Assembly: GCA_040390605.1 (NCBI GenBank) | Contig: JAZJXZ010000017.1 | Span: 34,948 to 98,947, forward strand | DNA length: 64,000 bases | Direction of reading: 5' to 3' | Origin: Pseudomonadota bacterium | GTDB taxonomy: Bacteria > Pseudomonadota > Alphaproteobacteria > Sphingomonadales > Sphingomonadaceae | Shown: positions 1-64,000 of the stretch, one piece after another | Layout of the letters: the number at the start of each line of letters is the position of its first letter | How positions within the stretch are numbered: position 1 is the first letter of the stretch | Translations under genes and position numbers: made by a program | The notes under the pieces: generated by a model | Databases searched by the model: none | Told to the model about the DNA's origin: nothing | The model's input: only the letters and a program-made list of their open reading frames with translations

Positions 1-966
1 TTCGTGTGCCTCGCCGCGGCGCGCAGCGAGGTGTTGCGGCGCGTCGGCTGGGACGTCGAGGCCGACGGCATGTTCGGCGCGCCGCCGATCACCGTGCTGA
101 TCGGCGCGGATGCGCATGCCACGGTGTTCTCGAGCCTCAAATATCTCGGGCTCGGCGCGAAGCGGGTGCGCACGGTGGCGACCGACGACGCAGGGCGGAT
201 GCTGCCGAGCGATTTCGCCGCCGCGTTGAAAGCGGCGAGCGGGCCGGTGATCGCCATCGCCCAGGCCGGGCAGATCAACACCGGGGCAAGCGACCCGTTC
301 GCCGAGATCGCGCCGATGGCACGGGAAGCCGGCGCGTGGCTGCATGTCGATGGCGCGTTCGGGCTGTGGGCGCAGGCCTGCCCGTCGCGGGCGCATCTGA
401 CGCGCGGCGTGGAGCTGGCCGACAGCTGGGCGACCGACGGGCATAAATGGCTCCAGACGCCCTATGATTCGGGTTTCGCCATCGTCCGCGATGCCGAGGC
501 GCATGCCCGGGCGATGGCGATCTCGGCCAGCTATCTGCCACCGGCCGAGGGCGCCGAGCGCGACCCCAGCACCTATGTGCCCGAGCTGTCGCGGCGGGCG
601 CGGGGCTTCCCGGCCTGGGCGATGATCCGCCAGCTCGGCCGTGCCGGGATCGCCGAGATGGTCGAGCGGCATTGCCTGGTCGCCGCCGACATGGCCGCGC
701 GGATTTCCGCCGAGCCGGGCGTGCGGCTGATCATGGCGCCGGAACTGAACCAGTTCATGCTGCGCTTCGGCGACAGCAACGATGCAACACGGGCGACGAT
801 CGCGCGGGTACAGGAGGATGCGGTCGCCTATATCGGCGGGGCGGAATGGCGCGGCGAATGGGTGATGCGGGTATCGGTGACCTCGGGCGCGACGACGATC
901 GACGAAGGGCGCATCGCCGCCGAGGCGGTGATCGCGGCATGGCGGGAGGTGCGCGACAATGGCTGA
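1..966 (+). CDS. PLP-dependent decarboxylase family protein (5' end cut by window edge)
   Basis: Frame is open from base 1 to TGA at 964-966. Translation contains SWATDGHKWLQTPYDSGF, a PLP-lysine context typical of fold-type I decarboxylases. Third codon positions are GC-rich. Confidence 0.6.
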   Translation, partial: FVCLAAARSEVLRRVGWDVEADGMFGAPPITVLIGADAHATVFSSLKYLGLGAKRVRTVATDDAGRMLPSDFAAALKAASGPVIAIAQAGQINTGASDPFAEIAPMAREAGAWLHVDGAFGLWAQACPSRAHLTRGVELADSWATDGHKWLQTPYDSGFAIVRDAEAHARAMAISASYLPPAEGAERDPSTYVPELSRRARGFPAWAMIRQLGRAGIAEMVERHCLVAADMAARISAEPGVRLIMAPELNQFMLRFGDSNDATRATIARVQEDAVAYIGGAEWRGEWVMRVSVTSGATTIDEGRIAAEAVIAAWREVRDNG

Positions 967-1393
967 CGATGTGCCTCGGCCGGCGCTGACCGGCGTCTGC
1001 CCGCTGCTTTCGGTCTACGACATGAACCGCGCCGTGGCGTTCTACCGCGACATGCTGGGGTTCGAGTTGATCCAGCACGCCCCGTTCGTCGACGCGGCGG
1101 AGGGACATTATTTCCACTGGGCCTGGCTGCGGCGTGGTCCGGCCGAACTGATGCTCAACACCGCCTATGACGCGAACGAACGGCCCGATACCGTCGACGC
1201 CGCGCGTCAGGCCGCGCATGCCGACACCTATCTCTATTTCGGTTGCGCGGATGTCGATGCGGTCCATGCCGACCTTGTCGCGCATGGCGTCGCGGCCGAG
1301 GCGCCGAAGGACGCGCCTTACGGCATGCGCCAGCTCTTTCTCACCGATCCGGACGGCTACAATCTCGTATTCCAAAGGGCCGTCGGCGGATGA
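959..1393 (+). CDS. VOC / glyoxalase-bleomycin resistance family protein
   Basis: 144-aa ORF. The N-terminal block LLSVYDMNRAVAFYRDMLGFEL and the C-terminal PYGMRQLFLTDPDGYNLVF are typical of the VOC fold. It overlaps the previous stop by 8 nt. Confidence 0.6.
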   Translation: MADDVPRPALTGVCPLLSVYDMNRAVAFYRDMLGFELIQHAPFVDAAEGHYFHWAWLRRGPAELMLNTAYDANERPDTVDAARQAAHADTYLYFGCADVDAVHADLVAHGVAAEAPKDAPYGMRQLFLTDPDGYNLVFQRAVGG

Positions 1394-2253
1394 TCGAAAT
1401 CGCCTCCGCCACGATGAGCGCGGCGATCGACCCGTTCGGCGCGGAACTGACCTGGCTGCGCGATGCCGAAGGCCGCGATCTGATGACCGATGCCGACCCG
1501 GCCTTCTGGACCGGCCATGCGCCGATCCTGTTCCCGATCGTCGGACGGCTCAACGGCGACGTGCTGCGTATCGATGGCGCCGAATATGCGATGAAGCAGC
1601 ACGGCTTCGCGCGGCGCATGGCGTTCGCGGTAACCGGCCATGACGCGAGCAGCGCGAGCTTTCGGTTGACCGATACGCCCGACACAAGGGCGGCCTATCC
1701 CTTTCCGTTCGTGCTGGAGGTCGGCTTCGCCATCGAAGGCGCCACGCTGACGATGCGCGCGACGATCATCAATCCCGGGCCGGCGCCCTTGCCGGCGAGT
1801 TTCGGCTGGCACCCGGCCTTTGCCTGGCCGCTGCCTTATGGCCATTCAAAGGAGGCGCACCGCGTAACCTTTGCCGCCGATGAGCCCGGCGGCCCGTCGC
1901 TGCTGAGGGACGGCCTGATCGCGCCCGAGCCGCAGCACTCACCGCTCGAAGGGCGCGTCCTTCCGCTCGACGATTCGCTGTTCGAGCATGACGCGCTGAT
2001 TTGGGACCCGGTGCATTCGGATCGCGTCGCCTATGGCGCGCCGCACGGACCGTCGCTCGACATCGCCTTTCCCGATACGCCGCAGCTCGGCATCTGGACC
2101 AAACCGGGCGCGCGCTTCCTGTGCATCGAGCCATGGCACGGCCATGCCGATCCGCACGGGTTCGCCGAGGAGTTCCGCGACAAGCCCGGCGTGTTCGAGG
2201 TCGCACCCGGTGAAGACTGGCATTGTTCTGTGAGCGTGACCTTGCGTCCGTAA
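1390..2253 (+). CDS. aldose 1-epimerase family protein
   Basis: The internal ATG at 1390 forms an ATGA overlap with the upstream stop. The translation MIEIASATMSAAIDPFGAELTWL...GWHPAF...CIEPWHG is mutarotase-like. The upstream part of ORF 1243..2253 is Arg-rich junk. Confidence 0.65.
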   Translation: MIEIASATMSAAIDPFGAELTWLRDAEGRDLMTDADPAFWTGHAPILFPIVGRLNGDVLRIDGAEYAMKQHGFARRMAFAVTGHDASSASFRLTDTPDTRAAYPFPFVLEVGFAIEGATLTMRATIINPGPAPLPASFGWHPAFAWPLPYGHSKEAHRVTFAADEPGGPSLLRDGLIAPEPQHSPLEGRVLPLDDSLFEHDALIWDPVHSDRVAYGAPHGPSLDIAFPDTPQLGIWTKPGARFLCIEPWHGHADPHGFAEEFRDKPGVFEVAPGEDWHCSVSVTLRP

Positions 2254-2273
2254 CCCGCTAGGGCCGCGCGGCA

Positions 2274-3845
2274 ATGACGACCATCTCCGACCGCCGCACC
2301 TTCGCGATCATCTCCCACCCCGACGCCGGCAAGACCACGCTGACCGAGAAGCTGCTGTACTTCGGCGGCGCGATCCATCTCGCCGGCGAGGTCAAGGCGC
2401 GTGGGCAGAACCGGCGCGCGCGGTCGGACTGGATGAAGATCGAGCAGCAGCGCGGCATCTCGGTGACGTCGTCGGTGATGACCTTCGAACGCGAGGGCAT
2501 CACCTTCAACCTGCTCGACACGCCGGGGCACGAGGATTTCAGCGAAGACACCTATCGCACGCTGACCGCGGTCGATTCGGCGGTGATGGTGATCGACGCG
2601 GCGCGCGGCATCGAGGCACAGACGCGCAAATTGTTCGAGGTGTGCCGGCTGCGTTCGGTGCCGATCATCACCTTCGTCAACAAGGTCGACCGCGAGGGGC
2701 GCGACCCGTTCGAGTTGCTCGACGAGATCGCCGACATGCTGGCGCTCGACGTAACGGCGATGAGCTGGCCGGTCGGCATGGGCAGCGATTTCGAGGGGGT
2801 ATACGATCTCCACGCCAACACGCTGAGTCAGCCCGAGGGGCCGTCGCGTGAGTTCATGGGCAAGTCGGTGGCCTTTACCGGGCTCGACGACCCGAAGCTG
2901 GCCGCGACGATCTCCGAGGATGGGCTGGCGAAGCTGCGCGAAGAGGCCGAGCTGGCGCTGGGCGGCTATGCCCATTTCGACGTCGAGGCCTATCGCCACG
3001 GCGACCTGACGCCGGTCTATTTCGGATCGGCGCTGAAGGATTTCGGCGTCGCCGAGCTGATCGACGCGCTCGCCCGCCACGCCCCGCCGCCGCGCCCGCA
3101 GCCAGCCGAGCCGGCACCGATCTCGCCCGACAACCCCGAAGTAACGGGCTTCGTGTTCAAGGTGCAGGCCAATATGGACCCGCAGCACCGCGACCGCATC
3201 GCTTTCATGCGGCTGTGCTCGGGCGTGTTCAAGCGCGGCATGAAGCTGACCCCGACCGGGCATGGCAAGCCGATCGCGATCCACTCGCCGATCCTGTTCT
3301 TTGCGCAGAACCGCGAGCTGGCCGACGAGGCCTTTCCGGGCGACATCATCGGCATCCCCAACCACGGCACGCTCAGAGTGGGCGATACGCTGAGCGAGCG
3401 GGCCGATGTGCGTTTCACCGGCCTGCCCAATTTCGCGCCGGAAATCCTGCGCCGCGTCGCGCTCAAGGATCCGACCAAGACCAAGCAGCTGCGCAAGGCG
3501 CTCGACGACATGGCCGAGGAGGGCGTGACGCAGGTCTTCTATCCCGACATCGGCGCCAACTGGATCGTCGGCGTGGTCGGGCAGCTGCAGCTCGAGGTGC
3601 TGCTGTCGCGGCTCGAGGCCGAGTACAAGGTCGATGCCGGGCTGGAGATGGCGCCGTACGAAACCGCGCGCTGGCTGTCGGCCGAGACGCCGGCCGAGCT
3701 CAAGGCGTTCACCGACCTCCACAAGGGCCAGATGGCCAAGGACCGCGACGGCAACCCGGTGCTGATGGCCAAGTCTGCCTGGGAGGTCGGTTATCTGGTC
3801 GACCGCTATCCCAAGGTGAAGTTCGCCGCGACGCGCGAACGCTAA
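2274..3845 (+). CDS. prfC: peptide chain release factor 3
   Basis: 523 aa. It has the GTPase P-loop AIISHPDAGKTTLTEKLL, DTPGHEDF and NKVDR motifs, and reads as RF3 along its full length. Confidence 0.95.
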   Translation: MTTISDRRTFAIISHPDAGKTTLTEKLLYFGGAIHLAGEVKARGQNRRARSDWMKIEQQRGISVTSSVMTFEREGITFNLLDTPGHEDFSEDTYRTLTAVDSAVMVIDAARGIEAQTRKLFEVCRLRSVPIITFVNKVDREGRDPFELLDEIADMLALDVTAMSWPVGMGSDFEGVYDLHANTLSQPEGPSREFMGKSVAFTGLDDPKLAATISEDGLAKLREEAELALGGYAHFDVEAYRHGDLTPVYFGSALKDFGVAELIDALARHAPPPRPQPAEPAPISPDNPEVTGFVFKVQANMDPQHRDRIAFMRLCSGVFKRGMKLTPTGHGKPIAIHSPILFFAQNRELADEAFPGDIIGIPNHGTLRVGDTLSERADVRFTGLPNFAPEILRRVALKDPTKTKQLRKALDDMAEEGVTQVFYPDIGANWIVGVVGQLQLEVLLSRLEAEYKVDAGLEMAPYETARWLSAETPAELKAFTDLHKGQMAKDRDGNPVLMAKSAWEVGYLVDRYPKVKFAATRER

Positions 3846-3853
3846 CCCGCCAC

Positions 3854-3944
3854 CCCACCGTCATCCCAGTGAAAGCTGGGATCTCATGCGGCAAGGGCGC
3901 GCTCCGTTACGGGGAGATCCCAGCTTTTGCTGGGATGACGGGGG
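3854..3944. repeat. REP/BIME-like pair of inverted hairpin units
   Basis: Unit 3854-3885 (ccaccgtcatcccagtgaaagctgggatctc) and unit 3914-3944 (gagatcccagcttttgctgggatgacggggg) are near reverse complements. Each contains a 7-bp ATCCCAG/CTGGGAT hairpin. The pair lies between convergent prfC and the MFS gene. Confidence 0.7.
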
Positions 3945-5192
3945 TTAGTCGACCCAGTCGTTCCTGAGCGGCTTCGACGCCAGCCACATCAATGCACCGG
4001 CAAGCAGGTACAGCGACAGCCCGCCGAGCATCGCATAGCGCAGCGCCTCTTCGCCGAAGCGCGCGGTGAGGCCGTCCGAGACTGCGCCGAGCGCGAAGCT
4101 GCCCGCGCCGAGGCCGATCAGATTGTTGATCAGCAGGAAGCTGGCCGAGGCGGTAGCGCGCATATGCGCGGGCACGAGGTGCTGCACCGCCGTCACGACC
4201 GGCGCGAGCCACAGATAGACCAAGGCCTGGGGGATCAGGAAGAACAGGAAGGCCGCCGCGGTCGAGGTCGACAGGATGCCGGCGGCGAACAAGGGCACCG
4301 CGATAAGGAAGGCGATCGCCGGCGCACGGGCATAGATCGCGCGGTCGCGGCCGCCGAAGCGGTCGCCAATCGCGCCGCCGAGCAATATGCCGGGCACGCC
4401 GCCGATCAACAGCACCGCGCCGTAGAATTGGGCGGTCTGGACGAGGTCGAGATGGAAGCTGCGCTTGAGCAGGGACGGTAGCCAGAAGGCCAGGCCGTAA
4501 CCGAGCATCGAACTCGACGCCGCTCCCAAAGCGAGCAGCCAGAAACTTGGCTTGGCGGCAAGGATCGCGAACACCCGGCCGACCGGTGCCCGGCCGGCAA
4601 CGGGCGCCTCGCGCGCGGGCTCGCGCACCACCAGCCGGAACAGCGGCGCGAGCAGCACGCCCGCGCCGCCGACGACGAAGAAGGCGGTGCGCCAGTCGAC
4701 CCGCGCGGCAATGTAGCCACCCAACATCACGCCGGCTGCCGATCCGAGCGGAATGCCGAGCGAGTAGACCGCCAGTGCCCGCGCCCGGCTGCGCGGCGGA
4801 AACATGTCGGCGATCACCGCATAGGAGGGCGCGATGCCCCCAGCTTCGCCCACGCCGACACCGATGCGCGCGGCGAACAATTGCCCGAAGCCGGTGGCGA
4901 AGCCGCACAAACCGGTGAACAGGCTCCACACCGCGAGGCTGAGCGTGATCACCCAGGTGCGGCTGGTGCGGTCGGCGAGCCAGGCCAGCGGGATCGCCAG
5001 CGTCGAATAGAGCAGCGCAAAGGCGAGGCCGCCGAGCAGCCCGAGCTGCTTGTCGCTGAGCTGCAGGTCGGTCTTGATCGCCGAGGCGAGGATGCCGAGG
5101 ATCTGCCGATCGACGAAATTGAAGGTGTAGACGAGCAGCAGCATCGCCAGCGCGAAGTTGCGGTAGCCGGTGGCGGCGGGCTTATCGGTCAC
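3945..5192 (-). CDS. MFS transporter
   Basis: 415 aa, polytopic with about 12 hydrophobic segments. The MFS loop motif WLADRTSRTW is present. GTG start at 5192. Confidence 0.8.
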   Translation of the reverse strand: MTDKPAATGYRNFALAMLLLVYTFNFVDRQILGILASAIKTDLQLSDKQLGLLGGLAFALLYSTLAIPLAWLADRTSRTWVITLSLAVWSLFTGLCGFATGFGQLFAARIGVGVGEAGGIAPSYAVIADMFPPRSRARALAVYSLGIPLGSAAGVMLGGYIAARVDWRTAFFVVGGAGVLLAPLFRLVVREPAREAPVAGRAPVGRVFAILAAKPSFWLLALGAASSSMLGYGLAFWLPSLLKRSFHLDLVQTAQFYGAVLLIGGVPGILLGGAIGDRFGGRDRAIYARAPAIAFLIAVPLFAAGILSTSTAAAFLFFLIPQALVYLWLAPVVTAVQHLVPAHMRATASASFLLINNLIGLGAGSFALGAVSDGLTARFGEEALRYAMLGGLSLYLLAGALMWLASKPLRNDWVD

Positions 5193-5215
5193 ATCAATTC
5201 CCTTCGAAACGGAAA

Positions 5216-5249
5216 GGACCGGGCGCTTCGCGATGGAAGCACCCGGTCC
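5216..5249 (-). terminator. candidate intrinsic terminator after the TonB-dependent receptor
   Basis: GGACCGGG (5216-5223) pairs with CCCGGTCC (5242-5249), and an inner GCTTC/GAAGC pairing extends the stem. On the minus strand it is followed by TTTCCGTTTCG. It lies 37 nt past the receptor stop. Confidence 0.4.
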
Positions 5250-5285
5250 CCTTCCCCCTTTACCGTCACCCCAAGGGGCAGCGGC

Positions 5286-7604
5286 TCAGAACCTGGCCGA
5301 CACCGTCACGAACACCTGGCGTGGGTTGCCGTAGAAAGCGGTGGCGATGCCTTCCTTGCCCAGGGTCGGCGTGTTGACCCCAGCGGCGCTCGTGCTGATA
5401 TATTGATAGCCGCCGATCTTGTAGTGCACGTCGGTCAGGTTCTTGCCGTGCACGCCGATCGAATATTTGCCGGCGTCGAAGCTGTAGGTGATGTGCGCGT
5501 CGAGCAGGGTGTAACCCGGCTGGTCGAGGAACGGGCTGGCGGTCTCGAACTGATGCGTCAGGCTGCGATAGGACACCACGGTCGAGGCGTTGATCTGGCC
5601 AGGACCCGCATTGAACACTGCACCAAGCGTGCCCGACACGGACCAGCGTGGTGTATTCTGGAATACCCGCGCGTTGGCGACGTCGGCCCCGGTCGGGCCG
5701 ATGAAGGTCTTGTACTTTGCGTCCATGTAACCGAGCGTACCAGCCAGCGTGATCGCCGAACCTGCCCCGGCAAAGCCCTGCGCCAGCCGGGCATTGGCCT
5801 CGACCTCGATGCCGTTGATGCGTGCCTTGGCGGCGTTGGTGGTGATACCAATGAAGGTCGGGACGTTGTTCACCACCAGACCAACCGATCCGGGTATTTG
5901 CACATCGGTGTAATCGGAGTGGAAGCCGTCGATTGCCCAGGTGAGGCTGTGATCGGACGTCGAGCCCTTCCAGCCGATTTCATAACTCTTCACCGATTCT
6001 GGCCGGAACAGGAGATAATTGTAGATTTCCTGGTAGCTGCGCACGCCATCCTGGTTGACGTCGGGCGCCGAGGTGCCCGAGCCGCGGGGATCGAAGCCGC
6101 CACCCTTGAAGCCCTCGGAATAGGACAAATAGAACATGTGCTGGTTGTTGGGCTTGAACGCGACCGAGGCGCGCGGGGTGAAGCGCTTGAACAGGGCGCG
6201 GCCGGTGAAGTCGGTCGCCGGATTGCCGAACGGCGTTGGCGCGCCCCCGAACTCCGGCGTCAAGCCGATATAGTTCGCCTTGAACACATGTGCATTGCGC
6301 TCATCCCATGTGTAGCGCCCACCGAGCGACAGGCTGAACTGCGGCGTGAAATCATAAGTGAAATCGCCGTAGAAGGACTCAGTCTCGGTCCTCACGTCGC
6401 CAGCCGTATAAGCGTTGAGGCCTGCGAGCGACGTGTAGAGCAACACACCAAACCCGGTCTGCGCTTTGGCACCGAGATAGTAGAAACCGACGATGCCATT
6501 GAGCTTCTCGCTCTTGTAGGCGAACTGGAATTCCTGGCTGGTCTGCTCATTGCGATACACCGCCGGCACATCGACGTCCGCCGCGGGCAGCGAGTCGAAA
6601 TCAATCGGCGCATAGGAGCGATCCTTGCGCCACGCGCTGATGCTCTTGAACGTGACATGGTCGCTGAGCTGCGCCTCGGCGGTCATCGCCAGGCCGCCCG
6701 CCCAGATGTCCTGGACCGGATTGTTGAGCCCGGCCTGGGTGTCGTAGACGTTGGCCAGCACGGGTGCACCCGAAAGGAAGCCCGGAAGCAGGCGGTGACC
6801 GTTGCGCGGGTTCGACTTGTCGTGGGTGTAATCGCCGGTGATGCGGATCGACATGCGTTCGTCCGGCGTCTGGAACTCGATCGTGCCGCGCGCGGCCCAG
6901 ATGTTCTTGTTGTAGTTGTCGATGCCGAGATTGAGGTTCCGACCGAAGCCATCACGCGTCAGGCGCGCGCCCGATACACCGACCTTGAACATGCTGCCGA
7001 TCGGGGTCGAGATGCTGACCACGCCATCGGCCTGGTTGTAGCTGCCATAGGTGCCGCGCAGATTGACCTCGAGATGATCGGGCAGGCGCCGCGTGACATA
7101 TTTCACCGCGCCGCCGATCGTGTTGCGGCCGTACAGCGTCCCCTGCGGCCCGCGCAGGATTTCGATCCGCTCGACGTCATAGATGTCGAGCACCGCCGCT
7201 TGCGGGCGGTTGAGATAGACGTCGTCGAGATAGATGCCGACACCGGATTCGAAGCCGGGCACCGGATCCTGCTGGCCGACGCCGCGGATGAAGGCGGCGA
7301 GGGTGGAGTTGGTGCCGCGCGCGTCCTTCAGCGTGATGTTGGGCGTGGTCGTCTGGATATCGGTCAGGTCGATCGCGCCGCTCTTGGCCAGCTTGTCCGC
7401 CGAAAAGGCGGTAACCGCGATCGGCACGGTGAGCAGTGTTTCCGAGCGGCGACGCGCGGTGACGACGACGTCGCCATTGTCGGCGGCAGCCTGTTCGGCC
7501 GGAGGGGCGGCGGGCGCGTCCTGCGCAAAGGCGGGCGCGGCGATCAACGCGGCGAGCGCGGCCCCGGCGTTGAGCAATGCGCGCGTTGAATTCGGGCGTG
7601 ACAT
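5286..7604 (-). CDS. TonB-dependent receptor
   Basis: Start ATG at 7604 with GGAGGGGAGA upstream. Signal peptide MSRPNSTRALLNAGAALAALIAAPAFAQDA, plug region DVVVTARR, terminal aromatic residue ...VSARF. The longer ORF reaching 7907 is an artefactual extension. Confidence 0.9.
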   Translation of the reverse strand: MSRPNSTRALLNAGAALAALIAAPAFAQDAPAAPPAEQAAADNGDVVVTARRRSETLLTVPIAVTAFSADKLAKSGAIDLTDIQTTTPNITLKDARGTNSTLAAFIRGVGQQDPVPGFESGVGIYLDDVYLNRPQAAVLDIYDVERIEILRGPQGTLYGRNTIGGAVKYVTRRLPDHLEVNLRGTYGSYNQADGVVSISTPIGSMFKVGVSGARLTRDGFGRNLNLGIDNYNKNIWAARGTIEFQTPDERMSIRITGDYTHDKSNPRNGHRLLPGFLSGAPVLANVYDTQAGLNNPVQDIWAGGLAMTAEAQLSDHVTFKSISAWRKDRSYAPIDFDSLPAADVDVPAVYRNEQTSQEFQFAYKSEKLNGIVGFYYLGAKAQTGFGVLLYTSLAGLNAYTAGDVRTETESFYGDFTYDFTPQFSLSLGGRYTWDERNAHVFKANYIGLTPEFGGAPTPFGNPATDFTGRALFKRFTPRASVAFKPNNQHMFYLSYSEGFKGGGFDPRGSGTSAPDVNQDGVRSYQEIYNYLLFRPESVKSYEIGWKGSTSDHSLTWAIDGFHSDYTDVQIPGSVGLVVNNVPTFIGITTNAAKARINGIEVEANARLAQGFAGAGSAITLAGTLGYMDAKYKTFIGPTGADVANARVFQNTPRWSVSGTLGAVFNAGPGQINASTVVSYRSLTHQFETASPFLDQPGYTLLDAHITYSFDAGKYSIGVHGKNLTDVHYKIGGYQYISTSAAGVNTPTLGKEGIATAFYGNPRQVFVTVSARF

Positions 7605-7680
7605 GATAAATCTCCCCTCCTGAGGCGCCAGGTCGGCCCCGGTCTGATACCGGGTTGTGCGCCAGTTGAAGTCGCTATAC

Positions 7681-7701
7681 TGAAACCTGAACCAGGTTTC
7701 A
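7681..7701. promoter_or_regulatory. perfect 9-3-9 palindrome, candidate TetR operator
   Basis: TGAACCTG-type arms: TGAAACCTG aac CAGGTTTCA. It lies in the 115-nt divergent region between the receptor start (7604) and the TetR start (7720). Confidence 0.45.
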
Positions 7702-7719
7702 ACTTGGTATTCCGGAGGG

Positions 7720-8379
7720 GTGCGAAAAATGGTTGGTGAGCGTGTCCAATCGGCAACGCCGGGCCATCGCACCGAGGCGATGGCGGCCAGTGAAGGCAAG
7801 GCGCCGCGCACGGAGCGCGGGCGCAAGACGCTGCGCGCAATCCTCGACGCGGCGGCGATCGAGTTCGGCGAGCGCGGTTTCCATGAGGCGTCGATCAGCG
7901 GCATCACGCGACGCGCCGGCGTCGCGCTGGGCAGTTTCTACACCTATTTCGACTCGAAGGACGCGGTGTTCCGCGCACTCGTCCGCGATATGTCGAACCG
8001 GGTTCGCGACGAGGTCGCGCCGGCGATTCGCGCCGCCAAGGGGCAGATCGCCGCCGAGCGCGCCGGCCTGCTCGCCTTCATGGAGTTCGTGCAGGGGCAC
8101 AAGGAAATCTACCGGATCATCGACGAATCCGAGTTCGTCGATCCGGAGAGTTTCAAGCTGCATTACAATACAACGGCCGATCGTATCGCGGCGCGTTTGA
8201 AAGCCGCCGCCGATCGTGGCGAGGTGCGCGACGATATTTCCGAGGTCCATGCCTGGGCGATCATGGGGATGAACGTGTTTCTCGGGCTTCGCTTCGGCGT
8301 GTGGGCCGAGGACCATCAGCCGGCGGAGATCGCCGATGTTATCGCCGACATGCTGGAGCGCGGGATCGCGCCGCGTTGA
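7720..8379 (+). CDS. TetR/AcrR family transcriptional regulator
   Basis: The HTH block RKTLRAILDAAAIEFGERGFHEASISGITRRAGVALGSFYTYFDSKDAVF is typical TetR_N. The start could lie a few codons downstream. Confidence 0.85.
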   Translation: MRKMVGERVQSATPGHRTEAMAASEGKAPRTERGRKTLRAILDAAAIEFGERGFHEASISGITRRAGVALGSFYTYFDSKDAVFRALVRDMSNRVRDEVAPAIRAAKGQIAAERAGLLAFMEFVQGHKEIYRIIDESEFVDPESFKLHYNTTADRIAARLKAAADRGEVRDDISEVHAWAIMGMNVFLGLRFGVWAEDHQPAEIADVIADMLERGIAPR

Positions 8380-8470
8380 CAGGAAGCGGGCGGACCAACC
8401 GCCCGGCAGGGAAAGTGAGTTGATCGGCTCAGGTTAACCGGCAACGACGCGCAGCATGCGAAGGCAGCGA

Positions 8471-8878
8471 TTAAATCGAGCGCACGCGCCCCTTTTGGAC
8501 GGACATACGGAAGCGCGACAACTTGGCTTCGACGTCGCTGACCTCTCGATCGTTAAACAGGCCAAGCAACAACTGCCCCTTGCGCGCGCGCGCGACGACT
8601 ACTTGAGGAGGCGTGTTCCTCAGAGCGAAGAATGCTTCAGAAATCTCCCGAGCCTGTGCCGGCGAGATTCGCTCGTGGCTTTGCCCCATCAACTCGAACA
8701 CCGCTCCCGATGGTTGTGGCAGCGGGTTAGGCACCCGATGCACATGCACGAGTTGTTCGAGTTCGCAGCTGTCGCAACGCCAAGTTTCCAGCATTCCGAC
8801 AGAGTCGCGAACGTACCAGTCGACAGAGTTGCAACGAGGACAGCCTCCCACACCCGTTGCTTTCGGCGTCGACATCAT
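8471..8878 (-). CDS. hypothetical zinc-ribbon protein (CxxC...CxxC), atypical composition
   Basis: 135 aa, beginning MMSTPKATGVGGCPRCNSVDWYVRDSVGMLETWRCDSCELEQ. Its ATG forms an ATGA overlap with the phaC stop. Many codons end in A or T, unlike neighbouring genes. I recognise no family. Confidence 0.5.
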   Translation of the reverse strand: MMSTPKATGVGGCPRCNSVDWYVRDSVGMLETWRCDSCELEQLVHVHRVPNPLPQPSGAVFELMGQSHERISPAQAREISEAFFALRNTPPQVVVARARKGQLLLGLFNDREVSDVEAKLSRFRMSVQKGRVRSI

Positions 8879-10605
8879 CGCGCCTTCACATAACTCCCCG
8901 GCGCATCGTCGATCGCCTTGAGCTTGCCCTTGCCCGGCTGGCGCGCACCCTTGGCCGGCACGGTCGCGTCGTCCTGCGCCGTCAGCCAGGCCAGCCAGTC
9001 CGGCCACCAGCTACCCTTGGTTTCGGTCGCGCCCGCGACGAATTCCGCGAGCGTCCTGGCCGGCGCAGGATTGGTCCAATATTGATATTTGCCGAGCGCC
9101 GGTGGGTTTACCACGCCGGCGATATGCCCCGAACCGGCGAGCACGAACCTGATCGGGCCGGCAAACTGGTCGGTGATCTTCCACACGCTTTCCGCCGGCG
9201 CGATATGATCCTCACGACCCGCCTGGACATAGGACGGCGTCTTGACCTTCTTCAACTCGATCGGCGTGCCGAGCACTGACAAGGCCCCCGGCTTTACCAG
9301 CAGATTGTCGCGATAGAGGTCGGTGAGATAGCTCAGATGCCAGGCGGCGGGCAGGTTGGTGGTGTCGCCGTTCCAGTGCAGCAGGTCGAACGGCGCATAG
9401 TCCTGGCCGAGCAGGTAATTGTTGGTGACATAATTCCAGATCAGGTCTCGCCCGCGCAACAGATTGAACGTCGCCGCCATATAGCGCCCGTCGAGATATC
9501 CCTCGGGCGTCAGCGATTTGAGCAGGTCGAGCACTTCGTCGTCGACGAAGTTCAGCAACTCTCCGGCACGCTCGAAATCGACCTGTGCCGTGAAGAAGGT
9601 CGCGCTTTTGACGTTCTTGGCCTTCTTGCGCGCCGCCAGCACGGCGAGCGTAGCGGCGAGCGTGGTGCCCGCGACGCAATAGCCGATGCTGTGCACCGAT
9701 GGGACGTCGAGCAGGTCGCGGATCGTGTCGATCACGTCGATCTGCGCGGCAACGTAATCGTCCCACAATATCCCGGCCATCGACGCGTCGGCCGAGCGCC
9801 ACGACACCATGAACACGGTGATGCCCTGATCGACGCACCAGCGGATGAAGCTCTTTTCCGCCGTCAAATCGAGAATGTAGAAGCGGTTTATCCAGGGCGG
9901 GAAGATCACCAGCGGTACCGCCAGCACCGTGTCGGTGGTCGGCGTGTACTGGATCAGCTCGTAGAGGTCGGTGCGGTGCACCACCTTGCCCGGCGTCGTC
10001 GCCAGGTTCCGACCGACCTCGAACGCGTCGGGATCGGTCTGCGTCATCTGCCCCTTGGCCATGTCGGCGAGCATGCGCTTGAGGCCGGTCAGCAGATTCT
10101 CGCCGCCGGTCTCGATCGTCTTTTCCAGCACCGCCGGGTTGGTGGTCGGGAAGTTCGACGGGCTCATCGCATCGATGAAACCCTTCATCGCGAAGCTCAT
10201 CTGCTGCTTCTGCTTCGCGTCGAGCCCTTCGACAGCATCGATATTGCCGAGCATGTAGTCGGCGACGAGAAAATAGCTCTGGCGGATCCAGTCGAACACG
10301 GGGTTTTCGCGCCAGCGCGGATCGCGGAAGCGTTTGTCGGCATCGTGAATCGATGGTTCGGCCGGCGCGGCGAGCGGGTCGAGCATGCGCTGCCACAGCT
10401 CGAGGCTGTGGGTCCAGAAATCGCGCGTCCGTTCGATCGTCGCGGGATCGGTCAGGCCGGGTATCGCCGGCACCGCACCGGTCATCACCGGCAGTTCGAA
10501 GCCTTGCTCCATCATCTGCTGCTGCAGCCGGCCGAGCAGCCAGGTCCAGTGCTGCATATCGGCCAGGCTGGGTATCGTCGTGGCGGAATCCTTGCCTTCG
10601 GCCAT
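8875..10605 (-). CDS. phaC: class I poly(R)-hydroxyalkanoate synthase
   Basis: Start at MAEGKDSATT. The lipase-box GYCVAGT is present and the alpha/beta-hydrolase PhaC layout holds throughout. Confidence 0.9.
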   Translation of the reverse strand: MAEGKDSATTIPSLADMQHWTWLLGRLQQQMMEQGFELPVMTGAVPAIPGLTDPATIERTRDFWTHSLELWQRMLDPLAAPAEPSIHDADKRFRDPRWRENPVFDWIRQSYFLVADYMLGNIDAVEGLDAKQKQQMSFAMKGFIDAMSPSNFPTTNPAVLEKTIETGGENLLTGLKRMLADMAKGQMTQTDPDAFEVGRNLATTPGKVVHRTDLYELIQYTPTTDTVLAVPLVIFPPWINRFYILDLTAEKSFIRWCVDQGITVFMVSWRSADASMAGILWDDYVAAQIDVIDTIRDLLDVPSVHSIGYCVAGTTLAATLAVLAARKKAKNVKSATFFTAQVDFERAGELLNFVDDEVLDLLKSLTPEGYLDGRYMAATFNLLRGRDLIWNYVTNNYLLGQDYAPFDLLHWNGDTTNLPAAWHLSYLTDLYRDNLLVKPGALSVLGTPIELKKVKTPSYVQAGREDHIAPAESVWKITDQFAGPIRFVLAGSGHIAGVVNPPALGKYQYWTNPAPARTLAEFVAGATETKGSWWPDWLAWLTAQDDATVPAKGARQPGKGKLKAIDDAPGSYVKAR

Positions 10606-10742
10606 CAGCGCGAAACCTCGATGAAAAGCAAAACGATCGACGCAGTGAGCATAATTTCCTCTCCGCGGCGGCGCGGCGGCGATTTTCATGCTACATAGCC
10701 GCATCGCCGCGTTGGCGACCATAGCCGAAAGTACCTTCGCCC

Positions 10743-11951
10743 ATGTCCGACGATTTCTACCGCATTCGCCGCCTGCCCCCCTATGTCATCGCCGAAGTCA
10801 ACGCGATGCGGGCCCAGGCGCGCGCGGCGGGCGAGGACATCATCGATCTCGGCATGGGCAACCCCGATTTGCCCCCGCCGCCGCACGTCATCGATAAATT
10901 GTGCGAAGTGGCACGCAAGCCCGACGCGCATGGCTATTCCGCCTCCAAAGGCATCCCCGGCTTACGCAAGGCGCAGGCCAATTATTATGGCCGCCGCTTC
11001 GGCGTCGATCTCGACCCCGAGACCGAGGTGGTGGTGACGCTCGGCTCGAAAGAAGGCCTCGCCAATCTCGCCCAGGCGATCACCGCGCCGGGCGACGTCG
11101 TGCTCGCGCCCAATCCAAGCTATCCGATCCATACCTTCGGCTTCATCATCGCCGGCGCGACGATCCGCAGCGTGCCGACCACGCCCGACGAGAAATATTT
11201 CGAGGCGCTGGAACGCGCCATGGCCTTCACCGTCCCCCGCCCGAGCGTGCTGGTGATGGGTTATCCATCGAACCCGACTGCCGAGGTGGTCGACCTCGCC
11301 TTCTACGAACGTGTCGTCGCCTTCGCCAAGGAGCACAAGCTCTGGGTGCTGTCGGACCTCGCTTATTCCGAGCTTTATTATGACGGCCAGCCAACCCCCT
11401 CGATCCTCCAGGTGCCCGGCGCCAAGGACGTCGCGGTCGAGTTCACCTCGCTCAGCAAGACCTATTCCATGGCCGGCTGGCGGATCGGCTTCGCGGTCGG
11501 CAACAAGCGGCTGATCGACGCGCTGACGCGGGTGAAGTCGTACCTCGATTACGGTGCCTTCACGCCGATCCAGGCCGCCGCGGTGGCCGCGATCAACGGA
11601 CCGCAGGACATCGTCGAAGCCAACCGCACCCTTTATCGCGCGCGCCGCGACGTGTTGGTCGAGAGCTTCGGCCGCGCCGGCTGGGATATCCCGAGCCCAC
11701 GCGCCTCGATGTTCGCCTGGGCACCGCTGCCGCCGGCGTTGCAGCATCTCGGCAGCCTGGAATTCTCCAAGCAGCTGCTCAGCCATGCCAAGGTCGCGGT
11801 GGCGCCGGGCGTCGGATACGGCGAGAATGGCGAGGGCTATGTCCGCATCGCCATGGTCGAGAACGAGCAGCGCCTGCGGCAGGCGGCGCGCAACGTGAAG
11901 CGCTATCTGACCAGTATGGGCGTCAATACGCCTGCACAACAGAGCGGCTGA
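10743..11951 (+). CDS. class I/II PLP-dependent aminotransferase (alanine/aspartate transaminase-like)
   Basis: 402 aa with IIDLGMGNPDLPPP near the N-terminus and the SLSKTYSMAGWRIG PLP-lysine block. Confidence 0.85.
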   Translation: MSDDFYRIRRLPPYVIAEVNAMRAQARAAGEDIIDLGMGNPDLPPPPHVIDKLCEVARKPDAHGYSASKGIPGLRKAQANYYGRRFGVDLDPETEVVVTLGSKEGLANLAQAITAPGDVVLAPNPSYPIHTFGFIIAGATIRSVPTTPDEKYFEALERAMAFTVPRPSVLVMGYPSNPTAEVVDLAFYERVVAFAKEHKLWVLSDLAYSELYYDGQPTPSILQVPGAKDVAVEFTSLSKTYSMAGWRIGFAVGNKRLIDALTRVKSYLDYGAFTPIQAAAVAAINGPQDIVEANRTLYRARRDVLVESFGRAGWDIPSPRASMFAWAPLPPALQHLGSLEFSKQLLSHAKVAVAPGVGYGENGEGYVRIAMVENEQRLRQAARNVKRYLTSMGVNTPAQQSG

Positions 11952-11955
11952 ACCC

Positions 11956-12228
11956 GTGTTCCTCCTGCGTGGCGTCGAAAGCCACCCGCGATCCTTCGTC
12001 AAGGCGGTGTCGTGGCGCGCGCTCGGCAGCATCGATACCTTCGTGCTGGGCATGATCTTCACGCACGGCAATGGCAAGATCGCGGGTGCGATCGCCGGCA
12101 CCGAGGTGGTCACCAAAATCATCCTGTTCTATTTCCACGAGCGGCTGTGGTCGCTGGTGCGCTGGGGACACCGGCTGGACCCGCCGGGGCCAGAGGAATC
12201 GTCGGAGGGCGTGCCTTCGGCGCCCTGA
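11956..12228 (+). CDS. DUF2061-like small membrane protein
   Basis: GTG start. SHPRSFVKAVSWRALGSIDTFVLGMIFTHG matches my recollection of the DUF2061 signature. Confidence 0.55.
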   Translation: MFLLRGVESHPRSFVKAVSWRALGSIDTFVLGMIFTHGNGKIAGAIAGTEVVTKIILFYFHERLWSLVRWGHRLDPPGPEESSEGVPSAP

Positions 12229-12281
12229 CCCTCCGGGCAATCCCCTGGTCGCACGAAACGAGCGCTTAACCTCGCCGCCTT

Positions 12282-14081
12282 ATGGTTGGCGTGACCATGC
12301 GACCAGCCCCGCCCACGCGCGCGCGCCTGCTGCTGCCGGCAGTGATCGCGATCAGCTATGCGGTTCTCGCCGGCGCTGCGATCACGCTGTTGCGCCCCGG
12401 CGGCGGCATCGCCCTGATGTGGCTGGCCAACGGCCCGCTCATCGCGACGCTGGCGGTGGTACGGTATCGGCGCTGGCCGGCGTTGCTCGCCGCCGGTATG
12501 CTTGGCAGCATCGCGGCATCGATCGCCACCTCGCCCTTTTCGGCGGTGGCGCCGCTGTTCGCGCTGGGCAATATCGGCGAGGCGGCGCTGGCCGCGGGAC
12601 TGATCCGGCGTTTCAATGTCCAGCGCAGCCTGTTCGACGGCGCGGCATCGATCGCGCTGTTCGTCGTCGCCGCGGTGATCATCGCGCCGCTGATCAGCGG
12701 CGCCCTGACATCGGCCGCGCTGGCGCTGTTCCTGCCGCTCGATCCGCACGCGACGCTGTTCGACTGGCAGCTCGGACACGGCATCGGCAATCTCGTCACC
12801 ACGCCGATAACGTTGCTGTTCACCCGGCGGAACGTCGACTGGCGGCGCTTTCACGCGCGGCATGGCGTGTGGCAGGCGATCGGCTGCACGGTGCTCGGCG
12901 TCGGGACCACCTTCCTCGTCTTCTACCAGAACGGCCTGCCGCTGCTGTTCCTGCCGATCGCGCCGCTGTTGATCTCGACCTTCGCAATGCAGCGCTTCGG
13001 TGCGGCCGGAGGCGTGCTGGTGATCAGCGTCGTCGGCGGCGTGATGACGCTGCACGGTTCCGGGCCGCTGATGCTGATCCACGGCGATCAGGCCGCCCAG
13101 CTTCAATTCTTCCAATTCTATCTCGCGGTACTGTTCCTCACCGCGCTGCCGGTGTCGGCGAGCTTATGGCAACAGGATCAGCTGCGCATCGCGCTGGGCG
13201 AGAGCGAGGCCCGCTACCGCCTGCTCGCCGACAATGCCACCGACATCATGCTGACGCTCGAGCCCGATGGCAGGATCCGCTTCGCCTCGCCGGCGGTGCG
13301 CGAGCTGGGCCATTTCGATCCTGCCGAGCTGGTCGGCCTCAATGCCGCGGCACTGGTTTACCTACCCGATCGCGAGCGCGTCAGCGGCGTGCACGTGGCC
13401 GCGCTGCACGATCCGAATCGCACCTTCAAGGTCGAATATCGCGCGGTGCGGGCCGATGGTTCGCTCGGCTGGTTCGAGACCAATACGCGTGCCGTACGCG
13501 GTGCGGACGGTGTTGTCGGCGCCGTGATCTGCGTGATCCGCGCGCTCGACGACCGCAAGCGGCGCGAAGCCGAACTCGAGCGCGCGGCGGCGACCGATCC
13601 GCTCACCGGCCTGCTCAATCGCGCCGCTTTCGGCGAGGCGGCGAAAGAAGCGATGGCGGCGGCGCGTACCGGCAAGCCTTCGACGCTGGCGATCCTCGAT
13701 CTCGACCATTTCAAGGCGATCAACGACACGCATGGCCATGCCGTCGGCGACAGCGCGCTGCTGATGGTCGCCGATCTCTTGCGCGAGCATGTCCGCGCCG
13801 GCGACGCCATCGGCCGGATCGGCGGCGAGGAATTCGCCGTGCTGTTCCGTGGCCTCGCGCACGGCGCGGCGGCGGCGGTATGCGACCGGCTCCGCATCCT
13901 GCTCCACGAACAACGCCTACCCGGCAGCGAGATTGGCGTGACGATGAGCGCGGGCCTGGCAGAACTCTGCCCCGGCTTCGGCCTCGATCCGATCTTCGAG
14001 GCCGCCGATCGCGCCCTATACCGCGCCAAGGCGGCCGGGCGGAACCGGATTGCGGTGGAAAGCGATCCACTGGCGGGATAG
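12282..14081 (+). CDS. diguanylate cyclase with MASE1-like membrane sensor and PAS domain
   Basis: The N-terminal ~300 aa are polytopic, a PAS-like middle region follows, and the C-terminal GGDEF domain contains RIGGEEFAVLF. Confidence 0.85.
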   Translation: MVGVTMRPAPPTRARLLLPAVIAISYAVLAGAAITLLRPGGGIALMWLANGPLIATLAVVRYRRWPALLAAGMLGSIAASIATSPFSAVAPLFALGNIGEAALAAGLIRRFNVQRSLFDGAASIALFVVAAVIIAPLISGALTSAALALFLPLDPHATLFDWQLGHGIGNLVTTPITLLFTRRNVDWRRFHARHGVWQAIGCTVLGVGTTFLVFYQNGLPLLFLPIAPLLISTFAMQRFGAAGGVLVISVVGGVMTLHGSGPLMLIHGDQAAQLQFFQFYLAVLFLTALPVSASLWQQDQLRIALGESEARYRLLADNATDIMLTLEPDGRIRFASPAVRELGHFDPAELVGLNAAALVYLPDRERVSGVHVAALHDPNRTFKVEYRAVRADGSLGWFETNTRAVRGADGVVGAVICVIRALDDRKRREAELERAAATDPLTGLLNRAAFGEAAKEAMAAARTGKPSTLAILDLDHFKAINDTHGHAVGDSALLMVADLLREHVRAGDAIGRIGGEEFAVLFRGLAHGAAAAVCDRLRILLHEQRLPGSEIGVTMSAGLAELCPGFGLDPIFEAADRALYRAKAAGRNRIAVESDPLAG

Positions 14082-14090
14082 GGCCGCGGC

Positions 14091-14516
14091 ATGACACGCC
14101 CCGGCTTCGCCTTCTCCACCCGCTTCAAGGTCCGTTATGCCGAGATCGACGGCCAGAAGGTCGTCTTCAACTCGCGCTATCTCGAATATGCCGACGTCGC
14201 GGTATCCGAGTTCTGGGACTGGACCGGTATCGCCGACTCGCTCGGCACCGCCTGGACCGAAACCGAATTCCACGTCCGCCACACCGAGATCGATTATCTC
14301 AAGCCCTTCACCTATGGCGATACGATCGAGGCGTTCGTCGCGGTGACGCGGCTCGGCAATTCCAGCCTGACGCAACGCTTCGAGCTATGCCACGCCGTGA
14401 CCGGCGCGCTGCATACGGTGATCGAGATGGTGATCGTCAACGTCCATCTGCCATCGGGCCAGCCGGCCCCGATCGCGCCTGAGGTGCGGGCGTTCCTGGA
14501 AAAACTGTCCGGCTAA
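14091..14516 (+). CDS. acyl-CoA thioesterase (hotdog fold, YbgC/4HBT-like)
   Basis: 141 aa. The N-terminal RFKVRYAEIDGQKVVFNSRYLEY is typical of 4HBT thioesterases. Confidence 0.7.
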   Translation: MTRPGFAFSTRFKVRYAEIDGQKVVFNSRYLEYADVAVSEFWDWTGIADSLGTAWTETEFHVRHTEIDYLKPFTYGDTIEAFVAVTRLGNSSLTQRFELCHAVTGALHTVIEMVIVNVHLPSGQPAPIAPEVRAFLEKLSG

Positions 14517-14518
14517 GG

Positions 14519-15025
14519 CTATTCCGCTGCCTTGGCCTCGGGTTCGGCATGGCTGACATCCTCGCGCAACGCCCAGTGCATGTCGTGCTTGGTCAGCACG
14601 CGGCCGTCCCAGGAGGTCACCGCGACCGGCGCAACCGGACGCATATCGCGTGCGTCTACCAGCACCGGGCTGGCCGGCGTGCCGGTTTCCCAACGCTCGC
14701 CCCATTGCCTGAGCGCGACCATCGTCGGCAACAGCGCCATGCCCTTTTCGGTCAGGTTATACTCGATCTTGCGGCGATCGTCGGGCATCGCCTCGCGCGT
14801 CAGGATGCCATGCTCGACCAGCCGCGCCAGGCGATTGGCTAGAATGTTGCGCGCGATGCCCAGCTCCGACTGGAATTCCTCGAAATGGTGCAGCCCGTTG
14901 AAGGCGGCGCGCAGGATCATGAACGACCAGCGTTCACCCATCGCCTCGAGCGCCGCCGGCAGGCTGCACTTGACCAGTTCGCGCAAGGGCTCGCGGAGCT
15001 TTTCGTCCATCAATCCTCTACCCAT
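14519..15025 (-). CDS. HxlR family transcriptional regulator
   Basis: MGERWSFMILRAAFNGLHHFEEFQSELGIARNILANRLARLVEHGIL is a winged-helix HxlR signature. Confidence 0.8.
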   Translation of the reverse strand: MGRGLMDEKLREPLRELVKCSLPAALEAMGERWSFMILRAAFNGLHHFEEFQSELGIARNILANRLARLVEHGILTREAMPDDRRKIEYNLTEKGMALLPTMVALRQWGERWETGTPASPVLVDARDMRPVAPVAVTSWDGRVLTKHDMHWALREDVSHAEPEAKAAE

Positions 15026-15143
15026 CTCATCAGCCTATCGCATTTCTGTTCGTCGTGTGAATGAAATATAAGTTTCTAGTTGCAACCCGCAACCTAATTC
15101 ACTAGGTAGTGATTCGCAACTGAATAAACAGGAGGTCCTCCCC

Positions 15144-15464
15144 ATGATCCGTTTCACCGCTCTCGCCGCCGCCGCGCTCGCTTCTGCCGCCCTGCTGTCG
15201 CCGATCGCTGCCGACGCCCAGGGCCCGGCCGGCTTCTACGTCGCCACCCCGGTCGCCAAGCCGGCCAGTTCCAGCATCATCACCAACTCGACGCTGTGGA
15301 CCTGGCAGGACACCGCATTCACCGCCAACCATGCGCCTGAGCGCCCCAACATCCTGTGCGAACTGGTCGTCAAGCGCGTCGGCGCGCTCACCAGCTTCTC
15401 GGCCGGCGGCAAGGCGTTCGACGCCGATGCGCTCGCCAAGTGCAACGCCCGCGCCGCGAAGTAA
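15144..15464 (+). CDS. small secreted hypothetical protein
   Basis: 106 aa. AGGAGG lies 7 nt upstream. Signal peptide MIRFTALAAAALASAALLSPIAADA, two Cys in the mature part. A strong terminator follows. Confidence 0.55.
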   Translation: MIRFTALAAAALASAALLSPIAADAQGPAGFYVATPVAKPASSSIITNSTLWTWQDTAFTANHAPERPNILCELVVKRVGALTSFSAGGKAFDADALAKCNARAAK

Positions 15465-15494
15465 TCCAAGCTCCTCGTCCCCGAGGTCGACTGA

Positions 15495-15526
15495 GCCCTC
15501 TCCGCCACAGCGGAGGGGGCTTTTTT
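15495..15526 (+). terminator. rho-independent terminator
   Basis: GCCCTCTCCGC caca GCGGAGGGGGC is an 11-bp stem with one G-U pair, followed by TTTTTT (15521-15526). Confidence 0.75.
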
Positions 15527-15583
15527 CCGTCGACAAGAGCAATTTTGTTGCAAAGCAACAGGATCGCACGCCATCTTGAACCT

Positions 15584-17680
15584 GTGTTGCGTCAATATGA
15601 ACTCGTCGATCGGGTCCTGAGCTACGATCCCAATGCCGACGAGGCCCTGCTCAACCGCGCCTATGTCTTTTCGTTACAGGCACATGGCAGCCAGAAGCGT
15701 GCATCCGGCGACCCCTATTTCAGCCATCCGATCGAGGTCGCCGGCATCCTGACCGACCTGCATCTCGACGACGAGACCATCGCCACCGCGATCCTGCACG
15801 ACACGGTCGAGGATACCGTCGCCACGCCGGAGGAGATCGAGCGGGTGTTCGGGCCCAGCGTCGCGCGGCTGGTCGATGGCGTGACCAAGCTCTCCAAGAT
15901 CGAGGCGCAGACCGAAAGCGAGCGCGCCGCGGAGAATCTGCGCAAGTTCCTGCTCGCCATGTCCGACGACATCCGCGTGCTGCTGGTCAAGCTCGCCGAC
16001 CGGCTGCACAACATGCGCACGCTCCACCATATCCCCAATCCCGACAAGCGCCGGCGCATCGCGCGCGAGACGATGGACATCTACGCCCCGCTCGCCGAGC
16101 GCATCGGCATGTACGAGTTCATGAAGGAGATGCAGACTCTCGCCTTCAAGGAGCTCGAGCCCGAGGCATTCGAATCGATCGACAAGCGCCTCACCCAGTT
16201 GAAGGAAGGCGGCGGCGACCGCATCGCCAAGATCGGCTCGGGGCTGAAGCTGCTGCTGTCGCGCGCCGGGATCGAGGCCGATATTTCGGGCCGCGAGAAG
16301 CATCCTTATTCGATCTGGAAGAAGATGGCCGAACGGCACATCAGCTTCGAGCAGCTGTCGGACATCATGGCCTTCCGCGCGATCGTGCCGAGCGAGGAGG
16401 ATTGCTACCGAGCGCTGGGCATCATCCACCGGCGCTGGCCGATGGTGCCGGGGCGCTTCAAGGATTACATCTCGACGCCCAAACGCAACGGCTATCGCTC
16501 GCTGCACACCTCGGTCATTCATGCCGACAACACCCGGGTCGAGATCCAGATCCGCACCCAGGAAATGCACGAAGAGGCCGAGCTCGGCCTCGCCGCGCAC
16601 TGGGCCTACAAGCAGGACAAGGTCCGCCCCGAAACCCAGGTGAGCTGGATCCGCGACCTGGTCGAGATCCTCGACAATGCCGAGAGCCCGGAAGAGCTGC
16701 TCGAACATACCCGCATGGCGATGTACCAGGATCGCATCTTCGCCTTCACCCCCAAGGGCGAGCTTCACCAGCTGCCCAAGGGCGCGACGCCGATCGATTT
16801 CGCTTATGCCGTGCACACCGATCTCGGCGACCAGGCGGTCGGTGCCAAGATCAATGGCCGGGTCGTGCCGCTGCGTACCGAGATCGTCAACGGCGATCAG
16901 GTGCAGATCCTGCGGTCGAAGGCGCAGACCCCGCAGGCGGCGTGGCTCAACTTCGCGATCACCGGCAAGGCGCGCGCCTCGATCCGGCGTTATCTGCGCG
17001 CCAAGGAGCGCGAGGAAACGCAGAAGCTCGGTCGCAAGCTCTATGACGACATCGTCGCGCGGCTGCCGGTGCCGATCGGCCCAGAAGCACTCAAGGCCGC
17101 GCTCAAGAAATTGAAGCTTCCCGACGAGGCAGCTTTGCTTGAAGCGGTCGCGCGCCGCCGCATCGCCGACGCCGATGTGATGGAGGCGCTGATCCCCGGC
17201 GCCGGGGCAAGCGCCGGCACGGCCGAGCGCGCCATGCCGCACCAGGCCGGCGCAATCTCGATCCGTGGCCTGGCGCGCGGCGTCGCGTTCGATCTCGCCG
17301 AATGCTGCCACCCGGTCCCGGGCGACCGCATCGTCGGGCTGCGCCGCCCCAATGAGGGGATCGAGGTCCACACCATCGACTGCCCGTCGCTCGCCAACAG
17401 CGACGATGCCGACTGGGTCGACCTGTCCTGGGGTGACAAGGCCGAAGGCGCCACCGCGCGCATCGCGGTCGGCGTCAAGAACGAGCCCGGCACGCTCGGC
17501 GTGATCGCGACGATTATCGGCCAGCAGCGCGCCAACATCGTCAACATGCGGCTCGACAGCCGCGACGATGCCTTCCACACCAACACGATCGACGTCGAGG
17601 TGCATGACCTGCAGCATCTCAGCAAGCTGATGACCGCGCTGCGGGCGGCGGATGCGGTCAACAACGTCGAACGGGTCTAG
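15584..17680 (+). CDS. spoT: bifunctional (p)ppGpp synthetase/hydrolase (RelA/SpoT homologue)
   Basis: GTG start gives MLRQYELVDRV. HD hydrolase block HDTVEDT, synthetase block YRSLHTSV, then TGS and ACT-like C-terminal regions. The upstream part of ORF 15356.. runs through the terminator and was rejected. Confidence 0.9.
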   Translation: MLRQYELVDRVLSYDPNADEALLNRAYVFSLQAHGSQKRASGDPYFSHPIEVAGILTDLHLDDETIATAILHDTVEDTVATPEEIERVFGPSVARLVDGVTKLSKIEAQTESERAAENLRKFLLAMSDDIRVLLVKLADRLHNMRTLHHIPNPDKRRRIARETMDIYAPLAERIGMYEFMKEMQTLAFKELEPEAFESIDKRLTQLKEGGGDRIAKIGSGLKLLLSRAGIEADISGREKHPYSIWKKMAERHISFEQLSDIMAFRAIVPSEEDCYRALGIIHRRWPMVPGRFKDYISTPKRNGYRSLHTSVIHADNTRVEIQIRTQEMHEEAELGLAAHWAYKQDKVRPETQVSWIRDLVEILDNAESPEELLEHTRMAMYQDRIFAFTPKGELHQLPKGATPIDFAYAVHTDLGDQAVGAKINGRVVPLRTEIVNGDQVQILRSKAQTPQAAWLNFAITGKARASIRRYLRAKEREETQKLGRKLYDDIVARLPVPIGPEALKAALKKLKLPDEAALLEAVARRRIADADVMEALIPGAGASAGTAERAMPHQAGAISIRGLARGVAFDLAECCHPVPGDRIVGLRRPNEGIEVHTIDCPSLANSDDADWVDLSWGDKAEGATARIAVGVKNEPGTLGVIATIIGQQRANIVNMRLDSRDDAFHTNTIDVEVHDLQHLSKLMTALRAADAVNNVERV

Positions 17681-18006
17681 GCTTTCACCAACGGCGCATG
17701 CGGCGTCGAGACGCGCTTAAGGAACAGTCGTTCCTCGCGGCGAATGAACTGCTCGCGCTGGGCAAAAGCATAATTTTCGCGCCCGATGGGATCGTCGCGC
17801 AGGCGTGCGCGATACGCCTCATAAGCGGCGAGATCCTCGATATCGTATAGCGCATAGGCGCGTGTCGCCGAGCCCTCGTGCGGCGCGTAATAGCCGATCA
17901 GGTCGGCGCCGCAGCGCGGGATCGCCTGACCCCAGGCGCGGGCATAGTCGGCGAACGCCTCGGTCTTGAACGGATCGATCTCGTAGCGGATCAGGCAGGT
18001 GATCAT
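17677..18006 (-). CDS. NIPSNAP-like small protein
   Basis: Only the last 109 aa of ORF 17677..18657 look real (MITCLIRYEIDPFKTEAFADYARAWGQAI...). The stop overlaps the spoT stop by 4 nt (convergent). Confidence 0.55.
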   Translation of the reverse strand: MITCLIRYEIDPFKTEAFADYARAWGQAIPRCGADLIGYYAPHEGSATRAYALYDIEDLAAYEAYRARLRDDPIGRENYAFAQREQFIRREERLFLKRVSTPHAPLVKA

Positions 18007-18078
18007 CTTTGGTCTCCATCGTCGATCATCCCGACCTAGTCGATTGTACGACGATGATGCTTCGGTTAAAGCCGAAGC

Positions 18079-18765
18079 ATGAAAGACGGACCGATGATCG
18101 CCACCGTCGCCGCGCTGATTGGCGATCCGGCGCGCGCCAACATGCTGAGCGCGCTGGTCGATGGTCGGGCGCTGACCGCAAGCGAGCTGGCCGCCGCCGC
18201 CGGCATCGCCGCCCCGACCGCCAGCGGCCATCTCGCGCGACTGACCGCCGCCAGGCTGATCTGTGTCGAGCGCCAGGGCCGGCACCGCTATTTCCGCCTC
18301 GCCGACGATGATGTCGCCGGGGTGCTCGAGGCGCTGATGGGTCTGGCCGAGCGCACCGGCGCGACCCGCGTCCATGCCGGGCCGCGCGATGCCGCGTTGC
18401 GCGCCTCGCGTATCTGTTACGATCATCTCGCCGGCGCGCGCGGCGTCGCCCTGTTCGGCGATGCGGTCGGCGCCGGGCTGATCGCCGGTGCCGGCGATCT
18501 CGTGTTGACCGAGAAGGGCCGCGCCACCTTCACCGCCTTCGGTATCGACCTGCCCGCACTCGAACGCGGCCGCCGGCCGATGCTGCGCCCGTGCCTCGAC
18601 TGGAGCGAGCGCCGCAGCCATCTCGGCGGCGCGCTCGGGGCCGCCGTCCTGACGCACTTGCTGGCGGGCGGATGGGCGCGCCGCGGTGCCGGCCGTGTGA
18701 TCGTCATCACCCCCGCCGGCGACCGCGTGCTGCGCGAACTGGCGAGCGGCGCAATCTCCCCATGA
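18079..18765 (+). CDS. ArsR/SmtB-type winged-helix transcriptional regulator with C-terminal extension
   Basis: ALIGDPARANMLSALVDGRALTASELAAAAGIAAPTASGHLARLTAARLICVERQGRHRYFRL is an ArsR-like HTH. Confidence 0.75.
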   Translation: MKDGPMIATVAALIGDPARANMLSALVDGRALTASELAAAAGIAAPTASGHLARLTAARLICVERQGRHRYFRLADDDVAGVLEALMGLAERTGATRVHAGPRDAALRASRICYDHLAGARGVALFGDAVGAGLIAGAGDLVLTEKGRATFTAFGIDLPALERGRRPMLRPCLDWSERRSHLGGALGAAVLTHLLAGGWARRGAGRVIVITPAGDRVLRELASGAISP

Positions 18766-18798
18766 CGGATGCGACGCTTGTCGCTAAACAGCCGCGCC

Positions 18799-19866
18799 AT
18801 GCATCGTCCCCAGCTCTCCGTCGTCGTCCCCTGCTATAATGAGGCCGCCTGTCTCGAACTGCTTCACGCCCGCGTCTCGGGCGCGGCCAAGGCGGCGGTC
18901 GGCGACGATTACGAAATCCTGTTCATCAACGACGGCTCGCGCGACGACAGCTGGAGCGTGATGCAACGTATCGCTGCGACCGACCCGCGGCTCATCGCGA
19001 TCAACCTGTCGCGCAACCATGGCCATCAGCTCGCACTGACCGCCGGGCTCGACCTGTGCGCCGGCAAGCAGATCCTGATCATCGATGCCGACCTGCAGGA
19101 TCCGCCCGAGCTGCTCACCGACATGCGTGCGACGATGGTCGAGCAACAGGCCGACGTGGTCTATGCCGTGCGCCGCAAGCGCGCGGGCGAGACGATCTTC
19201 AAGAAGATGACCGCCGCCCTGTTCTACCGCATGCTCGACCGGCTGACCGACACGCCGATCCCGCTCGACACCGGCGATTTCCGCCTGATGAGCAGGCGTG
19301 CGCTCGACGCCTTCCTGTCGCTCCCCGAACAGGCGCGCTTCATCCGCGGCATGGTCGCCTGGGTCGGTTTCCGCCAGGTGCCGTTCCTCTACGACCGCGC
19401 CGAGCGTCATGCCGGCGAGACCAACTATCCGCTGTCGAAGATGCTGCGCCTCGCCTTCGACGCGGTCACCGGCTTCTCGACCGCGCCGCTGCGCTTCGCC
19501 AGTCATGCCGGCCTCGCGCTGACCGGCGCGACCGTGCTGCTGCTGCTCTACATCGCCTATGGCTTCTTCTTCGGCCATCCGGTGCAGGGCTGGACCTCGA
19601 CCATGCTGGTCGTCGTGCTGCTCGGCGCGGTGCAGATGTTCGTGCTCGGCATGATCGGCGAATATCTCGGCCGGCTCTATGTCGAATCGAAGCGCCGCCC
19701 GCTCTACCTCGTCGGGGACGTGGTCGGCCCCGTGCTGGGCCATGCCAGGCTCGGTTACAATGCGGCGGAGATCGACCCCGGCGACGATGCGATCGGCTAC
19801 GCCCCGGGCGAAACCAAGGTCACGATCGACACCCCCGGCGACATCGGCACCCGCCCGAGCAAGTGA
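18799..19866 (+). CDS. GT2 polyprenyl-phosphate glycosyltransferase (GtrB/ArnC/DPM1-like)
   Basis: LSVVVPCYNEA, INDGSRDDS and IIDADLQDPPELL motifs, plus two C-terminal TM helices with GEYLGRLY. An alternative start at 18769 is possible. Confidence 0.85.
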   Translation: MHRPQLSVVVPCYNEAACLELLHARVSGAAKAAVGDDYEILFINDGSRDDSWSVMQRIAATDPRLIAINLSRNHGHQLALTAGLDLCAGKQILIIDADLQDPPELLTDMRATMVEQQADVVYAVRRKRAGETIFKKMTAALFYRMLDRLTDTPIPLDTGDFRLMSRRALDAFLSLPEQARFIRGMVAWVGFRQVPFLYDRAERHAGETNYPLSKMLRLAFDAVTGFSTAPLRFASHAGLALTGATVLLLLYIAYGFFFGHPVQGWTSTMLVVVLLGAVQMFVLGMIGEYLGRLYVESKRRPLYLVGDVVGPVLGHARLGYNAAEIDPGDDAIGYAPGETKVTIDTPGDIGTRPSK

Positions 19867-20528
19867 CGCTCGGCGCGGAAGATGCGCTCGAAAATGGCGT
19901 TGAGGAACGGCGGCGGCGGTGAATCGTCGCTGTCGTCCTTGCCGGTCATCCGCCCGACGATGCGCGCCGCGGCAGCGAGCGGAAACAGCAGCGAATTGAA
20001 ATAACGCAGGCCATTGTGGCTGAGGCCCGCCTTGGCGATCGCCGCGGCCAGCGTGCTCTTCGAATAGCGCCGATGGTGGTGGTTGACCACGTCATGCGCA
20101 CTCCACAGCCATTGATGCGCCGGCACCGTGACGAGGATCTTGCCGCCGGGCGCGAGGCAATCGGCCATCGCCTTCAACGCACCGACATCGTCCTCGATAT
20201 GCTCGACCACATCGAGCACCGCGATCAGGTCGTAAGACCCTCGCGGCACATCGGGCAGCAGCGGCAGCGGCGCGGCGCTGACCGGTTTGCCCAGCCGCTC
20301 GCTGGCGATCGCACGCGCGGCGGGATCGATCTCGATCGCATCGACCGTGCCGAAGCCGGCGAGCATGGGCAGATTGTGCCCGGTGCCGCAGCCGATCTCG
20401 AGGATCTTCGCGTTCGCCGGCAGCTTGCCCTCGCGCGCCAGGTAATCGGCGAGGATGTCGCGCCGCGCGCGGTACCACCAATGCGTCGAATCATGCGCCG
20501 CCATGCGGTCGTAGACGATGCGGTCCAT
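19797..20528 (-). CDS. class I SAM-dependent methyltransferase
   Basis: The SAM-binding motif ILEIGCGTGHNL is present, followed by DLIAVLDVVEHIEDD. Confidence 0.8.
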   Translation of the reverse strand: MDRIVYDRMAAHDSTHWWYRARRDILADYLAREGKLPANAKILEIGCGTGHNLPMLAGFGTVDAIEIDPAARAIASERLGKPVSAAPLPLLPDVPRGSYDLIAVLDVVEHIEDDVGALKAMADCLAPGGKILVTVPAHQWLWSAHDVVNHHHRRYSKSTLAAAIAKAGLSHNGLRYFNSLLFPLAAAARIVGRMTGKDDSDDSPPPPFLNAIFERIFRAERHLLGRVPMSPGVSIVTLVSPGA

Positions 20529-20531
20529 TAG

Positions 20532-20969
20532 CTAGCCGAACACCCATTGCCGGTTGAGCGCGAAGGTCGCGACCGGGATGACGGTAAAGGCCGGGATGAG
20601 CGCCACCCACGCCGCGCCGTGAAACAGCGGCCCGGTGATGATCCAGGTGAAGGCTAGGTTGAGCAGCAGGCCGAAGCCCTGCACCAACACGAACTTCACA
20701 TGCTGCTTGCCGCTGGTGTCGCGCGTGCCGTGCCCCTTGAAGCTCCATGCGCTGTGCAGGAAGAAGCCCGCCGTCACCGCGACGGCAAAGGCGAACGGCA
20801 CCGCGAACACGGCATGGCTGCCGGTGAACACGCGAGCGGTCAGCGGCAGATAGACCGCCGAATAGATCGCACTGGAGATCGCCCCGGCAATGCCGAAGCG
20901 GATCAGCTGGCCGAGCATGCCGCTCGCCCGCATCTGTTCAACCTGTCGAAGAATTGCCGTCACGCCCAA
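20532..20969 (-). CDS. GtrA family membrane protein
   Basis: 145 aa with four predicted TM helices. LIRFGIAGAISSAIYSAVY and ...FALNRQWVF are GtrA-like. Ends 4 nt from the methyltransferase start. Confidence 0.75.
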   Translation of the reverse strand: MGVTAILRQVEQMRASGMLGQLIRFGIAGAISSAIYSAVYLPLTARVFTGSHAVFAVPFAFAVAVTAGFFLHSAWSFKGHGTRDTSGKQHVKFVLVQGFGLLLNLAFTWIITGPLFHGAAWVALIPAFTVIPVATFALNRQWVFG

Positions 20970-21049
20970 CTTGCCCTTTGCGGGGGTGGCACTAGAGGGA
21001 TTCCAGCGGGAGTGAAACCGGATTGTTCTGGTGACATGGGACAGGGTGC

Positions 21050-22894
21050 TTGCAGGACATTCCAGATCGATCGCCGCAAGCTGACCGGCAACTCCCCTTC
21101 GCCGGCGAACTGGAGCGCGACTGGCTCAAGCTGACGCTGATCGCCTGGCTGGTCATCGCCGCCTGGTTCGTCTTCTCGCGGTGGAACGCGATCCACTGGC
21201 TGTCGCTCGGCGACACCGACGACAATATGCGGCTGATGCAGGTCCGCGCGCTGCTCGACGGGCAGGGCTGGTACGATCTGCGCAACTACCGGATCAACCC
21301 GCCCCAGGGTCTCGATATCCATTGGAGCCGGATCGTCGATCTGCCGATCGCCGCGCTGATCCTGATCCTCAAGCCGTTCGTCGGCACGCCCGAGGCCGAG
21401 CGCCTCGCCTGCGGCATCGCGCCGCTTCTGCCCCTGAGCCTGGCCATGCTCGGCGTCGCTGCCACGGCGCGCCGCCTCGTCGACAAGGTCTCATGGCCGC
21501 TCGCCATCGTCTTCCTGCTCTGTTGCAGCGTGACGATGCTGATGTTCATGCCCGATCGCATCGACCATCATGGCTGGCAGCTGGCGATGCTCAGCCTGAC
21601 CGTCGCGGGACTGTGCGACACCAAGGCGATGCGCGGCGGGGCGGTCGTCGGCATCTCGACTGCCGTCTCGCTGTCGATCGGGCTGGAGATGCTGCCCTAT
21701 GCCGCCATGGCCGGGGCGATCATCGCGCTGCGCTGGGTGTGGGACCGCGCGGAAGCGCCACGCCTGACCGTCTATGCGCTGACCCTCGCCGGCGGCAGCA
21801 GCATCGGCTTCGCACTGTTCGCTTCCTATGCCAACCGCGTCCCGCGCTGCGACGCGCTGACCCCGGTATGGCTGTCGGTGATGGTCGCCGCCGGCCTGTT
21901 CCTCTATCTGCTGGCGCGCCTCGATCCGGCCCGCCGCGATGTCCGCTTCGGGCTCGCCGTGCTCTCGGGCGCGGCGATAGTCGTCGGTTTTGCCCTGGTC
22001 TTTCCACAATGCCTTGGTCGGCCCGAACAGGTCTCGCCTGAGCTCGCGCGGATGTGGCTCGACAATGTCCGCGAGGCCAAGCCGATCTACCAGCATCCGC
22101 TGCGCACCGCCTTCCCGATCGTCGTACTGCCGGTGATCGGCCTGATCGGCGCGCTGCTCGCGACCTGGCGCGCGCGCCACACACCGCGCCTGATCGGCTG
22201 GGCGGCGGTGTCGCTGTTCGGCACCTTCGCCGCAGCGATGCTGTTGTGGCAGGCACGTGCCGGCCCCGCGGCGCAGCTGCTCGCCGTGCCCGGCGTGACC
22301 GCGCTGGCGTGGATCGTGCTGCCCTGGTGCCTCGGCAGCCGCTTCCTGCTGGTGCGCGTATTCGGCACCGTACTCGCCTTTGTCGGCGTCTCTGGCCTGT
22401 TCGCCGGACTGGTCTTCACGCCACTCCACTTCCGGCTGTTCGGCCATGATTTCGGCTATACCCCGCCGGACCGGCCGAACGCCTTTATCCAGCGCGTCAA
22501 CAATGCCAGCGGCCTGTGCCCGACCATTCCCGCGCTGCGGCCGCTCGACAAGCTGCCGGCCCAGACCATCTTCACCTTCGTCGATCTCGGCCCGCGTCTC
22601 GTCGTGGTGACGCACCACAATGCCGTCGCCGGCCCCTATCACCGCAATGGCGACGCGATCCTCGACGTGCAGCACGCCTTTTCGGGGAGCGCAGAGCAAT
22701 TCCGCGCCATCGCCAGGCGCCACGGCGCGACCTTGCTGCTGACCTGTCCCAACATGTCGGAATCGACCGTCTACCGGGCGCGCAATCCCGGCGGCTTCTA
22801 CGACCAGCTCGCCCACAACAAGGTTCCCGCATGGCTCGAACCCGTCGCCCTGCCGGAACGGTCGCCGCTGCGGCTGTGGCGCATTCATTATTGA
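21050..22894 (+). CDS. large polytopic membrane protein, candidate GT-C-fold glycosyltransferase
   Basis: 614 aa with more than 10 hydrophobic segments and a soluble C-terminal region. An acidic motif (LGDTDDNMRLMQVR) follows the first TM, as in GT-C first loops. Divergent from gtrA. The family call is inference. Confidence 0.5.
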   Translation: MQDIPDRSPQADRQLPFAGELERDWLKLTLIAWLVIAAWFVFSRWNAIHWLSLGDTDDNMRLMQVRALLDGQGWYDLRNYRINPPQGLDIHWSRIVDLPIAALILILKPFVGTPEAERLACGIAPLLPLSLAMLGVAATARRLVDKVSWPLAIVFLLCCSVTMLMFMPDRIDHHGWQLAMLSLTVAGLCDTKAMRGGAVVGISTAVSLSIGLEMLPYAAMAGAIIALRWVWDRAEAPRLTVYALTLAGGSSIGFALFASYANRVPRCDALTPVWLSVMVAAGLFLYLLARLDPARRDVRFGLAVLSGAAIVVGFALVFPQCLGRPEQVSPELARMWLDNVREAKPIYQHPLRTAFPIVVLPVIGLIGALLATWRARHTPRLIGWAAVSLFGTFAAAMLLWQARAGPAAQLLAVPGVTALAWIVLPWCLGSRFLLVRVFGTVLAFVGVSGLFAGLVFTPLHFRLFGHDFGYTPPDRPNAFIQRVNNASGLCPTIPALRPLDKLPAQTIFTFVDLGPRLVVVTHHNAVAGPYHRNGDAILDVQHAFSGSAEQFRAIARRHGATLLLTCPNMSESTVYRARNPGGFYDQLAHNKVPAWLEPVALPERSPLRLWRIHY

Positions 22895-22919
22895 TCGTTG
22901 AAGCGCGACCGAGTCTCTG

Positions 22920-23069
22920 TTGTTCGGCTTCCTCGCCACCCCGCTGCTCAATGAGATCAAGTCGCTTGGCGCGTTCGGCGGGATCGTCGCCAGCCTGATC
23001 GTCGGCGCGGGCTGGCTCCTGCCTGGTCTCCGGACGATGCGTAAGCCGCACACCGGCGCGACAACTTAG
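22920..23069 (+). CDS. possible unannotated small membrane protein (49 aa, TTG start)
   Basis: Hand translation gives (M)FGFLATPLLNEIKSLGAFGGIVASLIVGAGWLLPGLRTMRKPHTGATT. Third positions are strongly G/C-biased and one TM helix is apparent. No clear RBS. It is below the ORF-track length cut-off. Confidence 0.25.
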   Translation: MFGFLATPLLNEIKSLGAFGGIVASLIVGAGWLLPGLRTMRKPHTGATT

Positions 23070-23079
23070 AATTCCCCTC

Positions 23080-23757
23080 ATGGCCCTATCGCGCTGGATC
23101 GGTGGGGGATATGGGTGCGGTACCGCGAACGTACCGGAGAAGCCGCGAGCCGTGATACCGCCAGCGCTGCGCAGCCGTTATGCCGAACCTTGGCGATTTT
23201 ATCACACTCTCGCCCATATCGAGGCGATGGAGGAACATCTTCTCGCCGCCACCGACGCCGGCGTAGCCGTTTGCAACGCACCTGCCTGCCACGCGTTCAT
23301 CTGGTGGCACGACGCGATCTACGACCCCGAGGCTGCCCCGGGACACAACGAGATGCGGTCTGCCGAACTTTGCCGAGCCGAGATGTCAGGCGTCGGCGCG
23401 GATCTGAACGTGATCGCGCAAGCGGCAGCGATGATCGAGGCGACGGCCCGCCATATCGCGCCTCCCGCCGAGATCGCGCCCGATGCGCCACTGATGCTCG
23501 ACATCGACCTGTCGATCCTCGGCGCGGCGCGCGATGCCTATCGCGCCTATGCTGACGCGATCCGCCGTGAGTACGCCCATGTCGCCGATGCCGCTTATAG
23601 CGAAGGCCGCGCACGCGTCCTGCGGGGCTTCCTCGATCGCCCCGACCTGTACCTCACCGGCTGGGCACGCGACCGCTGGGATGCGAACGCGAGAGATAAT
23701 CTGGCATGGGAGATCGGGTTGCTGACCGGCGACCGGCCACCCATCACCCCAGGCTGA
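23080..23757 (+). CDS. predicted HD-type metal-dependent phosphohydrolase-like protein (COG4339-like)
   Basis: RYAEPWRFYHTLAHIEAM followed by FIWWHDAIYDP resembles the uncharacterised HD-related family. Start is uncertain. Confidence 0.5.
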   Translation: MALSRWIGGGYGCGTANVPEKPRAVIPPALRSRYAEPWRFYHTLAHIEAMEEHLLAATDAGVAVCNAPACHAFIWWHDAIYDPEAAPGHNEMRSAELCRAEMSGVGADLNVIAQAAAMIEATARHIAPPAEIAPDAPLMLDIDLSILGAARDAYRAYADAIRREYAHVADAAYSEGRARVLRGFLDRPDLYLTGWARDRWDANARDNLAWEIGLLTGDRPPITPG

Positions 23758-24364
23758 TCCGCACCCCGTCGATCACGAACTGCACCGCCAGCGCCGCCAG
23801 CAGCACGCCGAGGATGCGCGTAATCACCGCCTCGATCTTGGCCCCCAGCACGCGCATGATCGGCCCGGCGGCGATGAGCGCCGCCAGTGTCAGCAGCAGG
23901 ATCGTCAGCAGCGCGGCGAGCACCACCACGACATTCTCGACGCCGTGGTTGCGGCTCATCATCAACATCACGCTGGCGATCGAGCCGGGGCCGGCGATCA
24001 TCGGCATCGCCATCGGGAAGATCGAGACATCCTCGACCTCGGGCGTGGCCGCGATCTTGGCGGCGCGGTCCTCGCGGCGCTCGGTGCGCTTCTCGAACAC
24101 CATCTCGAGCGCGATCAGGAACAGCATGATCCCGCCGGCGATGCGAAAGCTCGCCAGGCTGATGCCCAACGACCTGAGCAAGGTCTCGCCGAACGCGGCG
24201 AAGGCGAACAGGATGATCGAGGCGACGAACACCGCGCGCACCGCCATCGACCGGCGATGCGCCGGCGTCGCGCCGGCCGACAGCCCGGCATAGATCGGCG
24301 CGCAGCCCGGCGGGTCGATCACCACGAAGAAGGTGATCAGCGAGGAGATATAGAGTTCGAGCAT
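23744..24364 (-). CDS. MarC family (NAAT) membrane protein
   Basis: Start MLELYISSLITFFVVIDPPGCAPIY. The polytopic, MarC-like pattern includes FRIAGGIMLF. Confidence 0.8.
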   Translation of the reverse strand: MLELYISSLITFFVVIDPPGCAPIYAGLSAGATPAHRRSMAVRAVFVASIILFAFAAFGETLLRSLGISLASFRIAGGIMLFLIALEMVFEKRTERREDRAAKIAATPEVEDVSIFPMAMPMIAGPGSIASVMLMMSRNHGVENVVVVLAALLTILLLTLAALIAAGPIMRVLGAKIEAVITRILGVLLAALAVQFVIDGVRISLG

Positions 24365-24990
24365 CAGCGGTTGGGCGGCGCGCCGGCGATGCGGTCGGCG
24401 ATCACGTTGCGTAGCGTATGACCGTCCCACATCCACGCGTCGAAACTGCGGCTGCCATCGGGCCGGACGAACCATTGCCAGGACAAGGTCGCATCCATGG
24501 ATCGGCCTGCCCCGACGACATCGCCGCCACCCTGAATTTCCATGCCCAGCGCAAGGCTGCGCGTGCGGCACGACGCCCTTTGCACCACCGGCTTTGCCGG
24601 TCGTTCGCGCGGCTTTTGCAAAGCATCGCCGCCATCGACGATCCACTTCCAGCCGCCATCGGGCTGCCGGCGCCAGACGGTGGTGAAATAGCCGATGCTG
24701 CCGTCGGGGCGTTTCCAGCCACCGGTATTGACCGCCAGGCTACCATCGCAGGACTGGAAGCTGGAGACCGGCCACCAGTCGATCGCCTTGGGCGGGTCGT
24801 GCCGGTCCTTCAAAAAGTCCTGCACCTTCACCGGCTGCGGCACGAACATCGTGGCCTCGTCGGCCGCCCATTTGCGGAACGCGGTCCATTGGCCGAGCGC
24901 CTGCGCATCCGCGGCAAAGGCCCGCTCCGCCTCGACCGGCGTGGTTGCCGCCGCCGGCGCCGCGGCCAGCATCAGCAACCACGACAACAT
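24364..24990 (-). CDS. secreted NTF2/DUF4440-like protein
   Basis: Signal peptide [15 protein letters not shown]. Two copies of a ...DG(S)...W(K/R)..PDG.W... module. One-nucleotide overlaps with folD upstream and marC downstream. Confidence 0.45.
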   Translation of the reverse strand: MLSWLLMLAAAPAAATTPVEAERAFAADAQALGQWTAFRKWAADEATMFVPQPVKVQDFLKDRHDPPKAIDWWPVSSFQSCDGSLAVNTGGWKRPDGSIGYFTTVWRRQPDGGWKWIVDGGDALQKPRERPAKPVVQRASCRTRSLALGMEIQGGGDVVGAGRSMDATLSWQWFVRPDGSRSFDAWMWDGHTLRNVIADRIAGAPPNR

Positions 24991-25865
24991 CAGATCCCGC
25001 CCTTCTCGTACGGCACACGCGCCCGGCGGTGCGCCGAGAGCAGCGTGTTGCGCAACAGGCACGCAATGGTCATCGGCCCGACCCCGCCCGGTACCGGGGT
25101 GATCGCGCCCGCCACGCTCGCCGCGCCGGCGAAATCGACATCGCCGACCAGCCCGTCTTCGGTGCGGTTGATGCCGACATCGATCACGGTCGCGCCCGGC
25201 TTGATCCATTCGCCCCTGATCATCGCCGGCTGGCCGACCGCCGCGACAACGATGTCGGCGCGTTTCACCACACTCGACAGGTCGCGCGTCTTCGAATGCG
25301 CCACCGTCACGGTGCAGCTCTCGCGTATCAGCAGCTGGGCCATCGGTTTGCCGACGATGTTCGAGCGGCCCACGACCACCGCGTCGAGCCCGGTCAGATC
25401 GCCCAGCACATCCTTCAACAGCATCACGCAGCCATAAGGCGTGCAGGGCACGAAACCGTGCAGCCCCGTCGCCAGCCGCCCGGCATTGACCGGGTGGAAG
25501 CCATCGACATCCTTGTCCGGGTCGATCCGCGTGATGACGACCTGCTCGTCGATATGCTTGGGCAGCGGCAGCTGGACGAGAATGCCGTCGACCGCGGGAT
25601 CGGCGTTGAGCGTGTCGATCAGCGCGACCAGATCGTCCTGCGGCGTATCGGCCGGCAGGCGATGCTCGAAGCTCTCCATGCCGGCGGCGACCGTCGCCTT
25701 GTGCTTCGACCGGACATAGACCGCCGATGCGGGGTCCTCGCCGACCAGCACCACCGCCAGCCCGGGCGCGCGCCCGGCGGCGTCGCGAAAGGTCGCCACC
25801 TGGCCCGCGATCCTGTCGCGCAAATCGGCGGCGAACGCCTTTCCGTCGATGATCCGTGCAGTCAT
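24990..25865 (-). CDS. folD: bifunctional methylenetetrahydrofolate dehydrogenase/cyclohydrolase
   Basis: [16 protein letters not shown]..., [16 protein letters not shown], and [12 protein letters not shown] near the C-terminus. Confidence 0.95.
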
Positions 25866-25872
25866 TGTGCCC

Positions 25873-26178
25873 TCACGCCACCGCGCCGGACAGCGCATTA
25901 TAGATATAGGGCAGGATGATCGTCATCAGGATGTAGATGATCAACAGCACGACCAAAGGCGACAGATCGAGCCCGCCGAAATCGGGCATGATGCGCCGGA
26001 TCGGACGATAAAGCGGATCGGTCATCTTCTGCAGCGCGTTCCACACCGATCGCACCGTGTCGTTCCAGGTGTTGATGATGTTGAACGCGATGAGCCACGA
26101 CATGACCGCCTGGATAACGATGATCCACCACAGAACGTTGAGCAGGACTTCGGCGATCCGGAACAGGACGAAGAGCAA
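25873..26178 (-). CDS. YggT family membrane protein
   Basis: 101 aa. The [18 protein letters not shown] ... [10 protein letters not shown] ... GGLDLSPLV pattern is YggT-like. Confidence 0.8.
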
Positions 26179-26244
26179 GGATTCCTCCTTAGAATGACGT
26201 AGCGCGGCAATACAGCAAAGCCCCCGGCGCGAACAGGCCGCGCA

Positions 26245-27144
26245 TCAGCGACGGATCAGCGTGCCCGCGCCGCGCTTGGTGAACACTTCGAGCAACATGG
26301 CATGCGGCACCCGTCCGTCGAGGATGACGGCGGCGTCGACCCCCGCCTCGACCGCGGCGACGCAGGTCTCGATCTTGGGGATCATGCCGCCGGTGATCGT
26401 GCCGTCCTCACGCAGGCCGGCGACCGCCGCCGGGTCGAGATCGGTCATCAGCGCGCCGCTCTTGTCGAGTACCCCGACCACATCGGTCAGCATGAACAGG
26501 CGCGATGCGCCCAGCGCCGAGGCAATCGCGCCGGCCATGGTGTCGGCGTTGATGTTATAGGTATGGCCGTCGTCGCCGATCGCGATCGGCGCGACCACCG
26601 GGATGATGCCGGCCTCGGACAGCGTATCGATGATCCGCCGGTCGACCCCGACCGGCTCGCCGACGAATCCCAGGTCGACATGGCGTTCGATGCCCTGCAG
26701 CCGGTCGGGCGTGTCGCGGCCGACCTTGGCGGCGCGGACAAAGCCGCCATCCTTGCCCGAAATGCCGACCGCGCGGCCGCCGGCCTGGCCGATCCAGCCG
26801 ACGATCTCCTTGTTGATCGATCCGGCCAGCACCATCTCGGCGATCTTGGCGGTCTCGGCATCGGTAACGCGCAGGCCGTTGACGAAGCTCGATTCGACCC
26901 CGAGCCGCTTGAGCATCGCGCCGATCTGCGGCCCGCCGCCATGCACCACGACCGGGTTGATCCCGACCGCCTTCATCAGCACCACATCCTCGGCGAAGTC
27001 GCGCGCGGCTTCCGGATCGCCCATGGCGTGGCCGCCATATTTCACGACGAAGGTCGCGCCGGCGTAACGCTGCATATAAGGCAGCGCCTCGACCAGCGTT
27101 TCGGCCTTGTTGAGCAAGGCGGGATCGGGTGCGTAGTTGGTCAT
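26245..27144 (-). CDS. argB: acetylglutamate kinase
   Basis: [20 protein letters not shown] and the amino-acid kinase fold hold throughout. Confidence 0.95.
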
Positions 27145-27157
27145 GATGCCGGGGCGC

Positions 27158-27844
27158 TTAGGCCGCGACAGGCTTTCCGTCCAGCCAACGCCCGATCGCC
27201 ACCATCAGATAGATAAGCGGCGGCACCAGCACCGCCGACAGCACGACCTTTACGATCATCTGCCCGAGCAGAATCTCCCGGATCGGAAATACGCCATAAA
27301 AAGCGATGCTCACGAACAGTAGCGTGTCGACGATCTGGCTCAGGATGCTCGCCGCTCCAGCGCGCAGCCACAACATCGCCTGGCCCTCACGGCCCTTGAG
27401 ATAGGAAAACACCGTCACATTGAGAGTCTGCGATATGCCGTAGGAAATGATCCCAGCGATCCAGATGCGTGGAGTCGCGCCCATCATCAGAGCAAAGGCG
27501 TCGCGCCGCGCCGGATCCATGTCGCTCGCCGCGGGGATTGCCAGCACCACCAGTGACAGCAGGATCGAAACGATCAGGGGCACGAAGCCAAACTGAACCA
27601 GCTTGTTGGCGGTCTTCGCGCCGTGCAGTTCGGCGATCGCGCTCGACGTGATGACCAGCAGCAGAAAGGCGAAGATGCCCGCCTCAATCGCCAGGGGACC
27701 GAGGCCGAACACAGGCCCAAGCGCCGACAGCGGTCCCAGCGCGACCTGCTTATTGCCGAGCACGCCGGCGATGCACACCATGCCTCCATAGAAGATCGAG
27801 AGAGCGAAGAGCGAGCGCGGTATCGCGGGCGTGGGTGTATCCAT
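27158..27844 (-). CDS. queuosine-precursor transporter (YhhQ/VUT family)
   Basis: 228 aa, polytopic. The ...[15 protein letters not shown]... block is typical of YhhQ/DUF165. Confidence 0.7.
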
Positions 27845-27965
27845 CCGCAGTTGCTAGCGCAGAAAAAGCCGACGTCAAACCGAGACTAGCGGAGAGCGTT
27901 TCGCGCTGTATGGTGGGTCGCTTGACCGGCCATGAGCCGGACCAGGGAAAACGGGGCGGCAAGCG

Positions 27966-29207
27966 TTGGTAAATCGAATCCTGATCGGCATCGCGGGCAT
28001 CGCGGTCATCCTTCTCATTGCGTTCGCGCTGTCGAGCAATCGCCGTGCGATCCGCCTGCGCGTGGTCGGCGCGGCATTCGCGTTGCAGGCCGGTATCGCT
28101 TTCCTCGTGCTTTATGTGCCGGCCGGCAAATGGGTGATCGAACGCATGGCCGGGGGCGTGACGAACCTGCTCGGCTATGCCCAGAACGGCATCGACTTCA
28201 TCTTCGGCCCGCTCGCCAAGCCCGAAATGGGCGGCCACAGCTTCGCGCTCGCCGCTTTGCCGGTGATCATCTTCTTCGCCTCGGTGATCTCGATCCTCTA
28301 TTATCTCAAGGTCATGCAGTTCATCGTCCGCTGGATCGGCGGCGGCATCCAATATGTCACCGGCATCTCGAAGGTCGAATCATTGGGGGCCGCGGCCAAC
28401 ATCTTCGTCGGCCAGAGCGAAGCGCCGTTGGTCATCCGCCCCTATCTCGCCGAGCTGACCCCGTCGCAGATCTTCTGCGTGATGACCGTCGGCATGGCCG
28501 GCGTCGCGGGCACGATCCTCGCGGCTTATGCCTCGATGCTCGGGCCGCAACTGCTGCCCTATCTGCTCGCCGCCAGCTTCATGTCCGCGCCCGGCGGCAT
28601 CCTGATGGCCAAGCTGATCATGCCCGACGACCCCGCCGACAAGGGCAAGGAACCGGCGGTCGAGGGCGACATCCCGTTCGGCGAGGAACGCCCCGCCAAC
28701 ATCATCATGGCCGCCGCCGAGGGCGCGCAGACCGGCGTCAAGCTGGCGGTCGCGGTCGGCGCGATGGTGCTGGCGTTCGTCGCACTCGTCGCGCTCGCCA
28801 ATGGCATCCTGTCGGGCGTCGGCGCCTGGTTCGGTTACCCCGACCTGACCTTCCAGGCGATCATCGGCCATGCGTTCGCGCCGGTCATGTACCTGCTCAA
28901 CGTGCCGTGGAACGAGGCGACCACCGCCGGCGGCCTGTTCGGCACCAAGGTGGTGATCAACGAGTTCGTCGCGTTCAGCTATCTCAGCGAGGCCAAGGCG
29001 CAGCTATCGGCGCACACCGTCGCGGTGGTGACCTTCGCGCTGTGCGGCTTCGCCAACTTCTCGTCGATCGCGATCCAGATGGCGGTGACTGGTGGCCTCG
29101 CGCCCAACCAGCGCCCGACCATCGCCCGGCTCGGCCTGCGCGCGCTGGCCGCGGGCAGCCTCGCCAATCTGATGTCGGCGGCGCTGGCGGGACTTCTGAT
29201 CGTCTGA
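27966..29207 (+). CDS. NupC/NupG-type concentrative nucleoside transporter
   Basis: 413 aa (TTG start, uncertain). GILSGVGAWFGYPDLTFQAIIGHAFAPVMYLLNVPW and GTKVVINEFVAF are CNT signatures. Confidence 0.85.
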   Translation: MVNRILIGIAGIAVILLIAFALSSNRRAIRLRVVGAAFALQAGIAFLVLYVPAGKWVIERMAGGVTNLLGYAQNGIDFIFGPLAKPEMGGHSFALAALPVIIFFASVISILYYLKVMQFIVRWIGGGIQYVTGISKVESLGAAANIFVGQSEAPLVIRPYLAELTPSQIFCVMTVGMAGVAGTILAAYASMLGPQLLPYLLAASFMSAPGGILMAKLIMPDDPADKGKEPAVEGDIPFGEERPANIIMAAAEGAQTGVKLAVAVGAMVLAFVALVALANGILSGVGAWFGYPDLTFQAIIGHAFAPVMYLLNVPWNEATTAGGLFGTKVVINEFVAFSYLSEAKAQLSAHTVAVVTFALCGFANFSSIAIQMAVTGGLAPNQRPTIARLGLRALAAGSLANLMSAALAGLLIV

Positions 29208-29232
29208 GGCGTTCGGACGCCCAAGGAGAAAC

Positions 29233-30453
29233 ATGATGGACGGCGTGATGGATTCGGTGGTCGACTGGGGCGAAGCCGCCGCGGCCGAACTCGACGATGT
29301 GGTCGAGCTGCGACGGGCGATCCATGCCGACCCGGAGATTGGGCTGCACTGCGACCGCACCACCGCCAAGCTGCGCGCCGCGATCGCCGGGCTGCCGCTG
29401 GAAATCCATGAGAGCAAGTCGACCAGCGGCTTCGTCGCGATCCTGCGCGGCGGGCGCAACAATGGCCGCACCGTGCTGCTGCGCGGCGACATGGATGCGC
29501 TGCCGATGCAGGAAGACACCGGCCTGCCCTTCGCCTCCAAGGTTCCAGGCGCGATGCACGCCTGCGGCCACGACGCGCATTCCGCGATGCTGGTCGGCGC
29601 CGCCCGCGCGCTGTGCGCCCGCAAGGACAGCCTGCCCGGTACCGTCGTGTTCATGTTCCAGCCCGGCGAGGAGGGCTATCACGGCGCGCGCTACATGATC
29701 GAGGACGGCCTGCTCGACATCGCCCGGCCCGAGGCGGCCTTCGCGCTGCACATCTCGCCCAATGCGCCGGCCGGCACTTTCGTCAGCCGTCAGGGGCCGC
29801 TGCTCGCCTCGACCGACACGCTCTACGCCACGATCCGCGGGCGCGGCGGCCATGCCGCCATGCCGCACGACACGCTCGATCCGATCCCGGTCGCCTGCGA
29901 GATCGTCACCGCGCTGCAGACCTTCCTCGCCCGCCGCGTGCCGGTGAGCGATCCGGCCGTGCTGACCATCGCCCAGATCAATGCCGGATCGGCGCACAAC
30001 ATCGTGCCGCAGACCTGCGAGATGACCGGTACGCTGCGCACCCTGTCCGAGCGTACCCGCGAGCTGATGCGTGACGCCTTCAAGCGCATCGTCGAGAACA
30101 TCGCCGCCGCGCACGGCATGGTCGGCGAAGTGAGTCTCGAGAGCGGCTATCCCGTGACGATGAACGACCCGCGTGCCTATGACCTGATGCGCGGCCAGGC
30201 GATCGCGCTGGGCGGCGAGGATGCGTGGCAGGTGATGCCCGCTCCGATGATGGGCGCCGAGGACTTTGCCTATGTGCTGCGCGACGTGCCCGGCGCGATG
30301 GCCTTCATCGGCGTGGCGACCGACGGCAGCGACCCGCGCACCAACCCGCCGCTCCACAACACCAAGATGACGATCGACGAAGCGACCATGGCCCGCGGCG
30401 TCGCGCTGCACTGCGCGGCGGCGGCCAAGTTCCTGGAAGACGGGTTCGACTGA
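29233..30453 (+). CDS. M20D family amidohydrolase (aminoacylase/hippurate hydrolase-like)
   Basis: LRRAIHADPEIG, MHACGHDAH and FMFQPGEEG motifs. Confidence 0.85.
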   Translation: MMDGVMDSVVDWGEAAAAELDDVVELRRAIHADPEIGLHCDRTTAKLRAAIAGLPLEIHESKSTSGFVAILRGGRNNGRTVLLRGDMDALPMQEDTGLPFASKVPGAMHACGHDAHSAMLVGAARALCARKDSLPGTVVFMFQPGEEGYHGARYMIEDGLLDIARPEAAFALHISPNAPAGTFVSRQGPLLASTDTLYATIRGRGGHAAMPHDTLDPIPVACEIVTALQTFLARRVPVSDPAVLTIAQINAGSAHNIVPQTCEMTGTLRTLSERTRELMRDAFKRIVENIAAAHGMVGEVSLESGYPVTMNDPRAYDLMRGQAIALGGEDAWQVMPAPMMGAEDFAYVLRDVPGAMAFIGVATDGSDPRTNPPLHNTKMTIDEATMARGVALHCAAAAKFLEDGFD

Positions 30454-30459
30454 CCGGGC

Positions 30460-31566
30460 TTACGCCGCCCGGTGGTTCGCCACAACAGCCTCGACCACCG
30501 CCTGCATCAACGCCTGCCGCTCGGGAATCGGGCGCGGTGTGTCGCCGATCATGACCGCGATCGAATAGGCCTTGCCGTCGGGCGCGATGAGGAAGCCGAC
30601 ATCGTTGTAACCCGCCGTTCGCCCGGCGAGATCCTGCCCGGTCCCGGTCTTGTGGCCGAAGGTCCACCCCGCGGGCACCGCGCCGCGCAGGCGCTGGCGC
30701 CCGGTGTGCGAGAGCTCCATCGTGCCCATCAGATATTGCGTCGAGTTCGGCGACAGCAACCTGCCCTGCTTGAGTTTGGCCAGTGCGCCGGCAATCGCCA
30801 GCGGCGCGGCGCCGTCAGGCGGATCGGCGACATAGCGCTCGAACGCCTCAAGCCGCGCCGAGGGCGCGAGCCGCGCGCGCGCCTGGGTGAAGGCGTTGCC
30901 GAAGGCGAACTCCGGCTTCCATTCGAGGCCGGCGGTCTGGCTCTGCAACAGGCGCTCGCCCGGGCCGAAGCGGATGTCGCCCAACCCCTTGCGCACGATG
31001 AAATCGCGCACCGCAGCCGGGCCGCCGACATAGCGCAGCAGCCGGTCGTTGCAGGTATTGTCGCTCATCGTCAGCGCGCGCTGGAGCAGGTCGCCGACGG
31101 TGGTGTGATAGCCGTCCGCCTTGATCAGCGCGGCGACCGGCTGATGGAACAGCGTCATGTCCTCGCGCGTCAGCGTGATCGGGTCTTCGAGCTTCAGCCG
31201 CCCCGAATCGCGGAAATCGAGCACGGTCATCGCGACCCACAGCTTCGACACGCTCTGCTGCGGCATGCGCTGGTCGCCCTGGCTGTCGACGCTCCAGCCC
31301 TGGTCGATGCTGCGCACGGCGATGCCGACCCGGCCGTTGAAGGACTTGCCCAGGGTCGTGATGCTGGCGACGAGCGGCTGCGGCGCGGCAACCGGCACCG
31401 GCTTGGGCGCGGGCGGCGGGACGGCGATGACGACCTGATAGGCGGGCGGCGGCGGTGCCGCGGCGACATGGACGCGCGTATCATGGCCGCAGGCGCACAG
31501 CGCGCTCGCCAGCACCAGCGCGGTGGCAGGTCGGGAAAGGTTCATCGGAAGAATAGGCTGCACCAC
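30460..31566 (-). CDS. class A beta-lactamase-related serine hydrolase with Pro-rich N-terminal linker
   Basis: SxxK (SVSK), SDN (MSDNTCND) and KTG (GHKTGTG) motifs are in the correct order. An N-terminal signal with a possible lipobox (ALCACG) is followed by a PPPPAY...PPPAPKP linker. Confidence 0.75.
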   Translation of the reverse strand: MVQPILPMNLSRPATALVLASALCACGHDTRVHVAAAPPPPAYQVVIAVPPPAPKPVPVAAPQPLVASITTLGKSFNGRVGIAVRSIDQGWSVDSQGDQRMPQQSVSKLWVAMTVLDFRDSGRLKLEDPITLTREDMTLFHQPVAALIKADGYHTTVGDLLQRALTMSDNTCNDRLLRYVGGPAAVRDFIVRKGLGDIRFGPGERLLQSQTAGLEWKPEFAFGNAFTQARARLAPSARLEAFERYVADPPDGAAPLAIAGALAKLKQGRLLSPNSTQYLMGTMELSHTGRQRLRGAVPAGWTFGHKTGTGQDLAGRTAGYNDVGFLIAPDGKAYSIAVMIGDTPRPIPERQALMQAVVEAVVANHRAA

Positions 31567-31634
31567 CGGCTAAATGTCCCCACGTCCCCGGGAAATGACA
31601 TAGAGACATAATCTCATTGAGAAATCCCTAGCCC

Positions 31635-31675
31635 GTGACACTTGCGATGAAACGCATGTGTCACGCGATGAAACG
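31635..31675. promoter_or_regulatory. candidate regulator-binding repeats upstream of the beta-lactamase-like gene
   Basis: GTGACAC (31635-41) and GTGTCAC (31658-64) form an inverted repeat. GCGATGAAACG occurs twice (31644-54 and 31665-75), 21 nt apart. The surrounding intergenic DNA is AT-rich. Confidence 0.25.
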
Positions 31676-31741
31676 GTCATATCAATATCTCGGGCCATGC
31701 CCTTGGATTCAATGCAGGAGTTCTACGGAAGGCGGCGCGCG

Positions 31742-33178
31742 TCAAATGTCCAGCCGTTCGAGCACGCCGTTGACCTCGCGGCTGCGGTCGTCGGGCGCCG
31801 CGCTGCACCCGCCCGGCCGGGCATAGACGCACATCGCGCGCGCATGTCGGTCGGGGCAGTTCACCAGATGGAAGCCCGGCAGTTCGTCGCCCAGCGGTGC
31901 GGGCGCGATCGCCATGTTGAAGGCGCGCGAACGTTGCGCTGCGGCGGCATCGGCGGCGTCATATTGGTAGATCGGCACCGCGCGGCCGAGCAGGGCATAG
32001 CTGGCGATCAGCCTATCATGGTTGCGGTAGAGCCCGACACCACACAAGGCGGGCGCCTGGCCGGTGCGGTGCCACGCGCCGATGAGTTGGCGGTTGCCGC
32101 CCCACTCGTCGGCCGCGCTGCCCAGCGCCGCCGTGCCGACCGACAACGCGAACCAGCCAGCCGCGATCAGCGCGAGGCGGCGACGCGGCGCGGTGATCAT
32201 CCGCGACACATCGACGCTGCCGATCGCCGCCAGCATGAGCAGCAGCGCATTGGTCAGAAGGATAAAACGGTACTCTTTGTGCCCGATCGCCGAGTGGACG
32301 ACGAAGTTGGCCACCGCCGCCGCCATCAGCGCCGGGTAGCGCCGCGCCCCGACGATGGCGAGGCCGACGATCGGGATCGCCGCCAGCCCCCACAACTCCC
32401 AGAGCAGGCCGAGATAGCCATGCGGCGCGCTGACCCCGAAGGTCGCGCTGCGATTGGCGATCAGGTTGAGGTGGAGGTTGCGGAACATCCACAGGAACGG
32501 CGTCGCGCCCATCGCCAGATCGGCCAGCGCACTGGCCAGCAAGGCAACCGCGCCGCCCGCGGCGAGCAACGCCCAGTCGCGCCAGCGCAGCCCGGCGGCG
32601 AACGGCATCAGCACCAGTACCGCGGGCGCGTACTGGAAGCGGATCACGGCGCACAGGCCGAGCAGCAAGCCGCCGAGCAGCAGCCGGCGCGGACGGCGCT
32701 CGCCGAGCAGCAGCCAGGCGGCGATGACGAACAGCGACGTGGCGATCGCCTCGGACAGGGTGCGCGGCCCGAAATAGGCCAGTTCGCACCAGATCGCGGC
32801 GACGAAGCCGGCCATCAGCCCATGTGCGCGCGACAGGCGGAACCCGAGCCCGGCCGCGCCGATCACCGCGCCGAGCGACAGCAGCACGAACGGCAGCCGC
32901 GCTAGGAAGATGCCGAGCATCGTGCCCGGCGCGATCCCATTGCCGATCGCCAGCGGCCCGGCGAGCAGCGCCGGCAGCAACCAGCCGCGCGCGCCGGCGC
33001 GTGCCTCCCAGGTCTGGACCCAGGGCTCGCCGGCGACGTGGCGGGCGGGTTCGAGATACTGCCATAGCTCGTCGGAATGATGGATCACCGGCCATGCCGC
33101 GACCGCGATGCGCAACAGGGCGGCCACAGCGACGATCGCCCAGAACAGGCGGTCGCGTGCCCAGGCGGGCAGGATCAA
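31742..33178 (-). CDS. GT22 (PIG-B/ALG9-like) family mannosyltransferase, polytopic
   Basis: The real part begins (TTG) ILPAWARDRLFW. HHSDELWQYLEPARHVAGEPWVQTWEARAGARGWLLPAL matches the H-x-DE-x-[FW]-Q-x-LE ... TWE ... R-x-[WY]-L signature of GT22. The TTG forms a TTGA overlap with the nadB stop. The upstream 150+ aa of the ORF are Arg/Pro junk. Confidence 0.65.
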   Translation of the reverse strand: MILPAWARDRLFWAIVAVAALLRIAVAAWPVIHHSDELWQYLEPARHVAGEPWVQTWEARAGARGWLLPALLAGPLAIGNGIAPGTMLGIFLARLPFVLLSLGAVIGAAGLGFRLSRAHGLMAGFVAAIWCELAYFGPRTLSEAIATSLFVIAAWLLLGERRPRRLLLGGLLLGLCAVIRFQYAPAVLVLMPFAAGLRWRDWALLAAGGAVALLASALADLAMGATPFLWMFRNLHLNLIANRSATFGVSAPHGYLGLLWELWGLAAIPIVGLAIVGARRYPALMAAAVANFVVHSAIGHKEYRFILLTNALLLMLAAIGSVDVSRMITAPRRRLALIAAGWFALSVGTAALGSAADEWGGNRQLIGAWHRTGQAPALCGVGLYRNHDRLIASYALLGRAVPIYQYDAADAAAAQRSRAFNMAIAPAPLGDELPGFHLVNCPDRHARAMCVYARPGGCSAAPDDRSREVNGVLERLDI

Positions 33179-34761
33179 GGAACGAGTACCGTGTCGACCG
33201 CCTGGGGAAGCGTCTCGGGGTAATCGAGCGTGTAGTGCAGCCCGCGCGATTCGTGCCGGTGCAGCGCCGAGCGCACGATCAGCTCGGCGGTCTGGAGCAG
33301 GTTGCGCAGTTCGATCAGGTCGGGCGTGACACGGAAATGGCCGTAATAATCCTCGATCTCGGCCGTCAGCAGCTTGATGCGGTGCTGGGCGCGTTCGAGC
33401 CGCTTGGTGGTGCGGACGATGCCGACATAATTCCACATGAAGCGACGGATTTCGGTCCAGTTCTGCTTGATCACGACTTCCTCGTCGGAATCGGTGACGC
33501 GGCTTTCGTCCCAAGGCCGGATCGCGGGGACCGGGGGCAGGTCGTCCCAGCGCGCGGCGATGTCGCGCGCGCAGGCCTCGCCGAACACGAAGCATTCGAG
33601 CAGCGAGTTGGAGGCGAGACGGTTGGCGCCGTGCAGGCCCGACTGGGTGCACTCGCCCGCCGCGTACAGCCCGGGCAGGTCGGTCCGCCCGTCGCGGTCG
33701 ATGACGATGCCGCCACAGGTATAATGCTGCGCCGGCACCACCGGGATCGGCTGCTTCGTCATGTCGATGCCGAGGCCGAGCAGCTTTTCATAGATGTTGG
33801 GGAAATGCTCGCGGATGAACTCGGGCGGCTGGTGGCTGATGTCGAGATGGACGTAATCGAGCCCGAGCCGCTTGATCTCATGGTCGATCGCGCGCGCCAC
33901 GACGTCGCGCGGGGCGAGCTCGGCGCGTGGGTCGAAATCGGGCATGAAACGGTGGCCGGTGTCGGGGATCTTGAGCTGCCCGCCCTCGCCGCGCACGGCT
34001 TCCGTGATCAGGAAGTTCTTGACCTCGAGATTGTACAGGCAGGTCGGGTGGAACTGCATGAACTCCATGTTCGATACGCGCGCGCCGGCGCGCCACGCCA
34101 TGGCGATGCCGTCGCCGGTCGCGCCGCGCGGCGCGGTGGAGAAGAGATAGGTCCGCCCCGCGCCGCCGGTGGCGAGGATCGTGGCGCGCGCGGTGTAAAG
34201 GGCAACATGGCCGGATTTGCGGTCGACCGCATAGACGCCCCAGACATTACCGGCGCCGGAATAGCGCTCCTCATGGCGTGAGGTGGCGAGGTCGATGGCG
34301 ACCTGATCAGGCACGAGGGTGATGTTGGGATGCGCCTCGGCCGCCTTCTGCAGCGCCTCCTGCACCGCCCAGCCGGTGGCGTCGGCGACATGGACGATGC
34401 GGCGATGCGAATGGCCGCCCTCGCGGGTGAGGTGGAGCGCGTTCCCTTCCGTGGCGAAGGGCACGCCGAGTTCCTGCAACCGCGCGATCGCGGCGGGCGC
34501 GCGGTCGACGACGAACTCGACCGTGGCGCGGTCGTTGAGACCGGCGCCGGCGATCATCGTGTCCTCGATATGGCTCTCGAAGGTGTCGCCGGGTTCGAGC
34601 ACCGCGGCGATGCCGCCCTGCGCCCAGGCCGTCGCCCCCTCGTTCATCGCGCCCTTGGCGAGCACGGTGACGGTGAAGCGATCGGCGAGGTTTAGCGCGG
34701 CGGTGAGCCCGGCGGCGCCCGAGCCGATGATGAGGATGTCGGAGCGCTGCGAGTCAGGCAT
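33175..34761 (-). CDS. nadB: L-aspartate oxidase
   Basis: DILIIGSGAAGLTAAL FAD motif. Succinate dehydrogenase/fumarate reductase flavoprotein-like throughout, 528 aa. Confidence 0.95.
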   Translation of the reverse strand: MPDSQRSDILIIGSGAAGLTAALNLADRFTVTVLAKGAMNEGATAWAQGGIAAVLEPGDTFESHIEDTMIAGAGLNDRATVEFVVDRAPAAIARLQELGVPFATEGNALHLTREGGHSHRRIVHVADATGWAVQEALQKAAEAHPNITLVPDQVAIDLATSRHEERYSGAGNVWGVYAVDRKSGHVALYTARATILATGGAGRTYLFSTAPRGATGDGIAMAWRAGARVSNMEFMQFHPTCLYNLEVKNFLITEAVRGEGGQLKIPDTGHRFMPDFDPRAELAPRDVVARAIDHEIKRLGLDYVHLDISHQPPEFIREHFPNIYEKLLGLGIDMTKQPIPVVPAQHYTCGGIVIDRDGRTDLPGLYAAGECTQSGLHGANRLASNSLLECFVFGEACARDIAARWDDLPPVPAIRPWDESRVTDSDEEVVIKQNWTEIRRFMWNYVGIVRTTKRLERAQHRIKLLTAEIEDYYGHFRVTPDLIELRNLLQTAELIVRSALHRHESRGLHYTLDYPETLPQAVDTVLVP

Positions 34762-35677
34762 TGGCCGCCCGCGTCAAATTGAGGAACACATCCTCGAGAT
34801 CAGGCTCCTTGGTCGACACCTCGACGATGCCGAAGCCGCCGGCCTGGACCGCGGCGAGTACCTGGCCGGCATTGGCCTGGTCCTTGCGGTAGGTGATTTC
34901 CAGCACCCGCGCGCCCTTCAGTTCGATCTTCTGGAAGCAGGCGGCCTCGGGCGCCACGGCGACGTCGCGATCGACCGTCACCTCGACCAGCTTCTCCTGC
35001 GCCATGCCGACCAGCTCGCGGGTCGGCTTGTTGGCGATGACCTTGCCGTGGTTGATGATCGCGATGCGGTCGCACAGCTGCTCGGCCTCTTCGAGATAGT
35101 GCGTCGTCAGCACCACCGTCACGCCCTGATCGTTGAGGCTGCGGACATAGGCCCAGAGCTGCTGGCGCAGCTCGATGTCGACGCCTGCGGTGGGCTCGTC
35201 GAGCACCAGCACCGGCGGCCGGTGGACCATCGCCTTGGCGACCATCAGCCGGCGCTTCATCCCGCCCGAGAGCGTGCGGGCATAGGCATTGGCCTTGTCC
35301 TCGAGATGCACCGCGCGGAGCAGCTCCATCGTGCGGCGCTTGGCCTTGGGCACGCCGTACAACCCGGCCTGGATCTCCAGCGTCTCGAACGGCGTGAAGA
35401 AGGGATCGAACAATATCTCCTGGTTGACGATGCCGATCGACGCCTTGGCGTTGCGCGGATGATCGTCGATGTCGAAGCCCCAGATCGCCGCCGAACCGCC
35501 GGTCTTGTTGACCAGCCCGGCGAGGATGTTGATCAGCGTCGACTTGCCCGCGCCGTTCGGCCCGAGCAGCCCGAAGACGGAGCCGCGCGGCACCTCGAAA
35601 CTGACCTCATCGAGCGCGCGCTTGCCGCCCGCATAGGTCTTGCACAACTGGTCGATGGCGATCGCGGCTTCGGTCAT
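34754..35677 (-). CDS. ABC transporter ATP-binding protein (ABC-2 exporter type); no permease gene adjacent
   Basis: Start MTEAAIAIDQLCKTY. Walker A GPNGAGKST, signature LSGGMKRR, Walker B VLVLDEPT. Overlaps the nadB start by 8 nt. Confidence 0.85.
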   Translation of the reverse strand: MTEAAIAIDQLCKTYAGGKRALDEVSFEVPRGSVFGLLGPNGAGKSTLINILAGLVNKTGGSAAIWGFDIDDHPRNAKASIGIVNQEILFDPFFTPFETLEIQAGLYGVPKAKRRTMELLRAVHLEDKANAYARTLSGGMKRRLMVAKAMVHRPPVLVLDEPTAGVDIELRQQLWAYVRSLNDQGVTVVLTTHYLEEAEQLCDRIAIINHGKVIANKPTRELVGMAQEKLVEVTVDRDVAVAPEAACFQKIELKGARVLEITYRKDQANAGQVLAAVQAGGFGIVEVSTKEPDLEDVFLNLTRAANA

Positions 35678-35760
35678 GTCCGGCCTGTAAGCAAGCGGGC
35701 GGGCAAGCTCAATGCTTGGCGCGGACGATGTTGGCGACGGGTGCTCTGAATGGGAGCAGT

Positions 35761-35797
35761 GAAATTCCCTGCCGCAGCGGTGCTGGCAGGGAATTTC
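35761..35797. other. perfect 13-bp-arm hairpin in a 410-nt gap
   Basis: GAAATTCCCTGCC (35761-73), an 11-nt loop, then GGCAGGGAATTTC (35785-97). A partial third copy, GGCAGGGAAAT, lies at 35818-28. Confidence 0.5.
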
Positions 35798-36088
35798 GAA
35801 CATATTCCGCGGGCGGTGGCAGGGAAATGGCAGGCGCGCGATGTTGGACGTTTCGGGAACGTTGCCCGGGCGGGTGTCGCGGGCGCGGGGCATGGACCTG
35901 TCGGACGACCACAGGCAATTGACCGATAGCGTGTCGGGCGGGATGGCGCTGAGCATGCCCGCAATCTTGCCGGGTTCGGCGGCAGTTTGAATCAGTGTGT
36001 GATCGACTGGAATGTCCACCGTCGGCAATGGGCCGCTGGCGGCCCAACCGCTTAGAAAAGCGGTGCAGCTGGGCTGACACGTCGCGCC

Positions 36089-36559
36089 TCACTCGATGCC
36101 GAGCAGGCGGTCGAGCGAGAAGCGCCCGGCGCCGAGCGCGATGATCGGCAGCATCAGCCCGGCCCAGCTGAGATGCGTCGGCCACGCATCGGGATAGACG
36201 AAGACCTCGATCACCGTCGTCATGCCGAGGAGGGCCAGCGCGGAGAAACGGCTGAACAGCCCGAGCACGAGCAGGATCGGGAAGACATGCTCGGCGGTGG
36301 TCGCGGCATAGGCGGCCGGTACCGCCGGGATCAGCGGCAAGGCGTAATCGCTGCGGAACAACTCGAAGGTGCCGTCGCTGAGCGTGAACCATCCCTCGAC
36401 CTTGGTGCGCCCCGACTGGAAGAACACCGCCGCGACGCCGAGCCGCTGCACCAGCAGCAGCGCCGACATGGGGAGCGCACGCCGCGCCAGCGCGGCGAAG
36501 CGGTCGAGCGGGTTGCGGCGCGCGGCGGAGGCGGCTGTCGTTGTGTCGAGCATGATCAT
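36089..36559 (-). CDS. DoxX family membrane protein (last gene of bufferin-1-type operon)
   Basis: MIMLDTTT...[21 protein letters not shown]...[20 protein letters not shown] overlap with the upstream DUF2063 gene. Confidence 0.8.
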
Positions 36560-37290
36560 TTTCCCTTGATGCGGAGCGAAGAGAGCGCGCCGCTCGCAAG
36601 GATCTTGCGAAAGGCGGTGGAGATGTCGGTCTGCGGATAGAGTGTCGCGGCAACCGCAGCGGCCTGGCCGATCGTCTCGCCGAGCCTGAGGCCGAACAGG
36701 ATACGATGTTCGGCGGCGTTGATCGTGCGCGCCGTCACCGCGCCGTGGCGGCGGGTGACCAACACACCCTCGGCGCGCCATTCGGGCGCGATCTCGCCCG
36801 CCGTCTCACCGAGATGGGCGAGCCAGATCGACGGCGCCGGCACGGTGAACCAGCTGAAGCGGGTGGCGGGCTGGAGCAGGACGGCGCTCGCCGACCATTG
36901 CTCGGCCGAAACCGATGCGAGCGCCCGTGGATCGAGCATCTCGCCCTCGACCGCGAGATGTGCCTCGACGCGCAACCGGTCGATCTGCGCCACGCCCGAA
37001 ATATAGGGCAGCACCTGGGCGATCGGCTGGGTCTCCAGCCAGTCGGCGAATCCGGCGCCATAATCGGCCAGCACCGGGCTTTGCGGCGGCAGATCGACGA
37101 CGAAATCGGCCGCCAGCGCAAGGAAGGCGGTGGCGCCGAGGATCGTCGATACGGTGGGATGGTTGTCGGCCAGCGCGTCGATCGCGCCCTTCAGGGCGGT
37201 GTTGCGATAGACCGTCAGCGCGGGGTGCCAGGGACGCGTGCCGTCGAGCGCATCGACGAAGCGGCGTTGATAGGTCGCAAGATCAGGCAT
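36556..37290 (-). CDS. bufC: DUF2063 protein (BufC-type partner of the MNIO enzyme)
   Basis: 244 aa. YQRRFVDAL...[32 protein letters not shown] is a DUF2063-like N-terminus. Overlaps the DUF692 stop by 8 nt. Confidence 0.8.
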
Positions 37291-38119
37291 GAGCGTGAAC
37301 CTTTCCTTCGAGCAGGGCGGCGGCGCGATCGCGCTCGGCCATCAGGGTGGCGAAATCGGGCACGTTGCCGTCGCGCTCGAGCAGCACCGGGCGATGCCCC
37401 GCATGATCGAGCAGGTCGGCGAGTAGTGCCCAGACGGATTCGGCAACGGGGGTGTCGTGGCTGTCGATCAGCAGGTCGTCGCCGAGCAGCGGGTCGGCCG
37501 AATGGCCGGCGATGTGGATCTCACCAATCGCCGGGTGCGGCAAAGCAGCCAGATAGGCCTGGGCATCCTCGCCGAGATTGGCGGCGGCGACCGCGACATT
37601 GTTGACGTCGATCAGCAGCCCGCAGCCGGTGCGTGACACGATCTCGCGCAGGAAATCAGGCTCGTCCCACGCCGCGCCTTCGTTGGGCATGTAATGTGCC
37701 GGATTCTCGATCAGGATCGTCCGGCCCAGGGTCTGCTGGACGATATCGATATTGCGCGTGACGCAGGCCAGGGCCTCGGCGGTGCGCGGCACCGGCAGCA
37801 AATCGGGTAGGCAGCGCGTGCCGATCCGCGACCAGGCGAGATGCTCGGAGACGAGGAACGGATCGAAGCGCGCGACCAGCCGCGCCAGCTTGGCGAGGTG
37901 CAGCGCATCAGGCCGCTCGGCCCCGCCCAGCGACAGGCCGACGCCGTGCAGCGACAACGGCCGAACCTCGCGCAGCTCCTCCAGCATCATCAGCCGGGGG
38001 CCGCCCGCGACCATGTAATTCTCGGCATGGACCTCGAACCACATCCCGGCCGCCGGCGTGGCGATGGCCGCGTCGAAATGCTGCGGCTTGAAAGCCACGC
38101 CGGCGGTCGGGCGGTTCAT
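37283..38119 (-). CDS. bufB: DUF692 / MNIO family (MbnB/TglH/BufB-like) RiPP-modifying iron enzyme
   Basis: 278 aa. GVAFKPQHF...WFEVHAENYM...LSLHGVGLSLGG...FLVSEHLAW...IENP...DVNNV...EIHIAGH is the UPF0276/DUF692 pattern. Confidence 0.85.
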   Translation of the reverse strand: MNRPTAGVAFKPQHFDAAIATPAAGMWFEVHAENYMVAGGPRLMMLEELREVRPLSLHGVGLSLGGAERPDALHLAKLARLVARFDPFLVSEHLAWSRIGTRCLPDLLPVPRTAEALACVTRNIDIVQQTLGRTILIENPAHYMPNEGAAWDEPDFLREIVSRTGCGLLIDVNNVAVAAANLGEDAQAYLAALPHPAIGEIHIAGHSADPLLGDDLLIDSHDTPVAESVWALLADLLDHAGHRPVLLERDGNVPDFATLMAERDRAAALLEGKVHAHA

Positions 38120-38123
38120 CGCC

Positions 38124-38402
38124 TCAACCCTTCGGGGTCAGCGAGCCAAAGCCCTTGGGCGTCTTGATGCGCGTGCAGCTGCCCTTGGCAACGTACTTCC
38201 AGGCGTCACCCTGATAGGCGACGCGACTGGTGCCGGCGCAGCTGGTGCCGGCACCGGCCTTGCAATCGTTCTTGCCGGCCAGGCTGATGCCATAGCATTT
38301 GTCCTTGCCGGGCTGCGGCGCGACCGGGCCGGCATGGGCCGCGGCGGCGCCGAGCGCCGACAGGACGGCGGCGGTGAGGGCGAGATTGACGGTCTTCATC
38401 AT
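38124..38402 (-). CDS. bufA: DUF2282 4-Cys secreted precursor peptide (BufA1-type bufferin)
   Basis: [24 protein letters not shown] | [68 protein letters not shown]. Sec signal plus four Cys. Its stop lies 4 nt from the DUF692 start. Confidence 0.85.
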
Positions 38403-38514
38403 GGTTCCTTTCGAAGGGGTGCTCCCTCTCGGGTGCGGCACGACATTCGCGTAAAACGCCGTCGGCGTCCGCTACCCGGACCGCATCGTTTCGATGCGCG
38501 CGGGTGATGGCGGC

Positions 38515-39660
38515 TCAGCCGGCAGCGGAGGTGTGGATCATCTCGCCGCCCATCGCCTCGTGCAGCACGAAACCCTCTAGCGGATCGACCTCGGCGCGCC
38601 ACGGCCCGGCTTCCAGCGTGCGCATCGTGTCGGCATAGCCGGCATCCCAGCGCGCGCGGATGCCCGCCGGGCTGAAGTCGATGTCCTTGCTGTGATCCTC
38701 GCAGGCCAGTGCCGGGGCGAGCAGGCGGATGACGTGCATGCGCGTCGGGCAGCCATAGGCGGCGAGCCCCGCCACCTCGGCCGACTGTCGCTTGTCCGCC
38801 GGTACCAGCGCCGACAATTCGGTGATCACATGGCGCAGCTTGTGAAGCTGGCGCTGGCGCTTGATATGGGTCGAGGCGCGGCTGGAATATTGCACGTCCT
38901 TCTGGCGGTTCATCACCTCCCAGATCGTTTCGGGCTCGGCCCCGTGCGGGTTCCAGATATGCACCGCATAGACCATCGAATCGCGCCGCGGATTGTCGTC
39001 GAACACCACCTCGACCGGCGTGTTCGAGAGGATGCCGCCGTCCCAATAGAGCTCGCCGTCGATGCGCACCGCGGGAAAGGCGGGCGGCAGCGCGCCCGAG
39101 GCCATTACGTGGCGCAGGTCGAGCGGCGTGTCGCGCGAATCGAAATAATGCATCTCGCTGGTCGTCACGCGCGAGGCACCGACGGTCAGCCGCACCGGGC
39201 CGGCATTGACCTGGTCGAAATCGATCAGGTCGGCGAGCGTCTTGCGTAGCGGCTCGACCGAATAATAGCCCGCGCCCTCCGCGCCCAATGTGCTGTGCGG
39301 GCTGACAAAGGCGCCGGCGTTGGGGGTGAAGAAGGCCGGTAGCCCGCCGACCACGGTCGACCAGTTGCGGAACATCGCCGAAAGCTGCGTCGGCAGCGCC
39401 CATTCGAAGGCGTGGCCATGTTCCATGCGGCGCCAGAATTCGCGCAGCCGCTCCATGCGCTCGTCGGCGCGACTACCGGCGATGATCGCGGCGTTGATCG
39501 CGCCGATCGAGGTGCCGATCACCCAGTCGGGCTCGACCCCGGCCTCGTGCAACGCCTGATAGACGCCGACCTGATAGGCACCGAGCGCGCCGCCGCCCTG
39601 GAGCACCAGCACCTGCTGGCCGTGGCGGCGTAGTTCGTCGTGAAGGGTAAGGCGAGACAT
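38515..39660 (-). CDS. patatin-like phospholipase
   Basis: Start MSRLTLHDEL, with AGGAGA 6 nt upstream. Oxyanion GGGALGAYQVG and nucleophile elbow GTSIGA are present. Confidence 0.85.
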   Translation of the reverse strand: MSRLTLHDELRRHGQQVLVLQGGGALGAYQVGVYQALHEAGVEPDWVIGTSIGAINAAIIAGSRADERMERLREFWRRMEHGHAFEWALPTQLSAMFRNWSTVVGGLPAFFTPNAGAFVSPHSTLGAEGAGYYSVEPLRKTLADLIDFDQVNAGPVRLTVGASRVTTSEMHYFDSRDTPLDLRHVMASGALPPAFPAVRIDGELYWDGGILSNTPVEVVFDDNPRRDSMVYAVHIWNPHGAEPETIWEVMNRQKDVQYSSRASTHIKRQRQLHKLRHVITELSALVPADKRQSAEVAGLAAYGCPTRMHVIRLLAPALACEDHSKDIDFSPAGIRARWDAGYADTMRTLEAGPWRAEVDPLEGFVLHEAMGGEMIHTSAAG

Positions 39661-39662
39661 GG

Positions 39663-40919
39663 TCATTCTCCTGGAAAATGGGGGGCGGGGTCGCCGGTGA
39701 TGAGCCGGGCGCCGCGTTCGAAGGTCAGGTAGTTCCACAGCCAGTGCACCCCGACGCTGAGGCGGTTGCGGAAGCCGGCGAGGAAGAAGATATGCGCGGT
39801 GCACCACAGCAGCCAGGCGAAGCCGCCCGACAGCCGCAGCCGCCCGAGATGGATCACCGCGCGGTGGCGGCCGATCGTCGCGAGATTCCCGTAATCGCGG
39901 TAGCGGAACGGCACGGCACGACCGCGCGCGATGTTGCGCGCGACGTGGCGGCCCTGTTGCTTGGCGACCGGCGCGACGCCGGGCAGCACGCGGCCCCCCG
40001 GTTCGGCGAAAGCGGCGGTGTCGCCGATCACGCTGATCTCCGGATAACCCGGCACGGTCAGGTCGGGCCTGACCAGCACGCGTCCGGCACGATCGGCCAT
40101 CGCGTCGAGCCACAAGGCGGCGGGCGAGGCGGCGACGCCTGCTGCCCAGATCACGGTGTGGGTCGGCACGCGGATGCCGCCGACATCGATATAACGATCG
40201 GTGATCGCCGAAACGGGCTTGCCGGCGAGCACCGTCACGCCAAGCTCCTCGATCGCGCGTTGCGCCCTGTTAGACAGCGCCTCGGGAAAGGCGGCGAGCA
40301 GGCGGGGTCCGGCCTCGACCAGCAGCACGCGCGAGCAATGCGGCGTGATGCTGCGGAAATCGCGCGACACCGATCGCCGGGCGAGTTCGGCGATCGCGCC
40401 GGCCATCTCGACCCCGGTCGGGCCGCCGCCGATCACCGTGAAGGTGAGCAGGGCCTGGCGGCGCGCCGGGTCGATCTCGTTCTCGGCGCGTTCGAGCGCG
40501 AGCAGCACCTTGCGGCGCACCGCGGTGGCGTCGTCGATCGTCTTGATGCCCGGCGCGTGCGCCGCCCAGTCGTCGCGGCCGAAATAGCTGTGCCGCGCTC
40601 CCGTGGCGATGATCAGGCTGTCGTAGCCGACCGGCGCCCCGTCGGCGAGAATCACGCGCCGGCCTTCGCGATCGATACCGATCACCGTGTCGAGCATGAC
40701 CCGCACATTGGCCTGGTCGCGCAGGATGGCGCGGATCGGTGCGGCGATGTCGGCGGGCGACAGGCCGGCGGTCGCCACCTGATAGAGCAGCGGCTGGAAC
40801 AGATGATGGTTGCGCCGGTCGATCAGCGTGATGTCGACCGCAGCGCGCGCCAACGCGCGCGCTGCGGCGAGCCCGCCAAAGCCGGCGCCGACGATCACGA
40901 CATGTTCGCGGGGCGTCAT
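39663..40919 (-). CDS. ndh: type II NADH dehydrogenase (NDH-2) / FAD-dependent oxidoreductase
   Basis: Start MTPREHVVIVGAGFGGLAAARAL, second dinucleotide fold TFTVIGGGPTGVEMAG, C-terminal membrane-anchoring helix. Confidence 0.85.
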   Translation of the reverse strand: MTPREHVVIVGAGFGGLAAARALARAAVDITLIDRRNHHLFQPLLYQVATAGLSPADIAAPIRAILRDQANVRVMLDTVIGIDREGRRVILADGAPVGYDSLIIATGARHSYFGRDDWAAHAPGIKTIDDATAVRRKVLLALERAENEIDPARRQALLTFTVIGGGPTGVEMAGAIAELARRSVSRDFRSITPHCSRVLLVEAGPRLLAAFPEALSNRAQRAIEELGVTVLAGKPVSAITDRYIDVGGIRVPTHTVIWAAGVAASPAALWLDAMADRAGRVLVRPDLTVPGYPEISVIGDTAAFAEPGGRVLPGVAPVAKQQGRHVARNIARGRAVPFRYRDYGNLATIGRHRAVIHLGRLRLSGGFAWLLWCTAHIFFLAGFRNRLSVGVHWLWNYLTFERGARLITGDPAPHFPGE

Positions 40920-41070
40920 GGCCGGCCGTATCGCGCCAGCTCGGCGAGCACGCCGCGCGTCGGCGCGTCGATCCGTTCGAGCGGCGTCGGGAACACGCGC
41001 CTGATCACGAAATAGGCCGAGAGCTCGGGTCGCAGCGTGCTGGCGCAGGGCTGCAACGAGGCCGGCGTGC

Positions 41071-41892
41071 TCATTGTGCCACCCACCCGCCATCGACCGG
41101 CAAGGCCGCGCCGGTGATCGACCGGCCGCCGTCCGAGCACAGGAACACCGCCAGCGCGCCGAGCTCCTCGACCGTGGCGAAGCGCTTGCTCGGCTGGGCG
41201 GCGAGCAGAACCGTCTCGATCACCGCCTCGCGGCTGATGCCGCGCGCCTTTGCCGTGTCCTCGATCTGGTTCTCGACCAGCGGGGTCCAGACATAACCCG
41301 GGCAGATCGCGTTGCAGGTCACGCCGAAGCGCGCGCCCTCCAGCGCGACGGTCTTGGTCAGCCCGACCACGCCATGTTTTGCGGCGACATAGGCGGCCTT
41401 GAACGGCGAGGCGACCAGGCCATGCGCCGAGGCCACATTGACGATGCGTCCCCAGCCGGCGGCCTTCATCGGCGCGAAGGCGGTGCGGATGGTGTGGAAC
41501 GCCGCCGACAGGTTGAGCGCGATGATCGCGTCCCACTTCGCCGCCGGGAAATCCTCGATCGGCGAAACGTGCTGGATGCCGGCATTGTTGACCAGGATAT
41601 CGACCTTGCCGAAGCCGGCGATGGCGTTCTCGACCAGCGCGACGGCACCGTCGGGGTCGATCAGGTTGGCGCCGTCATAGGTGACGCGCACACCGCACGA
41701 ATCGGCGAGTGCGCCACGCGTCGTCTCGATCGCCTCCATCTCGCCCAGGCCGTTGAGCACGATGTCGGCACCGGCTTCGGCCAGCGCGCGGGCGATGCCC
41801 AGGCCGATGCCGCTGGTCGATCCGGTGACGATGGCGACGCGGCCGGCGAGCGGTCGCGCGGCGTGCATCTGTTGCAGGGGTTGAACGGTCAT
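41071..41892 (-). CDS. bdhA: 3-hydroxybutyrate dehydrogenase (SDR)
   Basis: Start MTVQPL, with AGGAGA upstream. GRVAIVTGSTSGIGLGIA, NNAG and YVAAKHG catalytic motifs. Confidence 0.85.
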   Translation of the reverse strand: MTVQPLQQMHAARPLAGRVAIVTGSTSGIGLGIARALAEAGADIVLNGLGEMEAIETTRGALADSCGVRVTYDGANLIDPDGAVALVENAIAGFGKVDILVNNAGIQHVSPIEDFPAAKWDAIIALNLSAAFHTIRTAFAPMKAAGWGRIVNVASAHGLVASPFKAAYVAAKHGVVGLTKTVALEGARFGVTCNAICPGYVWTPLVENQIEDTAKARGISREAVIETVLLAAQPSKRFATVEELGALAVFLCSDGGRSITGAALPVDGGWVAQ

Positions 41893-42135
41893 GGGTGTCT
41901 CCTGGGAAGCTGTCGTTCCAAGGATGACCGTCCGGGGGCGCTGACTGAAATGCCGTTCCTGCATGGAAACCATGCGGACAATCGAATGTCCCCGCCGGCG
42001 GAACGCGCCTAAATTTCAGGTCGTCACGAGAAGCGGCCAGCTCCGGCCAAATCTCCTCCGCCACTGCCCTGGCACCCCGCGCCGGCCGCGCCGCCTCCCG
42101 TGACACGGTTTCATTTCACCAGAAGGACCATCGCC

Positions 42136-42582
42136 ATGAAGCTCAACCTACGCCTGACCGCGGCGCTCGCCGCCACCGCCACCGCCCTGATCGCCGCCCC
42201 GGCCTTTGCCGGCACCTGCCCCGCCGGCCGCATGGCCGCCAACCCGCTGACCGGTGCGGCGACCGCGCCGGTCGCGGTCACCGACGATGTCATCGGCTCG
42301 GTCGATCTCGGCAAGGAGATCAACGTCGATGGGCGCGACCTGCGCCTGCGCCGCCTCGTCGTTCAGCCGGGCGGCATCGTGCCGCTGCACAGCCATGCCG
42401 GCCGCCCTGCGCTGATCATCGTCGTGACCGGCGAGATGACCGAATATCGCAGCAGCTGCGCCGACCCGATCGTCCACCGCGCCGGCGAGGTAGCCAGCGA
42501 ATCCGGCGGTATCTCGCACTGGTGGAAGAACACCGGCAGCGTCGCTTCCGAACTGCTCTCGGCGGACGTCAAGGCGCGCTGA
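42136..42582 (+). CDS. secreted cupin-domain protein
   Basis: Signal peptide MKLNLRLTAALAATATALIAAPAFA. Cupin motif GGIVPLHSHAGRPALIIVVTGE. Confidence 0.65.
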   Translation: MKLNLRLTAALAATATALIAAPAFAGTCPAGRMAANPLTGAATAPVAVTDDVIGSVDLGKEINVDGRDLRLRRLVVQPGGIVPLHSHAGRPALIIVVTGEMTEYRSSCADPIVHRAGEVASESGGISHWWKNTGSVASELLSADVKAR

Positions 42583-42702
42583 AGCAGCGTCCGTCATGGA
42601 GGCGGCCGGTTCCCTGCCCCCGAAACCCGCCGCCTCCTCGCGCGGTGCCTGCAACCCCTGCGGGCACCGCGCACCCATGTTCAAATCAAGCGGGATCGTG
42701 AT

Positions 42703-43119
42703 GTGACAGATCCGTATCGCGTCGGCCTCGATGTGCTGGCGCAAACCGGTGCCGGCCAGGACACCCGGCGCAACCGCGTTGCCGAAATCGCGCCCGACTT
42801 CGCCCGCCTTGCCATCGGCTTTGCCTATGGCGAGATCTTCGCGCGGCCTGGACTCGACCTCAAGGAGCGCGAGCTCGCCGCCATCGCCGCGCATGCCGCG
42901 CTCGGCAGGGCCTCCGCGCAACTGCGCCAGCATGTCGAGGCTGCACTGCATCTCGGCTGGAGCCGCGCGGAGATCGTCGAGGTGCTGATCCAGACGGCGG
43001 TGCATGCCGGCCTTCCGGCCGCACTCGACGCCCTGTCAAATTGTCACGACCTGTTGGTCGAACGCAGTGGCTATTGCGCATCCTGCGAAAGCGATGCGCC
43101 GGATCGCGGCCAAACGTGA
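42703..43119 (+). CDS. carboxymuconolactone decarboxylase (AhpD-like) family protein
   Basis: GTG start. GLDLKERELAAIAAHAALGRASAQLRQHVEAALHLGWSRAEIVEVLIQTAVHAGLPAA is a CMD-domain pattern. Confidence 0.75.
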   Translation: MTDPYRVGLDVLAQTGAGQDTRRNRVAEIAPDFARLAIGFAYGEIFARPGLDLKERELAAIAAHAALGRASAQLRQHVEAALHLGWSRAEIVEVLIQTAVHAGLPAALDALSNCHDLLVERSGYCASCESDAPDRGQT

Positions 43120-43979
43120 CGCCGCGCCTCGCGCACGAACGCGCCGATCGCCGGTGAATGCGGCCGCCCGCGCACCGTGGCGAGGTAGATGGTCCGCTTA
43201 TAGCCCGGCTCGATCAGCGGTCGGATGACCAATTCCGGATCGGTGACGCAATATTCCGGGAAGAAGCCGAAGCCGAGCCCGGCCTTGATCATCTTCTGTA
43301 CCCATTCGTCGCGCGGTGAACTGAACACCTTCTTGGTGGTCACGCCCCGGCGCGCGAAATCCTCCGTCACGGTCTGGAACACCTCGCAATTGGTGCGCCC
43401 GACATAAGGCTCGCCATCGAGGTCCGCGACGCGGATCGCGTTCTTGCGCGCCCATGGATGGCCCGGCGGCAAGACGATGACGAAGCGCTCGGTGAACACC
43501 GGGACCTGGTGGAGCGAGTCGGGCAATTCCTCGGGCACGCCGATGATGCTGATCTGCAGGTCGCCCTTTTCCAGCGCAGCGATCATCGCCTGCGCCTCGC
43601 CATCGACCACGGTGACCTCGACATCGGGATGCGCGGCGCGAAAGCGCACGATCAGATCGGCGACGAGTTGCGGCCCGATCGTGCACATGGCGCCGATCGT
43701 CAGCGTGATGTTCTCGATCTTCTTCGCCGCTCTGGCGGCCTGACGCGCGGCCTGGGTCGATGCCTCGACGGTCTCGAGATAGGGCAGCATCATCCGGCCG
43801 AGCTCGGAGAGATGCGTGTTGTTGCGTTCGCGGTGGAACAGCGGACCGCCCAGCTCATGCTCGAGCTGCTGGATGGCGCGGGTCAGGGCGGGCTGGCTGA
43901 CATTGCAGCGTTCCGCCGCGCGCGTGAAATTGAGCGTCTCGGCCAGCGCGACGAAATAGCGGACCTGCTGCATTTCCAT
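43071..43979 (-). CDS. LysR family transcriptional regulator
   Basis: MEMQQVRYFVALAETLNFTRAAERCNVSQPALTRAIQQLE is a LysR HTH, followed by the substrate-binding domain. Confidence 0.9.
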   Translation of the reverse strand: MEMQQVRYFVALAETLNFTRAAERCNVSQPALTRAIQQLEHELGGPLFHRERNNTHLSELGRMMLPYLETVEASTQAARQAARAAKKIENITLTIGAMCTIGPQLVADLIVRFRAAHPDVEVTVVDGEAQAMIAALEKGDLQISIIGVPEELPDSLHQVPVFTERFVIVLPPGHPWARKNAIRVADLDGEPYVGRTNCEVFQTVTEDFARRGVTTKKVFSSPRDEWVQKMIKAGLGFGFFPEYCVTDPELVIRPLIEPGYKRTIYLATVRGRPHSPAIGAFVREARRHVWPRSGASLSQDAQ

Positions 43980-44060
43980 GATCGTCGCCTCCCCTCCGGC
44001 GCGCCCGTTTCGTTACCATCTCTCAACGATTTTTGCCAGCTTGCCGCTGCTGCGAGACGA

Positions 44061-45005
44061 TCAGGCCGCGACCCGAACCGCGCGCCGTTCGACCCGCCGC
44101 GCGAGCGTGATCGCGCCGGCGATCGACAGCGCCATCACCGACACCGCGACCCAGGCATAAGACAGCAGCAACGGCAGTCCGATCAGGATCAGCCCGTCAT
44201 TGCTGCCCGGCACCAGCATCGCGCCGACCCCCATCAAAGCGCCGCCGGCAGCGCAGCGCAGCACATCGCGCGCGCGCGGCGGCGTCGAGTTGAGCAGGCC
44301 GGCGATCCATCCCCCGGCGATCGCGCCGCCCAGCAGCGCCAGCACCATCGCCAGGCGCAGCGTCAGACGCGCCTCCATGCCATGCGCCAGCGCGGCGAGC
44401 GCGTCGGTATAGGCCCATGGCCCGACCGCCAGCAGCGTCGTCACGAAGGTCGCGGCGATCAGCAAGGTGGCGCGGTGCGGATGCCACAGATGCGCGAAGA
44501 AGCCGGGTGCGTGCGCCGCCTCGGCAAGCCGCCACATGATCGGCACGGCAATGGCGATAGCGACGATGCCGGCATGCGCGAATGGCGCGACATGCTGCGA
44601 TCCGGGCAACGCGGCAGCGCCGTGCAGCGGCACGAGACAGCCGAAATAGAAACCGACCGGCGTGGCCAGCCACGCCCATTGCCCCGAGCCGATCCTGGCG
44701 ATCGCACCGAACACGCAGGCGCGGTTGATCCAGGCGCCGAGGCCGAGCAGCACGCCGCCCGCCACCGTCGCGCCGCTCGGCGGATAACGCGCCGGGGACA
44801 TGGCGAACAAGCCGGCGAGCTGGGCCAGCGCGAGCAACCCGCCGACCCACAATGCCGCCTCGCCCAGCGCCAGCGCGCGCGTCGCGCGGCGCATCGTGAC
44901 GATCTCATCGACCGCCGCGACCATGCAGGTCGCGCCGCGCTGGATGGCGAGACCCATCAGCGCGGCGGACATCAGGGCGATGGCGGCGGCAGCCCAGCCG
45001 TACAT
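44061..45005 (-). CDS. YeeE/YedE-like polytopic membrane protein (putative sulfur-compound transporter)
   Basis: Start MYGWAAAAIALMSA. Repeated ...RGATCMVAAV... and ...NRACVFGAIA... Cys-containing helices as in YeeE/YedE. One-nucleotide overlap with the upstream gene. Confidence 0.55.
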   Translation of the reverse strand: MYGWAAAAIALMSAALMGLAIQRGATCMVAAVDEIVTMRRATRALALGEAALWVGGLLALAQLAGLFAMSPARYPPSGATVAGGVLLGLGAWINRACVFGAIARIGSGQWAWLATPVGFYFGCLVPLHGAAALPGSQHVAPFAHAGIVAIAIAVPIMWRLAEAAHAPGFFAHLWHPHRATLLIAATFVTTLLAVGPWAYTDALAALAHGMEARLTLRLAMVLALLGGAIAGGWIAGLLNSTPPRARDVLRCAAGGALMGVGAMLVPGSNDGLILIGLPLLLSYAWVAVSVMALSIAGAITLARRVERRAVRVAA

Positions 45006-45502
45006 CAGCGCGTCGCGGCGCCGGCGATCGAGGCGGCGACCTCGCTGGCCATCCTGAACTGCGCAGCGCGGTCGGTGATGCGATAGCGCCGTGCGATGAA
45101 GCCGAAATCGGTCCACGCCACCCACACCTGGCCGCTGGTGTCTTCCAGCACCAGCATGCGCACCGGCCAGTCGAGCCCGGCATAGGGATTGGACTGGAGA
45201 AACTGCACGCCGAGCGGCGGGTTGCCGAACAGCACCAGGGTCGAGCGGCGGATCTTGAGTCCCGCGCCCTCGCCAAGGCCGCTCTGGTCGATCGCGTCGA
45301 AGAAGCGGATGCCCTTGGCCGCGACATCGGCCTTGAGTTGCGCGACGGTCTGGTCGAAGCCGCTGGCGCTGCGCAGTTGCACGACGCCGTCGGCGGCGGC
45401 GACCGGCGTGGCGGTGGCGGCCCTGGTTCCGGCGGCGGTGGCGGGGGCGCCGGTGAGCGCGGCGACAGCGATGAGCGGCGCGAGGATAAGCGGATATTTC
45501 AT
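45005..45502 (-). CDS. secreted DUF302-domain protein
   Basis: Signal peptide MKYPLILAPLIAVAALTGAPATA. ...VLFGNPPLGVQFLQSNPYAGLDWPVRMLVLED is DUF302-like. GGAGA RBS. Confidence 0.65.
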   Translation of the reverse strand: MKYPLILAPLIAVAALTGAPATAAGTRAATATPVAAADGVVQLRSASGFDQTVAQLKADVAAKGIRFFDAIDQSGLGEGAGLKIRRSTLVLFGNPPLGVQFLQSNPYAGLDWPVRMLVLEDTSGQVWVAWTDFGFIARRYRITDRAAQFRMASEVAASIAGAATR

Positions 45503-45668
45503 ACTGGTCTCCTGTCGGCGAAGGTCGCGTTTGACAGGGCCGCTATCGCGAACGGCGGCGGGGGAGTGAAATCGGCTCTTGCTATGGTTTCGATGACCGG
45601 TGCCTATGATCGTCCCGCCGACGGCAACGATCATTCAGGAGCGCGAAGCGACCGGGTTCACGGTCCAG

Positions 45669-46427
45669 TCAATTGTCCGCGCAGCTGAAACCCGCGATGA
45701 GACCCTCGGACACCCACTGCGCCAGATATTGCCCCGCTTGCCCGACGCCGCGCTCTTCGCCCAGCCTGTCGACGAGTCGCGAACACAGTCCTTCGAACGA
45801 GACGCCGGACCGGACGAGGAGCAGGCACATCAGTTCCTGCGCCTCCGCGGTGCGAAAGTGCGATATGTGCCCTCGCCGCCAGACGATAACGGGCAAACTT
45901 TCCTCGAGATACTCGACTGGCGGCGGGACGTCGCCCGCATCGATGGCCGACCAGAGCGCGGCGGCGTTGGTCCATAGCGGTCGATGATCGAACGTTGGCG
46001 GGAGGTGCAAAACCGCCTTTGCCCAGTCGATGTCGCCAAGCTGGTCCATGCCGAGCTCGGTCGCATCGGGGCCGACGAATGCCTCGCCCAGCGCGCATTC
46101 GATCCACGCGAGTTCACCGACCTCCGGATCATCCTCGAAGGCGCTCGACAACGTCGCCGGAAAATCGCGCGCATAGGCGTCGAGCGTCCAGCTGCTCGGC
46201 GGAACGCGGTCGATGTGCGTGACGAGCGACTGCAGAAAGAGATCGCCCCCGAGCCACGCGCGGGTATGGGGAAAGGCTTCGTCGAGGCACGCAATAAGCT
46301 GCGCGCGATAGTTGTTCATATAGACATCGAGTCCTGCGGCGGCGCTCTCGCCGATCCGCCGGGCCGCCGACCGGTCCTCGTGGACCAGCCAGGCGCGGAC
46401 GTCGCGTTGCAGCGCCAGCAGGCTCAT
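45669..46427 (-). CDS. bufC: DUF2063 protein (BufC-type), second copy
   Basis: MSLLALQRDVRAWL...GLDVYMNNYRAQLIACLDEAFPHTRAWLGGDLF. ATGA overlap with the DUF692 stop. Confidence 0.8.
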   Translation of the reverse strand: MSLLALQRDVRAWLVHEDRSAARRIGESAAAGLDVYMNNYRAQLIACLDEAFPHTRAWLGGDLFLQSLVTHIDRVPPSSWTLDAYARDFPATLSSAFEDDPEVGELAWIECALGEAFVGPDATELGMDQLGDIDWAKAVLHLPPTFDHRPLWTNAAALWSAIDAGDVPPPVEYLEESLPVIVWRRGHISHFRTAEAQELMCLLLVRSGVSFEGLCSRLVDRLGEERGVGQAGQYLAQWVSEGLIAGFSCADN

Positions 46428-47254
46428 GCCGCCCTCTTCTCACCCGCACGCCCGATCCGCCGTGCGACGTCGAGTTCGGCGAGGAGGTCGGCGAGCGGCG
46501 GAATGTCGTCGTCGCGCTCGATCATCGTGGCGACCGGTCCGAGGCGTGGCAGCACATGGGCATAGAGATCCCACACCGATGCCGGAACCTCGCGATCGTG
46601 CGTATCGATCAGCAGGTGCTTGCCCGCGCTATGGCCGGCGAGGTGAATCTGGCGGACGCGGTCGTGCGGCAGGCCGTCCAGATAGGCGATCGCGTCGAAC
46701 CCGTGATTGGTCGCGCTGACGAAGACGTTGTTGACGTCGAGCAGCAGCCCGCAGCCTGTGCGTGCGCAGACCGCGTCGAGAAACTGCCACTCGGACATGT
46801 CGGCGGGCGCGAAGTCGATATAGCTGGAGGGGTTTTCGATCAGCATCTCGCGACGCAGCGCCTCCTGCGCCCGCGCGATATTGGCGCACACCACATCTAG
46901 CGCCTCGCGCGTGTAGGGCAGCGGCAGAAGATCGTGCGCGTTGAAGCCCTCGCTCCGGCTCCAGCTGAGATGATCAGAGACGAACAGCGGTTCGATCTCG
47001 TCGACCAGCGCGCGCAACCGCGCCAGATACGCCCCGTCCAATCCGTCGGCCGAGCCAAGCGACATCGAGACGCCGTGCAGCGCCACCGGATACCGCTGGC
47101 GCACATCGCGCAGAATCTGACGCGGTTTCCCGCCGTCGACCATGAAATTCTCGGAGATCACCTCGACGAAATCGACCGCCACACGGTGTTCGAGGAATTC
47201 CCGGTAGTGCGGCTTGCGAAGACCGAGCCCGAAGCCGGCAAAAGTAGCGCTCAT
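46424..47254 (-). CDS. bufB: DUF692 / MNIO family RiPP-modifying enzyme, second copy
   Basis: GFGLGLRKPHY...VDFVEVISENFM...VALHGVSMSLGS...LFVSDHLSW...IENPSSY...DVNNVFV...QIHLAGH. Confidence 0.85.
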   Translation of the reverse strand: MSATFAGFGLGLRKPHYREFLEHRVAVDFVEVISENFMVDGGKPRQILRDVRQRYPVALHGVSMSLGSADGLDGAYLARLRALVDEIEPLFVSDHLSWSRSEGFNAHDLLPLPYTREALDVVCANIARAQEALRREMLIENPSSYIDFAPADMSEWQFLDAVCARTGCGLLLDVNNVFVSATNHGFDAIAYLDGLPHDRVRQIHLAGHSAGKHLLIDTHDREVPASVWDLYAHVLPRLGPVATMIERDDDIPPLADLLAELDVARRIGRAGEKRAA

Positions 47255-47278
47255 GTCTGGCTTTTCCGAAAAGGGGGT

Positions 47279-47316
47279 GGGCCCGGCCGGTTGGGGGGGG
47301 GAGGGAGGCCGGGCCC
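47279..47316 (-). other. 10-bp perfect GC hairpin between precursor and enzyme genes
   Basis: GGGCCCGGCC (47279-88) pairs with GGCCGGGCCC (47307-16). The 18-nt loop contains a G9 run (47293-47301; C9 on the coding strand). Confidence 0.5.
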
Positions 47317-47323
47317 GAAGCGA

Positions 47324-47584
47324 TCAGTTCGGTGCGGTGGTGCTGCCGCCGGCGGCGGTGCAGGCCTTGAGCGCCATTTCCTTGAAGCCCTGACCCTTGC
47401 AGTCGTTCTGGCCCTTGCAATCATGGTTGCCCGACTTGCAGTCCGACTGGCCCTTGCAGCCGTTGACGCCGTAGCAATGGACCTTCGCCCCACCCTTGGC
47501 GACGGCCATGGTCGGGGCGACCGCGGTGATGGCGACAACGGCGGCGGCAGCGGCGAAGCTCACGCCGGTTCGGATCATGGTCAT
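47324..47584 (-). CDS. bufA: 6-Cys secreted precursor peptide (BufA2-type bufferin)
   Basis: MTMIRTGVSFAAAAAVVAITAVAPTMAVA | KGGAKVHCYGVNGCKGQSDCKSGNHDCKGQNDCKGQGFKEMALKACTAAGGSTTAPN. AGGAG lies 6 nt upstream. Six Cys, including a CKGQ-type repeat. Confidence 0.8.
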   Translation of the reverse strand: MTMIRTGVSFAAAAAVVAITAVAPTMAVAKGGAKVHCYGVNGCKGQSDCKSGNHDCKGQNDCKGQGFKEMALKACTAAGGSTTAPN

Positions 47585-47625
47585 TGCATACTCCTGAATT
47601 GAGATTGCCTGATTGGCTCTCCCGG

Positions 47626-47651
47626 TTCGGCGTAGGCGGCGCCCTGGTTAC
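47626..47651 (-). promoter_or_regulatory. ECF-type promoter TGTAACC-N16-CGAAC for the 6-Cys bufferin operon
   Basis: The minus strand reads tTGTAACC agggcgccgcctacgc CGAAC. It lies in the 80-nt gap between the nrsF stop and the bufA2 start. Confidence 0.7.
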
Positions 47652-47664
47652 AACGACCGCATCG

Positions 47665-48309
47665 TCACCAGCGCAGCAGGCGGGGGCCCAGCAGCGCGCC
47701 CAGCCCGGCGGCGAGCAAGATGCCCAACGAATACCAGGTGAGCACGAACAGCGCGGATACCTCCGGGCAATGCAGGCAATAGACCATGGCCGCGAAAGCA
47801 CCCGCGGCGAGCCCGGCAGCCGCGCCCGCAGCACGCAACCGCGTCGGCGCAAGGCGCCGGAACGACCAGAGCAAACCCACAAAGATCGGCATCGCCAGCG
47901 TGACCACGCGCCACGGACAATACATCCAGCTTTCGCCCAGCCACATTGCCAGCCATTCGCCACGCGGCGTTCGGACCAGTTCAACCGCGCCCACGCCCGC
48001 CAGAAGCAATACCGGCACGGCGACCACCCAGGCCCAGCGCAACCGCCCGCTATCCGGCCGGGCGAGCTGGACGGTCATCGCAAGCGCCGCGATCGACAGC
48101 GAAATGGTGTAGGCCCATTTCATCCAGAACGAGAAGCCGTGCATCGCGCTGCCGATATCCGGGCGCACACCCATCGCCAGCACCACATATATCAGGGACA
48201 CGACGGCGCCGCACAGGACGCCCGCGGTCAAGCGGCGGCTCACGGTGAACCGTCGGACCGGCGAAACCTCCGTCGAAAGGCGCGCGATCAGGTCTTCGGT
48301 GTTCATCAA
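47665..48309 (-). CDS. nrsF: NrsF (DUF1109) family anti-sigma factor, six-TM
   Basis: MMNTEDLIARLSTEVSPVRR... is followed by six hydrophobic segments with conserved Cys (MYCPW, YCLHCPE). ATGA overlap with the sigma gene. Confidence 0.8.
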   Translation of the reverse strand: MMNTEDLIARLSTEVSPVRRFTVSRRLTAGVLCGAVVSLIYVVLAMGVRPDIGSAMHGFSFWMKWAYTISLSIAALAMTVQLARPDSGRLRWAWVVAVPVLLLAGVGAVELVRTPRGEWLAMWLGESWMYCPWRVVTLAMPIFVGLLWSFRRLAPTRLRAAGAAAGLAAGAFAAMVYCLHCPEVSALFVLTWYSLGILLAAGLGALLGPRLLRW

Positions 48310-48842
48310 CCGCTCCCCTGGATGCGCGCCATCAACGACTTGAGCCCGCGATGCACTGACACCTTGACGTCGGATTCGCCCACACCGTTCGCCGCCGCCG
48401 CCTCCGCGACACTCAGGCCCTCGATCCGCGTCGCGCGGATCGCGCGCGCCTGTTTGGCCGGCAGGGTGTCCAGCAATTCCTCCACGTCGAGACGCGCGCT
48501 GGATGCCTTTTCAAAGTCTTCGGCGACCAGCACGTCTTCGAGGCCGTCGATCGGCTGCAGTCGTCGCACGCGGCGGAAATGGTCGATCATCTTGTAGCGG
48601 GCGATGGCGAACAACCAGGCGGTAAAGAGACGATCGCGATCATAGGTCGCCCGCTTGGTGTGAACGGCGATAAGCGTCTCTTGCACAAGGTCCTCGATAT
48701 CGTCTTCGCCACCATTCGCCCGGCGACGGTAATAGGCGCGAAGCAAGGGGACGAGAAGGCGCAGCAATGCGGCATGGTCGGCGGCATTGCCGTCGAGCCC
48801 ATTGATCATCAAACACCGCAAATCGTTCTCGCTTGCCCGCAT
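48306..48842 (-). CDS. sigF: ECF (sigma-70 family group IV) sigma factor, SigF-like
   Basis: Start MRASENDL, with GGGAG 5 nt upstream. Region 2 block EDLVQETLIAVHTKRATYD...FTAWLFAIARYKMIDHFRR, region 4 block ARAIRATRIEGLSVAEAAAANGVGESDVKVSVHRGLK. Confidence 0.9.
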   Translation of the reverse strand: MRASENDLRCLMINGLDGNAADHAALLRLLVPLLRAYYRRRANGGEDDIEDLVQETLIAVHTKRATYDRDRLFTAWLFAIARYKMIDHFRRVRRLQPIDGLEDVLVAEDFEKASSARLDVEELLDTLPAKQARAIRATRIEGLSVAEAAAANGVGESDVKVSVHRGLKSLMARIQGSG

Positions 48843-48862
48843 TCGCACTCCCTGCCTGCCGG

Positions 48863-48888
48863 TTCGACGGAACACGCCTAGAAGTTAC
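48863..48888 (-). promoter_or_regulatory. ECF-type promoter TGTAACT-N16-CGAAC upstream of sigF (autoregulation)
   Basis: The minus strand reads cTGTAACT tctaggcgtgttccgt CGAAC. The -10 element ends about 20 nt upstream of the ATG. Confidence 0.65.
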
Positions 48889-48931
48889 AGCGCGCAAGGC
48901 CAGACCGCCCAGGCATCGAAGCACGCATCGT

Positions 48932-48957
48932 GTAACCGGCGGCACGCAACGCGCGAA
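48932..48957 (+). promoter_or_regulatory. ECF-type promoter TGTAACC-N16-CGAAC for the orphan bufA1-doxX-HAD operon
   Basis: The plus strand reads gTGTAACC ggcggcacgcaacgcg CGAAC. It is back-to-back with the sigF promoter (the -35 elements are 43 bp apart). Confidence 0.7.
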
Positions 48958-49000
48958 CTGGGTCAGGTAGCCGGGGCATTCTTGTCTCCTTCCCGGCCGC

Positions 49001-49035
49001 CGCGCGACCCGGTGCCCCCCGTTCCGGGTCGCGCG
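49001..49035 (+). other. 12-bp perfect stem-loop in the roughly 100-nt leader of the orphan precursor gene
   Basis: CGCGCGACCCGG (49001-12), loop tgccccccgtt, CCGGGTCGCGCG (49024-35). No U-tract follows. Confidence 0.55.
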
Positions 49036-49064
49036 TCATCGAGGCATCATCGAAGGAAATTCAT

Positions 49065-49343
49065 ATGCGCAAGTCATATGCGAGCCTCGCGGCGGCGCTG
49101 GCGGTCACGACCGTCGGCGCGACCGTTGCCGCCAACGCCGCCGCCCAGACCCGGCCCGCAATGGAGAAATGCTACGGCATCGCCCGTGCGGGCAAGAACG
49201 ATTGCAAGGCCGGCGCCGGCACGAGCTGCGCCGGCACGTCGAAGGTCGACTATCAGGGCAACGCCTGGAAGCTCGTCAAGGCCGGCACCTGTGTCAAGGC
49301 CAGAACCCCGAAGGGCTTCGGCTCGCTAACGCCGAAATCGTGA
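49065..49343 (+). CDS. bufA: DUF2282 4-Cys secreted precursor peptide, second paralogue (BufA1-type)
   Basis: [27 protein letters not shown] | [65 protein letters not shown]. By hand alignment, 45 of 58 core positions are identical to the 38124-38402 peptide. Confidence 0.85.
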
Positions 49344-49349
49344 TCCGCT

Positions 49350-49376
49350 CGGCCGGGGCGTGACCCGCCCCGGCCG
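49350..49376 (+). other. 11-bp perfect GC hairpin immediately after the precursor stop
   Basis: CGGCCGGGGCG tgacc CGCCCCGGCCG. No U-tract. It lies between bufA1' and doxX'. Confidence 0.5.
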
Positions 49377-49399
49377 CAACCGTGCAACGGAGAACAGCC

Positions 49400-49858
49400 A
49401 TGACTTGGCCGATTGCCCCTGTCGGGCGAATCCTCGACCGCCTGTCCGCCGCGATGCCCGATGCAGCGCTGCTGCTCGCGGGCCGTCTCGGCATCGCCGC
49501 CGTCTTCTTTACCTCGGGGCGAACGAAGGTGGATGGCATCATCCACATCACCGACGGCACCTACGAACTCTTTCGCACGGAATATGTTCTGCCGCTCGTC
49601 CCGCCGGAAGTGGCCGCAGTGCTGGCGACCTGGTCGGAGCACGTCTTCTCCATCCTGCTCATCCTCGGGCTGCTGACGCGCCTTTCCGCGACGGCGCTGT
49701 TCGCCATGACGCTGACGATCGAGATCTTCGTCTATCCCGACGCCTGGCCGACGCATCTGAGCTGGGCGGCGATCCTGTTGCCGCTGATGTTCCGCGGCGG
49801 AGGCGGCTGGTCGCTCGATTGTCTGCTGCGCCGGCCCTCCGCGCCCGCCGCGCACTGA
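49400..49858 (+). CDS. DoxX family membrane protein, second paralogue
   Basis: The ATG at 49400 has GGAGA 6 nt upstream (GTG at 49382 is also possible). LLLAGRLGIAAVFFTSGRTKV...[16 protein letters not shown] parallels the 36089-36559 DoxX. Confidence 0.8.
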   Translation: MTWPIAPVGRILDRLSAAMPDAALLLAGRLGIAAVFFTSGRTKVDGIIHITDGTYELFRTEYVLPLVPPEVAAVLATWSEHVFSILLILGLLTRLSATALFAMTLTIEIFVYPDAWPTHLSWAAILLPLMFRGGGGWSLDCLLRRPSAPAAH

Positions 49859-49880
49859 TTCCCGGGCGATTGGAAGAACG

Positions 49881-50654
49881 ATGTCGCACCATTCGATCGA
49901 CCGTCGCACCGTGCTGGCCGGGCTGGCCGGGCTGGCCGGAGCGATGGCGACGCCGGCGCTCGGCCAGTCGGCCGCGCCGGCCATCAAGGCGATCGCCTTC
50001 GACGGACTCGCCATCTTCGACCCGCGCGGGGTTGCCGTCAGGGCGCGGGCGTTGCTGGGCCAGCGGGGCGACGCCCTCGCCTCGCAGTGGTCGGCAAAGC
50101 TCTTCGGCTATAGCTGGCTCGAAACGGCCGCCGGCCGATATGCCGATTTCCGGACGCTCGCCGACGCCGCGCTCCGCTATGTCGCCGAGACGATGAAGGT
50201 GCCGCTCGACGCGAGAACGCGGGAGCAGCTGGTCGGCGCATATGATGCGCTCGACCTGTGGCCGGATGTCAAACCGGCGCTGGCCAGGCTCCACACCGCC
50301 GGCGTGCGCCTCGCCTTCCTGTCCAACCTCGGCGTCGAAACGTTGAACGCGAACATGTCGGCCAACGGCATCGCCGGATATTTCGAAGCGCCGCTCAGCA
50401 CCGACGCCGTCGGCCGCTTCAAACCCGCTCCGGAAGCCTATGCCATGGCGCTGCGCGCATTCGGGCTTCCGCGCGCGCATATCGGCTTCGCGGCATTCGG
50501 CGGATGGGATGCCGCCGGGGCGACATGGTTCGGCTACCGCACCGCCTGGGTCAATCGCTTCGACCTTCCCGTAGAACCGCTCGATACGCGACCGGCGATC
50601 ACAAGCCGCGGCATGGAAGGCGTTCTCGCCCTCGCGGGCATCGCGCCGGCCTGA
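49881..50654 (+). CDS. HAD superfamily hydrolase (type II haloacid dehalogenase-like) with twin-arginine signal
   Basis: MSHHSIDRRTVLAGLAGLAGAMATPALG is a Tat-like signal. IKAIAFDGLAIFD is HAD motif I with the nucleophile Asp. ...LAFLSNLG... and ...GGWDAAGA... follow. Starts 22 nt after doxX'. Confidence 0.7.
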   Translation: MSHHSIDRRTVLAGLAGLAGAMATPALGQSAAPAIKAIAFDGLAIFDPRGVAVRARALLGQRGDALASQWSAKLFGYSWLETAAGRYADFRTLADAALRYVAETMKVPLDARTREQLVGAYDALDLWPDVKPALARLHTAGVRLAFLSNLGVETLNANMSANGIAGYFEAPLSTDAVGRFKPAPEAYAMALRAFGLPRAHIGFAAFGGWDAAGATWFGYRTAWVNRFDLPVEPLDTRPAITSRGMEGVLALAGIAPA

Positions 50655-50697
50655 GATTCAGGCGGTCATGCTCGGCATGCCCAAAAGCTTACCCACC

Positions 50698-51219
50698 TTA
50701 TCGGCCTCGTTTCAGCATAGCGATCGCCTGAGCGCCGCCCCAGTCGATGGCGCGCGGCACGCGGGCGACCTCCCGGCCGGATCGATCGAAGATCACCGAA
50801 TATGGCGTGCCGAGCGCGCCATAGCGCCTGACCTGCGCAATGGGCGAAAAGCCCAGGTGGAGATGGGGATATTGGCCGGCGAACGCTGTGCGAGCGTCAT
50901 TGCGGTCGGCGTCGACCGACGCGGCGATGACGACGATGTCGCGCCGGCGCGCGGCCAGGCGATCGAGACTGGGCAGTTCCTCCCGACAAGGACCGCACCA
51001 ACTCGCCCAGAAGTTCACGACGAGAACCTTTCCACGCGCGCTACGCTCCAGATATCGCGAACCGTCGTCCAGCTCGATCTCGGGGAGCTGCGCCGAACCT
51101 GTACGTGCCGCCGCTGCCGACAAGACCGGCGGGCCGCCTGCCGCGACGATTGGTTGCCCAATCGCCGCGGCAGCCGACAACGCAAACGCCGCAACAGTCA
51201 AAGGGCGGTGGGCGCTCAA
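50698..51219 (-). CDS. TlpA-like periplasmic thiol:disulfide oxidoreductase
   Basis: Signal or anchor sequence, then VLVVNFWASWCGPCREELPSL (thioredoxin CxxC). The TTG start forms a TTGA overlap with the YHS gene stop; start uncertain. Confidence 0.8.
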   Translation of the reverse strand: MSAHRPLTVAAFALSAAAAIGQPIVAAGGPPVLSAAAARTGSAQLPEIELDDGSRYLERSARGKVLVVNFWASWCGPCREELPSLDRLAARRRDIVVIAASVDADRNDARTAFAGQYPHLHLGFSPIAQVRRYGALGTPYSVIFDRSGREVARVPRAIDWGGAQAIAMLKRGR

Positions 51220-51707
51220 AAGGCCTTGTCCTTCACGCTCGGCCAGTTTGCGCGCGCCTTGCCGACAATCCCGGGCGTGTCCTTATTGAAGATCGCGAGC
51301 GCGCGGGGGCCGTTGTTCAGATACAGCTTGCCGTTCACCACCTTGCCGGTCCGCGGATCGACGTCGACCTTCTCGCCGAACGCCGCGCCGGTGGCACAGA
51401 AGCCGCCAAATTCCGGAATGTACTTGCGCGGGTTGGCAAGGAAGGTGCGACGATGCGCAGCGGTGGCAAACAGGTATCGCGCTCCACCATAGGTCGCGGA
51501 TAACGCCGGCATGCCCGGCGTCGGTTTGCCGCTGTCGAAATAGGCGATCGGGTCGAAGCCGCCGAGCGCCACACCGCGCTCGTCGAGATTGACCTGCGAC
51601 GTCGATCCCTTGACGCCGGCAATGGCCGGCGACGCGGCGATCGGAGCGACAGCTTGAGCCAGGATGATGAACGAGGCCGCAATCGCGCCTCTCAACGATT
51701 TGTGCAT
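51216..51707 (-). CDS. secreted YHS-domain protein
   Basis: Signal peptide MHKSLRGAIAASFIILAQAVAPIAA. GGFDPIAYFDSGKP...YGGARYLFATAAHRRTFLANPRKYIPEFGGFC is YHS-like. Confidence 0.7.
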   Translation of the reverse strand: MHKSLRGAIAASFIILAQAVAPIAASPAIAGVKGSTSQVNLDERGVALGGFDPIAYFDSGKPTPGMPALSATYGGARYLFATAAHRRTFLANPRKYIPEFGGFCATGAAFGEKVDVDPRTGKVVNGKLYLNNGPRALAIFNKDTPGIVGKARANWPSVKDKAF

Positions 51708-51740
51708 GGTGGGAGCTCCTCTGTTTCGTGACCTCCCGGG

Positions 51741-51766
51741 TTCGCTGCTCGCGAGCCGATGGTTAC
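51741..51766 (-). promoter_or_regulatory. ECF-type promoter TGTAACC-N16-CGAAC upstream of the YHS-TlpA operon
   Basis: The minus strand reads tTGTAACC atcggctcgcgagcag CGAAC. The -10 element ends about 33 nt upstream of the YHS ATG. Confidence 0.65.
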
Positions 51767-51869
51767 AAAAGCTCGGGCAGCCCGACCAATTTCATTGTCG
51801 CTGACAGCGCCTCGCGAAATCGGCCTGCATCAGGTCGAGTTGCGCCAGCGCCCGGCCCGCCCGCAACCA

Positions 51870-52592
51870 TCAGTCGCGCGTTTCTCCGCCACCCTGACAG
51901 ATCGCCTTGAACCCCGCCGCCATGAAGGTCGCCATGTGCCGGCGGATCGCGGCGAAGTCGTCGGACGAGCACAGCCCGTGCGACAGTTCGTCGAGCCGGC
52001 CGGTGCGCGCCATATTGTGGGTCATCGCCCCGGACAGGAAGTGATAGCCCCAGAAGATTCGTTCCTCGTCGCAGTCGGGCATGGCCTTCTTCAGCAGCTC
52101 GATCAGCGCGATGCCGACAGGGTTGAAGTATTTCGTCATCTTGCCGGCGCCCCAGCCGGCGGCGCTGTTGGCCTGGGCGCTGATCTTGCCGATCGCCGCC
52201 CAGTAATCCGGGTCGTCCTGATGGAGCTTGAGATCGGGGTCGATCCAGGCGTGCAGCGCGCCCTCGACCGTGACATTGTCGCCGGCCTCCTCGGCATAAC
52301 GCCGCAGCGCCTCGAGCCGCCCCCGCGTGGAGGCGGGCACCTTGCGCGCCCACACCGCTTCGTAGATGCTTTCCTTGCCGTTGAAATGGTAGTGGATCAG
52401 CGTCGAGCTGACGCCGACGCGCGCGGCGACCTGCTTCAGCGTGAAGCCGTGATAGCCATATTCCGCGAACAGCTCCTCGGCGGCGTCGAGGATACGCTCG
52501 ATCGACGCCTCGCGGGCGCGCTCCTTGTGCTTCTTCGCGCGGGGGCGCTCGGGCGGCGCGTCGCCCGCCGCCGGGACCGGGTGCTTGCTCAT
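51870..52592 (-). CDS. TetR/AcrR family transcriptional regulator
   Basis: Start MSKHPVPAAG. ILDAAEELFAEYGYHGFTLKQVAARVGVSSTLIHYHFNGKESIY is TetR_N. The upstream part of the ORF is junk. Confidence 0.85.
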   Translation of the reverse strand: MSKHPVPAAGDAPPERPRAKKHKERAREASIERILDAAEELFAEYGYHGFTLKQVAARVGVSSTLIHYHFNGKESIYEAVWARKVPASTRGRLEALRRYAEEAGDNVTVEGALHAWIDPDLKLHQDDPDYWAAIGKISAQANSAAGWGAGKMTKYFNPVGIALIELLKKAMPDCDEERIFWGYHFLSGAMTHNMARTGRLDELSHGLCSSDDFAAIRRHMATFMAAGFKAICQGGGETRD

Positions 52593-52650
52593 TGTCGCGA
52601 CGGTGCCCTCCTCTACCCGGAGCGTCAACGTCGCGCCCCCGGCTCCGTCT

Positions 52651-54948
52651 TCAAAACCCGTAACCGACCCGCACGCCGAAGGTGCGCGGGCGCAGGATGG
52701 CGTAGCGGCTGTAGACGAAGGATTCGGGGTGGACATAGGTGGTCGCCCGGCTGTTGCCGAGATTCTCGACATAGAAGGTGGTGCTGAACTTGCCGATCCG
52801 GATGCCGGTCTGAACGTTGACATAGGTGTAGGTGTCGGACGGCGCATAGAGCGCGCTCGCCACGCCCGGCTTGCCCGGGACATTGGGGAAGCCGTTGGGG
52901 AAGGATCCGACATGCTCGATCTGGAAGCTGGTGAAGCCGCTTGCCCCGCTGCCCAGGCTATAGCCGTAGCTGCCGAAGAAGGCGCCCTGCAGGTGCGGAG
53001 CGGCGAGGCGCGCGCCCTTTACCGCGCCGGAGATCGCGGCCTGCTGCGCAGTGATGTCGGTGACCTTGGAATCGTTGATCGAGCCGTTGAGGCCGAAGGT
53101 CAGGCCGCGCGTCGGGGTCAGCGTGATCTCGGCCTCGATCCCCTTGCTCACCGCGCCGGCGATGTTGGTGGCGAACTGGATCGAGTCCGACTGGCGGTTG
53201 GCCTGCACCTGGATGTTGCGCCAGGCGATATAATAGGCCGCGAGATTGACGGTCAGCTTGCCGTCGAGGAAGCGGCCCTTGGCGCCGACCTCGTAATTGG
53301 TGAGATTATCCGATCCCGCGCCGGCCGGAATGACCAGATCGGTGGGATCGACCGTGCTCACGCTGCCGGCACGCCCGTTATAGACCGGCGTGCGGTAGCC
53401 GGTGGAGACCGTGCCGTAGAGCGTCAGGTCGTGCGATGGCTGATAGTTCACGCTCGCCTTCCACGACGCCTTCGAAGCGCTCGGGTAGCGGGTGTGCGTC
53501 GCCGCGGTGGGCACCTGGGCCAGCGGCCCGGAGATGCCGAACAGCGCATAGGTGAAATAGGCCGAGTTGAACCCGGGGAAGGTGTCCACTGTGCCGCCAT
53601 ATTTGCCCCAGCGAATGCCGCCGGACACGGCAAGCTGCGACGTGGCATGCCAGGTGACATCGCCGAACCCGGCCAGCTCATAGGTACGCGTATCGCTGGG
53701 AAAGGTGACGAAGGTGCCGTCCGCGGGCAGGCCGGTGATGCCGCGCGCGGCAAGGAACGCGGGGGTCGATGTCTCGCGTCCGTCGAGATAGAGATCGCGG
53801 TGGAGATAATAGGCGCCGACCGTCCAGTCGATCTTGCCGCCCGGGTTGGAGGATAGACGCGTCTCCTGCACGGAGGTCTTCCAGATGCCGTGGTCGAACA
53901 GATAGAAGGGAATGGCCTTGTTGATCGGCACCGTGGCGCTGGCGAAAGTGCCGGTCAGGTCGACGTCGAACTGGCCGTCCTGATAGCCATAGCTGGTCGA
54001 GTTGGTGAGGTGCGCGAAGTCCATGCCATAGTCGATCGTCGCGCTGTAGAGCTGGGTCTTCGAGGTGTAGAGATCTGGGATGGTGGTGTAGCGCTTGCGG
54101 TCGCCCAGCGACGGGGTGGTCAGCGAGGCGTCCTCGGGATGGCTGTTCTCGTAGATGCCGGTCAGGCGGATGCTCAGCGCCTCGCTCGGCTTCCATAACA
54201 GGCTGGCGCGACCGCCCCAGTCGCTCAGCGTGTTGGCGTTCTTCACGCCGGTGCCAACATTGTCGATAAAGCCTTCCTCATGGCGGTAGAAACCGACCAC
54301 GCGCAGGCCGAGCGTGTCGCTCGCCAGCGGCACGTTGACCATGCCGTTGTAGCGCTGGCGGATGCCCCCGCCATCGGGCGTCACGCCGATATCGGCCAGC
54401 GCCGAGGCGTCGCTCTTCGTCAGGTCCGGCGCCTGGGTCAGGATGCGTAGCGCGCCCGACAGCGAACCCGAGCCGAACAGCGTGCCCTGCGGGCCGCGCA
54501 GGAACTCGACCCGCTCGATATCGTAGAGATTGGGGTCGAGCGTGACCGAATTGCCGATCGTGGTGAGCGGCAGCTCGTCGAGATAGACAGTGGTGCTGCT
54601 TTGCAAACCGGCCTGATAGCCGTTGGTCGAGATGCCGCGTGTGGTGACGCTGACATTGTTGGCACTGCGCTGGTCGAGCACCACGCCCGGGGTTTCGCGC
54701 GCGATGCCCTCGAAGCCGACGATGCCTTTCTGGGTCAGCTGTTCCTGGCTGAAGGCGGTGACGCTCATCGGCACGTCCTGCAGCCGCTCGCTGCGCCGCG
54801 TCGCGGTGACGATGACGTCGTTGGGATCGCCCGCGTCCTGCGCGTTGGCGGCGGGAGCGGCCGGGGCGGCGGAGCCGGTCTGCGCGGTGGCGGGCGCGGC
54901 GGCGGCGATCAGCGCCAGCAGCGACGATGTATAAATCAGCTGTTTCAT
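52651..54948 (-). CDS. TonB-dependent receptor
   Basis: Start MKQLIYTSSLLALIAAAAPATAQ, with GAGGAGAGGGA upstream. Plug region DVIVTATRR. Terminal ...RVGYGF. Confidence 0.9.
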   Translation of the reverse strand: MKQLIYTSSLLALIAAAAPATAQTGSAAPAAPAANAQDAGDPNDVIVTATRRSERLQDVPMSVTAFSQEQLTQKGIVGFEGIARETPGVVLDQRSANNVSVTTRGISTNGYQAGLQSSTTVYLDELPLTTIGNSVTLDPNLYDIERVEFLRGPQGTLFGSGSLSGALRILTQAPDLTKSDASALADIGVTPDGGGIRQRYNGMVNVPLASDTLGLRVVGFYRHEEGFIDNVGTGVKNANTLSDWGGRASLLWKPSEALSIRLTGIYENSHPEDASLTTPSLGDRKRYTTIPDLYTSKTQLYSATIDYGMDFAHLTNSTSYGYQDGQFDVDLTGTFASATVPINKAIPFYLFDHGIWKTSVQETRLSSNPGGKIDWTVGAYYLHRDLYLDGRETSTPAFLAARGITGLPADGTFVTFPSDTRTYELAGFGDVTWHATSQLAVSGGIRWGKYGGTVDTFPGFNSAYFTYALFGISGPLAQVPTAATHTRYPSASKASWKASVNYQPSHDLTLYGTVSTGYRTPVYNGRAGSVSTVDPTDLVIPAGAGSDNLTNYEVGAKGRFLDGKLTVNLAAYYIAWRNIQVQANRQSDSIQFATNIAGAVSKGIEAEITLTPTRGLTFGLNGSINDSKVTDITAQQAAISGAVKGARLAAPHLQGAFFGSYGYSLGSGASGFTSFQIEHVGSFPNGFPNVPGKPGVASALYAPSDTYTYVNVQTGIRIGKFSTTFYVENLGNSRATTYVHPESFVYSRYAILRPRTFGVRVGYGF

Positions 54949-55032
54949 GTCCCTCTCCTCCTCGCAGCCGCGCCTTGGTGGCGCCGTTTTGCGATGCGCG
55001 AGACATCGCACTGCGCAACGGGGCAAGTCAAT

Positions 55033-55050
55033 ACTGACTTATTCGTCAGT
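55033..55050. promoter_or_regulatory. 6-6-6 palindrome in the AT-rich region upstream of the second receptor/TetR operon
   Basis: ACTGAC ttattc GTCAGT, 85 nt upstream of the receptor start. Possible TetR operator; weak evidence. Confidence 0.25.
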
Positions 55051-55274
55051 CAGTTTTATGAAAATGCGAAACCCGGAAAAGCGCCGCATGCCATACGGTT
55101 GGGCGGTCGATGTCCGCCGCTAACAAATCTACCTGTTTGCCATCGCAGCTGTGCGAGGTCTGTCGGCCGTCGCCGCCGCCCGGTAATCGGGGTGCCCGCC
55201 CCGTCTTTCCTATCGCAATATGTGTCGGACCCGAAACGATCCCATTTAAATCAGTCGTTTAGATTCTTTCGCGC

Positions 55275-57605
55275 ATGGTGGGGGCAGGAGTAAGGAGCGT
55301 TGCGCGCGTGCGAGCGAAAGGGCCCAGGACCGCGAACCATTTCAGCAGGCGATTCGTCCTGGCCGTGGTCGTGCCGGTGCTTCTGCTCGCTTTGGGGCTG
55401 ACCGTCTTCGCCTTCTCCTCGCTGCGATCGGCAGCGCAGCAGGCGGACGGGGTGTCGATCGCGAAACAGGCCAGGGAGGCCGGCGTCGCGGTCAACGCGG
55501 CACTCGACGAACTGGCGCAGAGCCAGAGCGGCGTGGCGATCTGGGACCCGGCGGTGAGCGAACTCCGCAAGCCGAAGCCGGACTGGGACTGGATCGACAA
55601 CAATGTCGGGACATGGCTCAATTTCGTCTTCGCGCACGACGCGGATTTCATCCTCGGTGCCGACGATCGCCCCGTTTATGCCATGGTGAACGGCACGCGC
55701 GTGACGCCCGGGCGCTTCGCGCGCTTCGCTGCCGCGTCCGCCGACCTGGTCGACGCCGCCCGTGGCAGGACCGCGGGCCCCGCGAACCCGCATGAGCGCC
55801 TCCCGGGCCGGCCGGCCGCTCCAGGTTCGACGGTGAGGACCTCGCCGCGCGCGATCCACGCGACCGACCTGGTCTCGATCGGCGGACGACCCGCTGCGAT
55901 GAGCGTGATGCGGATGATCCCGGACACGGCGAAGGTGGCGCCGACGCCCGGCAAGGAGCCTTTGCTGGTCAGTGTTCGCTATCTCGACACGAGTTTCACG
56001 CACAACCTGGCGAGGGAGCAATTCCTGGTCGGCGCCCGCGTCGCACAGTCCGGGCGGTTGCGGCCGGGCGAGCTTTCGCTGCCGCTCACGTCCGGGCGTG
56101 GGCAGCGTGTCGGCTACCTTGCCTGGCAAGCCGACCGGCCGGGGCGGGCAGTGTGGAGCGCGATGGCGCCAACGGCAGGCCTGGCACTGATTGGGCTGCT
56201 GGCCGCGCTTGGCGCACTGATCTTCGTCGTCGGCAAGCTGATGGGGCGCGATGCCCGCTCGATCGAGCAACTCGCCTCGGCGCATCTCGAGTTGAAGGCG
56301 AAGGAGGCCCAGGCACACCACCTCGCCTATCACGATACGCTTACCGGGTTGCCCAATCGCGCCTTTTTCAATGCCGCCGGAGACCAGGCCGCGGCCGGAT
56401 CGCCGGGGGAGGTGCCCTGTGCGATCCTGCTGATCGACCTCGACCGCTTCAAGCAGGTCAACGACACGCTGGGACACCTCGGCGGCGACATCCTGATCAA
56501 GGAGGTGGCGCAGCGGCTGAAAACGCTGACCGGCGCCAGCGACGTCGTGGCACGCCTGGGCGGCGACGAATTCGCCATCCTGCTGAACGAGCCGGGATCG
56601 CAGGCTGAGGTCGGTGCGGTTGCCGAGGCGATGGTCGTGGCGCTGCGCCAGCCGTTCGAGGTGCTTGGCACCACCGTCTATATCGGCGCCAGCATCGGCA
56701 TCGCCCATTGCCAGACGTGCAGCGGCGATCGCTCGGAGCTGATGCGCAAGGCCGACATCGCGATGTACCGCGCCAAGGCCGAGGGGCGTGACGGCTTTCG
56801 CTTCTTCACCGACGACATGGATGCGAGCGTGAAGTTCCGCCGCGAGATCGAGCGGGACTTGCGGGAAGCGATTGCCGACAAGCGAGATCTCCAGGTGCAT
56901 TACCAGCCCCAGATGGACGCGTCCGGCAAAAATGTGATCGGGCTGGAAGCACTGTTGCGATGGGAGCATCCGGAGCGCGGATCCCTGTCGCCGCAAATCT
57001 TCGTTCCGATCGCCGAGGAAACCGGGCTGATTCGCGAGCTCGGCCTGTGGGTAATGCGCGAGGCCTGCGATGTGGCGCGGGCCTGGCCCGATGTGTCGAT
57101 GGCGATCAATCTGTCGGCCATCCAGTTCCGCATGCGGAACTTCGCGACCGAGATCGCAGCGATCGTTCGCGCAGCAGGGGTCAAGCCGAGTCAGATCGAA
57201 CTCGAGGTGACCGAAAGCGTGCTGCTGGACGACGACGAAAACGTCAGGACGGCGCTGCGGACGTTGAGGAACGCGGGCTTCCGCATCGCGCTCGACGACT
57301 TCGGCACCGGATATTCGAGTCTGAGCTATTTGAGCAAGTTCGAGGTCGACAAGATCAAGATCGATCAAAGCTTCACCAGCCGCCTCGGCCAGACGGACGA
57401 CGCCGCCGCGATCATTTACGCCGTCGTCCGGCTCGGCCACGCAATGGGCTTGTCCGTTTCGGCCGAAGGCGTGGAAACAACCGAGCAGCAGGCGTTTCTT
57501 CAGGGCGCCGGATGCAATGAGCTTCAGGGCTTTCTCTTCTCGCCCGCGGTCCCACACGCCGCGGTCGGCTCGTTCATGCGGCGGCACCGCCGGGCCGCTG
57601 CCTAG
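55275..57605 (+). CDS. sensor GGDEF-EAL protein with periplasmic (CHASE4-like) domain
   Basis: Two TM segments flank a roughly 250-aa periplasmic region. GGDEF (RLGGDEFAILL) and EAL (EALLRWEHP, DDFGTGYSSLSYL, KIDQSF) motifs. Start uncertain. Confidence 0.85.
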   Translation: MVGAGVRSVARVRAKGPRTANHFSRRFVLAVVVPVLLLALGLTVFAFSSLRSAAQQADGVSIAKQAREAGVAVNAALDELAQSQSGVAIWDPAVSELRKPKPDWDWIDNNVGTWLNFVFAHDADFILGADDRPVYAMVNGTRVTPGRFARFAAASADLVDAARGRTAGPANPHERLPGRPAAPGSTVRTSPRAIHATDLVSIGGRPAAMSVMRMIPDTAKVAPTPGKEPLLVSVRYLDTSFTHNLAREQFLVGARVAQSGRLRPGELSLPLTSGRGQRVGYLAWQADRPGRAVWSAMAPTAGLALIGLLAALGALIFVVGKLMGRDARSIEQLASAHLELKAKEAQAHHLAYHDTLTGLPNRAFFNAAGDQAAAGSPGEVPCAILLIDLDRFKQVNDTLGHLGGDILIKEVAQRLKTLTGASDVVARLGGDEFAILLNEPGSQAEVGAVAEAMVVALRQPFEVLGTTVYIGASIGIAHCQTCSGDRSELMRKADIAMYRAKAEGRDGFRFFTDDMDASVKFRREIERDLREAIADKRDLQVHYQPQMDASGKNVIGLEALLRWEHPERGSLSPQIFVPIAEETGLIRELGLWVMREACDVARAWPDVSMAINLSAIQFRMRNFATEIAAIVRAAGVKPSQIELEVTESVLLDDDENVRTALRTLRNAGFRIALDDFGTGYSSLSYLSKFEVDKIKIDQSFTSRLGQTDDAAAIIYAVVRLGHAMGLSVSAEGVETTEQQAFLQGAGCNELQGFLFSPAVPHAAVGSFMRRHRRAAA

Positions 57606-57742
57606 GCTGTCGCGGGAATCGGTGTCCTCCCGGCCCACGCCGCCGGCGCTCGCCATCAGCTGCTTCATGCCGGAGAGACATTGCCGCCGCGCGCGTTTCG
57701 TGAAGGATTGTTCGCCACGGCCGCCCTTGCTATCGCGCCATC

Positions 57743-57976
57743 ATGCAGCAGCCGCCCGAAATCGTCCGTACCGCCCATGCCCGCATCGCCTGTGACGGTG
57801 CGAGCGACATTCCCGGTGGCGCGGCGCTCGGCCATCCACGCGTGTTCCTGCAGATCGACGAGCACGGCTATGTCGATTGCGGCTATTGCGACCGCCGCTT
57901 CGTGTTGATCGGCGGGCCGGCCGATGGCGTCGATCAGTCGACCTTGCCCGACCATCCGGCTGGCGCCAGCGTTTAA
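57743..57976 (+). CDS. zf-CHCC type zinc-finger protein (NDUFS6-like)
   Basis: 77 aa. IACDG....LGHPRVFLQIDEHGYVDCGYCDRRFVL matches the small zinc-finger family conserved in alphaproteobacteria. Confidence 0.7.
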   Translation: MQQPPEIVRTAHARIACDGASDIPGGAALGHPRVFLQIDEHGYVDCGYCDRRFVLIGGPADGVDQSTLPDHPAGASV

Positions 57977-57994
57977 CGCGACTATATCGGGGGC

Positions 57995-59425
57995 ATGACC
58001 CAGCCCGCAGACCCCCGCGCCTTCCTCTACCATGACGGCCAGCTCTCGCCCGACGAGGCCCAGCGCCTGACCGCCTCCGCCCTGTCGAAGGCTGATGATG
58101 GCGAACTCTATCTGCAATATCGCAAGACCGAAGCGTTCGGGTTCGACGACGGGCGGCTGAAGACCGCGAGCTACGACACGCAGAGCGGCTTCGGCCTGCG
58201 CGCGGTGTCTGGCGAGACCACCGCCTTCGCCCATGCCAATGAGCTGAGCGGCGCCGCGATCCTGCGCGCCGCCGACACCATGGCGCTGATCGATCCCTCG
58301 GCCTCGCCCAAGGCGCCGCCGCCGCAGCACACCAACCGCCACCTCTACACCGATGGCGATCCGCTCGACCTGGTGCCCTTCGCGGACAAGGTGAACCTCT
58401 GCCAGACGATCGACGCCGCTGCCCGCGCCCGCGATCCGCGCGTGGCGCAGGTCTCGGTGTCGCTGTCGGGCAGCTGGCAGGTGGTCGAGATCGTCCGCCC
58501 CGACGGCTTCGTCGCGACCGACGTGCGGCCTCTGGTGCGGCTCAACGTGTCGATCGTGGTGGAGCAGAATGGCCGCCGCGAGACCGGCACCTTCGGCCTT
58601 GGCGGGCGCTATCTCTACGACCAGCTGTTCCAGCCAGAGACCTGGAACCGCGCGATCGACGAGGCGCTGGCCCAGGCAATCGTCAACCTCGACTCGGTCG
58701 CCGCGCCGGCCGGCGAGATGACCGTGCTGCTCGGGCCCGGCTGGCCCGGCATCCTGCTGCACGAGGCGATCGGCCACGGTCTGGAAGGCGACTTCAACCG
58801 CAAGGGCACCAGCGCTTTCTCCGGCCGCATCGGCGAGCGCGTCGGCGCGCCCGGCGTCACGGTGGTCGATGACGGCTCGATCGCCGACAAGCGCGGTTCG
58901 CTGTCGATCGACGACGAGGGCACGCCGACGCAGGAGAATATCCTGATCGAGGACGGCATCCTGAAGGGTTACATCCAGGACCGATTGAACGCCCGGCTGA
59001 TGGGTGTGGCGCCGACCGGCAATGGCCGGCGCGAGAGCTTCCAGCACGCGCCGATGCCGCGCATGACCAACACCTTCATGCGCGCCGGCAAGGACGATCC
59101 GGCCGAGCTGCTGTCACGGGTGAAGAACGGCATCTTCGCCAAGTCGTTCGGCGGCGGGCAGGTCGACATCGTGTCGGGCAAGTTCGTCTTCTCCTGCACG
59201 GAAGCCTACAAGATCGAGAACGGCCGGATCGGCGCGCCGATCAAGGGCGCAACGCTGATCGGCGACGGCCCGACCGCGCTGACCAAGGTGATCGGCATCG
59301 GCAACGACTTCGCGCTCGACGAGGGTGTCGGCATGTGCGGCAAGGGCGGGCAGAGCGTGCCGGCCGGCGTCGGCCAGCCGACGCTACTGATGGAAGGGCT
59401 GACGGTCGGCGGGACGGCGGTTTAG
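57995..59425 (+). CDS. tldD: metalloprotease TldD
   Basis: 476 aa. HEAIGHGLEGD zinc motif, and TldD/PmbA architecture throughout. Confidence 0.9.
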   Translation: MTQPADPRAFLYHDGQLSPDEAQRLTASALSKADDGELYLQYRKTEAFGFDDGRLKTASYDTQSGFGLRAVSGETTAFAHANELSGAAILRAADTMALIDPSASPKAPPPQHTNRHLYTDGDPLDLVPFADKVNLCQTIDAAARARDPRVAQVSVSLSGSWQVVEIVRPDGFVATDVRPLVRLNVSIVVEQNGRRETGTFGLGGRYLYDQLFQPETWNRAIDEALAQAIVNLDSVAAPAGEMTVLLGPGWPGILLHEAIGHGLEGDFNRKGTSAFSGRIGERVGAPGVTVVDDGSIADKRGSLSIDDEGTPTQENILIEDGILKGYIQDRLNARLMGVAPTGNGRRESFQHAPMPRMTNTFMRAGKDDPAELLSRVKNGIFAKSFGGGQVDIVSGKFVFSCTEAYKIENGRIGAPIKGATLIGDGPTALTKVIGIGNDFALDEGVGMCGKGGQSVPAGVGQPTLLMEGLTVGGTAV

Positions 59426-59436
59426 ATCGACACTCG

Positions 59437-59547
59437 CTCCCCTCCCTGGACAAGGGAGGGGCTGGGGGGTGGGTCGGCCCGTAAGGGAGCGTTCAGTCCG
59501 CCCCATACCGACCCACCCCCGACCCCTCCCTTGTCCAGGGAGGGGAG
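59437..59547. repeat. second REP/BIME-like pair of inverted hairpin units (a different family)
   Basis: 59437-59477 (ctcccctccctggacaagggaggggctggggggtgggtcgg) and 59508-59547 (ccgacccacccccgacccctcccttgtccagggaggggag) are near reverse complements. Each carries a CCCTCCCT/AGGGAGGG hairpin. Confidence 0.7.
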
Positions 59548-59567
59548 AAAGACAGGGGAACGCGGTG

Positions 59568-60503
59568 ATGACAAACCCATGGCCCGAACTCGACTGGCCC
59601 GCCTGGCGCGAGACGGCGATCGGGCTGCAGCTGCGCACCCAGATCATCGGCAAGCTGCGGCTCGCGCTGACGCCGTGGCTCAACCATAGCTGGCATGTGC
59701 CGCTCTATCTGACCGCGCGCGGCCTGAGCACATCGTCGATCCCCTGTGGCGCGCGCATCCTGCAGGTCGACTTCGACCTGATCGCCGAATCGGTGGTGTT
59801 CGCGACCAGCGATGGCCGTGTCCGGACGATCCCGCTCGCCGCCGGCACGATCGCCGGCTTCCACGCCGCAGTGCTGGCCGCGCTCGCCGATCTCGGTATC
59901 GCGGTGACGATCGATCCCAGGCCGAGCGAGATGCCCGACGCCGTGCCCTTCGCCGAAGACGACACAGAGCGACCTTACGATGCCGAGGCGGCGCGGCGCT
60001 TCTGGCGCGCACTGATCCAGGCGGCGCGGGTGTTCGGCGAGTTCCGCACCGGCTTTCTCGGCAAGGCGAGCCCGACGCATTTCTTCTGGGGCAGTTTCGA
60101 CCTCGCCTCGACGCGCTTCTCGGGACGCGTGGCGCCGCGCCATCCCGGCGGCCTCCCCGGCCTGCCCGACGCTGTGACCTGCGAGGCGTACAGCCATGAG
60201 GAAGCGAGCATCGGCTTCTGGCCGGGCAGCGACGCTTATCCCCAGGCGGCCTTCTACGCTTACGCCTACCCCGCACCGGCTGGTTACGGAGAAGCGAACG
60301 TCGAACCGGCAGCCGCCGCCTATGACACGACGATGGGCGAGTTCCTTTTACCCTACGACGCCGTGCGCACCGCAGCGGACCCCGATGCCGCGCTGCTGGC
60401 CTTTTGCCGCTCGACCTATGACGCCGCGGCCGATCTCGGCGGCTGGGACCGAGCCAGTCTGGAATGCCCGCTCGGCCGGCCGCGGGTGCCGCGCGTCGTA
60501 TGA
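59568..60503 (+). CDS. DUF5996-like hypothetical protein
   Basis: Start MTNPWPELDWPAWRETAIGLQLRTQIIGKLRLALTPWLNHSWHVPLY. The upstream part of the ORF lies in the REP element. The family call is from memory. Confidence 0.55.
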   Translation: MTNPWPELDWPAWRETAIGLQLRTQIIGKLRLALTPWLNHSWHVPLYLTARGLSTSSIPCGARILQVDFDLIAESVVFATSDGRVRTIPLAAGTIAGFHAAVLAALADLGIAVTIDPRPSEMPDAVPFAEDDTERPYDAEAARRFWRALIQAARVFGEFRTGFLGKASPTHFFWGSFDLASTRFSGRVAPRHPGGLPGLPDAVTCEAYSHEEASIGFWPGSDAYPQAAFYAYAYPAPAGYGEANVEPAAAAYDTTMGEFLLPYDAVRTAADPDAALLAFCRSTYDAAADLGGWDRASLECPLGRPRVPRVV

Positions 60504-61309
60504 CCGACGATCTCGCCGCCTATCTCGCGCGAATCGGCATCGCCGGTCCTGTCGCGCCCGATCGCGCGACGCTGGCGCGGATCGTTGCAGCGCATACGGC
60601 GTCGATCCCGTTCGAGGGGATCGACGGCATGCTCGGCACGCCGGTGGTGCTCGACCATGAGGTGCTGATGGCCAAGCTGGTCCACGGGCAGCGCGGCGGC
60701 TTCTGCTTCGAGCAGAACCGGCTGCTCGCGGCGATGCTGGAGGAGATCGGCTTTGCCGTGACCGCACTGGGCGCGCGGGTGCTGTGGAATGCGCCGCCCG
60801 ATGCGGTGACACCGCTGACGCACATGCTGTTGCGCGTCGACCTGGCCGAGGGGCCGGTGATCGTCGATGCAGGGTTCGGCGGCAACACGCCTACCGGCCC
60901 GCTCGCCCTGATCGCCGATCGCGCCCAGGCCACGCCGCACGAGCAATACCGCCTGACCCGCGCCGGCGATTACTGGGTGCAGGCGGTGTCGATCGGCGGC
61001 GAATGGCGGCCAACCTATCGCTTCACGCTGGAGCCGCAGCACCGCGCCGATCACGAACTGGGCAGTTGGTACATGTCGACCAATCCGCGGTCGCACTTCG
61101 TGTTCGGCCTGACCTGCGCACTGGCCCTGCCCGATCGCCGGCTGGCGCTGCGCAACTTCGACTTCGCCGTTCATCACCTGGGCGGCGAGACCGAGCGCCG
61201 CCAGCTCGCCGATGCGGCAGCGGTCTGCGATGTGGTGGAGAAGGAGATCGGTATCCGCCTGCCCGACCGGGACGCGTTCGTCAGGCGGGTCGAACAGGGT
61301 ATCGCCTGA
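60500..61309 (+). CDS. arylamine N-acetyltransferase
   Basis: LAAYLARIGI...IPFEGID...RGGFCFEQN (catalytic Cys). ...DAGFGG... ATGA overlap with the upstream gene. Confidence 0.85.
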   Translation: MTDDLAAYLARIGIAGPVAPDRATLARIVAAHTASIPFEGIDGMLGTPVVLDHEVLMAKLVHGQRGGFCFEQNRLLAAMLEEIGFAVTALGARVLWNAPPDAVTPLTHMLLRVDLAEGPVIVDAGFGGNTPTGPLALIADRAQATPHEQYRLTRAGDYWVQAVSIGGEWRPTYRFTLEPQHRADHELGSWYMSTNPRSHFVFGLTCALALPDRRLALRNFDFAVHHLGGETERRQLADAAAVCDVVEKEIGIRLPDRDAFVRRVEQGIA

Positions 61310-61335
61310 CCCGGCGGGACGATAGACTGCCCGCC

Positions 61336-61905
61336 ATGGCCGATTTCTACGATGCTATCGCCGACGAACACCGCGCCTTCATCGCGAGGCAGCCGGTATT
61401 CTTCGTCGCCACCGCCGCCGATGGCGCGCGCATCAACCTCAGCCCCAAGGGCATGGACAGCTTCCGCGTGCTCGGGCCGAACCGCGTCGCCTATCTCGAT
61501 CTTGGTGGCTCGGGCAACGAGACCCAGGCGCATCTCGCCGCCGACGGCCGCATCACGATCATGTTTTGCGCGTTCGACAACCCCGCGCTGATCCTGCGGC
61601 TCTATGGCCGGGGCAGCTTCGTCATCGCGGGCGAACCCGGCTTCGAAGAGCTCGCCGGGCACTTTCCGCGTCTGCCGGGGGCGCGCCAGATCTTCGATAT
61701 CGCCGTCGACAGCGTCCAGACCAGCTGCGGCTGGGGCGTGCCGCGCATGACGCTGGAGAAGGAACGACTGACATTGGCCAAATACCACGCCCAGCAGCCC
61801 CCCGAGGATCGCCTCGCGAAGATCGCCGACCGCACGCGCAGCATCGACGGCCTGCCGGTGCGCGTGCAGCAGGTCATGCCCGCTTTCGACCCGCTCCCGT
61901 CATGA
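61336..61905 (+). CDS. pyridoxamine 5'-phosphate oxidase family (FMN-binding split barrel) protein
   Basis: MADFYDAIADEHRAFIARQPVFFVATAADGARINLSPKG... The upstream 184 aa of ORF 60784.. are off-frame junk over the NAT gene. Confidence 0.7.
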   Translation: MADFYDAIADEHRAFIARQPVFFVATAADGARINLSPKGMDSFRVLGPNRVAYLDLGGSGNETQAHLAADGRITIMFCAFDNPALILRLYGRGSFVIAGEPGFEELAGHFPRLPGARQIFDIAVDSVQTSCGWGVPRMTLEKERLTLAKYHAQQPPEDRLAKIADRTRSIDGLPVRVQQVMPAFDPLPS

Positions 61906-62105
61906 GCCTGGTGGAAGTGGGTCGCTTCGGCCGCAACGAGGCAAACATCGTCATCGGCCGGCTCGGCTCCGAGGGGATCATCGCGATCGCTTTCGACGAG
62001 GGCGCCAGCATTGCCGATGGCAGCCAGTTCTTCATTCCCGTCCGCGTGATGGTCGATGACGAGGATGCCGAGGTGGCGCGCAGGATCATCGCCGACCCTG
62101 CCTGA
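61902..62105 (+). CDS. DUF2007-like small protein
   Basis: 67 aa, MSLVEVGRFGRNEANIVIGRLGSEGIIAIAFDEG...VRVMVDDEDAEVARRII. ATGA overlap with the upstream gene. Confidence 0.5.
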   Translation: MSLVEVGRFGRNEANIVIGRLGSEGIIAIAFDEGASIADGSQFFIPVRVMVDDEDAEVARRIIADPA

Positions 62106-62181
62106 GAATCGGGCAGCTTCTTCGCAACTGCACAAAATTTACCGCGCGCTAACTTTCGGGCACGCTTTTCCGCGCCCCTAA

Positions 62182-62598
<417 letters not shown>

Positions 62599-62612
62599 TG
62601 AAAGGGGCAGTG

Positions 62613-64000
62613 ATGAAGCAAGCATTGAAATATGCCGGCGTCGCCGGCCTGTGCGCGGTGGCATTCGCCGCGCTGCCGGCCTGGGCGCAGGCCGCGGCCG
62701 GCCCGATCAAGGCGCCGAACGCCGCACAGATGGCGACGATGGTCAACAAGGGCGACACCAGCTGGATGCTGATCTCCTCGGCACTGGTGCTGATGATGTC
62801 GGTGCCCGGCCTGGCGCTGTTCTATGGCGGCCTAGTGCGCACCAAGAACATGCTCAGCGTGCTGATGCAGGTGTTCATGATCGTGTGCGTCGCGTCGCTC
62901 GTGTGGTGCTGCTGGGGCTATTCGATGGCCTTCACCAGCGGCGGCACGAACCAGTTCTTCGGCGGGTTCAGCAAGGCCTTCCTGATGGGCGTCGACGGCA
63001 CCACGCTGGCGGCGACCTTCTCGAACAACGTCTACATCCCCGAATTCGCCTATGTCTGCTTCCAGATGACCTTTGCCTGCATCACGCCGGCGCTGATCGT
63101 CGGTGCGTTCGCGGAGCGGGTGAAGTTCACGCCGCTGATCATCTTCGTGGTGGCATGGCTGACGCTGGTCTATTTCCCGATCGCGCACATGGTCTGGTAC
63201 TGGGCAGGCCCTGACTTCCTGCCGGACTCGCCCGCTGATGGCGGCTTCCTGTTCCAGAAGGGCGCGCTCGACTTCGCCGGCGGCACCGTGGTGCACATCA
63301 ATGCCGGCATCGCGGGCCTGATGGGCTGCCTGATCATCGGCAAGCGCAAGGGCTTCAACAGCGAGCCGATGCCACCGCACTCGCTGACCATGACTATGAT
63401 CGGCGCCAGCCTGCTGTGGGTCGGCTGGTTCGGCTTCAACGCCGGCTCCAACCTCGAAGCCAATGGCGTCACCGGCGTGGCGTTCATCAACACCTTCGTC
63501 GCGACTGCCGCGGCGGCGGTGTCCTGGGCGCTGATCGAACAGGTCATCCACAAGAAACCGTCGCTGCTCGGCGGCGTCACCGGCGCGGTCGCCGGCCTGG
63601 TCGCGATCACCCCGGCATCGGGCTTCGCGGCACCGATGACCTCGATCGCGCTCGGCTTCGTCGTGTCGCCGATCTGCTTCATCTTCGTCACCACGGTGAA
63701 GAAGGCGCTAAAGTATGACGACTCGCTCGACGTGTTCGGCGTGCACTGCATCGGCGGCATCGTCGGCGCGCTCGGCACCGCGATCGTCGCCGCGCCGAAG
63801 CTCGGTGGCCAGGGTTACTTCGACTACACGAAGTTCCCCGCCGTGGCGGTCAAGCCCGAGGACTACGACACGGTCCACCAGCTGTGGGTCCAGCTCCAGG
63901 CCGTCGGCATCACGCTGTTCTGGTCGGGTGTGGTCAGCGCGGCGCTGTTCCTGATCCTGAAATACACCATCGGCATCCGCCCGAGCGCCGACGTCGAAGC
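62613..64000 (+). CDS. amtB: ammonium transporter (3' end cut by window edge)
   Basis: Hand translation from the ATG at 62613: MKQALKYAGVAGLCAVAFAALPAWAQA...NKGDTSWMLISSALVLMMSVPGLALFYGGLVRTKNMLSVLMQ. The frame stays open to the window end, so it is absent from the ORF track. Confidence 0.9.
   Translation, partial: MKQALKYAGVAGLCAVAFAALPAWAQAAAGPIKAPNAAQMATMVNKGDTSWMLISSALVLMMSVPGLALFYGGLVRTKNMLSVLMQVFMIVCVASLVWCCWGYSMAFTSGGTNQFFGGFSKAFLMGVDGTTLAATFSNNVYIPEFAYVCFQMTFACITPALIVGAFAERVKFTPLIIFVVAWLTLVYFPIAHMVWYWAGPDFLPDSPADGGFLFQKGALDFAGGTVVHINAGIAGLMGCLIIGKRKGFNSEPMPPHSLTMTMIGASLLWVGWFGFNAGSNLEANGVTGVAFINTFVATAAAAVSWALIEQVIHKKPSLLGGVTGAVAGLVAITPASGFAAPMTSIALGFVVSPICFIFVTTVKKALKYDDSLDVFGVHCIGGIVGALGTAIVAAPKLGGQGYFDYTKFPAVAVKPEDYDTVHQLWVQLQAVGITLFWSGVVSAALFLILKYTIGIRPSADVE

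Follow-up and report, generated by a model that had tools for sequence, protein, structure and literature searches.

A bufferin-1 operon with a conserved putative control region in place of the usual sigmaF promoter in an uncultured sphingomonad

Gene content of the bufABCD operon

Open reading frame calls combined with domain searches revealed an intact four-gene operon, bufA-bufB-bufC-bufD, on the minus strand at positions 36089-38402 of the window (i.e., the whole 64,000-nucleotide stretch of DNA that we analysed). bufA (38124-38402) encodes a bufferin-1 precursor of the DUF2282/BufA1 family, 92 aa long when read from its first ATG; bufB (37283-38119) encodes a 278-aa MNIO (DUF692) maturase; bufC (36556-37290) encodes a 244-aa DUF2063 partner of PME type 1, whose C-terminal domain is of the winged-helix, RRE-like kind; and bufD (36089-36559, with an alternative start at 36553) encodes a 156-aa DoxX-family membrane protein. 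The initial annotation had described these genes as tightly packed, and the reading frames and their junctions bear this out: bufA and bufB are separated by a 4-nt gap, bufB and bufC overlap by 8 nt, and bufC and bufD share a 4-nt ATGA overlap. Such tight junctions indicate translational coupling, with bufD coupled to bufC. Public gene calls on identical contigs use other starts for bufA (38399, giving 91 aa) and bufD (36553, giving 154 aa), and both of these are better spaced from their ribosome-binding sites. The mature BufA peptide is the same under either bufA start, while a bufD start at 36553 would turn the bufC-bufD junction into a 2-nt gap with no 4-nt overlap.

Several observations indicate that these frames are genuine and maintained. 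GC3 was 0.82-0.92 across the four buf frames, which supports coding. The operon is flanked by a patatin gene and an ABC ATPase gene, and the bufABCD order is kept in 45 genome loci from Alpha-, Beta- and Gammaproteobacteria. dN/dS measured against three relatives was 0.02-0.47 over all four genes (0.02-0.28 for bufA, and 0.023 for bufA against the closest relative), indicating purifying selection on bufA, bufB, bufC and bufD. Finally, HMM searches for the four families to which the genes had been assigned, DUF2282, DUF692, DUF2063 and DoxX, all returned matches above the gathering cut-offs; because the Pfam scores lie far above those cut-offs, the arrangement is not a product of chance.

The first gene had been read as a Sec-exported peptide with a four-cysteine core, and its product fits that description. 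BufA matches PF10048 (DUF2282/BufA1) at 81.5 bits (E 4.3e-23, cut-off 22.4), and the precomputed Pfam annotation of identical contigs also carries PF10048:BufA1. Sequence and hydropathy point to a Sec-type signal peptide (38331-38402) with a signal-peptidase I site, since K3 is followed by a single hydrophobic segment (residues 4-22) and then by an AHA cleavage site immediately before GP. The 68-residue core (38127-38330), which is followed by a stop codon, contains Cys12, Cys23, Cys31 and Cys52 within the motifs KCYG, NDCKAG, TSCAG and GSC. Numbered as in Caulobacter vibrioides Buf1, the core also carries D22-C23-K24, S30-C31-A32, K45 and V47. Searches found 2809 BufA homologues, and the Cys columns were invariant or almost so in 50 homologues. 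A sequence search of PDB sequences with BufA gave no significant match, and an AlphaFold2 model built with 50 close homologues reached a pLDDT of 48.9, too low for judging either the fold or the geometry of the disulfide.

The assignment of the second gene to the DUF692 enzymes of the MNIO family was upheld at two levels. BufB matches PF05114 (MbnB_TglH_ChrH) at 307 bits (E 9e-92) and passes the cut-off of the curated NCBIfam equivalog NF050167 MNIO_BufB ('MNIO family bufferin maturase'; 338 bits, cut-off 310), and it falls below the cut-offs of the HvfB, ApyH, MbnB and ChrH models (e.g., 203 vs 360 for HvfB and 63 vs 325 for MbnB, TIGR04159). HMMER alignments to 3BWW (a Histophilus homologue, nearest to BufB among the solved MNIO structures), TglH and MbnB placed the nine MNIO iron ligands of BufB at H58, H93, E138, D171, N174, H202, D219, H221 and E248; the iron ligands of MbnB are H54, H90, E133, D163, N166, H192, D208, H210 and E239 (PMC9060507).

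BufC matches PF09836 (DUF2063) over residues 7-85 (64.8 bits, E 9e-18). Its AlphaFold2 model (mean pLDDT 89.5) has a C-terminal strand-helix module at residues 174-240, and Foldseek matched this model to TglI (8hci_A, E 3e-6) and NGO1945 (3dee, E 3.4e-5) and, more weakly, to MbnC and the RRE protein TbiB1. Neither the BufC sequence nor a 19-sequence BufC profile gave a significant match to PDB sequences, so the link to TglI and 3DEE comes from fold comparison. The PF09836 match and a predicted fold that fits TglI and NGO1945 agree with the DUF2063 partner proposed for the third gene. BufD, which closes the operon, matches PF07681 (DoxX; 59 bits, E 7e-16) and has several hydrophobic segments, in keeping with the DoxX membrane protein expected there.

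Proposed maturation pathway and relation to other copper-binding peptides

The initial annotation had likened the locus to the bufferin-1 operon of Caulobacter, and this comparison holds. Gene set and order are the same as in C. vibrioides buf1 (CCNA_03363-03366; Leprevost et al. 2024, PMC11626156), and the locus has the core gene set as defined in PMC12452194, with DoxX last. The C. vibrioides precursor likewise has a Sec signal and a 68-residue core with cysteines at positions 12, 23, 31 and 52 and the D-C-K and S-C-A motifs. Relative to Caulobacter homologues, the precursor is ~58% identical and BufB ~60%. We consider it very probable that the locus is a functional bufferin-1 operon of an uncultured sphingomonad, which makes a modified, exported, copper-binding peptide and appears to be transcribed from a lineage-specific promoter other than a sigmaF promoter.

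By analogy with work on Caulobacter, Haemophilus and Fontimonas, from which the chemistry, the order of export and the copper binding are carried over, BufA would be synthesised as a 91-92-residue precursor. Still in the cytoplasm, it would be acted on by BufB, an iron-dependent oxidase, together with the peptide-binding partner BufC; using O2, this pair would convert core Cys23 and Cys31 into 5-thiooxazole heterocycles with the loss of four hydrogens each. Sec would export the modified BufA, signal peptidase would cleave it after AHA, and a Cys12-Cys52 disulfide would lock the small folded domain of the bufferin. The resulting 68-residue periplasmic product would chelate copper through its thiooxazole sulfurs, holding Cu+ more tightly than Cu2+, and buffer the excess. 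DoxX, a common though inessential part of bufferin-1 clusters, is probably unneeded for maturation; in Caulobacter it is dispensable for both peptide modification and copper protection (PMC11626156).

The earlier proposal that cysteines of the exported peptide become thiooxazole-type heterocycles needs narrowing to the central pair. In the characterised bufferin 1, 5-thiooxazoles arise at the two central cysteines only, while a disulfide joins the outer ones (PMC11626156). The 5-thiooxazole assignment for bufferins is further supported in PMC13097082. It is very improbable that the modified cysteines become methanobactin-like oxazolone-thioamide pairs instead: the two structures are isomers with an identical mass change, and the related HvfB product was first assigned as an oxazolone-thioamide (PMC11252979), but oxazolin was later reassigned to 5-thiooxazole, which is also favoured for bufferins (PMC13097082, preprints), and BufB reaches just 63 bits on the MbnB equivalog (cut-off 325).

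Other pathways share part of this machinery. Captophorins (fontiphorin, oxazolin HvfABC and gonophorin; PMC13097082, PMC11252979) also pair an MNIO with a DUF2063 protein, often with DoxX, and carry 5-thiooxazoles on the cysteines of an exported copper-binding peptide. Their precursors, however, are largely unstructured and built on EGKCG-type repeats, whereas BufA is a DUF2282 mini-protein with four cysteines, from which the EGKCG repeat is absent. Moreover, BufC (32 on the HvfC model, cut-off 142) and BufD (46.9 bits on the NCBIfam HvfX family, cut-off 80) both score below the cut-offs, as does BufB on HvfB, which argues against membership in the oxazolin/HvfABC class. Bufferin 2 (BufA2, with 6 or 12 cysteines) has the same maturase family, a signal peptide and an outer-Cys disulfide; BufA, with four cysteines rather than six or twelve and 26.6 bits on the BufA2 model NF050166 (cut-off 60), does not belong to it. 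Methanobactin (MbnABC) shares the MNIO fold, the iron-ligand set and the conversion of cysteines into heterocyclic copper ligands, but its precursor is a short leader/core peptide without a Sec signal, its partner protein is MbnC rather than a DUF2063 protein, and its oxazolone-thioamide product is a secreted chalkophore for copper uptake. These differences place bufABCD outside the methanobactin class as well.

The view in the initial annotation that family members mostly carry the label 'hypothetical' is out of date. Pfam now names PF10048 'BufA1' and PF09836 'HvfC_N', and close homologues go by 'BufA1 family periplasmic bufferin-type metallophore' at NCBI. Loci of the buf1 type were formerly termed 'gig-like'. 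The locus is an ordinary member of an already described bufferin-1 family with thousands of homologues; its sole unusual feature is a conserved control region in place of the usual metal-stress sigma-factor promoter.

The putative control region upstream of bufA

In Caulobacter and most other taxa, sigF-nrsF are the neighbours of bufA and the operon is transcribed from a sigmaF promoter (GTAACC-N16-CGAA); canonical buf1 loci carry the sigmaF motif on both strands between sigF and bufA. Unlike Caulobacter buf1, bufABCD follows a patatin gene, without a sigmaF motif and with a palindrome in its leader. Adjacency to sigF/nrsF and a sigmaF promoter are typical accessories of buf1 clusters and do not define them. 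A search of the 112-nt intergenic region for the sigmaF motif with up to two mismatches found none at a usable position. In contrast to the Caulobacter locus, bufABCD probably does not use a sigmaF promoter. Sigma-70 promoter and intrinsic-terminator scans of 35600-39200 found neither, hairpins downstream of bufD were not better than shuffles, and Rfam at a permissive threshold gave no match in 35900-38700. We also considered GGAACC-N16-CGAA at 38929-38954, inside the patatin gene and 527 nt upstream, as a distant sigmaF promoter; we discarded it, since all relatives lack it and one-mismatch matches are expected by chance (1.65 per window).

Upstream of bufA lies a perfect 15-bp palindrome, GCATCGAAACGATGC (38483-38497, no strand), of the type GCATSG-N3-CSATGC, which is located 81-95 nt ahead of the bufA ATG. 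A second palindrome of the same type, GCATGGAAACCATGC (41961-41975, no strand), is found ~70 nt upstream of an SDR gene (3-hydroxybutyrate-dehydrogenase-like, bdhA-like), whose probable start is the ATG at 41892 after AGGAGA. This gene is the first of an SDR-NDH2-patatin string that lies directly ahead of bufA, and the two palindromes head adjacent transcription units, bufABCD and SDR-NDH2-patatin. They are the two exact matches to the strict pattern in the window, where shuffles predict 0.03. The palindrome is kept upstream of bufA in seven related loci (L004, L006, L007, L041, L045, L009 and L011) and in 23 metagenome contigs; upstream of the SDR gene it is kept in L004, L007, L041, L055, L060, L062 and L073 and degenerate in L005 and L006. 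Several relatives have an asymmetric central position (GCATCG...CCATGC), a point in favour of a protein site over an RNA hairpin, and the palindrome at 38483-38497 is a candidate operator for a putative dimeric regulator. A literature search for the palindrome sequence found no paper. Separately, a LysR regulator gene (43071-43979) is syntenic with these loci; no tie between it and the palindrome was found.

A promoter-like block is also present on the minus strand at 38445-38476. It combines an invariant GGTAGCGGAC(G) at 38467-38476 with a CGA at 38447-38449 that is likewise invariant, and the spacer between them is T-rich. The CGA comes 17 nt after GGAC, and across 25 distinct leader sequences this register is fixed and these bases are invariant. 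The layout suggests an ECF-type -35/-10 pair that differs from the sigmaF motif; no ECF sigma factor other than SigF was found in the window. A short stem-loop may form at 38419-38441 (minus strand), in what is presumed to be the 5' leader and immediately ahead of the GAAAGGA ribosome-binding site; our confidence in this feature is low. Most of the 25 leaders have a 4-7 bp hairpin at a near-constant offset with differing arms (GCACC/GGTGC, CGCCC/GGGCG and CCCGT/ACGGG), but the fold of the window's leader alone was no better than shuffles (z -1.37), and a MAFFT alignment left the hairpin region out of structural register. A long-range hairpin pairing GGTAGCGG with GCACCC, which RNAalifold gave for 7 sequences, was dropped because in 25 sequences the 3' block is not conserved and forms a local hairpin. 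The palindrome and promoter-like leader are conserved in 25 sphingomonad sequences. Together, these features suggest that bufABCD is controlled by what appears to be a lineage-specific promoter and by a palindromic operator common with the SDR-NDH2-patatin genes.

Neighbouring bufferin genes and the regulation of bufABCD

About 9 kb from bufABCD, the window contains sigF-nrsF (47665-48842), a complete buf2 operon (BufA2 at 47324-47584, with 101 bits on the BufA2 model) and a second, orphan pair of BufA1 and DoxX, and an exact sigmaF motif stands ahead of each. The orphan, sigmaF-controlled precursor BufA1b (49065-49343) is a DUF2282 protein (85.4 bits) with a DoxX gene adjoining. Three bufferin precursors are thus encoded within a single stretch of 13 kb, along with two maturase pairs, two DoxX genes and a sigmaF/NrsF pair. 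The same NCBIfam equivalog recognises the two BufB proteins of the window, in which bufB-bufC is the sole BufA1-type maturase pair.

This arrangement raises the real, if not quite probable, prospect that BufB and BufC from bufABCD serve two substrates, their own BufA and, in trans, BufA1b. No maturase gene is adjacent to BufA1b, and between BufA1b and DoxX2 there is no MNIO or DUF2063 gene; the 18-residue segment around the two modified cysteines is identical in BufA1b and BufA. BufB is also nearer (54-63% identical) than BufB2 (44-50%) to the BufB of loci that have sigF and nrsF immediately ahead of bufA. Furthermore, precursors are commonly encoded apart from any MNIO gene, and modification in trans has been proposed for them (PMC12452194). 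BufB2 and BufC2, however, are closer and lie in BufA1b's regulon, so that they could modify BufA1b, and BufA1b might also stay unmodified.

A different role with the same chemistry is a tentative alternative that we consider unlikely. The operon would have been cut from the sigmaF/NrsF metal-stress circuit and be co-regulated with SDR-NDH2-patatin through the palindrome, supplying a bufferin for a respiratory, redox or carbon-storage programme, or doing so constitutively, and another metal might be handled. bufA is without an upstream sigmaF motif, whereas the other bufferin-related genes in the window have three exact motifs and one with a single mismatch. The palindrome, so rarely expected by chance, heads both adjacent units, and many contigs retain the two sites as well as the gene order SDR-NDH2-patatin-bufABCD. 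Since there is no sigmaF promoter and the operon is linked to respiratory and carbon-storage genes, the trigger may be other than copper; the sigmaF-dependent buf genes of Caulobacter respond also to chromium and cadmium (PMC3511200). Against this, copper as the signal is compatible with a shared operator, characterised bufferins bind copper, and one related locus (L011) has the palindrome alongside sigmaF promoters, so both controls can be combined.

That bufABCD is instead a silent or decaying copy, redundant beside the sigmaF-linked bufferin genes 9 kb off, is hardly credible: the region does hold a second copy of buf1-type genes, and bufABCD has no recognisable sigma-70 or sigmaF promoter, but its four reading frames are intact, its dN/dS values are well under 1 (0.023 for bufA against the closest relative), its leader is conserved in 25 sequences, and it has the window's only BufA1-type maturase pair.

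We retain bufABCD as, very probably, a functional bufferin-1 operon with what appears to be its own lineage-specific promoter. As a bufferin-1 cluster it adds little: experiments defined the family in 2024, a survey followed in 2025, bufferins were unified in 2026 with related copper-binding thiooxazole peptides, and NCBI already has names for many members. What modest value the cluster has comes from its context, in which some units have exact sigmaF promoters and bufABCD has a different conserved control region. This context makes the locus a convenient natural case for bufferin regulation detached from sigmaF and for maturases acting in trans on orphan precursors. A rewiring of the operon in this clade, in which the sigmaF/NrsF promoter was lost, a GGTAGCGGAC-N17-CGA promoter and the 15-bp palindromic operator that also heads SDR-NDH2-patatin were gained, and BufA1b came to depend on the maturase in trans, is a speculative scenario that we judge rather doubtful. 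If it were true, a regulator would tie bufferin-maturase synthesis to respiratory or carbon-storage physiology and, with BufA1b dependent in trans, control would be split between enzyme and substrate.

The bufABCD operon encodes a bufferin-1-type precursor and its predicted maturation proteins

The window comes from the chromosome of an uncultured sphingomonad, and its best genome matches are Sphingomonas MAGs and Sandarakinorhabdus. Housekeeping genes around the bufferin operon include prfC, relA/spoT, folD, argB, nadB and phaC. The initial annotation had proposed a complete bufferin-1-type MNIO RiPP operon (DUF2282, DUF692, DUF2063 and DoxX) at 36089-38402. Reading frames bore out its four minus-strand genes, bufA (38124-38402), bufB (37283-38119), bufC (36556-37290, with an N-terminal DUF2063 domain) and bufD (36089-36559, a DoxX-family membrane protein), with a GC3 of 0.82-0.92. 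A gap of 4 nt separates bufA from bufB, whereas bufB and bufC overlap by 8 nt and bufC and bufD by ATGA. All of the Pfam searches suggested as a check matched (DUF2282/BufA1, 81.5 bits; MbnB_TglH_ChrH, 307; DUF2063, 64.8; DoxX, 59). Public contigs of identical sequence have bufA and bufD called from the next ATG (38399 and 36553); these starts are better spaced to their ribosome-binding sites and do not alter the mature peptide. Comparison with three relatives gave dN/dS values of 0.02-0.47, demonstrating that purifying selection acts on all four genes.

Residues 1-24 of BufA resemble a typical Sec signal (a lysine and a single hydrophobic stretch leading to AHA, with G as the next residue). 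Predicted cleavage after AHA leaves a 68-residue core with Cys12, Cys23, Cys31 and Cys52, together with D22-C23-K24, S30-C31-A32, K45 and V47. These residue positions and their neighbours match those of Caulobacter vibrioides bufferin 1, where Cys23 and Cys31 become 5-thiooxazoles (-4.03 Da each) and Cys12 and Cys52 form a disulfide (PMC11626156); identity to the Caulobacter precursors is ~58%. The predicted [M+H]+ of the BufA product is 6861.45 unmodified and 6851.37 mature. A database search returned 2809 BufA homologues, the cysteine-flanking motifs are common to Alpha-, Beta- and Gammaproteobacteria, and close homologues from Sandarakinorhabdus and Sphingomonas already carry the name "BufA1 family periplasmic bufferin-type metallophore". 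In the bufA orthologue of one relative, the Sphingomonas MAG locus L007 (~7860), an in-frame TAG occupies the Lys codon after the first Cys predicted to be modified (NDC*AG), so that either the assembly is in error here or this MAG carries a pseudogene.

With 338 bits, BufB passed the 310-bit cut-off of the NCBIfam equivalog "MNIO family bufferin maturase", and it fell under the cut-offs of the HvfB, ApyH, MbnB and ChrH models. In HMMER alignments to 3BWW, TglH and MbnB, its H58, H93, E138, D171, N174, H202, D219, H221 and E248 align with the nine MNIO iron-ligand positions, which were set crystallographically for MbnB (PMC9060507). Sequence searches of the PDB gave no match for BufC. A confident AlphaFold2 model of BufC built from 53 homologues (pLDDT 89.5) matched TglI (E = 3e-6), the partner of the MNIO TglH, and NGO1945/3DEE (E = 3.4e-5), a solved DUF2063 protein; the next matches, to RRE leader-binding proteins and MbnC, were weak. 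By homology, BufB and BufC would oxidize the two central BufA cysteines to 5-thiooxazoles in the cytoplasm, after which the peptide would be exported by Sec, lose its signal peptide, gain a disulfide between its outer cysteines and sequester copper in the periplasm (PMC11626156). The 5-thiooxazole is favoured over the isomeric oxazolone-thioamide (PMC13097082), and DoxX is dispensable in Caulobacter (PMC11626156).

Against the curated models of the oxazolin, methanobactin and BufA2 families, the locus scores below threshold. All of the testable defining features of bufferin-1 were found, supporting the bufferin-1-type reading, and the operon is an uncharacterized addition to a well-described, very large family (PMC11626156, PMC12452194, PMC13097082). 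The only typical feature absent here is the accessory sigmaF/NrsF linkage.

A conserved leader replaces the sigmaF motif upstream of bufA

In most taxa, divergent sigF-nrsF genes adjoin bufA, with exact sigmaF promoters (GTAACC-N16-CGAA, the motif of PMC3511200) between them on both strands. In contrast, bufABCD in this operon and its sphingomonad relatives is preceded on the same strand by SDR-NDH2-patatin genes, and the 112-nt region upstream of bufA holds no sigmaF motif. We rejected the sole near-match, 527 nt upstream of bufA, which was not conserved. Five metagenome contigs of one sub-clade with the same leader (L053, L056, L061, L062 and L066) represent a variant order among patatin-linked bufferin loci: a bufC-like gene apparently follows bufA, with no full-length bufB match between the two, and the L056 order is bufA-bufC-bufA-bufB-bufD.

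The 112-nt region contains a perfect 15-bp palindrome (38483-38497) and an invariant GGTAGCGGAC followed 17 nt further on by an invariant CGA, and a putative short hairpin precedes the ribosome-binding site. Across 25 distinct sequences these elements keep the same register. Scanning metagenomes for the palindrome plus GGTAGCGGAC recovered 23 contigs, and bufA1 lay ~100 nt downstream in all 20 with a readable downstream gene; the other three end too early or have no gene call. A second palindrome of the same type (GCATSG-N3-CSATGC; 41961-41975) lies upstream of the SDR gene, giving two strict matches in the window versus 0.03 expected. A conserved CGGCATTTCA comes after this copy, which is kept in seven other contigs (L004, L007, L041, L055, L060, L062 and L073). 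On sequence grounds, we infer that the palindrome is a candidate operator common to the adjacent SDR-NDH2-patatin and bufABCD units and that the leader may also hold a putative ECF-like promoter. A literature search for the palindrome sequence found nothing. A syntenic LysR regulator gene (43071-43979) encodes a candidate palindrome-binding factor.

The window also carries genes for a PhaC polyhydroxyalkanoate synthase (8875-10785) and a 3-hydroxybutyrate-dehydrogenase-like SDR (41071-41892), so the palindrome-headed unit may take part in the turnover of polyhydroxybutyrate; if so, a link between this unit and a bufferin operon would be physiologically odd.

SigmaF-linked bufferin genes lie ~9 kb away

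A single minus-strand string (45669-48842) comprises a sigF-like ECF sigma gene (48306-48842), nrsF (47665-48309), a six-Cys BufA2 precursor gene (47324-47584; 101 bits on NF050166, cut-off 60) and the window's second genes for an MNIO (46424-47254; 385 bits) and a DUF2063 protein (bufC2, 45669-46427). Directly downstream on the same strand are a DUF302 gene (45005-45502) and a gene for a sulfur-transport membrane protein of the YeeE/YedE type (44061-~45005), a pair kept in the relatives L004, L007, L041, L060, L062 and L073. Divergent from sigF, on the plus strand, are bufA1b (49065-49343), encoding a second DUF2282 precursor of 92 aa, and directly after it a second DoxX gene (49382-49858), followed by a HAD-like hydrolase gene (49881-50654). 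Exact sigmaF motifs lie between nrsF and bufA2 (47626-47651) and before bufA1b (48932-48957), and a one-mismatch motif precedes sigF. A third exact motif (51741-51766) stands before a minus-strand YHS-domain (seleno)protein-family gene (51216-51707; NF041384, 115 bits), with a minus-strand TlpA-like thioredoxin gene (50698-51018) also behind it. YHS genes also come after bufD in loci L008, L011 and L045, making this gene a candidate addition to the bufferin/sigmaF regulon.

Between bufA1b and the second DoxX gene there is neither an MNIO nor a DUF2063 gene. BufA and BufA1b do not differ in the segment around the cysteines predicted to be modified, and BufB and BufC are thus plausible maturases in trans for this orphan precursor. 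Only the proposed rewiring of regulation and the arrangement in several loci, both read from sequence comparison, would extend the published picture of bufferins.

Follow-up and report, generated by a model that had tools for sequence, protein, structure and literature searches.

Gene Content of the Locus

The window, a 64-kb stretch of Sphingomonas DNA numbered from its first base, carries an ECF sigma factor gene beside genes for bufferin production. The sigma factor gene, sigF (48306..48842, minus strand), encodes a 178-aa protein with sigma-70 regions 2 and 4 only (Pfam Sigma70_r2, PF04542, and Sigma70_r4_2, PF08281), which falls in the NCBIfam PRK12539 subfamily (189.5 bits against a cutoff of 171). 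Its stop codon overlaps the ATG of nrsF (TGATG; 47665..48306, minus strand), which encodes a 213-aa membrane anti-sigma factor matching PF06532 at 251 bits over profile positions 1-204 of 204. NrsF scored 148.3 bits against NF042994, the NCBIfam equivalog model for Caulobacter NrsF, which is below the cutoff of 300; we therefore regard it as a member of the family and not as a strict Caulobacter orthologue. Across 15 sphingomonad sequences, residues C130, C177, and C180 do not vary; C130 and C180 correspond to C131 and C181 of Caulobacter NrsF and to C129 and C179 of OsrA and AbcS. The marks of the ECF16 group are found here, namely sigma regions 2 and 4, a DUF1109/NrsF gene downstream, the two cysteines, and the group's promoter consensus, including a copy before sigF itself.

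Downstream of nrsF on the same strand lie bufA2 (47324..47584; NF050166, 101 bits against a cutoff of 60), whose product is a six-Cys bufferin precursor bearing a signal peptide, bufB (46424..47254; NF050167, 384.8 bits against a cutoff of 310; PF05114, 372 bits), encoding an MNIO-type (multinuclear non-haem iron oxidative enzyme) bufferin maturase, and bufC (45669..46427; PF09836, 59 bits), encoding a DUF2063 partner protein. On the plus strand are bufA1 (49065..49343; PF10048, 85 bits), a DUF2282 four-Cys bufferin precursor gene, the bufD-like doxX (49400..49858; PF07681, 60.6 bits) and, starting 22 nt past doxX, a gene for a type II HAD (haloacid dehalogenase-like) protein with a twin-arginine-type N-terminus (49881..50654; TIGR01428, 163 bits). 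Precursors of the BufA2 and BufA1 types are thus accompanied by a BufB and BufC pair, as in a bufferin cluster. Back on the minus strand, a secreted, single-Cys YHS-domain (seleno)protein homologue (51216..51707) is followed by a TlpA-like periplasmic thioredoxin-fold protein with a WCGPC motif (50698..51219; Pfam Redoxin, AhpC-TSA and Thioredoxin), whose start overlaps the YHS stop.

Profile matches confirmed the ECF sigma, NrsF, BufA2, BufA1, YHS and TlpA-like redoxin genes named in the initial annotation. Its description of bufA1 as an orphan does not hold, since bufA1-doxX beside sigF is the standard Sphingomonadales arrangement. doxX comes after bufA1 in 69 of 81 loci, and sigF-nrsF directly precede bufA2BC in approximately 65 of 81 sphingomonad loci. 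In 4 of 81 loci doxX is followed by the HAD gene, which adjoins the YHS promoter and YHS-tlpA in three relatives (L029, L081, and L164).

Four Promoter-Like Sites in the Window

The sequence TGTAACY-N16-CGAAC has exactly four matches in the window, at 47625-47652 (minus), 48862-48889 (minus), 48931-48958 (plus), and 51740-51767 (minus), and none in 100 dinucleotide-preserving shuffles of it. This bears out the earlier claim of four copies with identical spacing, all intergenic and each oriented towards a gene; the coordinates given then correspond to the GTAAC...CGAA core of each site. The assertion, made by eye, that none of the other GTAAC occurrences checked has CGAA at this distance also stood, as the 9-base core GTAAC-N17-CGAA matches the same four places only, against 0.08 expected. 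No site with one mismatch was found in the window, and the three sites with two mismatches compare with 2.95 expected by chance. When spacers of 8 to 25 were scanned, N16 gave the four matches and every other length gave 0 or 1. Scored with a weight matrix built solely from other genomes, the four sites reached 22.4-26.9 bits and the best remaining position in the window 8.1 bits, a gap of 14 bits. The four 16-nt spacers have no common sequence, and the sites are therefore not copies of a repeat element.

P(sigF) (48862..48889, minus strand; 22.4 bits) consists of a -35 element TGTAACT at 48889-48883, the 16-nt spacer, and a -10 element CGAAC at 48866-48862, with 19 nt from the end of CGAA to the sigF ATG at 48842 and a GGGAG Shine-Dalgarno sequence in between. 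This site would drive sigF-nrsF, that is, autoregulation. P(bufA2) (47625..47652, minus strand; -35 TGTAACC 47652-47646, -10 CGAAC 47629-47625; 26.9 bits) is located in the 80 nt that separate the nrsF stop from the beginning of bufA2, 41 nt from the start codon at 47584, and would drive the predicted operon bufA2-bufB-bufC. P(bufA1) (48931..48958, plus strand; -35 TGTAACC 48931-48937, -10 CGAAC 48954-48958; 23.1 bits) is divergent from P(sigF), the two -35 boxes standing back-to-back with 41 bp between them as had been noted initially; it lies 107 nt from the start codon at 49065 and would drive bufA1-doxX, again a predicted operon, with which the HAD gene is probably co-transcribed. P(YHS) (51740..51767, minus strand; -35 TGTAACC 51767-51761, -10 CGAAC 51744-51740; 23.4 bits) is 33 nt from the start codon at 51707 and would drive YHS-tlpA, likewise taken as one operon; a terminator-like hairpin of the gene upstream (51785-51773) abuts its -35 element.

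A second complete bufA1BCD operon in the window (36089-38402) has no such promoter, and therefore not every bufferin gene is under SigF-type control. The bufA1-doxX unit has no maturase gene of its own, so BufA1 is probably modified by the same BufB/BufC, and a single BufB/BufC pair probably serves two precursor types made from two separate SigF promoters.

Conservation of the Promoter Motif among Sphingomonadales

Sites, their conservation, and their positions were surveyed across about 90 loci. In the main comparison set of 80 related Sphingomonadales loci (1.47 Mb), the motif matched 184 times at a spacer of 16 and 0-7 times at each other spacer of 8-25. Together with the four in the window this makes 188 matches, 175 of which lie in the right orientation before sigF, bufA2, or bufA1. 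The sigF motif keeps the same relative position and is exact in 60 of 80 loci and within one mismatch in 73; the corresponding figures are 57 and 66 of 66 loci for bufA2, and 55 and 68 of 69 loci for bufA1. Distances to the gene are class-specific, with medians of 20 nt for sigF, 43.5 nt for bufA2 (38-51 nt to the start codon across loci), and 100 nt for bufA1. These comparative data, drawn from sequence, strongly support a promoter function.

The window motif is the published, experimentally mapped consensus of ECF16 (SigF/NrsF) sigma factors, tGTAACc-N16-CGAA (PMC3420878; PMC8315932), and the Caulobacter motif that the initial annotation had named agrees with the reported sigmaF-binding sequence GTAACC-N16-CGAA (PMC3511200).

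SigF as the Probable Factor Reading the Sites

We consider it very likely (probability about 0.9) that RNA polymerase with the local ECF16-type SigF uses the four sites as promoters; the homologous systems Caulobacter SigF/NrsF, Bradyrhizobium EcfF/OsrA, and Brucella BcrS/AbcS predict that transcription of the four units depends on SigF. In an unstressed cell, the six-helix membrane protein NrsF would keep SigF membrane-bound. The presumed inducing signals, which are copper, other thiol-reactive metals, or oxidants, would act on NrsF, probably through the periplasm-facing C130 and C180, and SigF would then be released. Its region 4 would bind TGTAACY as the -35 element and its region 2 CGAA(C) as the -10 element, with the 16-nt spacer predicted to be obligatory and transcription expected to start approximately 6 nt downstream of the -10 element. 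Four units would thereby be switched on together, namely sigF-nrsF, bufA2-bufB-bufC, bufA1-doxX(-HAD), and YHS-tlpA, the first of these giving positive autoregulation with built-in negative feedback via NrsF.

It is improbable that another ECF sigma factor encoded elsewhere, for example a cross-talking ECF16 paralogue, reads the sites alone or together with SigF. Bradyrhizobium does have two ECF16 paralogues, EcfF and EcfS, for which cross-talk has been suggested, one relative (L166) has a gene for a 196-aa ECF sigma factor with no adjacent NrsF just upstream of its motif-bearing YHS gene, and our view of the genome is limited to 64 kb. On the other hand, no second sigF-like gene was found in the window, and the motif stands before the local sigF in 73 of 80 loci, such autoregulation being the hallmark of a cognate pair. 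Moreover, six genomes have exchanged CGAA for CGTA as the -10 element in every one of their promoters, a concerted shift that reading by a single factor would predict and that is accompanied by substitutions in region 2 of the local SigF.

Less probable still is an operator role, in which the bipartite motif would be bound by a DNA-binding regulator such as the DUF2063 protein BufC and would not be a promoter. The Pfam description of DUF2063 is "putative DNA-binding domain", and NGO1945 is reported to regulate msrAB in Neisseria, as cited in PMC3511200; BufC, however, is now assigned as the RiPP recognition partner of BufB. The motif is also asymmetric, with neither dyad nor direct-repeat symmetry, its strict orientation to the gene, fixed 16-nt spacer, and free spacer sequence are the geometry of a promoter, and in Caulobacter, Bradyrhizobium, and Brucella identical motifs are closely followed by transcription starts mapped by 5'-RACE or primer extension. 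An origin by chance, composition, or dispersed repeats, for which the high G+C content of the window is the only argument, is refuted by the empty shuffles, the unrelated spacers, the spacing-specific excess in other genomes (184 vs. 0-7), and the conservation of sites within one mismatch at fixed positions relative to orthologous genes. Further members of the SigF regulon are probably present elsewhere in the genome; in relatives, YHS-TlpA operons away from sigF still have the promoter and other genes also carry the motif.

The YHS-TlpA Pair

The YHS protein scored 114.9 bits against NF041384 (cutoff 70), a family whose selenoprotein members have a GxU motif, and has Cys at the U position: its GFC sequence spans residues 102-104, and C104 is invariant in 16 homologues. 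Its partner reached 64.2 bits against NF047696, the rhizobial TlpA equivalog, below the cutoff of 230, and is therefore described as a TlpA-like thioredoxin-fold protein and not as a TlpA equivalog. The TlpA-like gene is paired with YHS in L029, L081, L161, L162, and L164. The motif precedes YHS homologues in L029, L081, L082, L083, L161, L162, L164, and L166, whereas none was found at the close homologue loci L084-L086, so that YHS-TlpA carries a SigF-type promoter in 9 of 12 independent loci. Where the operon is inverted (L029) the promoter moves along with it, and the promoter is kept on other contigs, away from nrsF (L161-L166). On this comparative evidence YHS-TlpA is a recurrent candidate SigF-type target, and probably functions as a periplasmic thiol/copper redox pair. 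It was not found among the targets in the published SigF-type regulons that were consulted; the SigF-type switch is already well known, while the YHS-thioredoxin gene pair is a previously unlisted, predicted target.

Comparison with Known SigF-NrsF and Bufferin Systems

The locus shares with Caulobacter crescentus/vibrioides (PMC3511200; PMC11626156; PMC8224329) the GTAACC-N16-CGAA consensus, a sigF-nrsF operon preceded by a SigF-type promoter, the two conserved NrsF cysteines, the divergent sigF/bufA1 layout, and the targets DUF2282 bufA1 plus doxX and six-Cys bufA2 plus bufB and bufC. Whereas Caulobacter bufA1 is accompanied by a dedicated bufB1C1D1 and buf2 lies at a separate locus, sigF-nrsF in the window adjoins bufA2-bufB-bufC and points in the same direction, and bufA1-doxX lacks a maturase gene of its own. 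The Caulobacter regulon includes msrPQ (yedYZ) and no YHS or TlpA gene, in contrast to the window, where YHS-tlpA is a member and no msrPQ was seen. The long structured bufA1 leader is, in a comparison of descriptions alone, not among the features described for Caulobacter.

Other ECF16 systems (Bradyrhizobium EcfF-OsrA, Brucella BcrS-AbcS, Sinorhizobium RpoE7-EcfR7, Azospira SigF-NrsF) have in common with this one the type of consensus, autoregulation, small regulons for periplasmic redox or metal protection, and a six-helix DUF1109/NrsF anti-sigma factor directly downstream of the sigma factor, assigned here by family match. Their reported inducers are H2O2 or HOCl; Sinorhizobium meliloti RpoE7 showed no response to H2O2, Cd, or chromate. 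Except for RpoE7, whose main targets are orthologues of the Caulobacter bufferin operon CC3254-CC3257, their regulons center on methionine sulfoxide reductases and methionine-rich scavenger peptides; the Sphingomonas regulon in the window consists of bufferins and YHS-TlpA. The BufA1/BufA2 signal-peptide precursors, MNIO BufB, DUF2063 BufC, and DoxX are those of the Buf1/Buf2 RiPP clusters (PMC11626156; PMC12452194). The 2025 bufferin survey places sigma factor and NrsF genes in Buf1 and not Buf2 clusters, from which sphingomonads differ.

Being orthologous to the well-studied ECF16 SigF/NrsF switch, the core of the system serves chiefly as evidence that this promoter code carries over to Sphingomonadales. 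The comparatively validated rule TGTAAC(C/G/T)-N16-CG(A/T)A allows SigF regulons to be read from sphingomonad genomes, and extends the regulon to the YHS-TlpA-like pair and to DUF1223-like and thioredoxin-like proteins of relatives. Uncharacterised periplasmic thiol proteins are thereby tied to a copper/bufferin stress response, a testable context, and two precursor classes would share one BufB/BufC pair, one of them being expressed via a leader RNA that has no RNA database family.

A Structured Leader Upstream of bufA1

The interval between P(bufA1) and bufA1 contains a predicted structured 5' leader of approximately 100 nt (48958..49054, plus strand; covariance model match 64.8 bits, E = 1.4e-8), composed of two hairpins, H1 (48967-48975 pairing with 48992-49000) and H2 (49001-49012 pairing with 49024-49035), and a crossing helix, P3 (48983-48988 pairing with 49041-49046), in which a CCUCC-like loop meets a GGAGG-like tail. 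The structure was found in 48 of 81 loci and shows covariation, and the leader is a conserved structured RNA; no Rfam 15 match at E <= 1 was obtained in 48958-49064.

We tentatively read the two together, YHS-TlpA as a conserved SigF target and the pseudoknotted bufA1 leader as a new cis-regulatory RNA, as layers of the system not yet described, a combination we hold to be possible but somewhat short of probable. If true, the leader may be a ligand- or metal-responsive element, or a switch of translation or stability, adding post-transcriptional control of precursor production atop SigF, and YHS-TlpA would point to a periplasmic thiol/copper redox module alongside the bufferins. The sole Rfam match between 44000 and 53000, of 19 bits, lies at 45500-45539 and is unrelated to the bufA1 leader.

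Four Probable SigF-Type Promoters at a Bufferin Locus

As the initial annotation had claimed, the 64-kb window contains four matches to TGTAACY-N16-CGAAC, and no more; none of 100 dinucleotide-preserving shuffles gave any. The sites, which we designate P(bufA2) (47625-47652, minus strand), P(sigF) (48862-48889, minus), P(bufA1) (48931-48958, plus) and P(YHS) (51740-51767, minus), are given here by the full pattern; the initial annotation located them by the GTAAC...CGAA core. The minimal core GTAAC-N17-CGAA, with 9 specified bases, matched the same four places only (0.08 expected). No one-mismatch copy of the full pattern exists in the window, and allowing up to two mismatches added three sites, each with two mismatches, where 2.95 are expected by chance. 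When the spacer was varied from 8 to 25 nt, N16 gave four matches and every other length none or one. A weight matrix trained on other genomes alone scored the four sites at 22.4-26.9 bits, with the next-best position in the window at 8.1. The 16-nt spacers are unrelated in sequence and the sites are therefore not copies of a repeat. All four were also correctly described as intergenic and properly oriented, each being directed at a gene. From the CGAA end to the start codon the distance is 19 nt for sigF (ATG at 48842), 41 for bufA2, 107 for bufA1 and 33 for the YHS gene.

The sigF gene (48306-48842, minus) encodes an ECF sigma factor with only regions 2 and 4, and its stop codon is overlapped by the ATG of nrsF (47665-48306, minus; Pfam NrsF, full-length, 251 bits), whose homologues, at 71-78% identity for those from named species, place the window in Sphingomonas. 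On the same strand lie bufA2 (47324-47584; 101 bits with NCBIfam BufA2, cutoff 60), bufB (46424-47254; the bufferin maturase, an MNIO or multinuclear non-haem iron oxidative enzyme, 385 bits, cutoff 310) and bufC (45669-46427; DUF2063), after which a DUF302 gene comes next. Divergent from sigF is bufA1 (49065-49343, plus; DUF2282), accompanied by doxX (49400-49858, plus) and a type II haloacid dehalogenase-like (HAD) gene (49881-50654, plus). Converging on this unit are two overlapping minus-strand genes, one for a secreted homologue of YHS-domain (seleno)proteins (51216-51707; 115 bits with NF041384, cutoff 70) and one for a TlpA-like thioredoxin-fold protein (50698-51219). A promoter and terminator scan of 44800-52200 found no sigma-70-like promoters and one terminator-like site only. 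The TetR-family gene upstream has a terminator-like hairpin (51773-51785, minus) whose T-run overlaps the -35 TGTAACC of P(YHS), so that this promoter is insulated from read-through.

Agreement With Known ECF16 Systems

The motif corresponds to that of previously characterized group 16 ECF sigma factors. The sequence GTAACC...CGAA, which the initial annotation gave for Caulobacter SigF/NrsF promoters, agrees with the published sigmaF-binding sequence GTAACC-N16-CGAA (Kohler et al., 2012; PMC3511200). That sequence was mapped upstream of sigF by primer extension, and upstream of CC3254 (bufA1) and CC2907 (bufA2) by 5'-RACE (PMC3511200). Primer extension in Bradyrhizobium, with a transcript start 6 bp past the -10 box (PMC3420878), and 5'-RACE in Brucella (PMC8315932) have confirmed tGTAACc-N16-CGAA, the consensus proposed for the group. 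In each of these systems the DUF1109/NrsF anti-sigma gene directly follows the sigma gene and the operon is autoregulated. The ECF16 anti-sigma factor has two conserved cysteines, mutation of which derepresses the regulon; their counterparts in NrsF, C130 and C180, are invariant in 15 aligned sphingomonad NrsF proteins. The four-site finding is real and was correctly read. It fits a familiar type of system, the ECF16 SigF/NrsF regulon over bufferin genes, so that the core claim would not surprise specialists. What is modestly new is the YHS-TlpA target, a shared-maturase layout typical of sphingomonads and an uncatalogued leader RNA.

A 2026 study of Cupriavidus transcription start sites listed AATTCG (-35) and GGTTAC (-10) for ECF16 and found no ECF16 motif before rpoQ or the gig (bufferin) operon (PMC13492112). 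On the opposite strand these elements read CGAATT and GTAACC, and the reversed consensus may account for the missing motif.

The present data establish the sites, their statistics and conservation, and the protein families; the inducer, the SigF dependence and the operon ends are inferred. In the proposed scheme NrsF would sequester SigF until thiol-reactive stress frees it, whereupon SigF holoenzyme would fire the four promoters through their common -35 box, -10 box and spacing, with self-amplification through P(sigF) and restraint through co-expressed NrsF.

Conservation of the Promoters Across Sphingomonadales

We compared the window with 80 nrsF-centred Sphingomonadales loci with 10-kb flanks (1.47 Mb in total). 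GTAAC[CT]-N16-CGAA gave 184 matches in the 80 loci, compared with 0-7 for any other spacer of 8-25 nt. With the window included, the first gene downstream was sigF in 61 cases, bufA2 in 58, bufA1 in 56, YHS in two, nrsF in one and another gene in 10, and each class had its own median spacing between -10 box and start codon (20 nt for sigF, 43.5 for bufA2 and 100 for bufA1). Allowing up to one mismatch, the N16 motif preceded bufA2 in 66 of 66 loci, bufA1 in 68 of 69 and sigF in 73 of 80, and was almost absent at neighbouring spacers. The loci varied in two ways only, with a G in the sixth position of the -35 element or a -10 box of CGTA, giving the working rule TGTAAC(C/G/T)-N16-CG(A/T)A.

In six genomes (L035, L038, L066, L069, L071 and L076) CGTA replaces CGAA at every SigF-type promoter found, a joint change that would be predicted if one factor reads all the sites; seven genomes mix the two boxes. 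The SigF proteins of the six CGTA genomes carry K84R, M85L and F78Y in region 2, which may reflect either co-evolution of specificity or plain shared ancestry. We make no claim for these residues as determinants of box specificity, as the CGTA genomes may be one clade and seven genomes are mixed.

In relatives the motif also precedes genes for DUF1223-like secreted proteins, in four loci or more, and a gene for a thioredoxin-like protein; these accessory regulon members are predicted periplasmic thiol proteins. In L040, L054, L057 and L080, the position divergent from sigF (~9400) is without bufA1 and the motif there precedes the DUF1223-like protein (VVELFQSQGCSSCPPA...). In L007, bufA1 is likewise missing at 4940, where the motif precedes a small thioredoxin-like protein.

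Bufferin Gene Layout and a Probable Shared Maturase

The standard sphingomonad arrangement is a bufC-bufB-bufA2 unit and an nrsF-sigF unit, each read from its own promoter in the same direction, with bufA1-doxX read divergently from a third. Of 81 loci, 66-67 have bufA2, bufB and bufC, and 69-70 have bufA1-doxX; the description of bufA1 as an orphan is thus not borne out, this unit being the usual one. Whereas Caulobacter has a separate maturase for each precursor, the sphingomonad loci have a single BufB/BufC pair, which probably matures both precursor classes. The layout also differs from that in a 2025 bufferin survey, in which sigma and NrsF genes accompany Buf1 and not Buf2 clusters, whereas sphingomonad nrsF-sigF adjoins bufA2-bufB-bufC. 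Between bufA2 and bufB (47279-47316, minus) lies a GC-rich hairpin, GGGCCCGGCC...GGCCGGGCCC, followed by CCCCCUUUUC; it resembles a partial terminator or an attenuator and would yield more precursor transcript relative to that of the maturase.

Not all bufferin genes in the window belong to this promoter class. A second, complete canonical bufA1-bufB-bufC-doxX operon (36089-38402, minus) lies ~10 kb from sigF, and no SigF-type promoter was found in the gap upstream of it (38403-38514). The fifth-best weight-matrix match in the window, TGGAACC-N16-CGAAA (38928-38955, 8.1 bits), falls inside a patatin-like gene ~525 nt upstream of this operon and could be a degenerate site or the site of another ECF sigma factor.

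The YHS-TlpA Operon as a Probable Target

YHS-TlpA is not among the published SigF/NrsF-type regulons that we compared, and literature searches pairing YHS or TlpA with ECF sigma factors returned nothing relevant. Apart from the window, YHS-tlpA lies within 10 kb of nrsF only in a metagenome-assembled Stakelama (L029), where it is inverted relative to the window and has kept its promoter, 47 nt upstream. A scan of metagenome YHS loci found the exact motif before no YHS gene; most of the matches were distant homologues (35-52% identity), in which the promoter was never present, and only the closest homologues are informative. Six N14 matches in YHS loci were rejected as promoters, being conserved coding sequence within the YHS gene. 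Among the closest homologues, L081 and L083 have TGTAACC-N16-CGTA and L082 has GTAACG-N16-CGAA, each with one mismatch, and the YHS gene of L083 has a sigF homologue (62% identity) as its immediate divergent neighbour; L084-L086 have no promoter motif. In four independent loci found by exact protein look-up (L161, from S. oligophenolica, L162, L164 and L166), GTAACC-N16-CGAA ends 30-75 nt before YHS, a redoxin/TlpA gene comes next in three of the four, and no nrsF lies within 4 kb. In total the promoter precedes YHS in 9 of 12 independent loci with close homologues. In relatives the operon is often elsewhere in the genome than sigF.

Some YHS-family proteins contain selenocysteine and have a GxU motif; in the window protein the sequence is GFC, with a Cys that is invariant among homologues. 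The combination of a redox-active residue and a thioredoxin-fold partner suggests a role in periplasmic thiol/copper redox chemistry.

In the window, cupin, CMD, LysR, Sulf_transp and DUF302 genes (42100-45502) and YHS-tlpA (50698-51707) have the sigF/bufferin block between them. The gene order in L162 (3279-8186) is DUF302-YHS-TlpA-Sulf_transp-LysR-CMD-cupin. The sigF/bufferin block of the window appears to lie within a sulfur/redox gene island.

A Structured Leader Upstream of bufA1

The bufA1 leader is 88-117 nt long in most loci and visibly conserved. In the window its structured part (48958-49054, plus) comprises two hairpins and a crossing helix, which joins a CCUCC-like loop to a GGAGG-like tail. 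Hairpin H1 pairs 48967-48975 with 48992-49000 around a CU-rich loop (...GCCUCC...), the GC-rich 12-bp hairpin H2 pairs 49001-49012 with 49024-49035, and the GA-rich tail (...GGAGGC...) can pair with the H1 loop as helix P3 (48983-48988 with 49041-49046), all on the plus strand.

When 40 leaders were aligned with plain MAFFT, 85.9% of H1 and H2 cells were paired, compared with 37-45% when the partners were slid by 1-3 columns, and 15 of 21 pairs showed changes on both sides (7.5 in shuffles, with none of 500 reaching 15). RNAalifold on this alignment recovered part of H2 only, and the structure was specified by hand. The tail register differs between sequences in both leader alignments, and P3 was tested by pairing energy rather than by column pairs. 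With boundaries taken from the alignment, each loop paired with its own tail at -10.6 kcal/mol, compared with -8.8 for tails of other genomes and -5.5 for shuffled tails, and none of 10,000 permutations reached the observed value; a version in which the outer helix was swallowed into H2 (4580 of 5000 permutations as good) is invalid. A repeat on 48 sequences gave -11.6 versus -9.8 kcal/mol (0 of 10,000 permutations). Compensatory P3 variants include CCAGCCUCCUU/AAGGAGGCUGA, GCCCUCU/AGAGGGC and CUGCGCCC/GGGCGCGG. H1, H2 and P3 may jointly form a pseudoknot, or H1 and P3 may alternate as a switch.

An Rfam search of the leader gave no relevant match, and a covariance model of H1 and H2 had no match in 385 kb of YHS loci. 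Among the 81 sources the model matched 48, once per locus and always in the bufA1 leader, with 9 of the 48 outside the seed alignment. The leader may be a new cis-regulatory element. G-U pairs number 37 and A-C mismatches 17, which weakly favours the sense strand as the one that folds.

Follow-up and report, generated by a model that had tools for sequence, protein, structure and literature searches.

Bufferins are copper-binding RiPPs; the class was recognised only recently and is very large. At positions 49065-50654 of a sphingomonad sequence, three genes form a plus-strand unit. They code for the bufferin precursor BufA' (DUF2282), the DoxX membrane protein DoxX' and a hydrolase of the type-II HAD family whose N-terminus carries a twin-arginine motif, and neither the list of open reading frames nor an HMM search of the window places a DUF692 or DUF2063 gene between or after these three genes on that strand. 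This raises the question of which enzymes, if any, mature BufA', and what DoxX' and the hydrolase contribute. The window, by which we mean the whole stretch of DNA that was analysed, comprises 64,000 nt of the Sphingomonadaceae assembly GCA_040390605.1 (contig JAZJXZ010000017.1, positions 34,948-98,947, forward strand). We consider it probable, if by no great measure, that the unit forms one arm, on the plus strand, of a composite cluster for metal stress under σF/NrsF control, that BufA' is matured in trans and that the HAD protein is a separate enzyme of the regulon; this grading applies to the explanation as a whole.

Layout of the cluster, its promoters and the bufA' leader

The genes bufA', doxX' and HAD are divergent from sigF-nrsF-bufA2-bufB2-bufC2 (Table 1). 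The first-pass annotation described the locus as enzyme-less, which is accurate for the plus strand; however, the label is misleading because an MNIO/DUF2063 pair lies 1.8 kb away across the divergent arrangement, bufB2 on the opposite strand being the MNIO gene nearest to bufA'. The bufB2 orthologue in locus L161 is annotated as PF05114.

Table 1. Features of the cluster; positions are those of the window.
Feature	Position	Strand	Description or basis
Complete bufA1-B1-C1-D1 operon	36089-38441	-	gene calls, domain profiles; alternative maturase source
BufC1	36556-37290		~11 kb from bufA'
BufB1	37283-38119		~11 kb from bufA'
bufC2, DUF2063 partner protein	45669-46427	-	HMM search; PF09836 in L161
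bufB2, MNIO (DUF692)	46424-47254	-	window-derived HMM; nearest candidate maturase for BufA'
bufA2, 6-Cys bufferin 2 precursor	47324-47584	-	NCBIfam NF050166 BufA2, 101.1 bits (cut-off 60)
σF-type promoter motif 5' of bufA2	47626-47651	-	exact match
NrsF anti-sigma factor	47665-48309	-	Pfam NrsF, 251 bits
ECF sigma factor, σF-like	48306-48875	-	Sigma70_r2/r4_2 domains; NF009191, 189 bits
σF-type promoter motif GTAACCGGCGGCACGCAACGCGCGAA	48932-48957	+	exact GTAACC-N16-CGAA; 108 nt 5' of bufA' start codon
Structured 5' leader of bufA'	48959-49064	+	~100 nt, conserved across lineages, covarying
Leader helix H1	48967-48975 with 48992-49000	+	
Leader helix H2	49001-49012 with 49024-49035	+	
Shine-Dalgarno GAAGGAA	49052-49058	+	bufA' leader
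bufA'	49065-49343	+	92 aa, DUF2282 (bufferin 1 class), predicted Sec-type signal, four Cys
GC-rich hairpin	49351-49375	+	10-bp stem, 5-nt loop, directly 3' of bufA' stop codon, without U-run
doxX', BufD-type DoxX membrane protein	49400-49858	+	152 aa from ATG 49400
Type-II HAD-fold hydrolase	49881-50654	+	twin-arginine N-terminal signal, non-canonical active site
Convergent σF-type operon	50698-51766	-	exact promoter motif 51766-51741
TlpA-like thioredoxin	51219-50698	-	Redoxin/TlpA matches
YHS-domain protein	51707-51216	-	NF041384, 114.9 bits

The sequence GTAACC-N16-CGAA is the Caulobacter σF binding sequence (PMC3511200). Three exact matches occur in the window versus 0.10 expected: one precedes bufA', one bufA2 and one the YHS gene. 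In orthologous loci, an exact motif is located 133-138 nt 5' of bufA'. A variant with one mismatch (GTAACT-N16-CGAA, 48888-48863) precedes the sigma factor gene, whose likely start codon is ATG 48842 on the minus strand. With up to two mismatches allowed, no σF motif was found in the window upstream of the complete buf1 operon, doxX' or the HAD gene, and intrinsic terminators and σ70 promoters sought in 47.2-52 kb yielded nothing informative. Given its exact motif and the adjacent sigF-nrsF genes, the bufA' unit is a candidate member of the σF (ECF) regulon, its promoter being predicted from the motif match.

A close comparison is Caulobacter vibrioides, in which buf1 (bufA1B1C1D1) and buf2 (bufA2B2C2) are under the control of SigF/NrsF (PMC11626156, PMC3511200). 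The same six protein families are present here, and both species have the σF promoter motif, Sec-exported cysteine-containing peptides and a DoxX protein that accompanies the DUF2282 class only. Unlike in C. vibrioides, however, sigF-nrsF of the window runs straight into bufA2B2C2, the divergent DUF2282 unit lacks B and C, and there are a second, differently regulated complete buf1 operon and an appended HAD gene with a Tat signal. The position of sigF-nrsF at the head of bufA2B2C2 also differs from the 2025 MNIO landscape study, which places sigma/NrsF genes in Buf1 but not in Buf2 clusters (PMC12452194).

The region between promoter motif and start codon folds into two helices, and GUCUC in the H1 loop (48984-48988) is complementary to GAGGC (49041-49045), giving a pseudoknot-like arrangement. 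Covariation was counted on 21 sequences, two of whose rows are shifted by one column in H2; the alignment was structure-guided and padded with N because MAFFT misplaced the GAGGC segment. The resulting covariance model R1 scores 84.1 bits at the bufA' leader, and its matches at E < 1e-5 lie directly 5' of DUF2282 genes, the sole exception being a weak intergenic match in L106. No R1 match was obtained at the buf1 operon at 36-38 kb, which thus lacks the leader RNA, and a comparison of the bufA' leader with Rfam matched no family. The structured leader of this bufA1-class gene, absent from Rfam and from the literature examined, is an uncharacterised element in the σF metal-stress response.

The precursor, DoxX' and the distribution of the pair

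BufA' matches Pfam PF10048 (DUF2282) with 85.4 bits (cut-off 22.4) and has a predicted N-terminal Sec signal and four cysteines at aligned core positions. It was initially reported to match the first DUF2282 peptide of the window, BufA1 (38124-38441, minus strand), at 45 of 58 core positions; this comes close, the exact count being 44/58 over the stretch E34-K91, and 45/62 in BLASTP (73% over the core). All four cysteines and the C-terminal tail are identical, as had been stated. The BufA' precursor is intact, and dN/dS values of 0.07-0.22 for bufA', doxX' and HAD point to purifying selection on all three genes. BufA' departs from the bufferin 1 definition in one respect, as the next gene is doxX' rather than MNIO and DUF2063 genes. 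The hairpin behind bufA' (fold z-score -2.9) recurs at the equivalent position in L018, L023, L038 and L040, with T-runs in the last two.

The doxX' open reading frame opens at GTG 49382, and public gene calls on an identical sequence start at ATG 49400. The annotation of a second DoxX next to the second DUF2282 peptide is borne out by a Pfam DoxX score of 60.5 bits and 61% identity (83/136) to the counterpart encoded in the operon at 36-38 kb. With its DoxX domain and its DUF2282 transcription unit, DoxX' is of the BufD type. It resembles HvfX of the Haemophilus oxazolin operon in that a DoxX membrane protein is encoded together with an MNIO-modified copper peptide (PMC11252979); however, its partner is a DUF2282 precursor and not an EGKCG-repeat peptide, and its score against the HvfX model (51.4 bits) is below the cut-off of 80.

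The 80 closest metagenome relatives of DoxX' were surveyed in their genomic context, with flanks of up to 6-10 kb. The sample comprises 36 full A-B-C-D operons, 31 A-D pairs, 9 contig edges and 4 other layouts. Enzyme-free DUF2282-DoxX pairs, whose frequency the first-pass annotation had proposed to survey, thus make up 31/71 of the classifiable BufD-type loci, a biased frequency since only the closest relatives of DoxX' were sampled. In all 71, a DUF2282 gene is present in the cluster (in the DoxX transcription unit at 67, elsewhere in the cluster at the other 4), in agreement with the earlier idea that DoxX tracks the DUF2282 class. A YHS gene as the usual successor of doxX was rejected, as it occurs at 3/61 loci only. 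Where 2.6 kb or more of sequence is available upstream of an A-D pair (21 cases), the pair is always adjacent to bufA2 and a DUF692 gene, with sigF-nrsF in between in 18 of these cases; a σF-like motif is found at 25 of 28 pairs. Mirror-image clusters exist, in which an orphan BufA2 is located beside a full buf1 operon (L107, L110, L123), as do clusters in which both precursors and a single B/C pair are encoded on one strand (L104, L125, L126/L133). The DUF2282-DoxX pair without enzymes of its own is a widespread, selected architecture that adjoins a bufA2-bufB-bufC module.

The locus had been viewed as a repeat of the outer genes of the 36-38 kb operon. The A and D genes are indeed homologous; however, Stakelama and Sphingomonas oligophenolica have orthologues of the orphan pair that are themselves orphan pairs (75-84% identity), and A and D of the complete operon are outgroups to these (58-61%), so that, to judge from sequence relationships, neither set is a recent paralogue of the other. 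That B and C were lost repeatedly, a scenario considered on the basis of neighbour-joining trees, was dropped because the DUF2282 and DoxX trees disagree.

Candidate maturases of BufA'

Stand-alone bufferin precursors and multi-precursor clusters are catalogued in PMC12452194, and its authors already suggest maturation by enzymes encoded elsewhere as well as multi-substrate enzymes; the idea of an orphan precursor matured in trans is thus already published. The text consulted does not describe the fixed pairing of DUF2282-DoxX with bufA2BC, the leader RNA or the HAD protein, and a search of part of the supplements gave nothing useful on the HAD, on DUF2282-DoxX layouts or on sphingomonad genome counts. 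The fixed pairing speaks to two questions, namely the enzymes behind the maturation of stand-alone precursors and the function of DoxX.

Maturation in trans, as proposed in the first-pass annotation, is the most plausible route for BufA', with the amendment that the locus is not free-standing. BufA' would be made from a σF-dependent mRNA with a structured leader, and its two central cysteines would be converted to 5-thiooxazoles in the cytoplasm, before Sec export, by a BufB/BufC pair encoded elsewhere. In published work, the core peptide is recognised and the signal peptide is dispensable (PMC11626156). The co-regulated, adjacent B2C2 pair is the most likely candidate, and B1C1 may act in addition. 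As a maturase, B2C2 appears no less likely than B1C1 because of the synteny of all 21 pairs and because the 36-38 kb operon lacks a σF motif; modification of a DUF2282 peptide by B2C2-type enzymes is suggested by synteny and regulation, and BufA', as a counterpoint, resembles the cognate substrate of B1C1, which is encoded in the same genome. Both classes of precursor are probably served by the same enzyme pair, and the fixed pairing and its mirror image predict that a single MNIO/partner pair modifies both. Once exported, BufA' would buffer periplasmic copper, and DoxX' would work at the membrane, with the exported peptide or the peptide's redox state as its target, rather than in maturation. 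Such a role for DoxX' fits its retention beside the precursor after B/C loss and its published dispensability for bufferin modification (PMC11626156); a biosynthetic role is likewise considered unlikely for HvfX (PMC11252979). From the paired layouts, DoxX is expected to go with the peptide and not with the enzymes.

Alternatively, BufA' might be matured solely by the distal BufB1/BufC1, the orphan gene providing an extra, σF-inducible substrate copy for the buf1 enzymes. We regard this as unlikely, though it deserves serious attention: BufA' and BufA1 share most of their core and an identical CysII-CysIII loop, the core peptide is the recognition element (PMC11626156), and B1-type enzymes are the documented DUF2282 maturases. 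However, co-expression of buf1 with bufA' is not assured because the buf1 operon has neither a σF motif nor a leader RNA. Furthermore, the nearby enzyme pair is of the B2C2 type in 21/21 A-D loci, A and D of the buf1 operon belong to the outgroup lineage, and the contig of the closest relative carries genes beyond bufC2 that differ from those of the window. The ERD-x site (bioRxiv 10.1101/2025.11.18.689057) was ruled out as a B1/B2 specificity residue, as the ERDD motif of B2 enzymes is also present in 16/28 B1 enzymes.

It is rather doubtful that BufA' is never modified and functions as an unmodified cysteine-containing periplasmic protein whose redox state is possibly kept by DoxX'. This is left open for stand-alone precursors in PMC12452194, and bufA' is tightly linked to DoxX rather than to enzymes; however, the two modifiable cysteines and their flanks are invariant in orphan and enzyme-linked copies alike, an MNIO/DUF2063 pair is found beside every well-flanked orphan, and copper binding needs the thiooxazoles (PMC11626156). 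Similarly tentative is an extended reading, in which B2/C2 would be a dual-class maturase, DUF2282-DoxX together with HAD a post-export module, and the leader an RNA sensor of a ligand, metal or temperature, through which control of translation would be layered on that by σF.

The twin-arginine HAD hydrolase

The HAD gene begins, as first annotated, 22 nt after doxX' (gap 49859-49880). Its assignment as a type-II HAD is well founded, with 163.3 bits against NCBIfam TIGR01428 ('haloacid dehalogenase type II'; cut-off 125.4). The N-terminus reads MSHHSIDRRTVLAGLAGLAGAMATPALGQ, and 75 of 81 family members have an RR motif with a hydrophobic segment behind it; the Pfam TAT_signal match (16.2 bits) is below the threshold of 22.7. 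On this conserved pattern together with the sub-threshold match, the protein is a candidate for Tat export. The AlphaFold model (pLDDT 93) superimposes on the L-2-haloacid dehalogenase L-DEX YL (1ZRM/1JUD) with a TM score of 0.95 and an rmsd of 1.3 Å, and fold and Asp nucleophile are also shared with DhlB (1QQ5). The full catalytic set of L-DEX YL we take to be D10, T14, R41, S118, K151, Y157, S175, N177 and D180. By residue mapping, the HAD protein retains D41, S148, K181, Y187 and D210 of this set, including the equivalents of Ser118, Lys151, Tyr157 and Asp180; unlike L-DEX YL, it carries the twin-arginine signal and has A44, S71, A205 and G207 in place of Thr14, Arg41, Ser175 and Asn177, so that the catalytic set is incomplete. 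Of the 81 family members, all share A205 and 74 share G207, and motif I is one residue shorter than in L-DEX YL.

The family spans phyla and is mostly unlinked to bufferins: buf genes lie within 10 kb at 13 of 80 HAD-centred loci and are lacking there at 67, and the HAD is missing from all 80 DoxX-centred loci. The genes most often found next to it encode a haloalkane-dehalogenase-like α/β hydrolase and an SDR. The bufA'-doxX'-HAD operon is kept in four further lineages, with 70-89% HAD identity and differing downstream flanks, and a second lineage has bufA1B1C1D1-HAD (L021); a HAD gene directly after doxX' is restricted to the clade of the window and one other lineage. The HAD is thus not a general bufferin component. 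In nine species, a σF-like motif is located 60-65 nt 5' of a stand-alone HAD gene (background 2.2%). An independent HAD promoter had been named as evidence against the bufferin link; in these nine species a promoter-like motif does exist, but because it is σF-like, the conserved trait is co-regulation. The HAD gene of many sphingomonads follows α/β-hydrolase and SDR genes and has no σF motif, so that membership of the regulon is lineage-limited.

The HAD protein is therefore best read as a σF regulon member, or co-regulated passenger, and not as a maturation enzyme. It would be a Tat-exported Asp-nucleophile hydrolase with a separate small-molecule substrate that belongs to the σF regulon in sphingomonads, and in the clade of the window it may have gained σF control by fusion behind doxX' instead of via its own promoter. 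A literature search for a haloacid dehalogenase exported by Tat to the periplasm and linked to copper stress found nothing relevant, and the Tat-signal HAD family joins the σF metal-stress response as an uncharacterised element. That the enzyme is dedicated to bufferins, tailoring or recycling mature BufA' or its copper complex in the periplasm, is very unlikely. The short gap after doxX', the missing promoter motif of its own, the retention of the operon in the clade despite varying flanks and an adjacency that arose independently in L021 and L065 would suit such a function; its absence from the DoxX-centred loci, the predominance of HAD loci without buf genes, the dehalogenase-like neighbourhood and the spread across phyla argue against it.

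That the locus is a functionless, decaying remnant of a duplicated buf1 operon, as the lack of the two enzyme genes that separate A from D in the complete operon might suggest, has a negligible chance of being correct and is already contradicted, since bufA', doxX' and HAD are all under purifying selection, and many genera share the two-gene unit together with its conserved promoter and leader.

The composite bufferin cluster

The first-pass annotation had described an enzyme-less bufferin locus consisting of a DUF2282 precursor (BufA'), a DoxX protein (DoxX') and a HAD hydrolase with a twin-arginine signal. This gene content was confirmed by the ORF listing and profile searches, from which the gene order of the window (66.7% G+C) was derived. 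The 22-nt gap between doxX' and the HAD gene and the twin-arginine N-terminus SIDRRTVLAG were also recovered; DoxX' is 61% identical to DoxX of the complete operon, and the two DUF2282 peptides share four cysteines and an identical tail. For these peptides, 45 of 58 identical positions had been stated; 44/58 were counted over E34-K91, and 45/62 by BLASTP. However, the locus is more aptly seen as an arm of a composite bufferin cluster that has two precursors, is controlled by sigmaF and includes an adjoining MNIO (DUF692) enzyme pair.

Features of the bufferin cluster and its surroundings
Feature	Position	Strand	Remark
Complete operon DUF2282-DUF692-DUF2063-DoxX (bufA1B1C1D1)	38441-36089	minus
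Upstream region of complete operon	38400-38800	minus	preceded by patatin-like gene, same strand
Weak leader-model match	42591-42703	plus	23.9 bits, E ~5e-4
ORF 3' of weak match	42703-43119		CMD/AhpD-type by eye
DUF302 and YeeE/YedE-type genes	44061-45634	minus	3' of bufC2
BufC2 (DUF2063)	46427-45669	minus
BufB2 (DUF692)	47254-46424	minus
BufA2 precursor, 6-Cys	47584-47324	minus	NF050166, 101 bits
Exact sigmaF motif 5' of bufA2	47651-47626	minus
NrsF gene	48309-47665	minus
ECF sigma factor gene	48875/48842-48306	minus
GTAACT-N16-CGAA	48888-48863	minus	one mismatch
Exact sigmaF motif 5' of bufA'	48932-48957	plus
bufA' leader	48959-49064	plus
BufA' (DUF2282 precursor)	49065-49343	plus	divergent from sigma-NrsF-bufA2B2C2
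GC-rich hairpin	49351-49375	plus	3' of bufA' stop codon
DoxX'	49400-49858	plus
Type-II HAD hydrolase	49881-50654	plus
YHS-domain and TlpA-like thioredoxin genes	51707-50698	minus	convergent with HAD gene; 50698-51766 with motif
Exact sigmaF motif 5' of YHS gene	51766-51741	minus

Aligned BufD-type DoxX proteins served as the query for a scan of metagenome contigs, and the best 80 loci were annotated using HMMs derived from proteins of the window. The complete operon, with DUF2063 directly 5' of DoxX, was found in 36/80 loci and DUF2282 directly 5' of DoxX, without enzymes in between, in 31/80; nine loci were ended by a contig edge and four were arranged otherwise. As the sample comprises the 80 closest relatives of DoxX', the proportion of 31/71 means that enzyme-less pairs are common among these relatives and is not a general frequency. 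Of the enzyme-less pairs, 21 have an upstream flank of 2.6 kb or more; a bufA2 and DUF692 module adjoins every one of them, and in 18 of these sigF-nrsF lies between the pair and this module, exactly as in the window; on shorter contigs, sigma or NrsF genes are present as far as the contig reaches. A sigmaF-like motif precedes the DUF2282 gene in 25 of the 28 enzyme-less pairs with enough upstream sequence. The window-like layout is also present in six HAD-centred genome loci, namely in Sphingobium (L017, L040), Stakelama (L018), Sphingomonas oligophenolica (L023), Novosphingobium hassiacum (L024) and N. sediminicola (L038). Furthermore, a mirror arrangement places an orphan 6-Cys BufA2 beside a complete buf1 operon (L107, L110, L123), and single-strand clusters combine both precursor classes with one MNIO/DUF2063 pair (L104, L125, L126/L133). 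All three arrangements would be explained most simply if one such pair were able to serve both precursor classes.

Bufferin clusters, their control by sigmaF/NrsF and stand-alone precursor genes have already been published (PMC11626156; PMC3511200; PMC12452194), and sigma and NrsF genes were reported in Buf1, not Buf2, clusters (PMC12452194). In the bufferin literature consulted, PMC12452194 included, no description was found of DUF2282-DoxX units regularly paired with bufA2BC around sigF-nrsF, nor of the mirror layout, a Tat-signal HAD as a sigmaF-linked gene or the bufA' leader RNA.

The orphan genes are functional: in four orthologous loci (HAD identity 70-89%), dN/dS was 0.07-0.22 for bufA', 0.13-0.22 for doxX' and 0.17-0.21 for the HAD gene, and the CysII-CysIII loop of mature BufA' is unchanged among the orthologues. 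In neighbour-joining trees, BufA' and DoxX' are placed together with the orphan A and D proteins from L018 and L023 (75-84% identity); their counterparts in the window's complete operon lie outside all of the sigF-linked sphingomonad sequences (58-61% identity). Judging from these sequences, the two sets are not recent paralogues. The DUF2282 and DoxX trees are short, and disagree on whether loss of the B and C genes was a single or a repeated event. Two genes 3' of bufC2 and in its orientation may extend the sigF-bufA2BC unit; they encode a DUF302 protein with a signal peptide and a membrane protein of the YeeE/YedE type for sulphur transport.

Putative sigmaF promoters and the structured leader of bufA'

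GTAACC-N16-CGAA is the binding sequence of Caulobacter sigmaF (PMC3511200), and matches to it are taken here as putative sigmaF promoters. Three exact copies are present in the 64 kb window, compared to 0.1 expected. The variant with one mismatch lies just 5' of the probable ATG of the sigma gene and overlaps the longer ORF; translation probably starts at ATG 48842 and not at GTG 48875, and the variant suggests autoregulation. Since a motif precedes bufA' and none with up to two mismatches was found before doxX' or the HAD gene, bufA'-doxX'-HAD reads as a single sigmaF-driven unit. At the complete buf1 operon, which lies behind a patatin-like gene on the same strand, neither a sigmaF motif (up to two mismatches) nor a match to the leader model described below was found, so its regulation seems to differ from that of the orphan pair.

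The YHS-domain (seleno)protein-family and TlpA-like thioredoxin genes make up an operon preceded by an exact sigmaF motif. YHS, in part together with TlpA, is located directly 3' of doxX in 3/61 loci (entries with YHS/TlpA: L114, L118, L136, L145), and in L145 the pair is inserted between DUF2282 and DoxX. A GC-rich hairpin follows the stop codon of the orphan precursor in the window and in L018, L023, L038 and L040, the latter two with T-runs; it might reduce read-through into doxX. In complete operons, this junction is only ~4 nt long.

From the -10 element to the bufA' start, ~100 nt are conserved across lineages. They contain a stem H1 (GUGACC.GG / CC.GGUCAC), directly abutted by H2 (CGCGCGG... 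/ ...CCGCGCG); the Shine-Dalgarno sequence and then the ATG come after these elements. GCCUC in the H1 loop is complementary to GAGGC just 3' of H2, and H3, the helix between them, would represent either a pseudoknot or alternative pairing. In a structure-guided alignment of 21 sequences, 90.8% of the cells were paired, compared to 82.7% in shuffles and 29-46% with slid partners, a fraction inflated by the fitting of the H1/H2 columns to the stems. The informative part is the compensatory changes, with 14/32 pairs changing on both sides (nine of them in H2), and the pair flanking the GCCUC/GAGGC core of H3, which occurs as UA, AU, CG and GC. A covariance model from 15 sequences yielded 22 further matches (E ≤0.01) that immediately precede DUF2282 genes, whether of orphan or of complete operons; its matches with E <1e-5 are also directly 5' of such genes, except for one weak intergenic match in L106. 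No matching family was found in Rfam. It is a guess that translation is controlled via the CCUCC-like loop. The weak match 5' of the CMD/AhpD-type ORF may be a chance likeness of GC-rich hairpins; CMD genes recur near HAD in other loci.

Maturation of BufA' and the role of DoxX

5-Thiooxazoles are installed jointly by BufB1 and BufC1; the signal peptide is dispensable for modification, so that the core peptide is recognised, and DoxX is not required for either modification or the copper phenotype (PMC11626156). Maturation of stand-alone precursors by enzymes encoded elsewhere has already been proposed (PMC12452194). The same idea in the first-pass annotation is plausible, and BufA' is likely modified in trans by some enzyme pair. 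Synteny and regulation point to the adjacent pair BufB2/BufC2, which we slightly favour as taking part: it adjoins the orphan pair in every well-flanked case and, like bufA', is under sigmaF control, both the sigmaF motif and the leader RNA are missing from the buf1 operon, and the contig of the closest relative carries different genes beyond bufC2. BufB1/BufC1 of the complete operon are supported as the maturase by the resemblance of BufA' to their cognate substrate. A 2025 preprint ties one active-site position of MNIO enzymes to substrate class; this ERDx position was ruled out as a B1/B2 discriminator, as ERDD occurs in both classes (24/25 B2 enzymes of composite clusters, 16/28 B1 enzymes).

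A DUF2282 gene is present in the cluster in all 71 classifiable loci of this DoxX clade, in 67 of them in one transcription unit with DoxX. DoxX homologues also accompany EGKCG-type precursors (PMC11252979), so the link is not exclusive across the family. Since DoxX stays beside the precursor where the enzymes are absent and is dispensable for modification, a role tied to the exported peptide is suggested; one possibility would be a redox role at the membrane. This fits the first-pass suggestion of a precursor-class-specific role for DoxX.

The HAD hydrolase

The HAD protein scores above the curated cut-off of TIGR01428, and its structure model (pLDDT 93; residues 1-33 of low confidence) matches L-2-haloacid dehalogenases with a TM score of 0.95 and an rmsd of 1.3 Å. 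It shares the fold of these enzymes, but differs by substitutions in the active site. In an alignment to L-DEX YL and its catalytic residues, the nucleophile D41, S148, K181, Y187 and D210 are kept, whereas T14, R41, S175 and N177 are replaced by A, S, A and G, respectively, and motif I is shorter by one residue. A205 is invariant in 81/81 family members from many phyla and G207 is found in 74/81; at the position of Arg41, 34 members have R, and those of the sphingomonad clade carry S, A, N, T or F. The protein is unlikely to be a canonical 2-haloacid dehalogenase. Of the 81 members, 75 have an RR motif; the Pfam TAT_signal match is below threshold. The proteins form a distinct family with conserved twin-arginine N-termini.

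The HAD protein, which the first-pass annotation took to be exported and left as an unassigned extra component, is not a general bufferin component: buf genes are located within 10 kb in only 13 of 80 HAD-centred loci from different species, and HAD is absent from all 80 DoxX-centred loci. We regard it as a co-regulated addition specific to this lineage. The genes found most frequently beside it encode a haloalkane-dehalogenase-like alpha/beta hydrolase (26/80), in many cases carrying a Sec-type signal, and an SDR (22/80), and CGNR zinc-finger regulators are frequent in the vicinity; this set may be a conserved small pathway. Such neighbourhoods include L007-L012, L016-L018, L020, L022, L024, L054, L074 and others (around position 10000).

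The bufA'-doxX'-HAD operon is kept in four further lineages (P0001, P0003, P0006, P0010) with differing downstream flanks, and no sigmaF motif was found before their HAD genes. HAD follows bufA1B1C1D1 in L021 and lies upstream of the buf1 operon in L065. In nine species, a sigmaF-like motif (no more than one mismatch) is located 60-65 nt 5' of a stand-alone HAD gene; 11/77 HAD loci carry such a motif compared to a background of 2.2%, and the link to sigmaF does not seem accidental. The feature conserved in this group appears to be sigmaF control, either via HAD's own promoter or by fusion to the bufA' operon. The distance between doxX and HAD is 5.8 kb in L018 and 0.9 kb in L023, and the window's lineage may have derived from an L018-like layout through an L023-like one. 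In one lineage with the bufA'-doxX'-HAD operon, a CLC-type chloride channel gene is located directly 3' of HAD (L168, 5906-7201; L169, 5268-6563).
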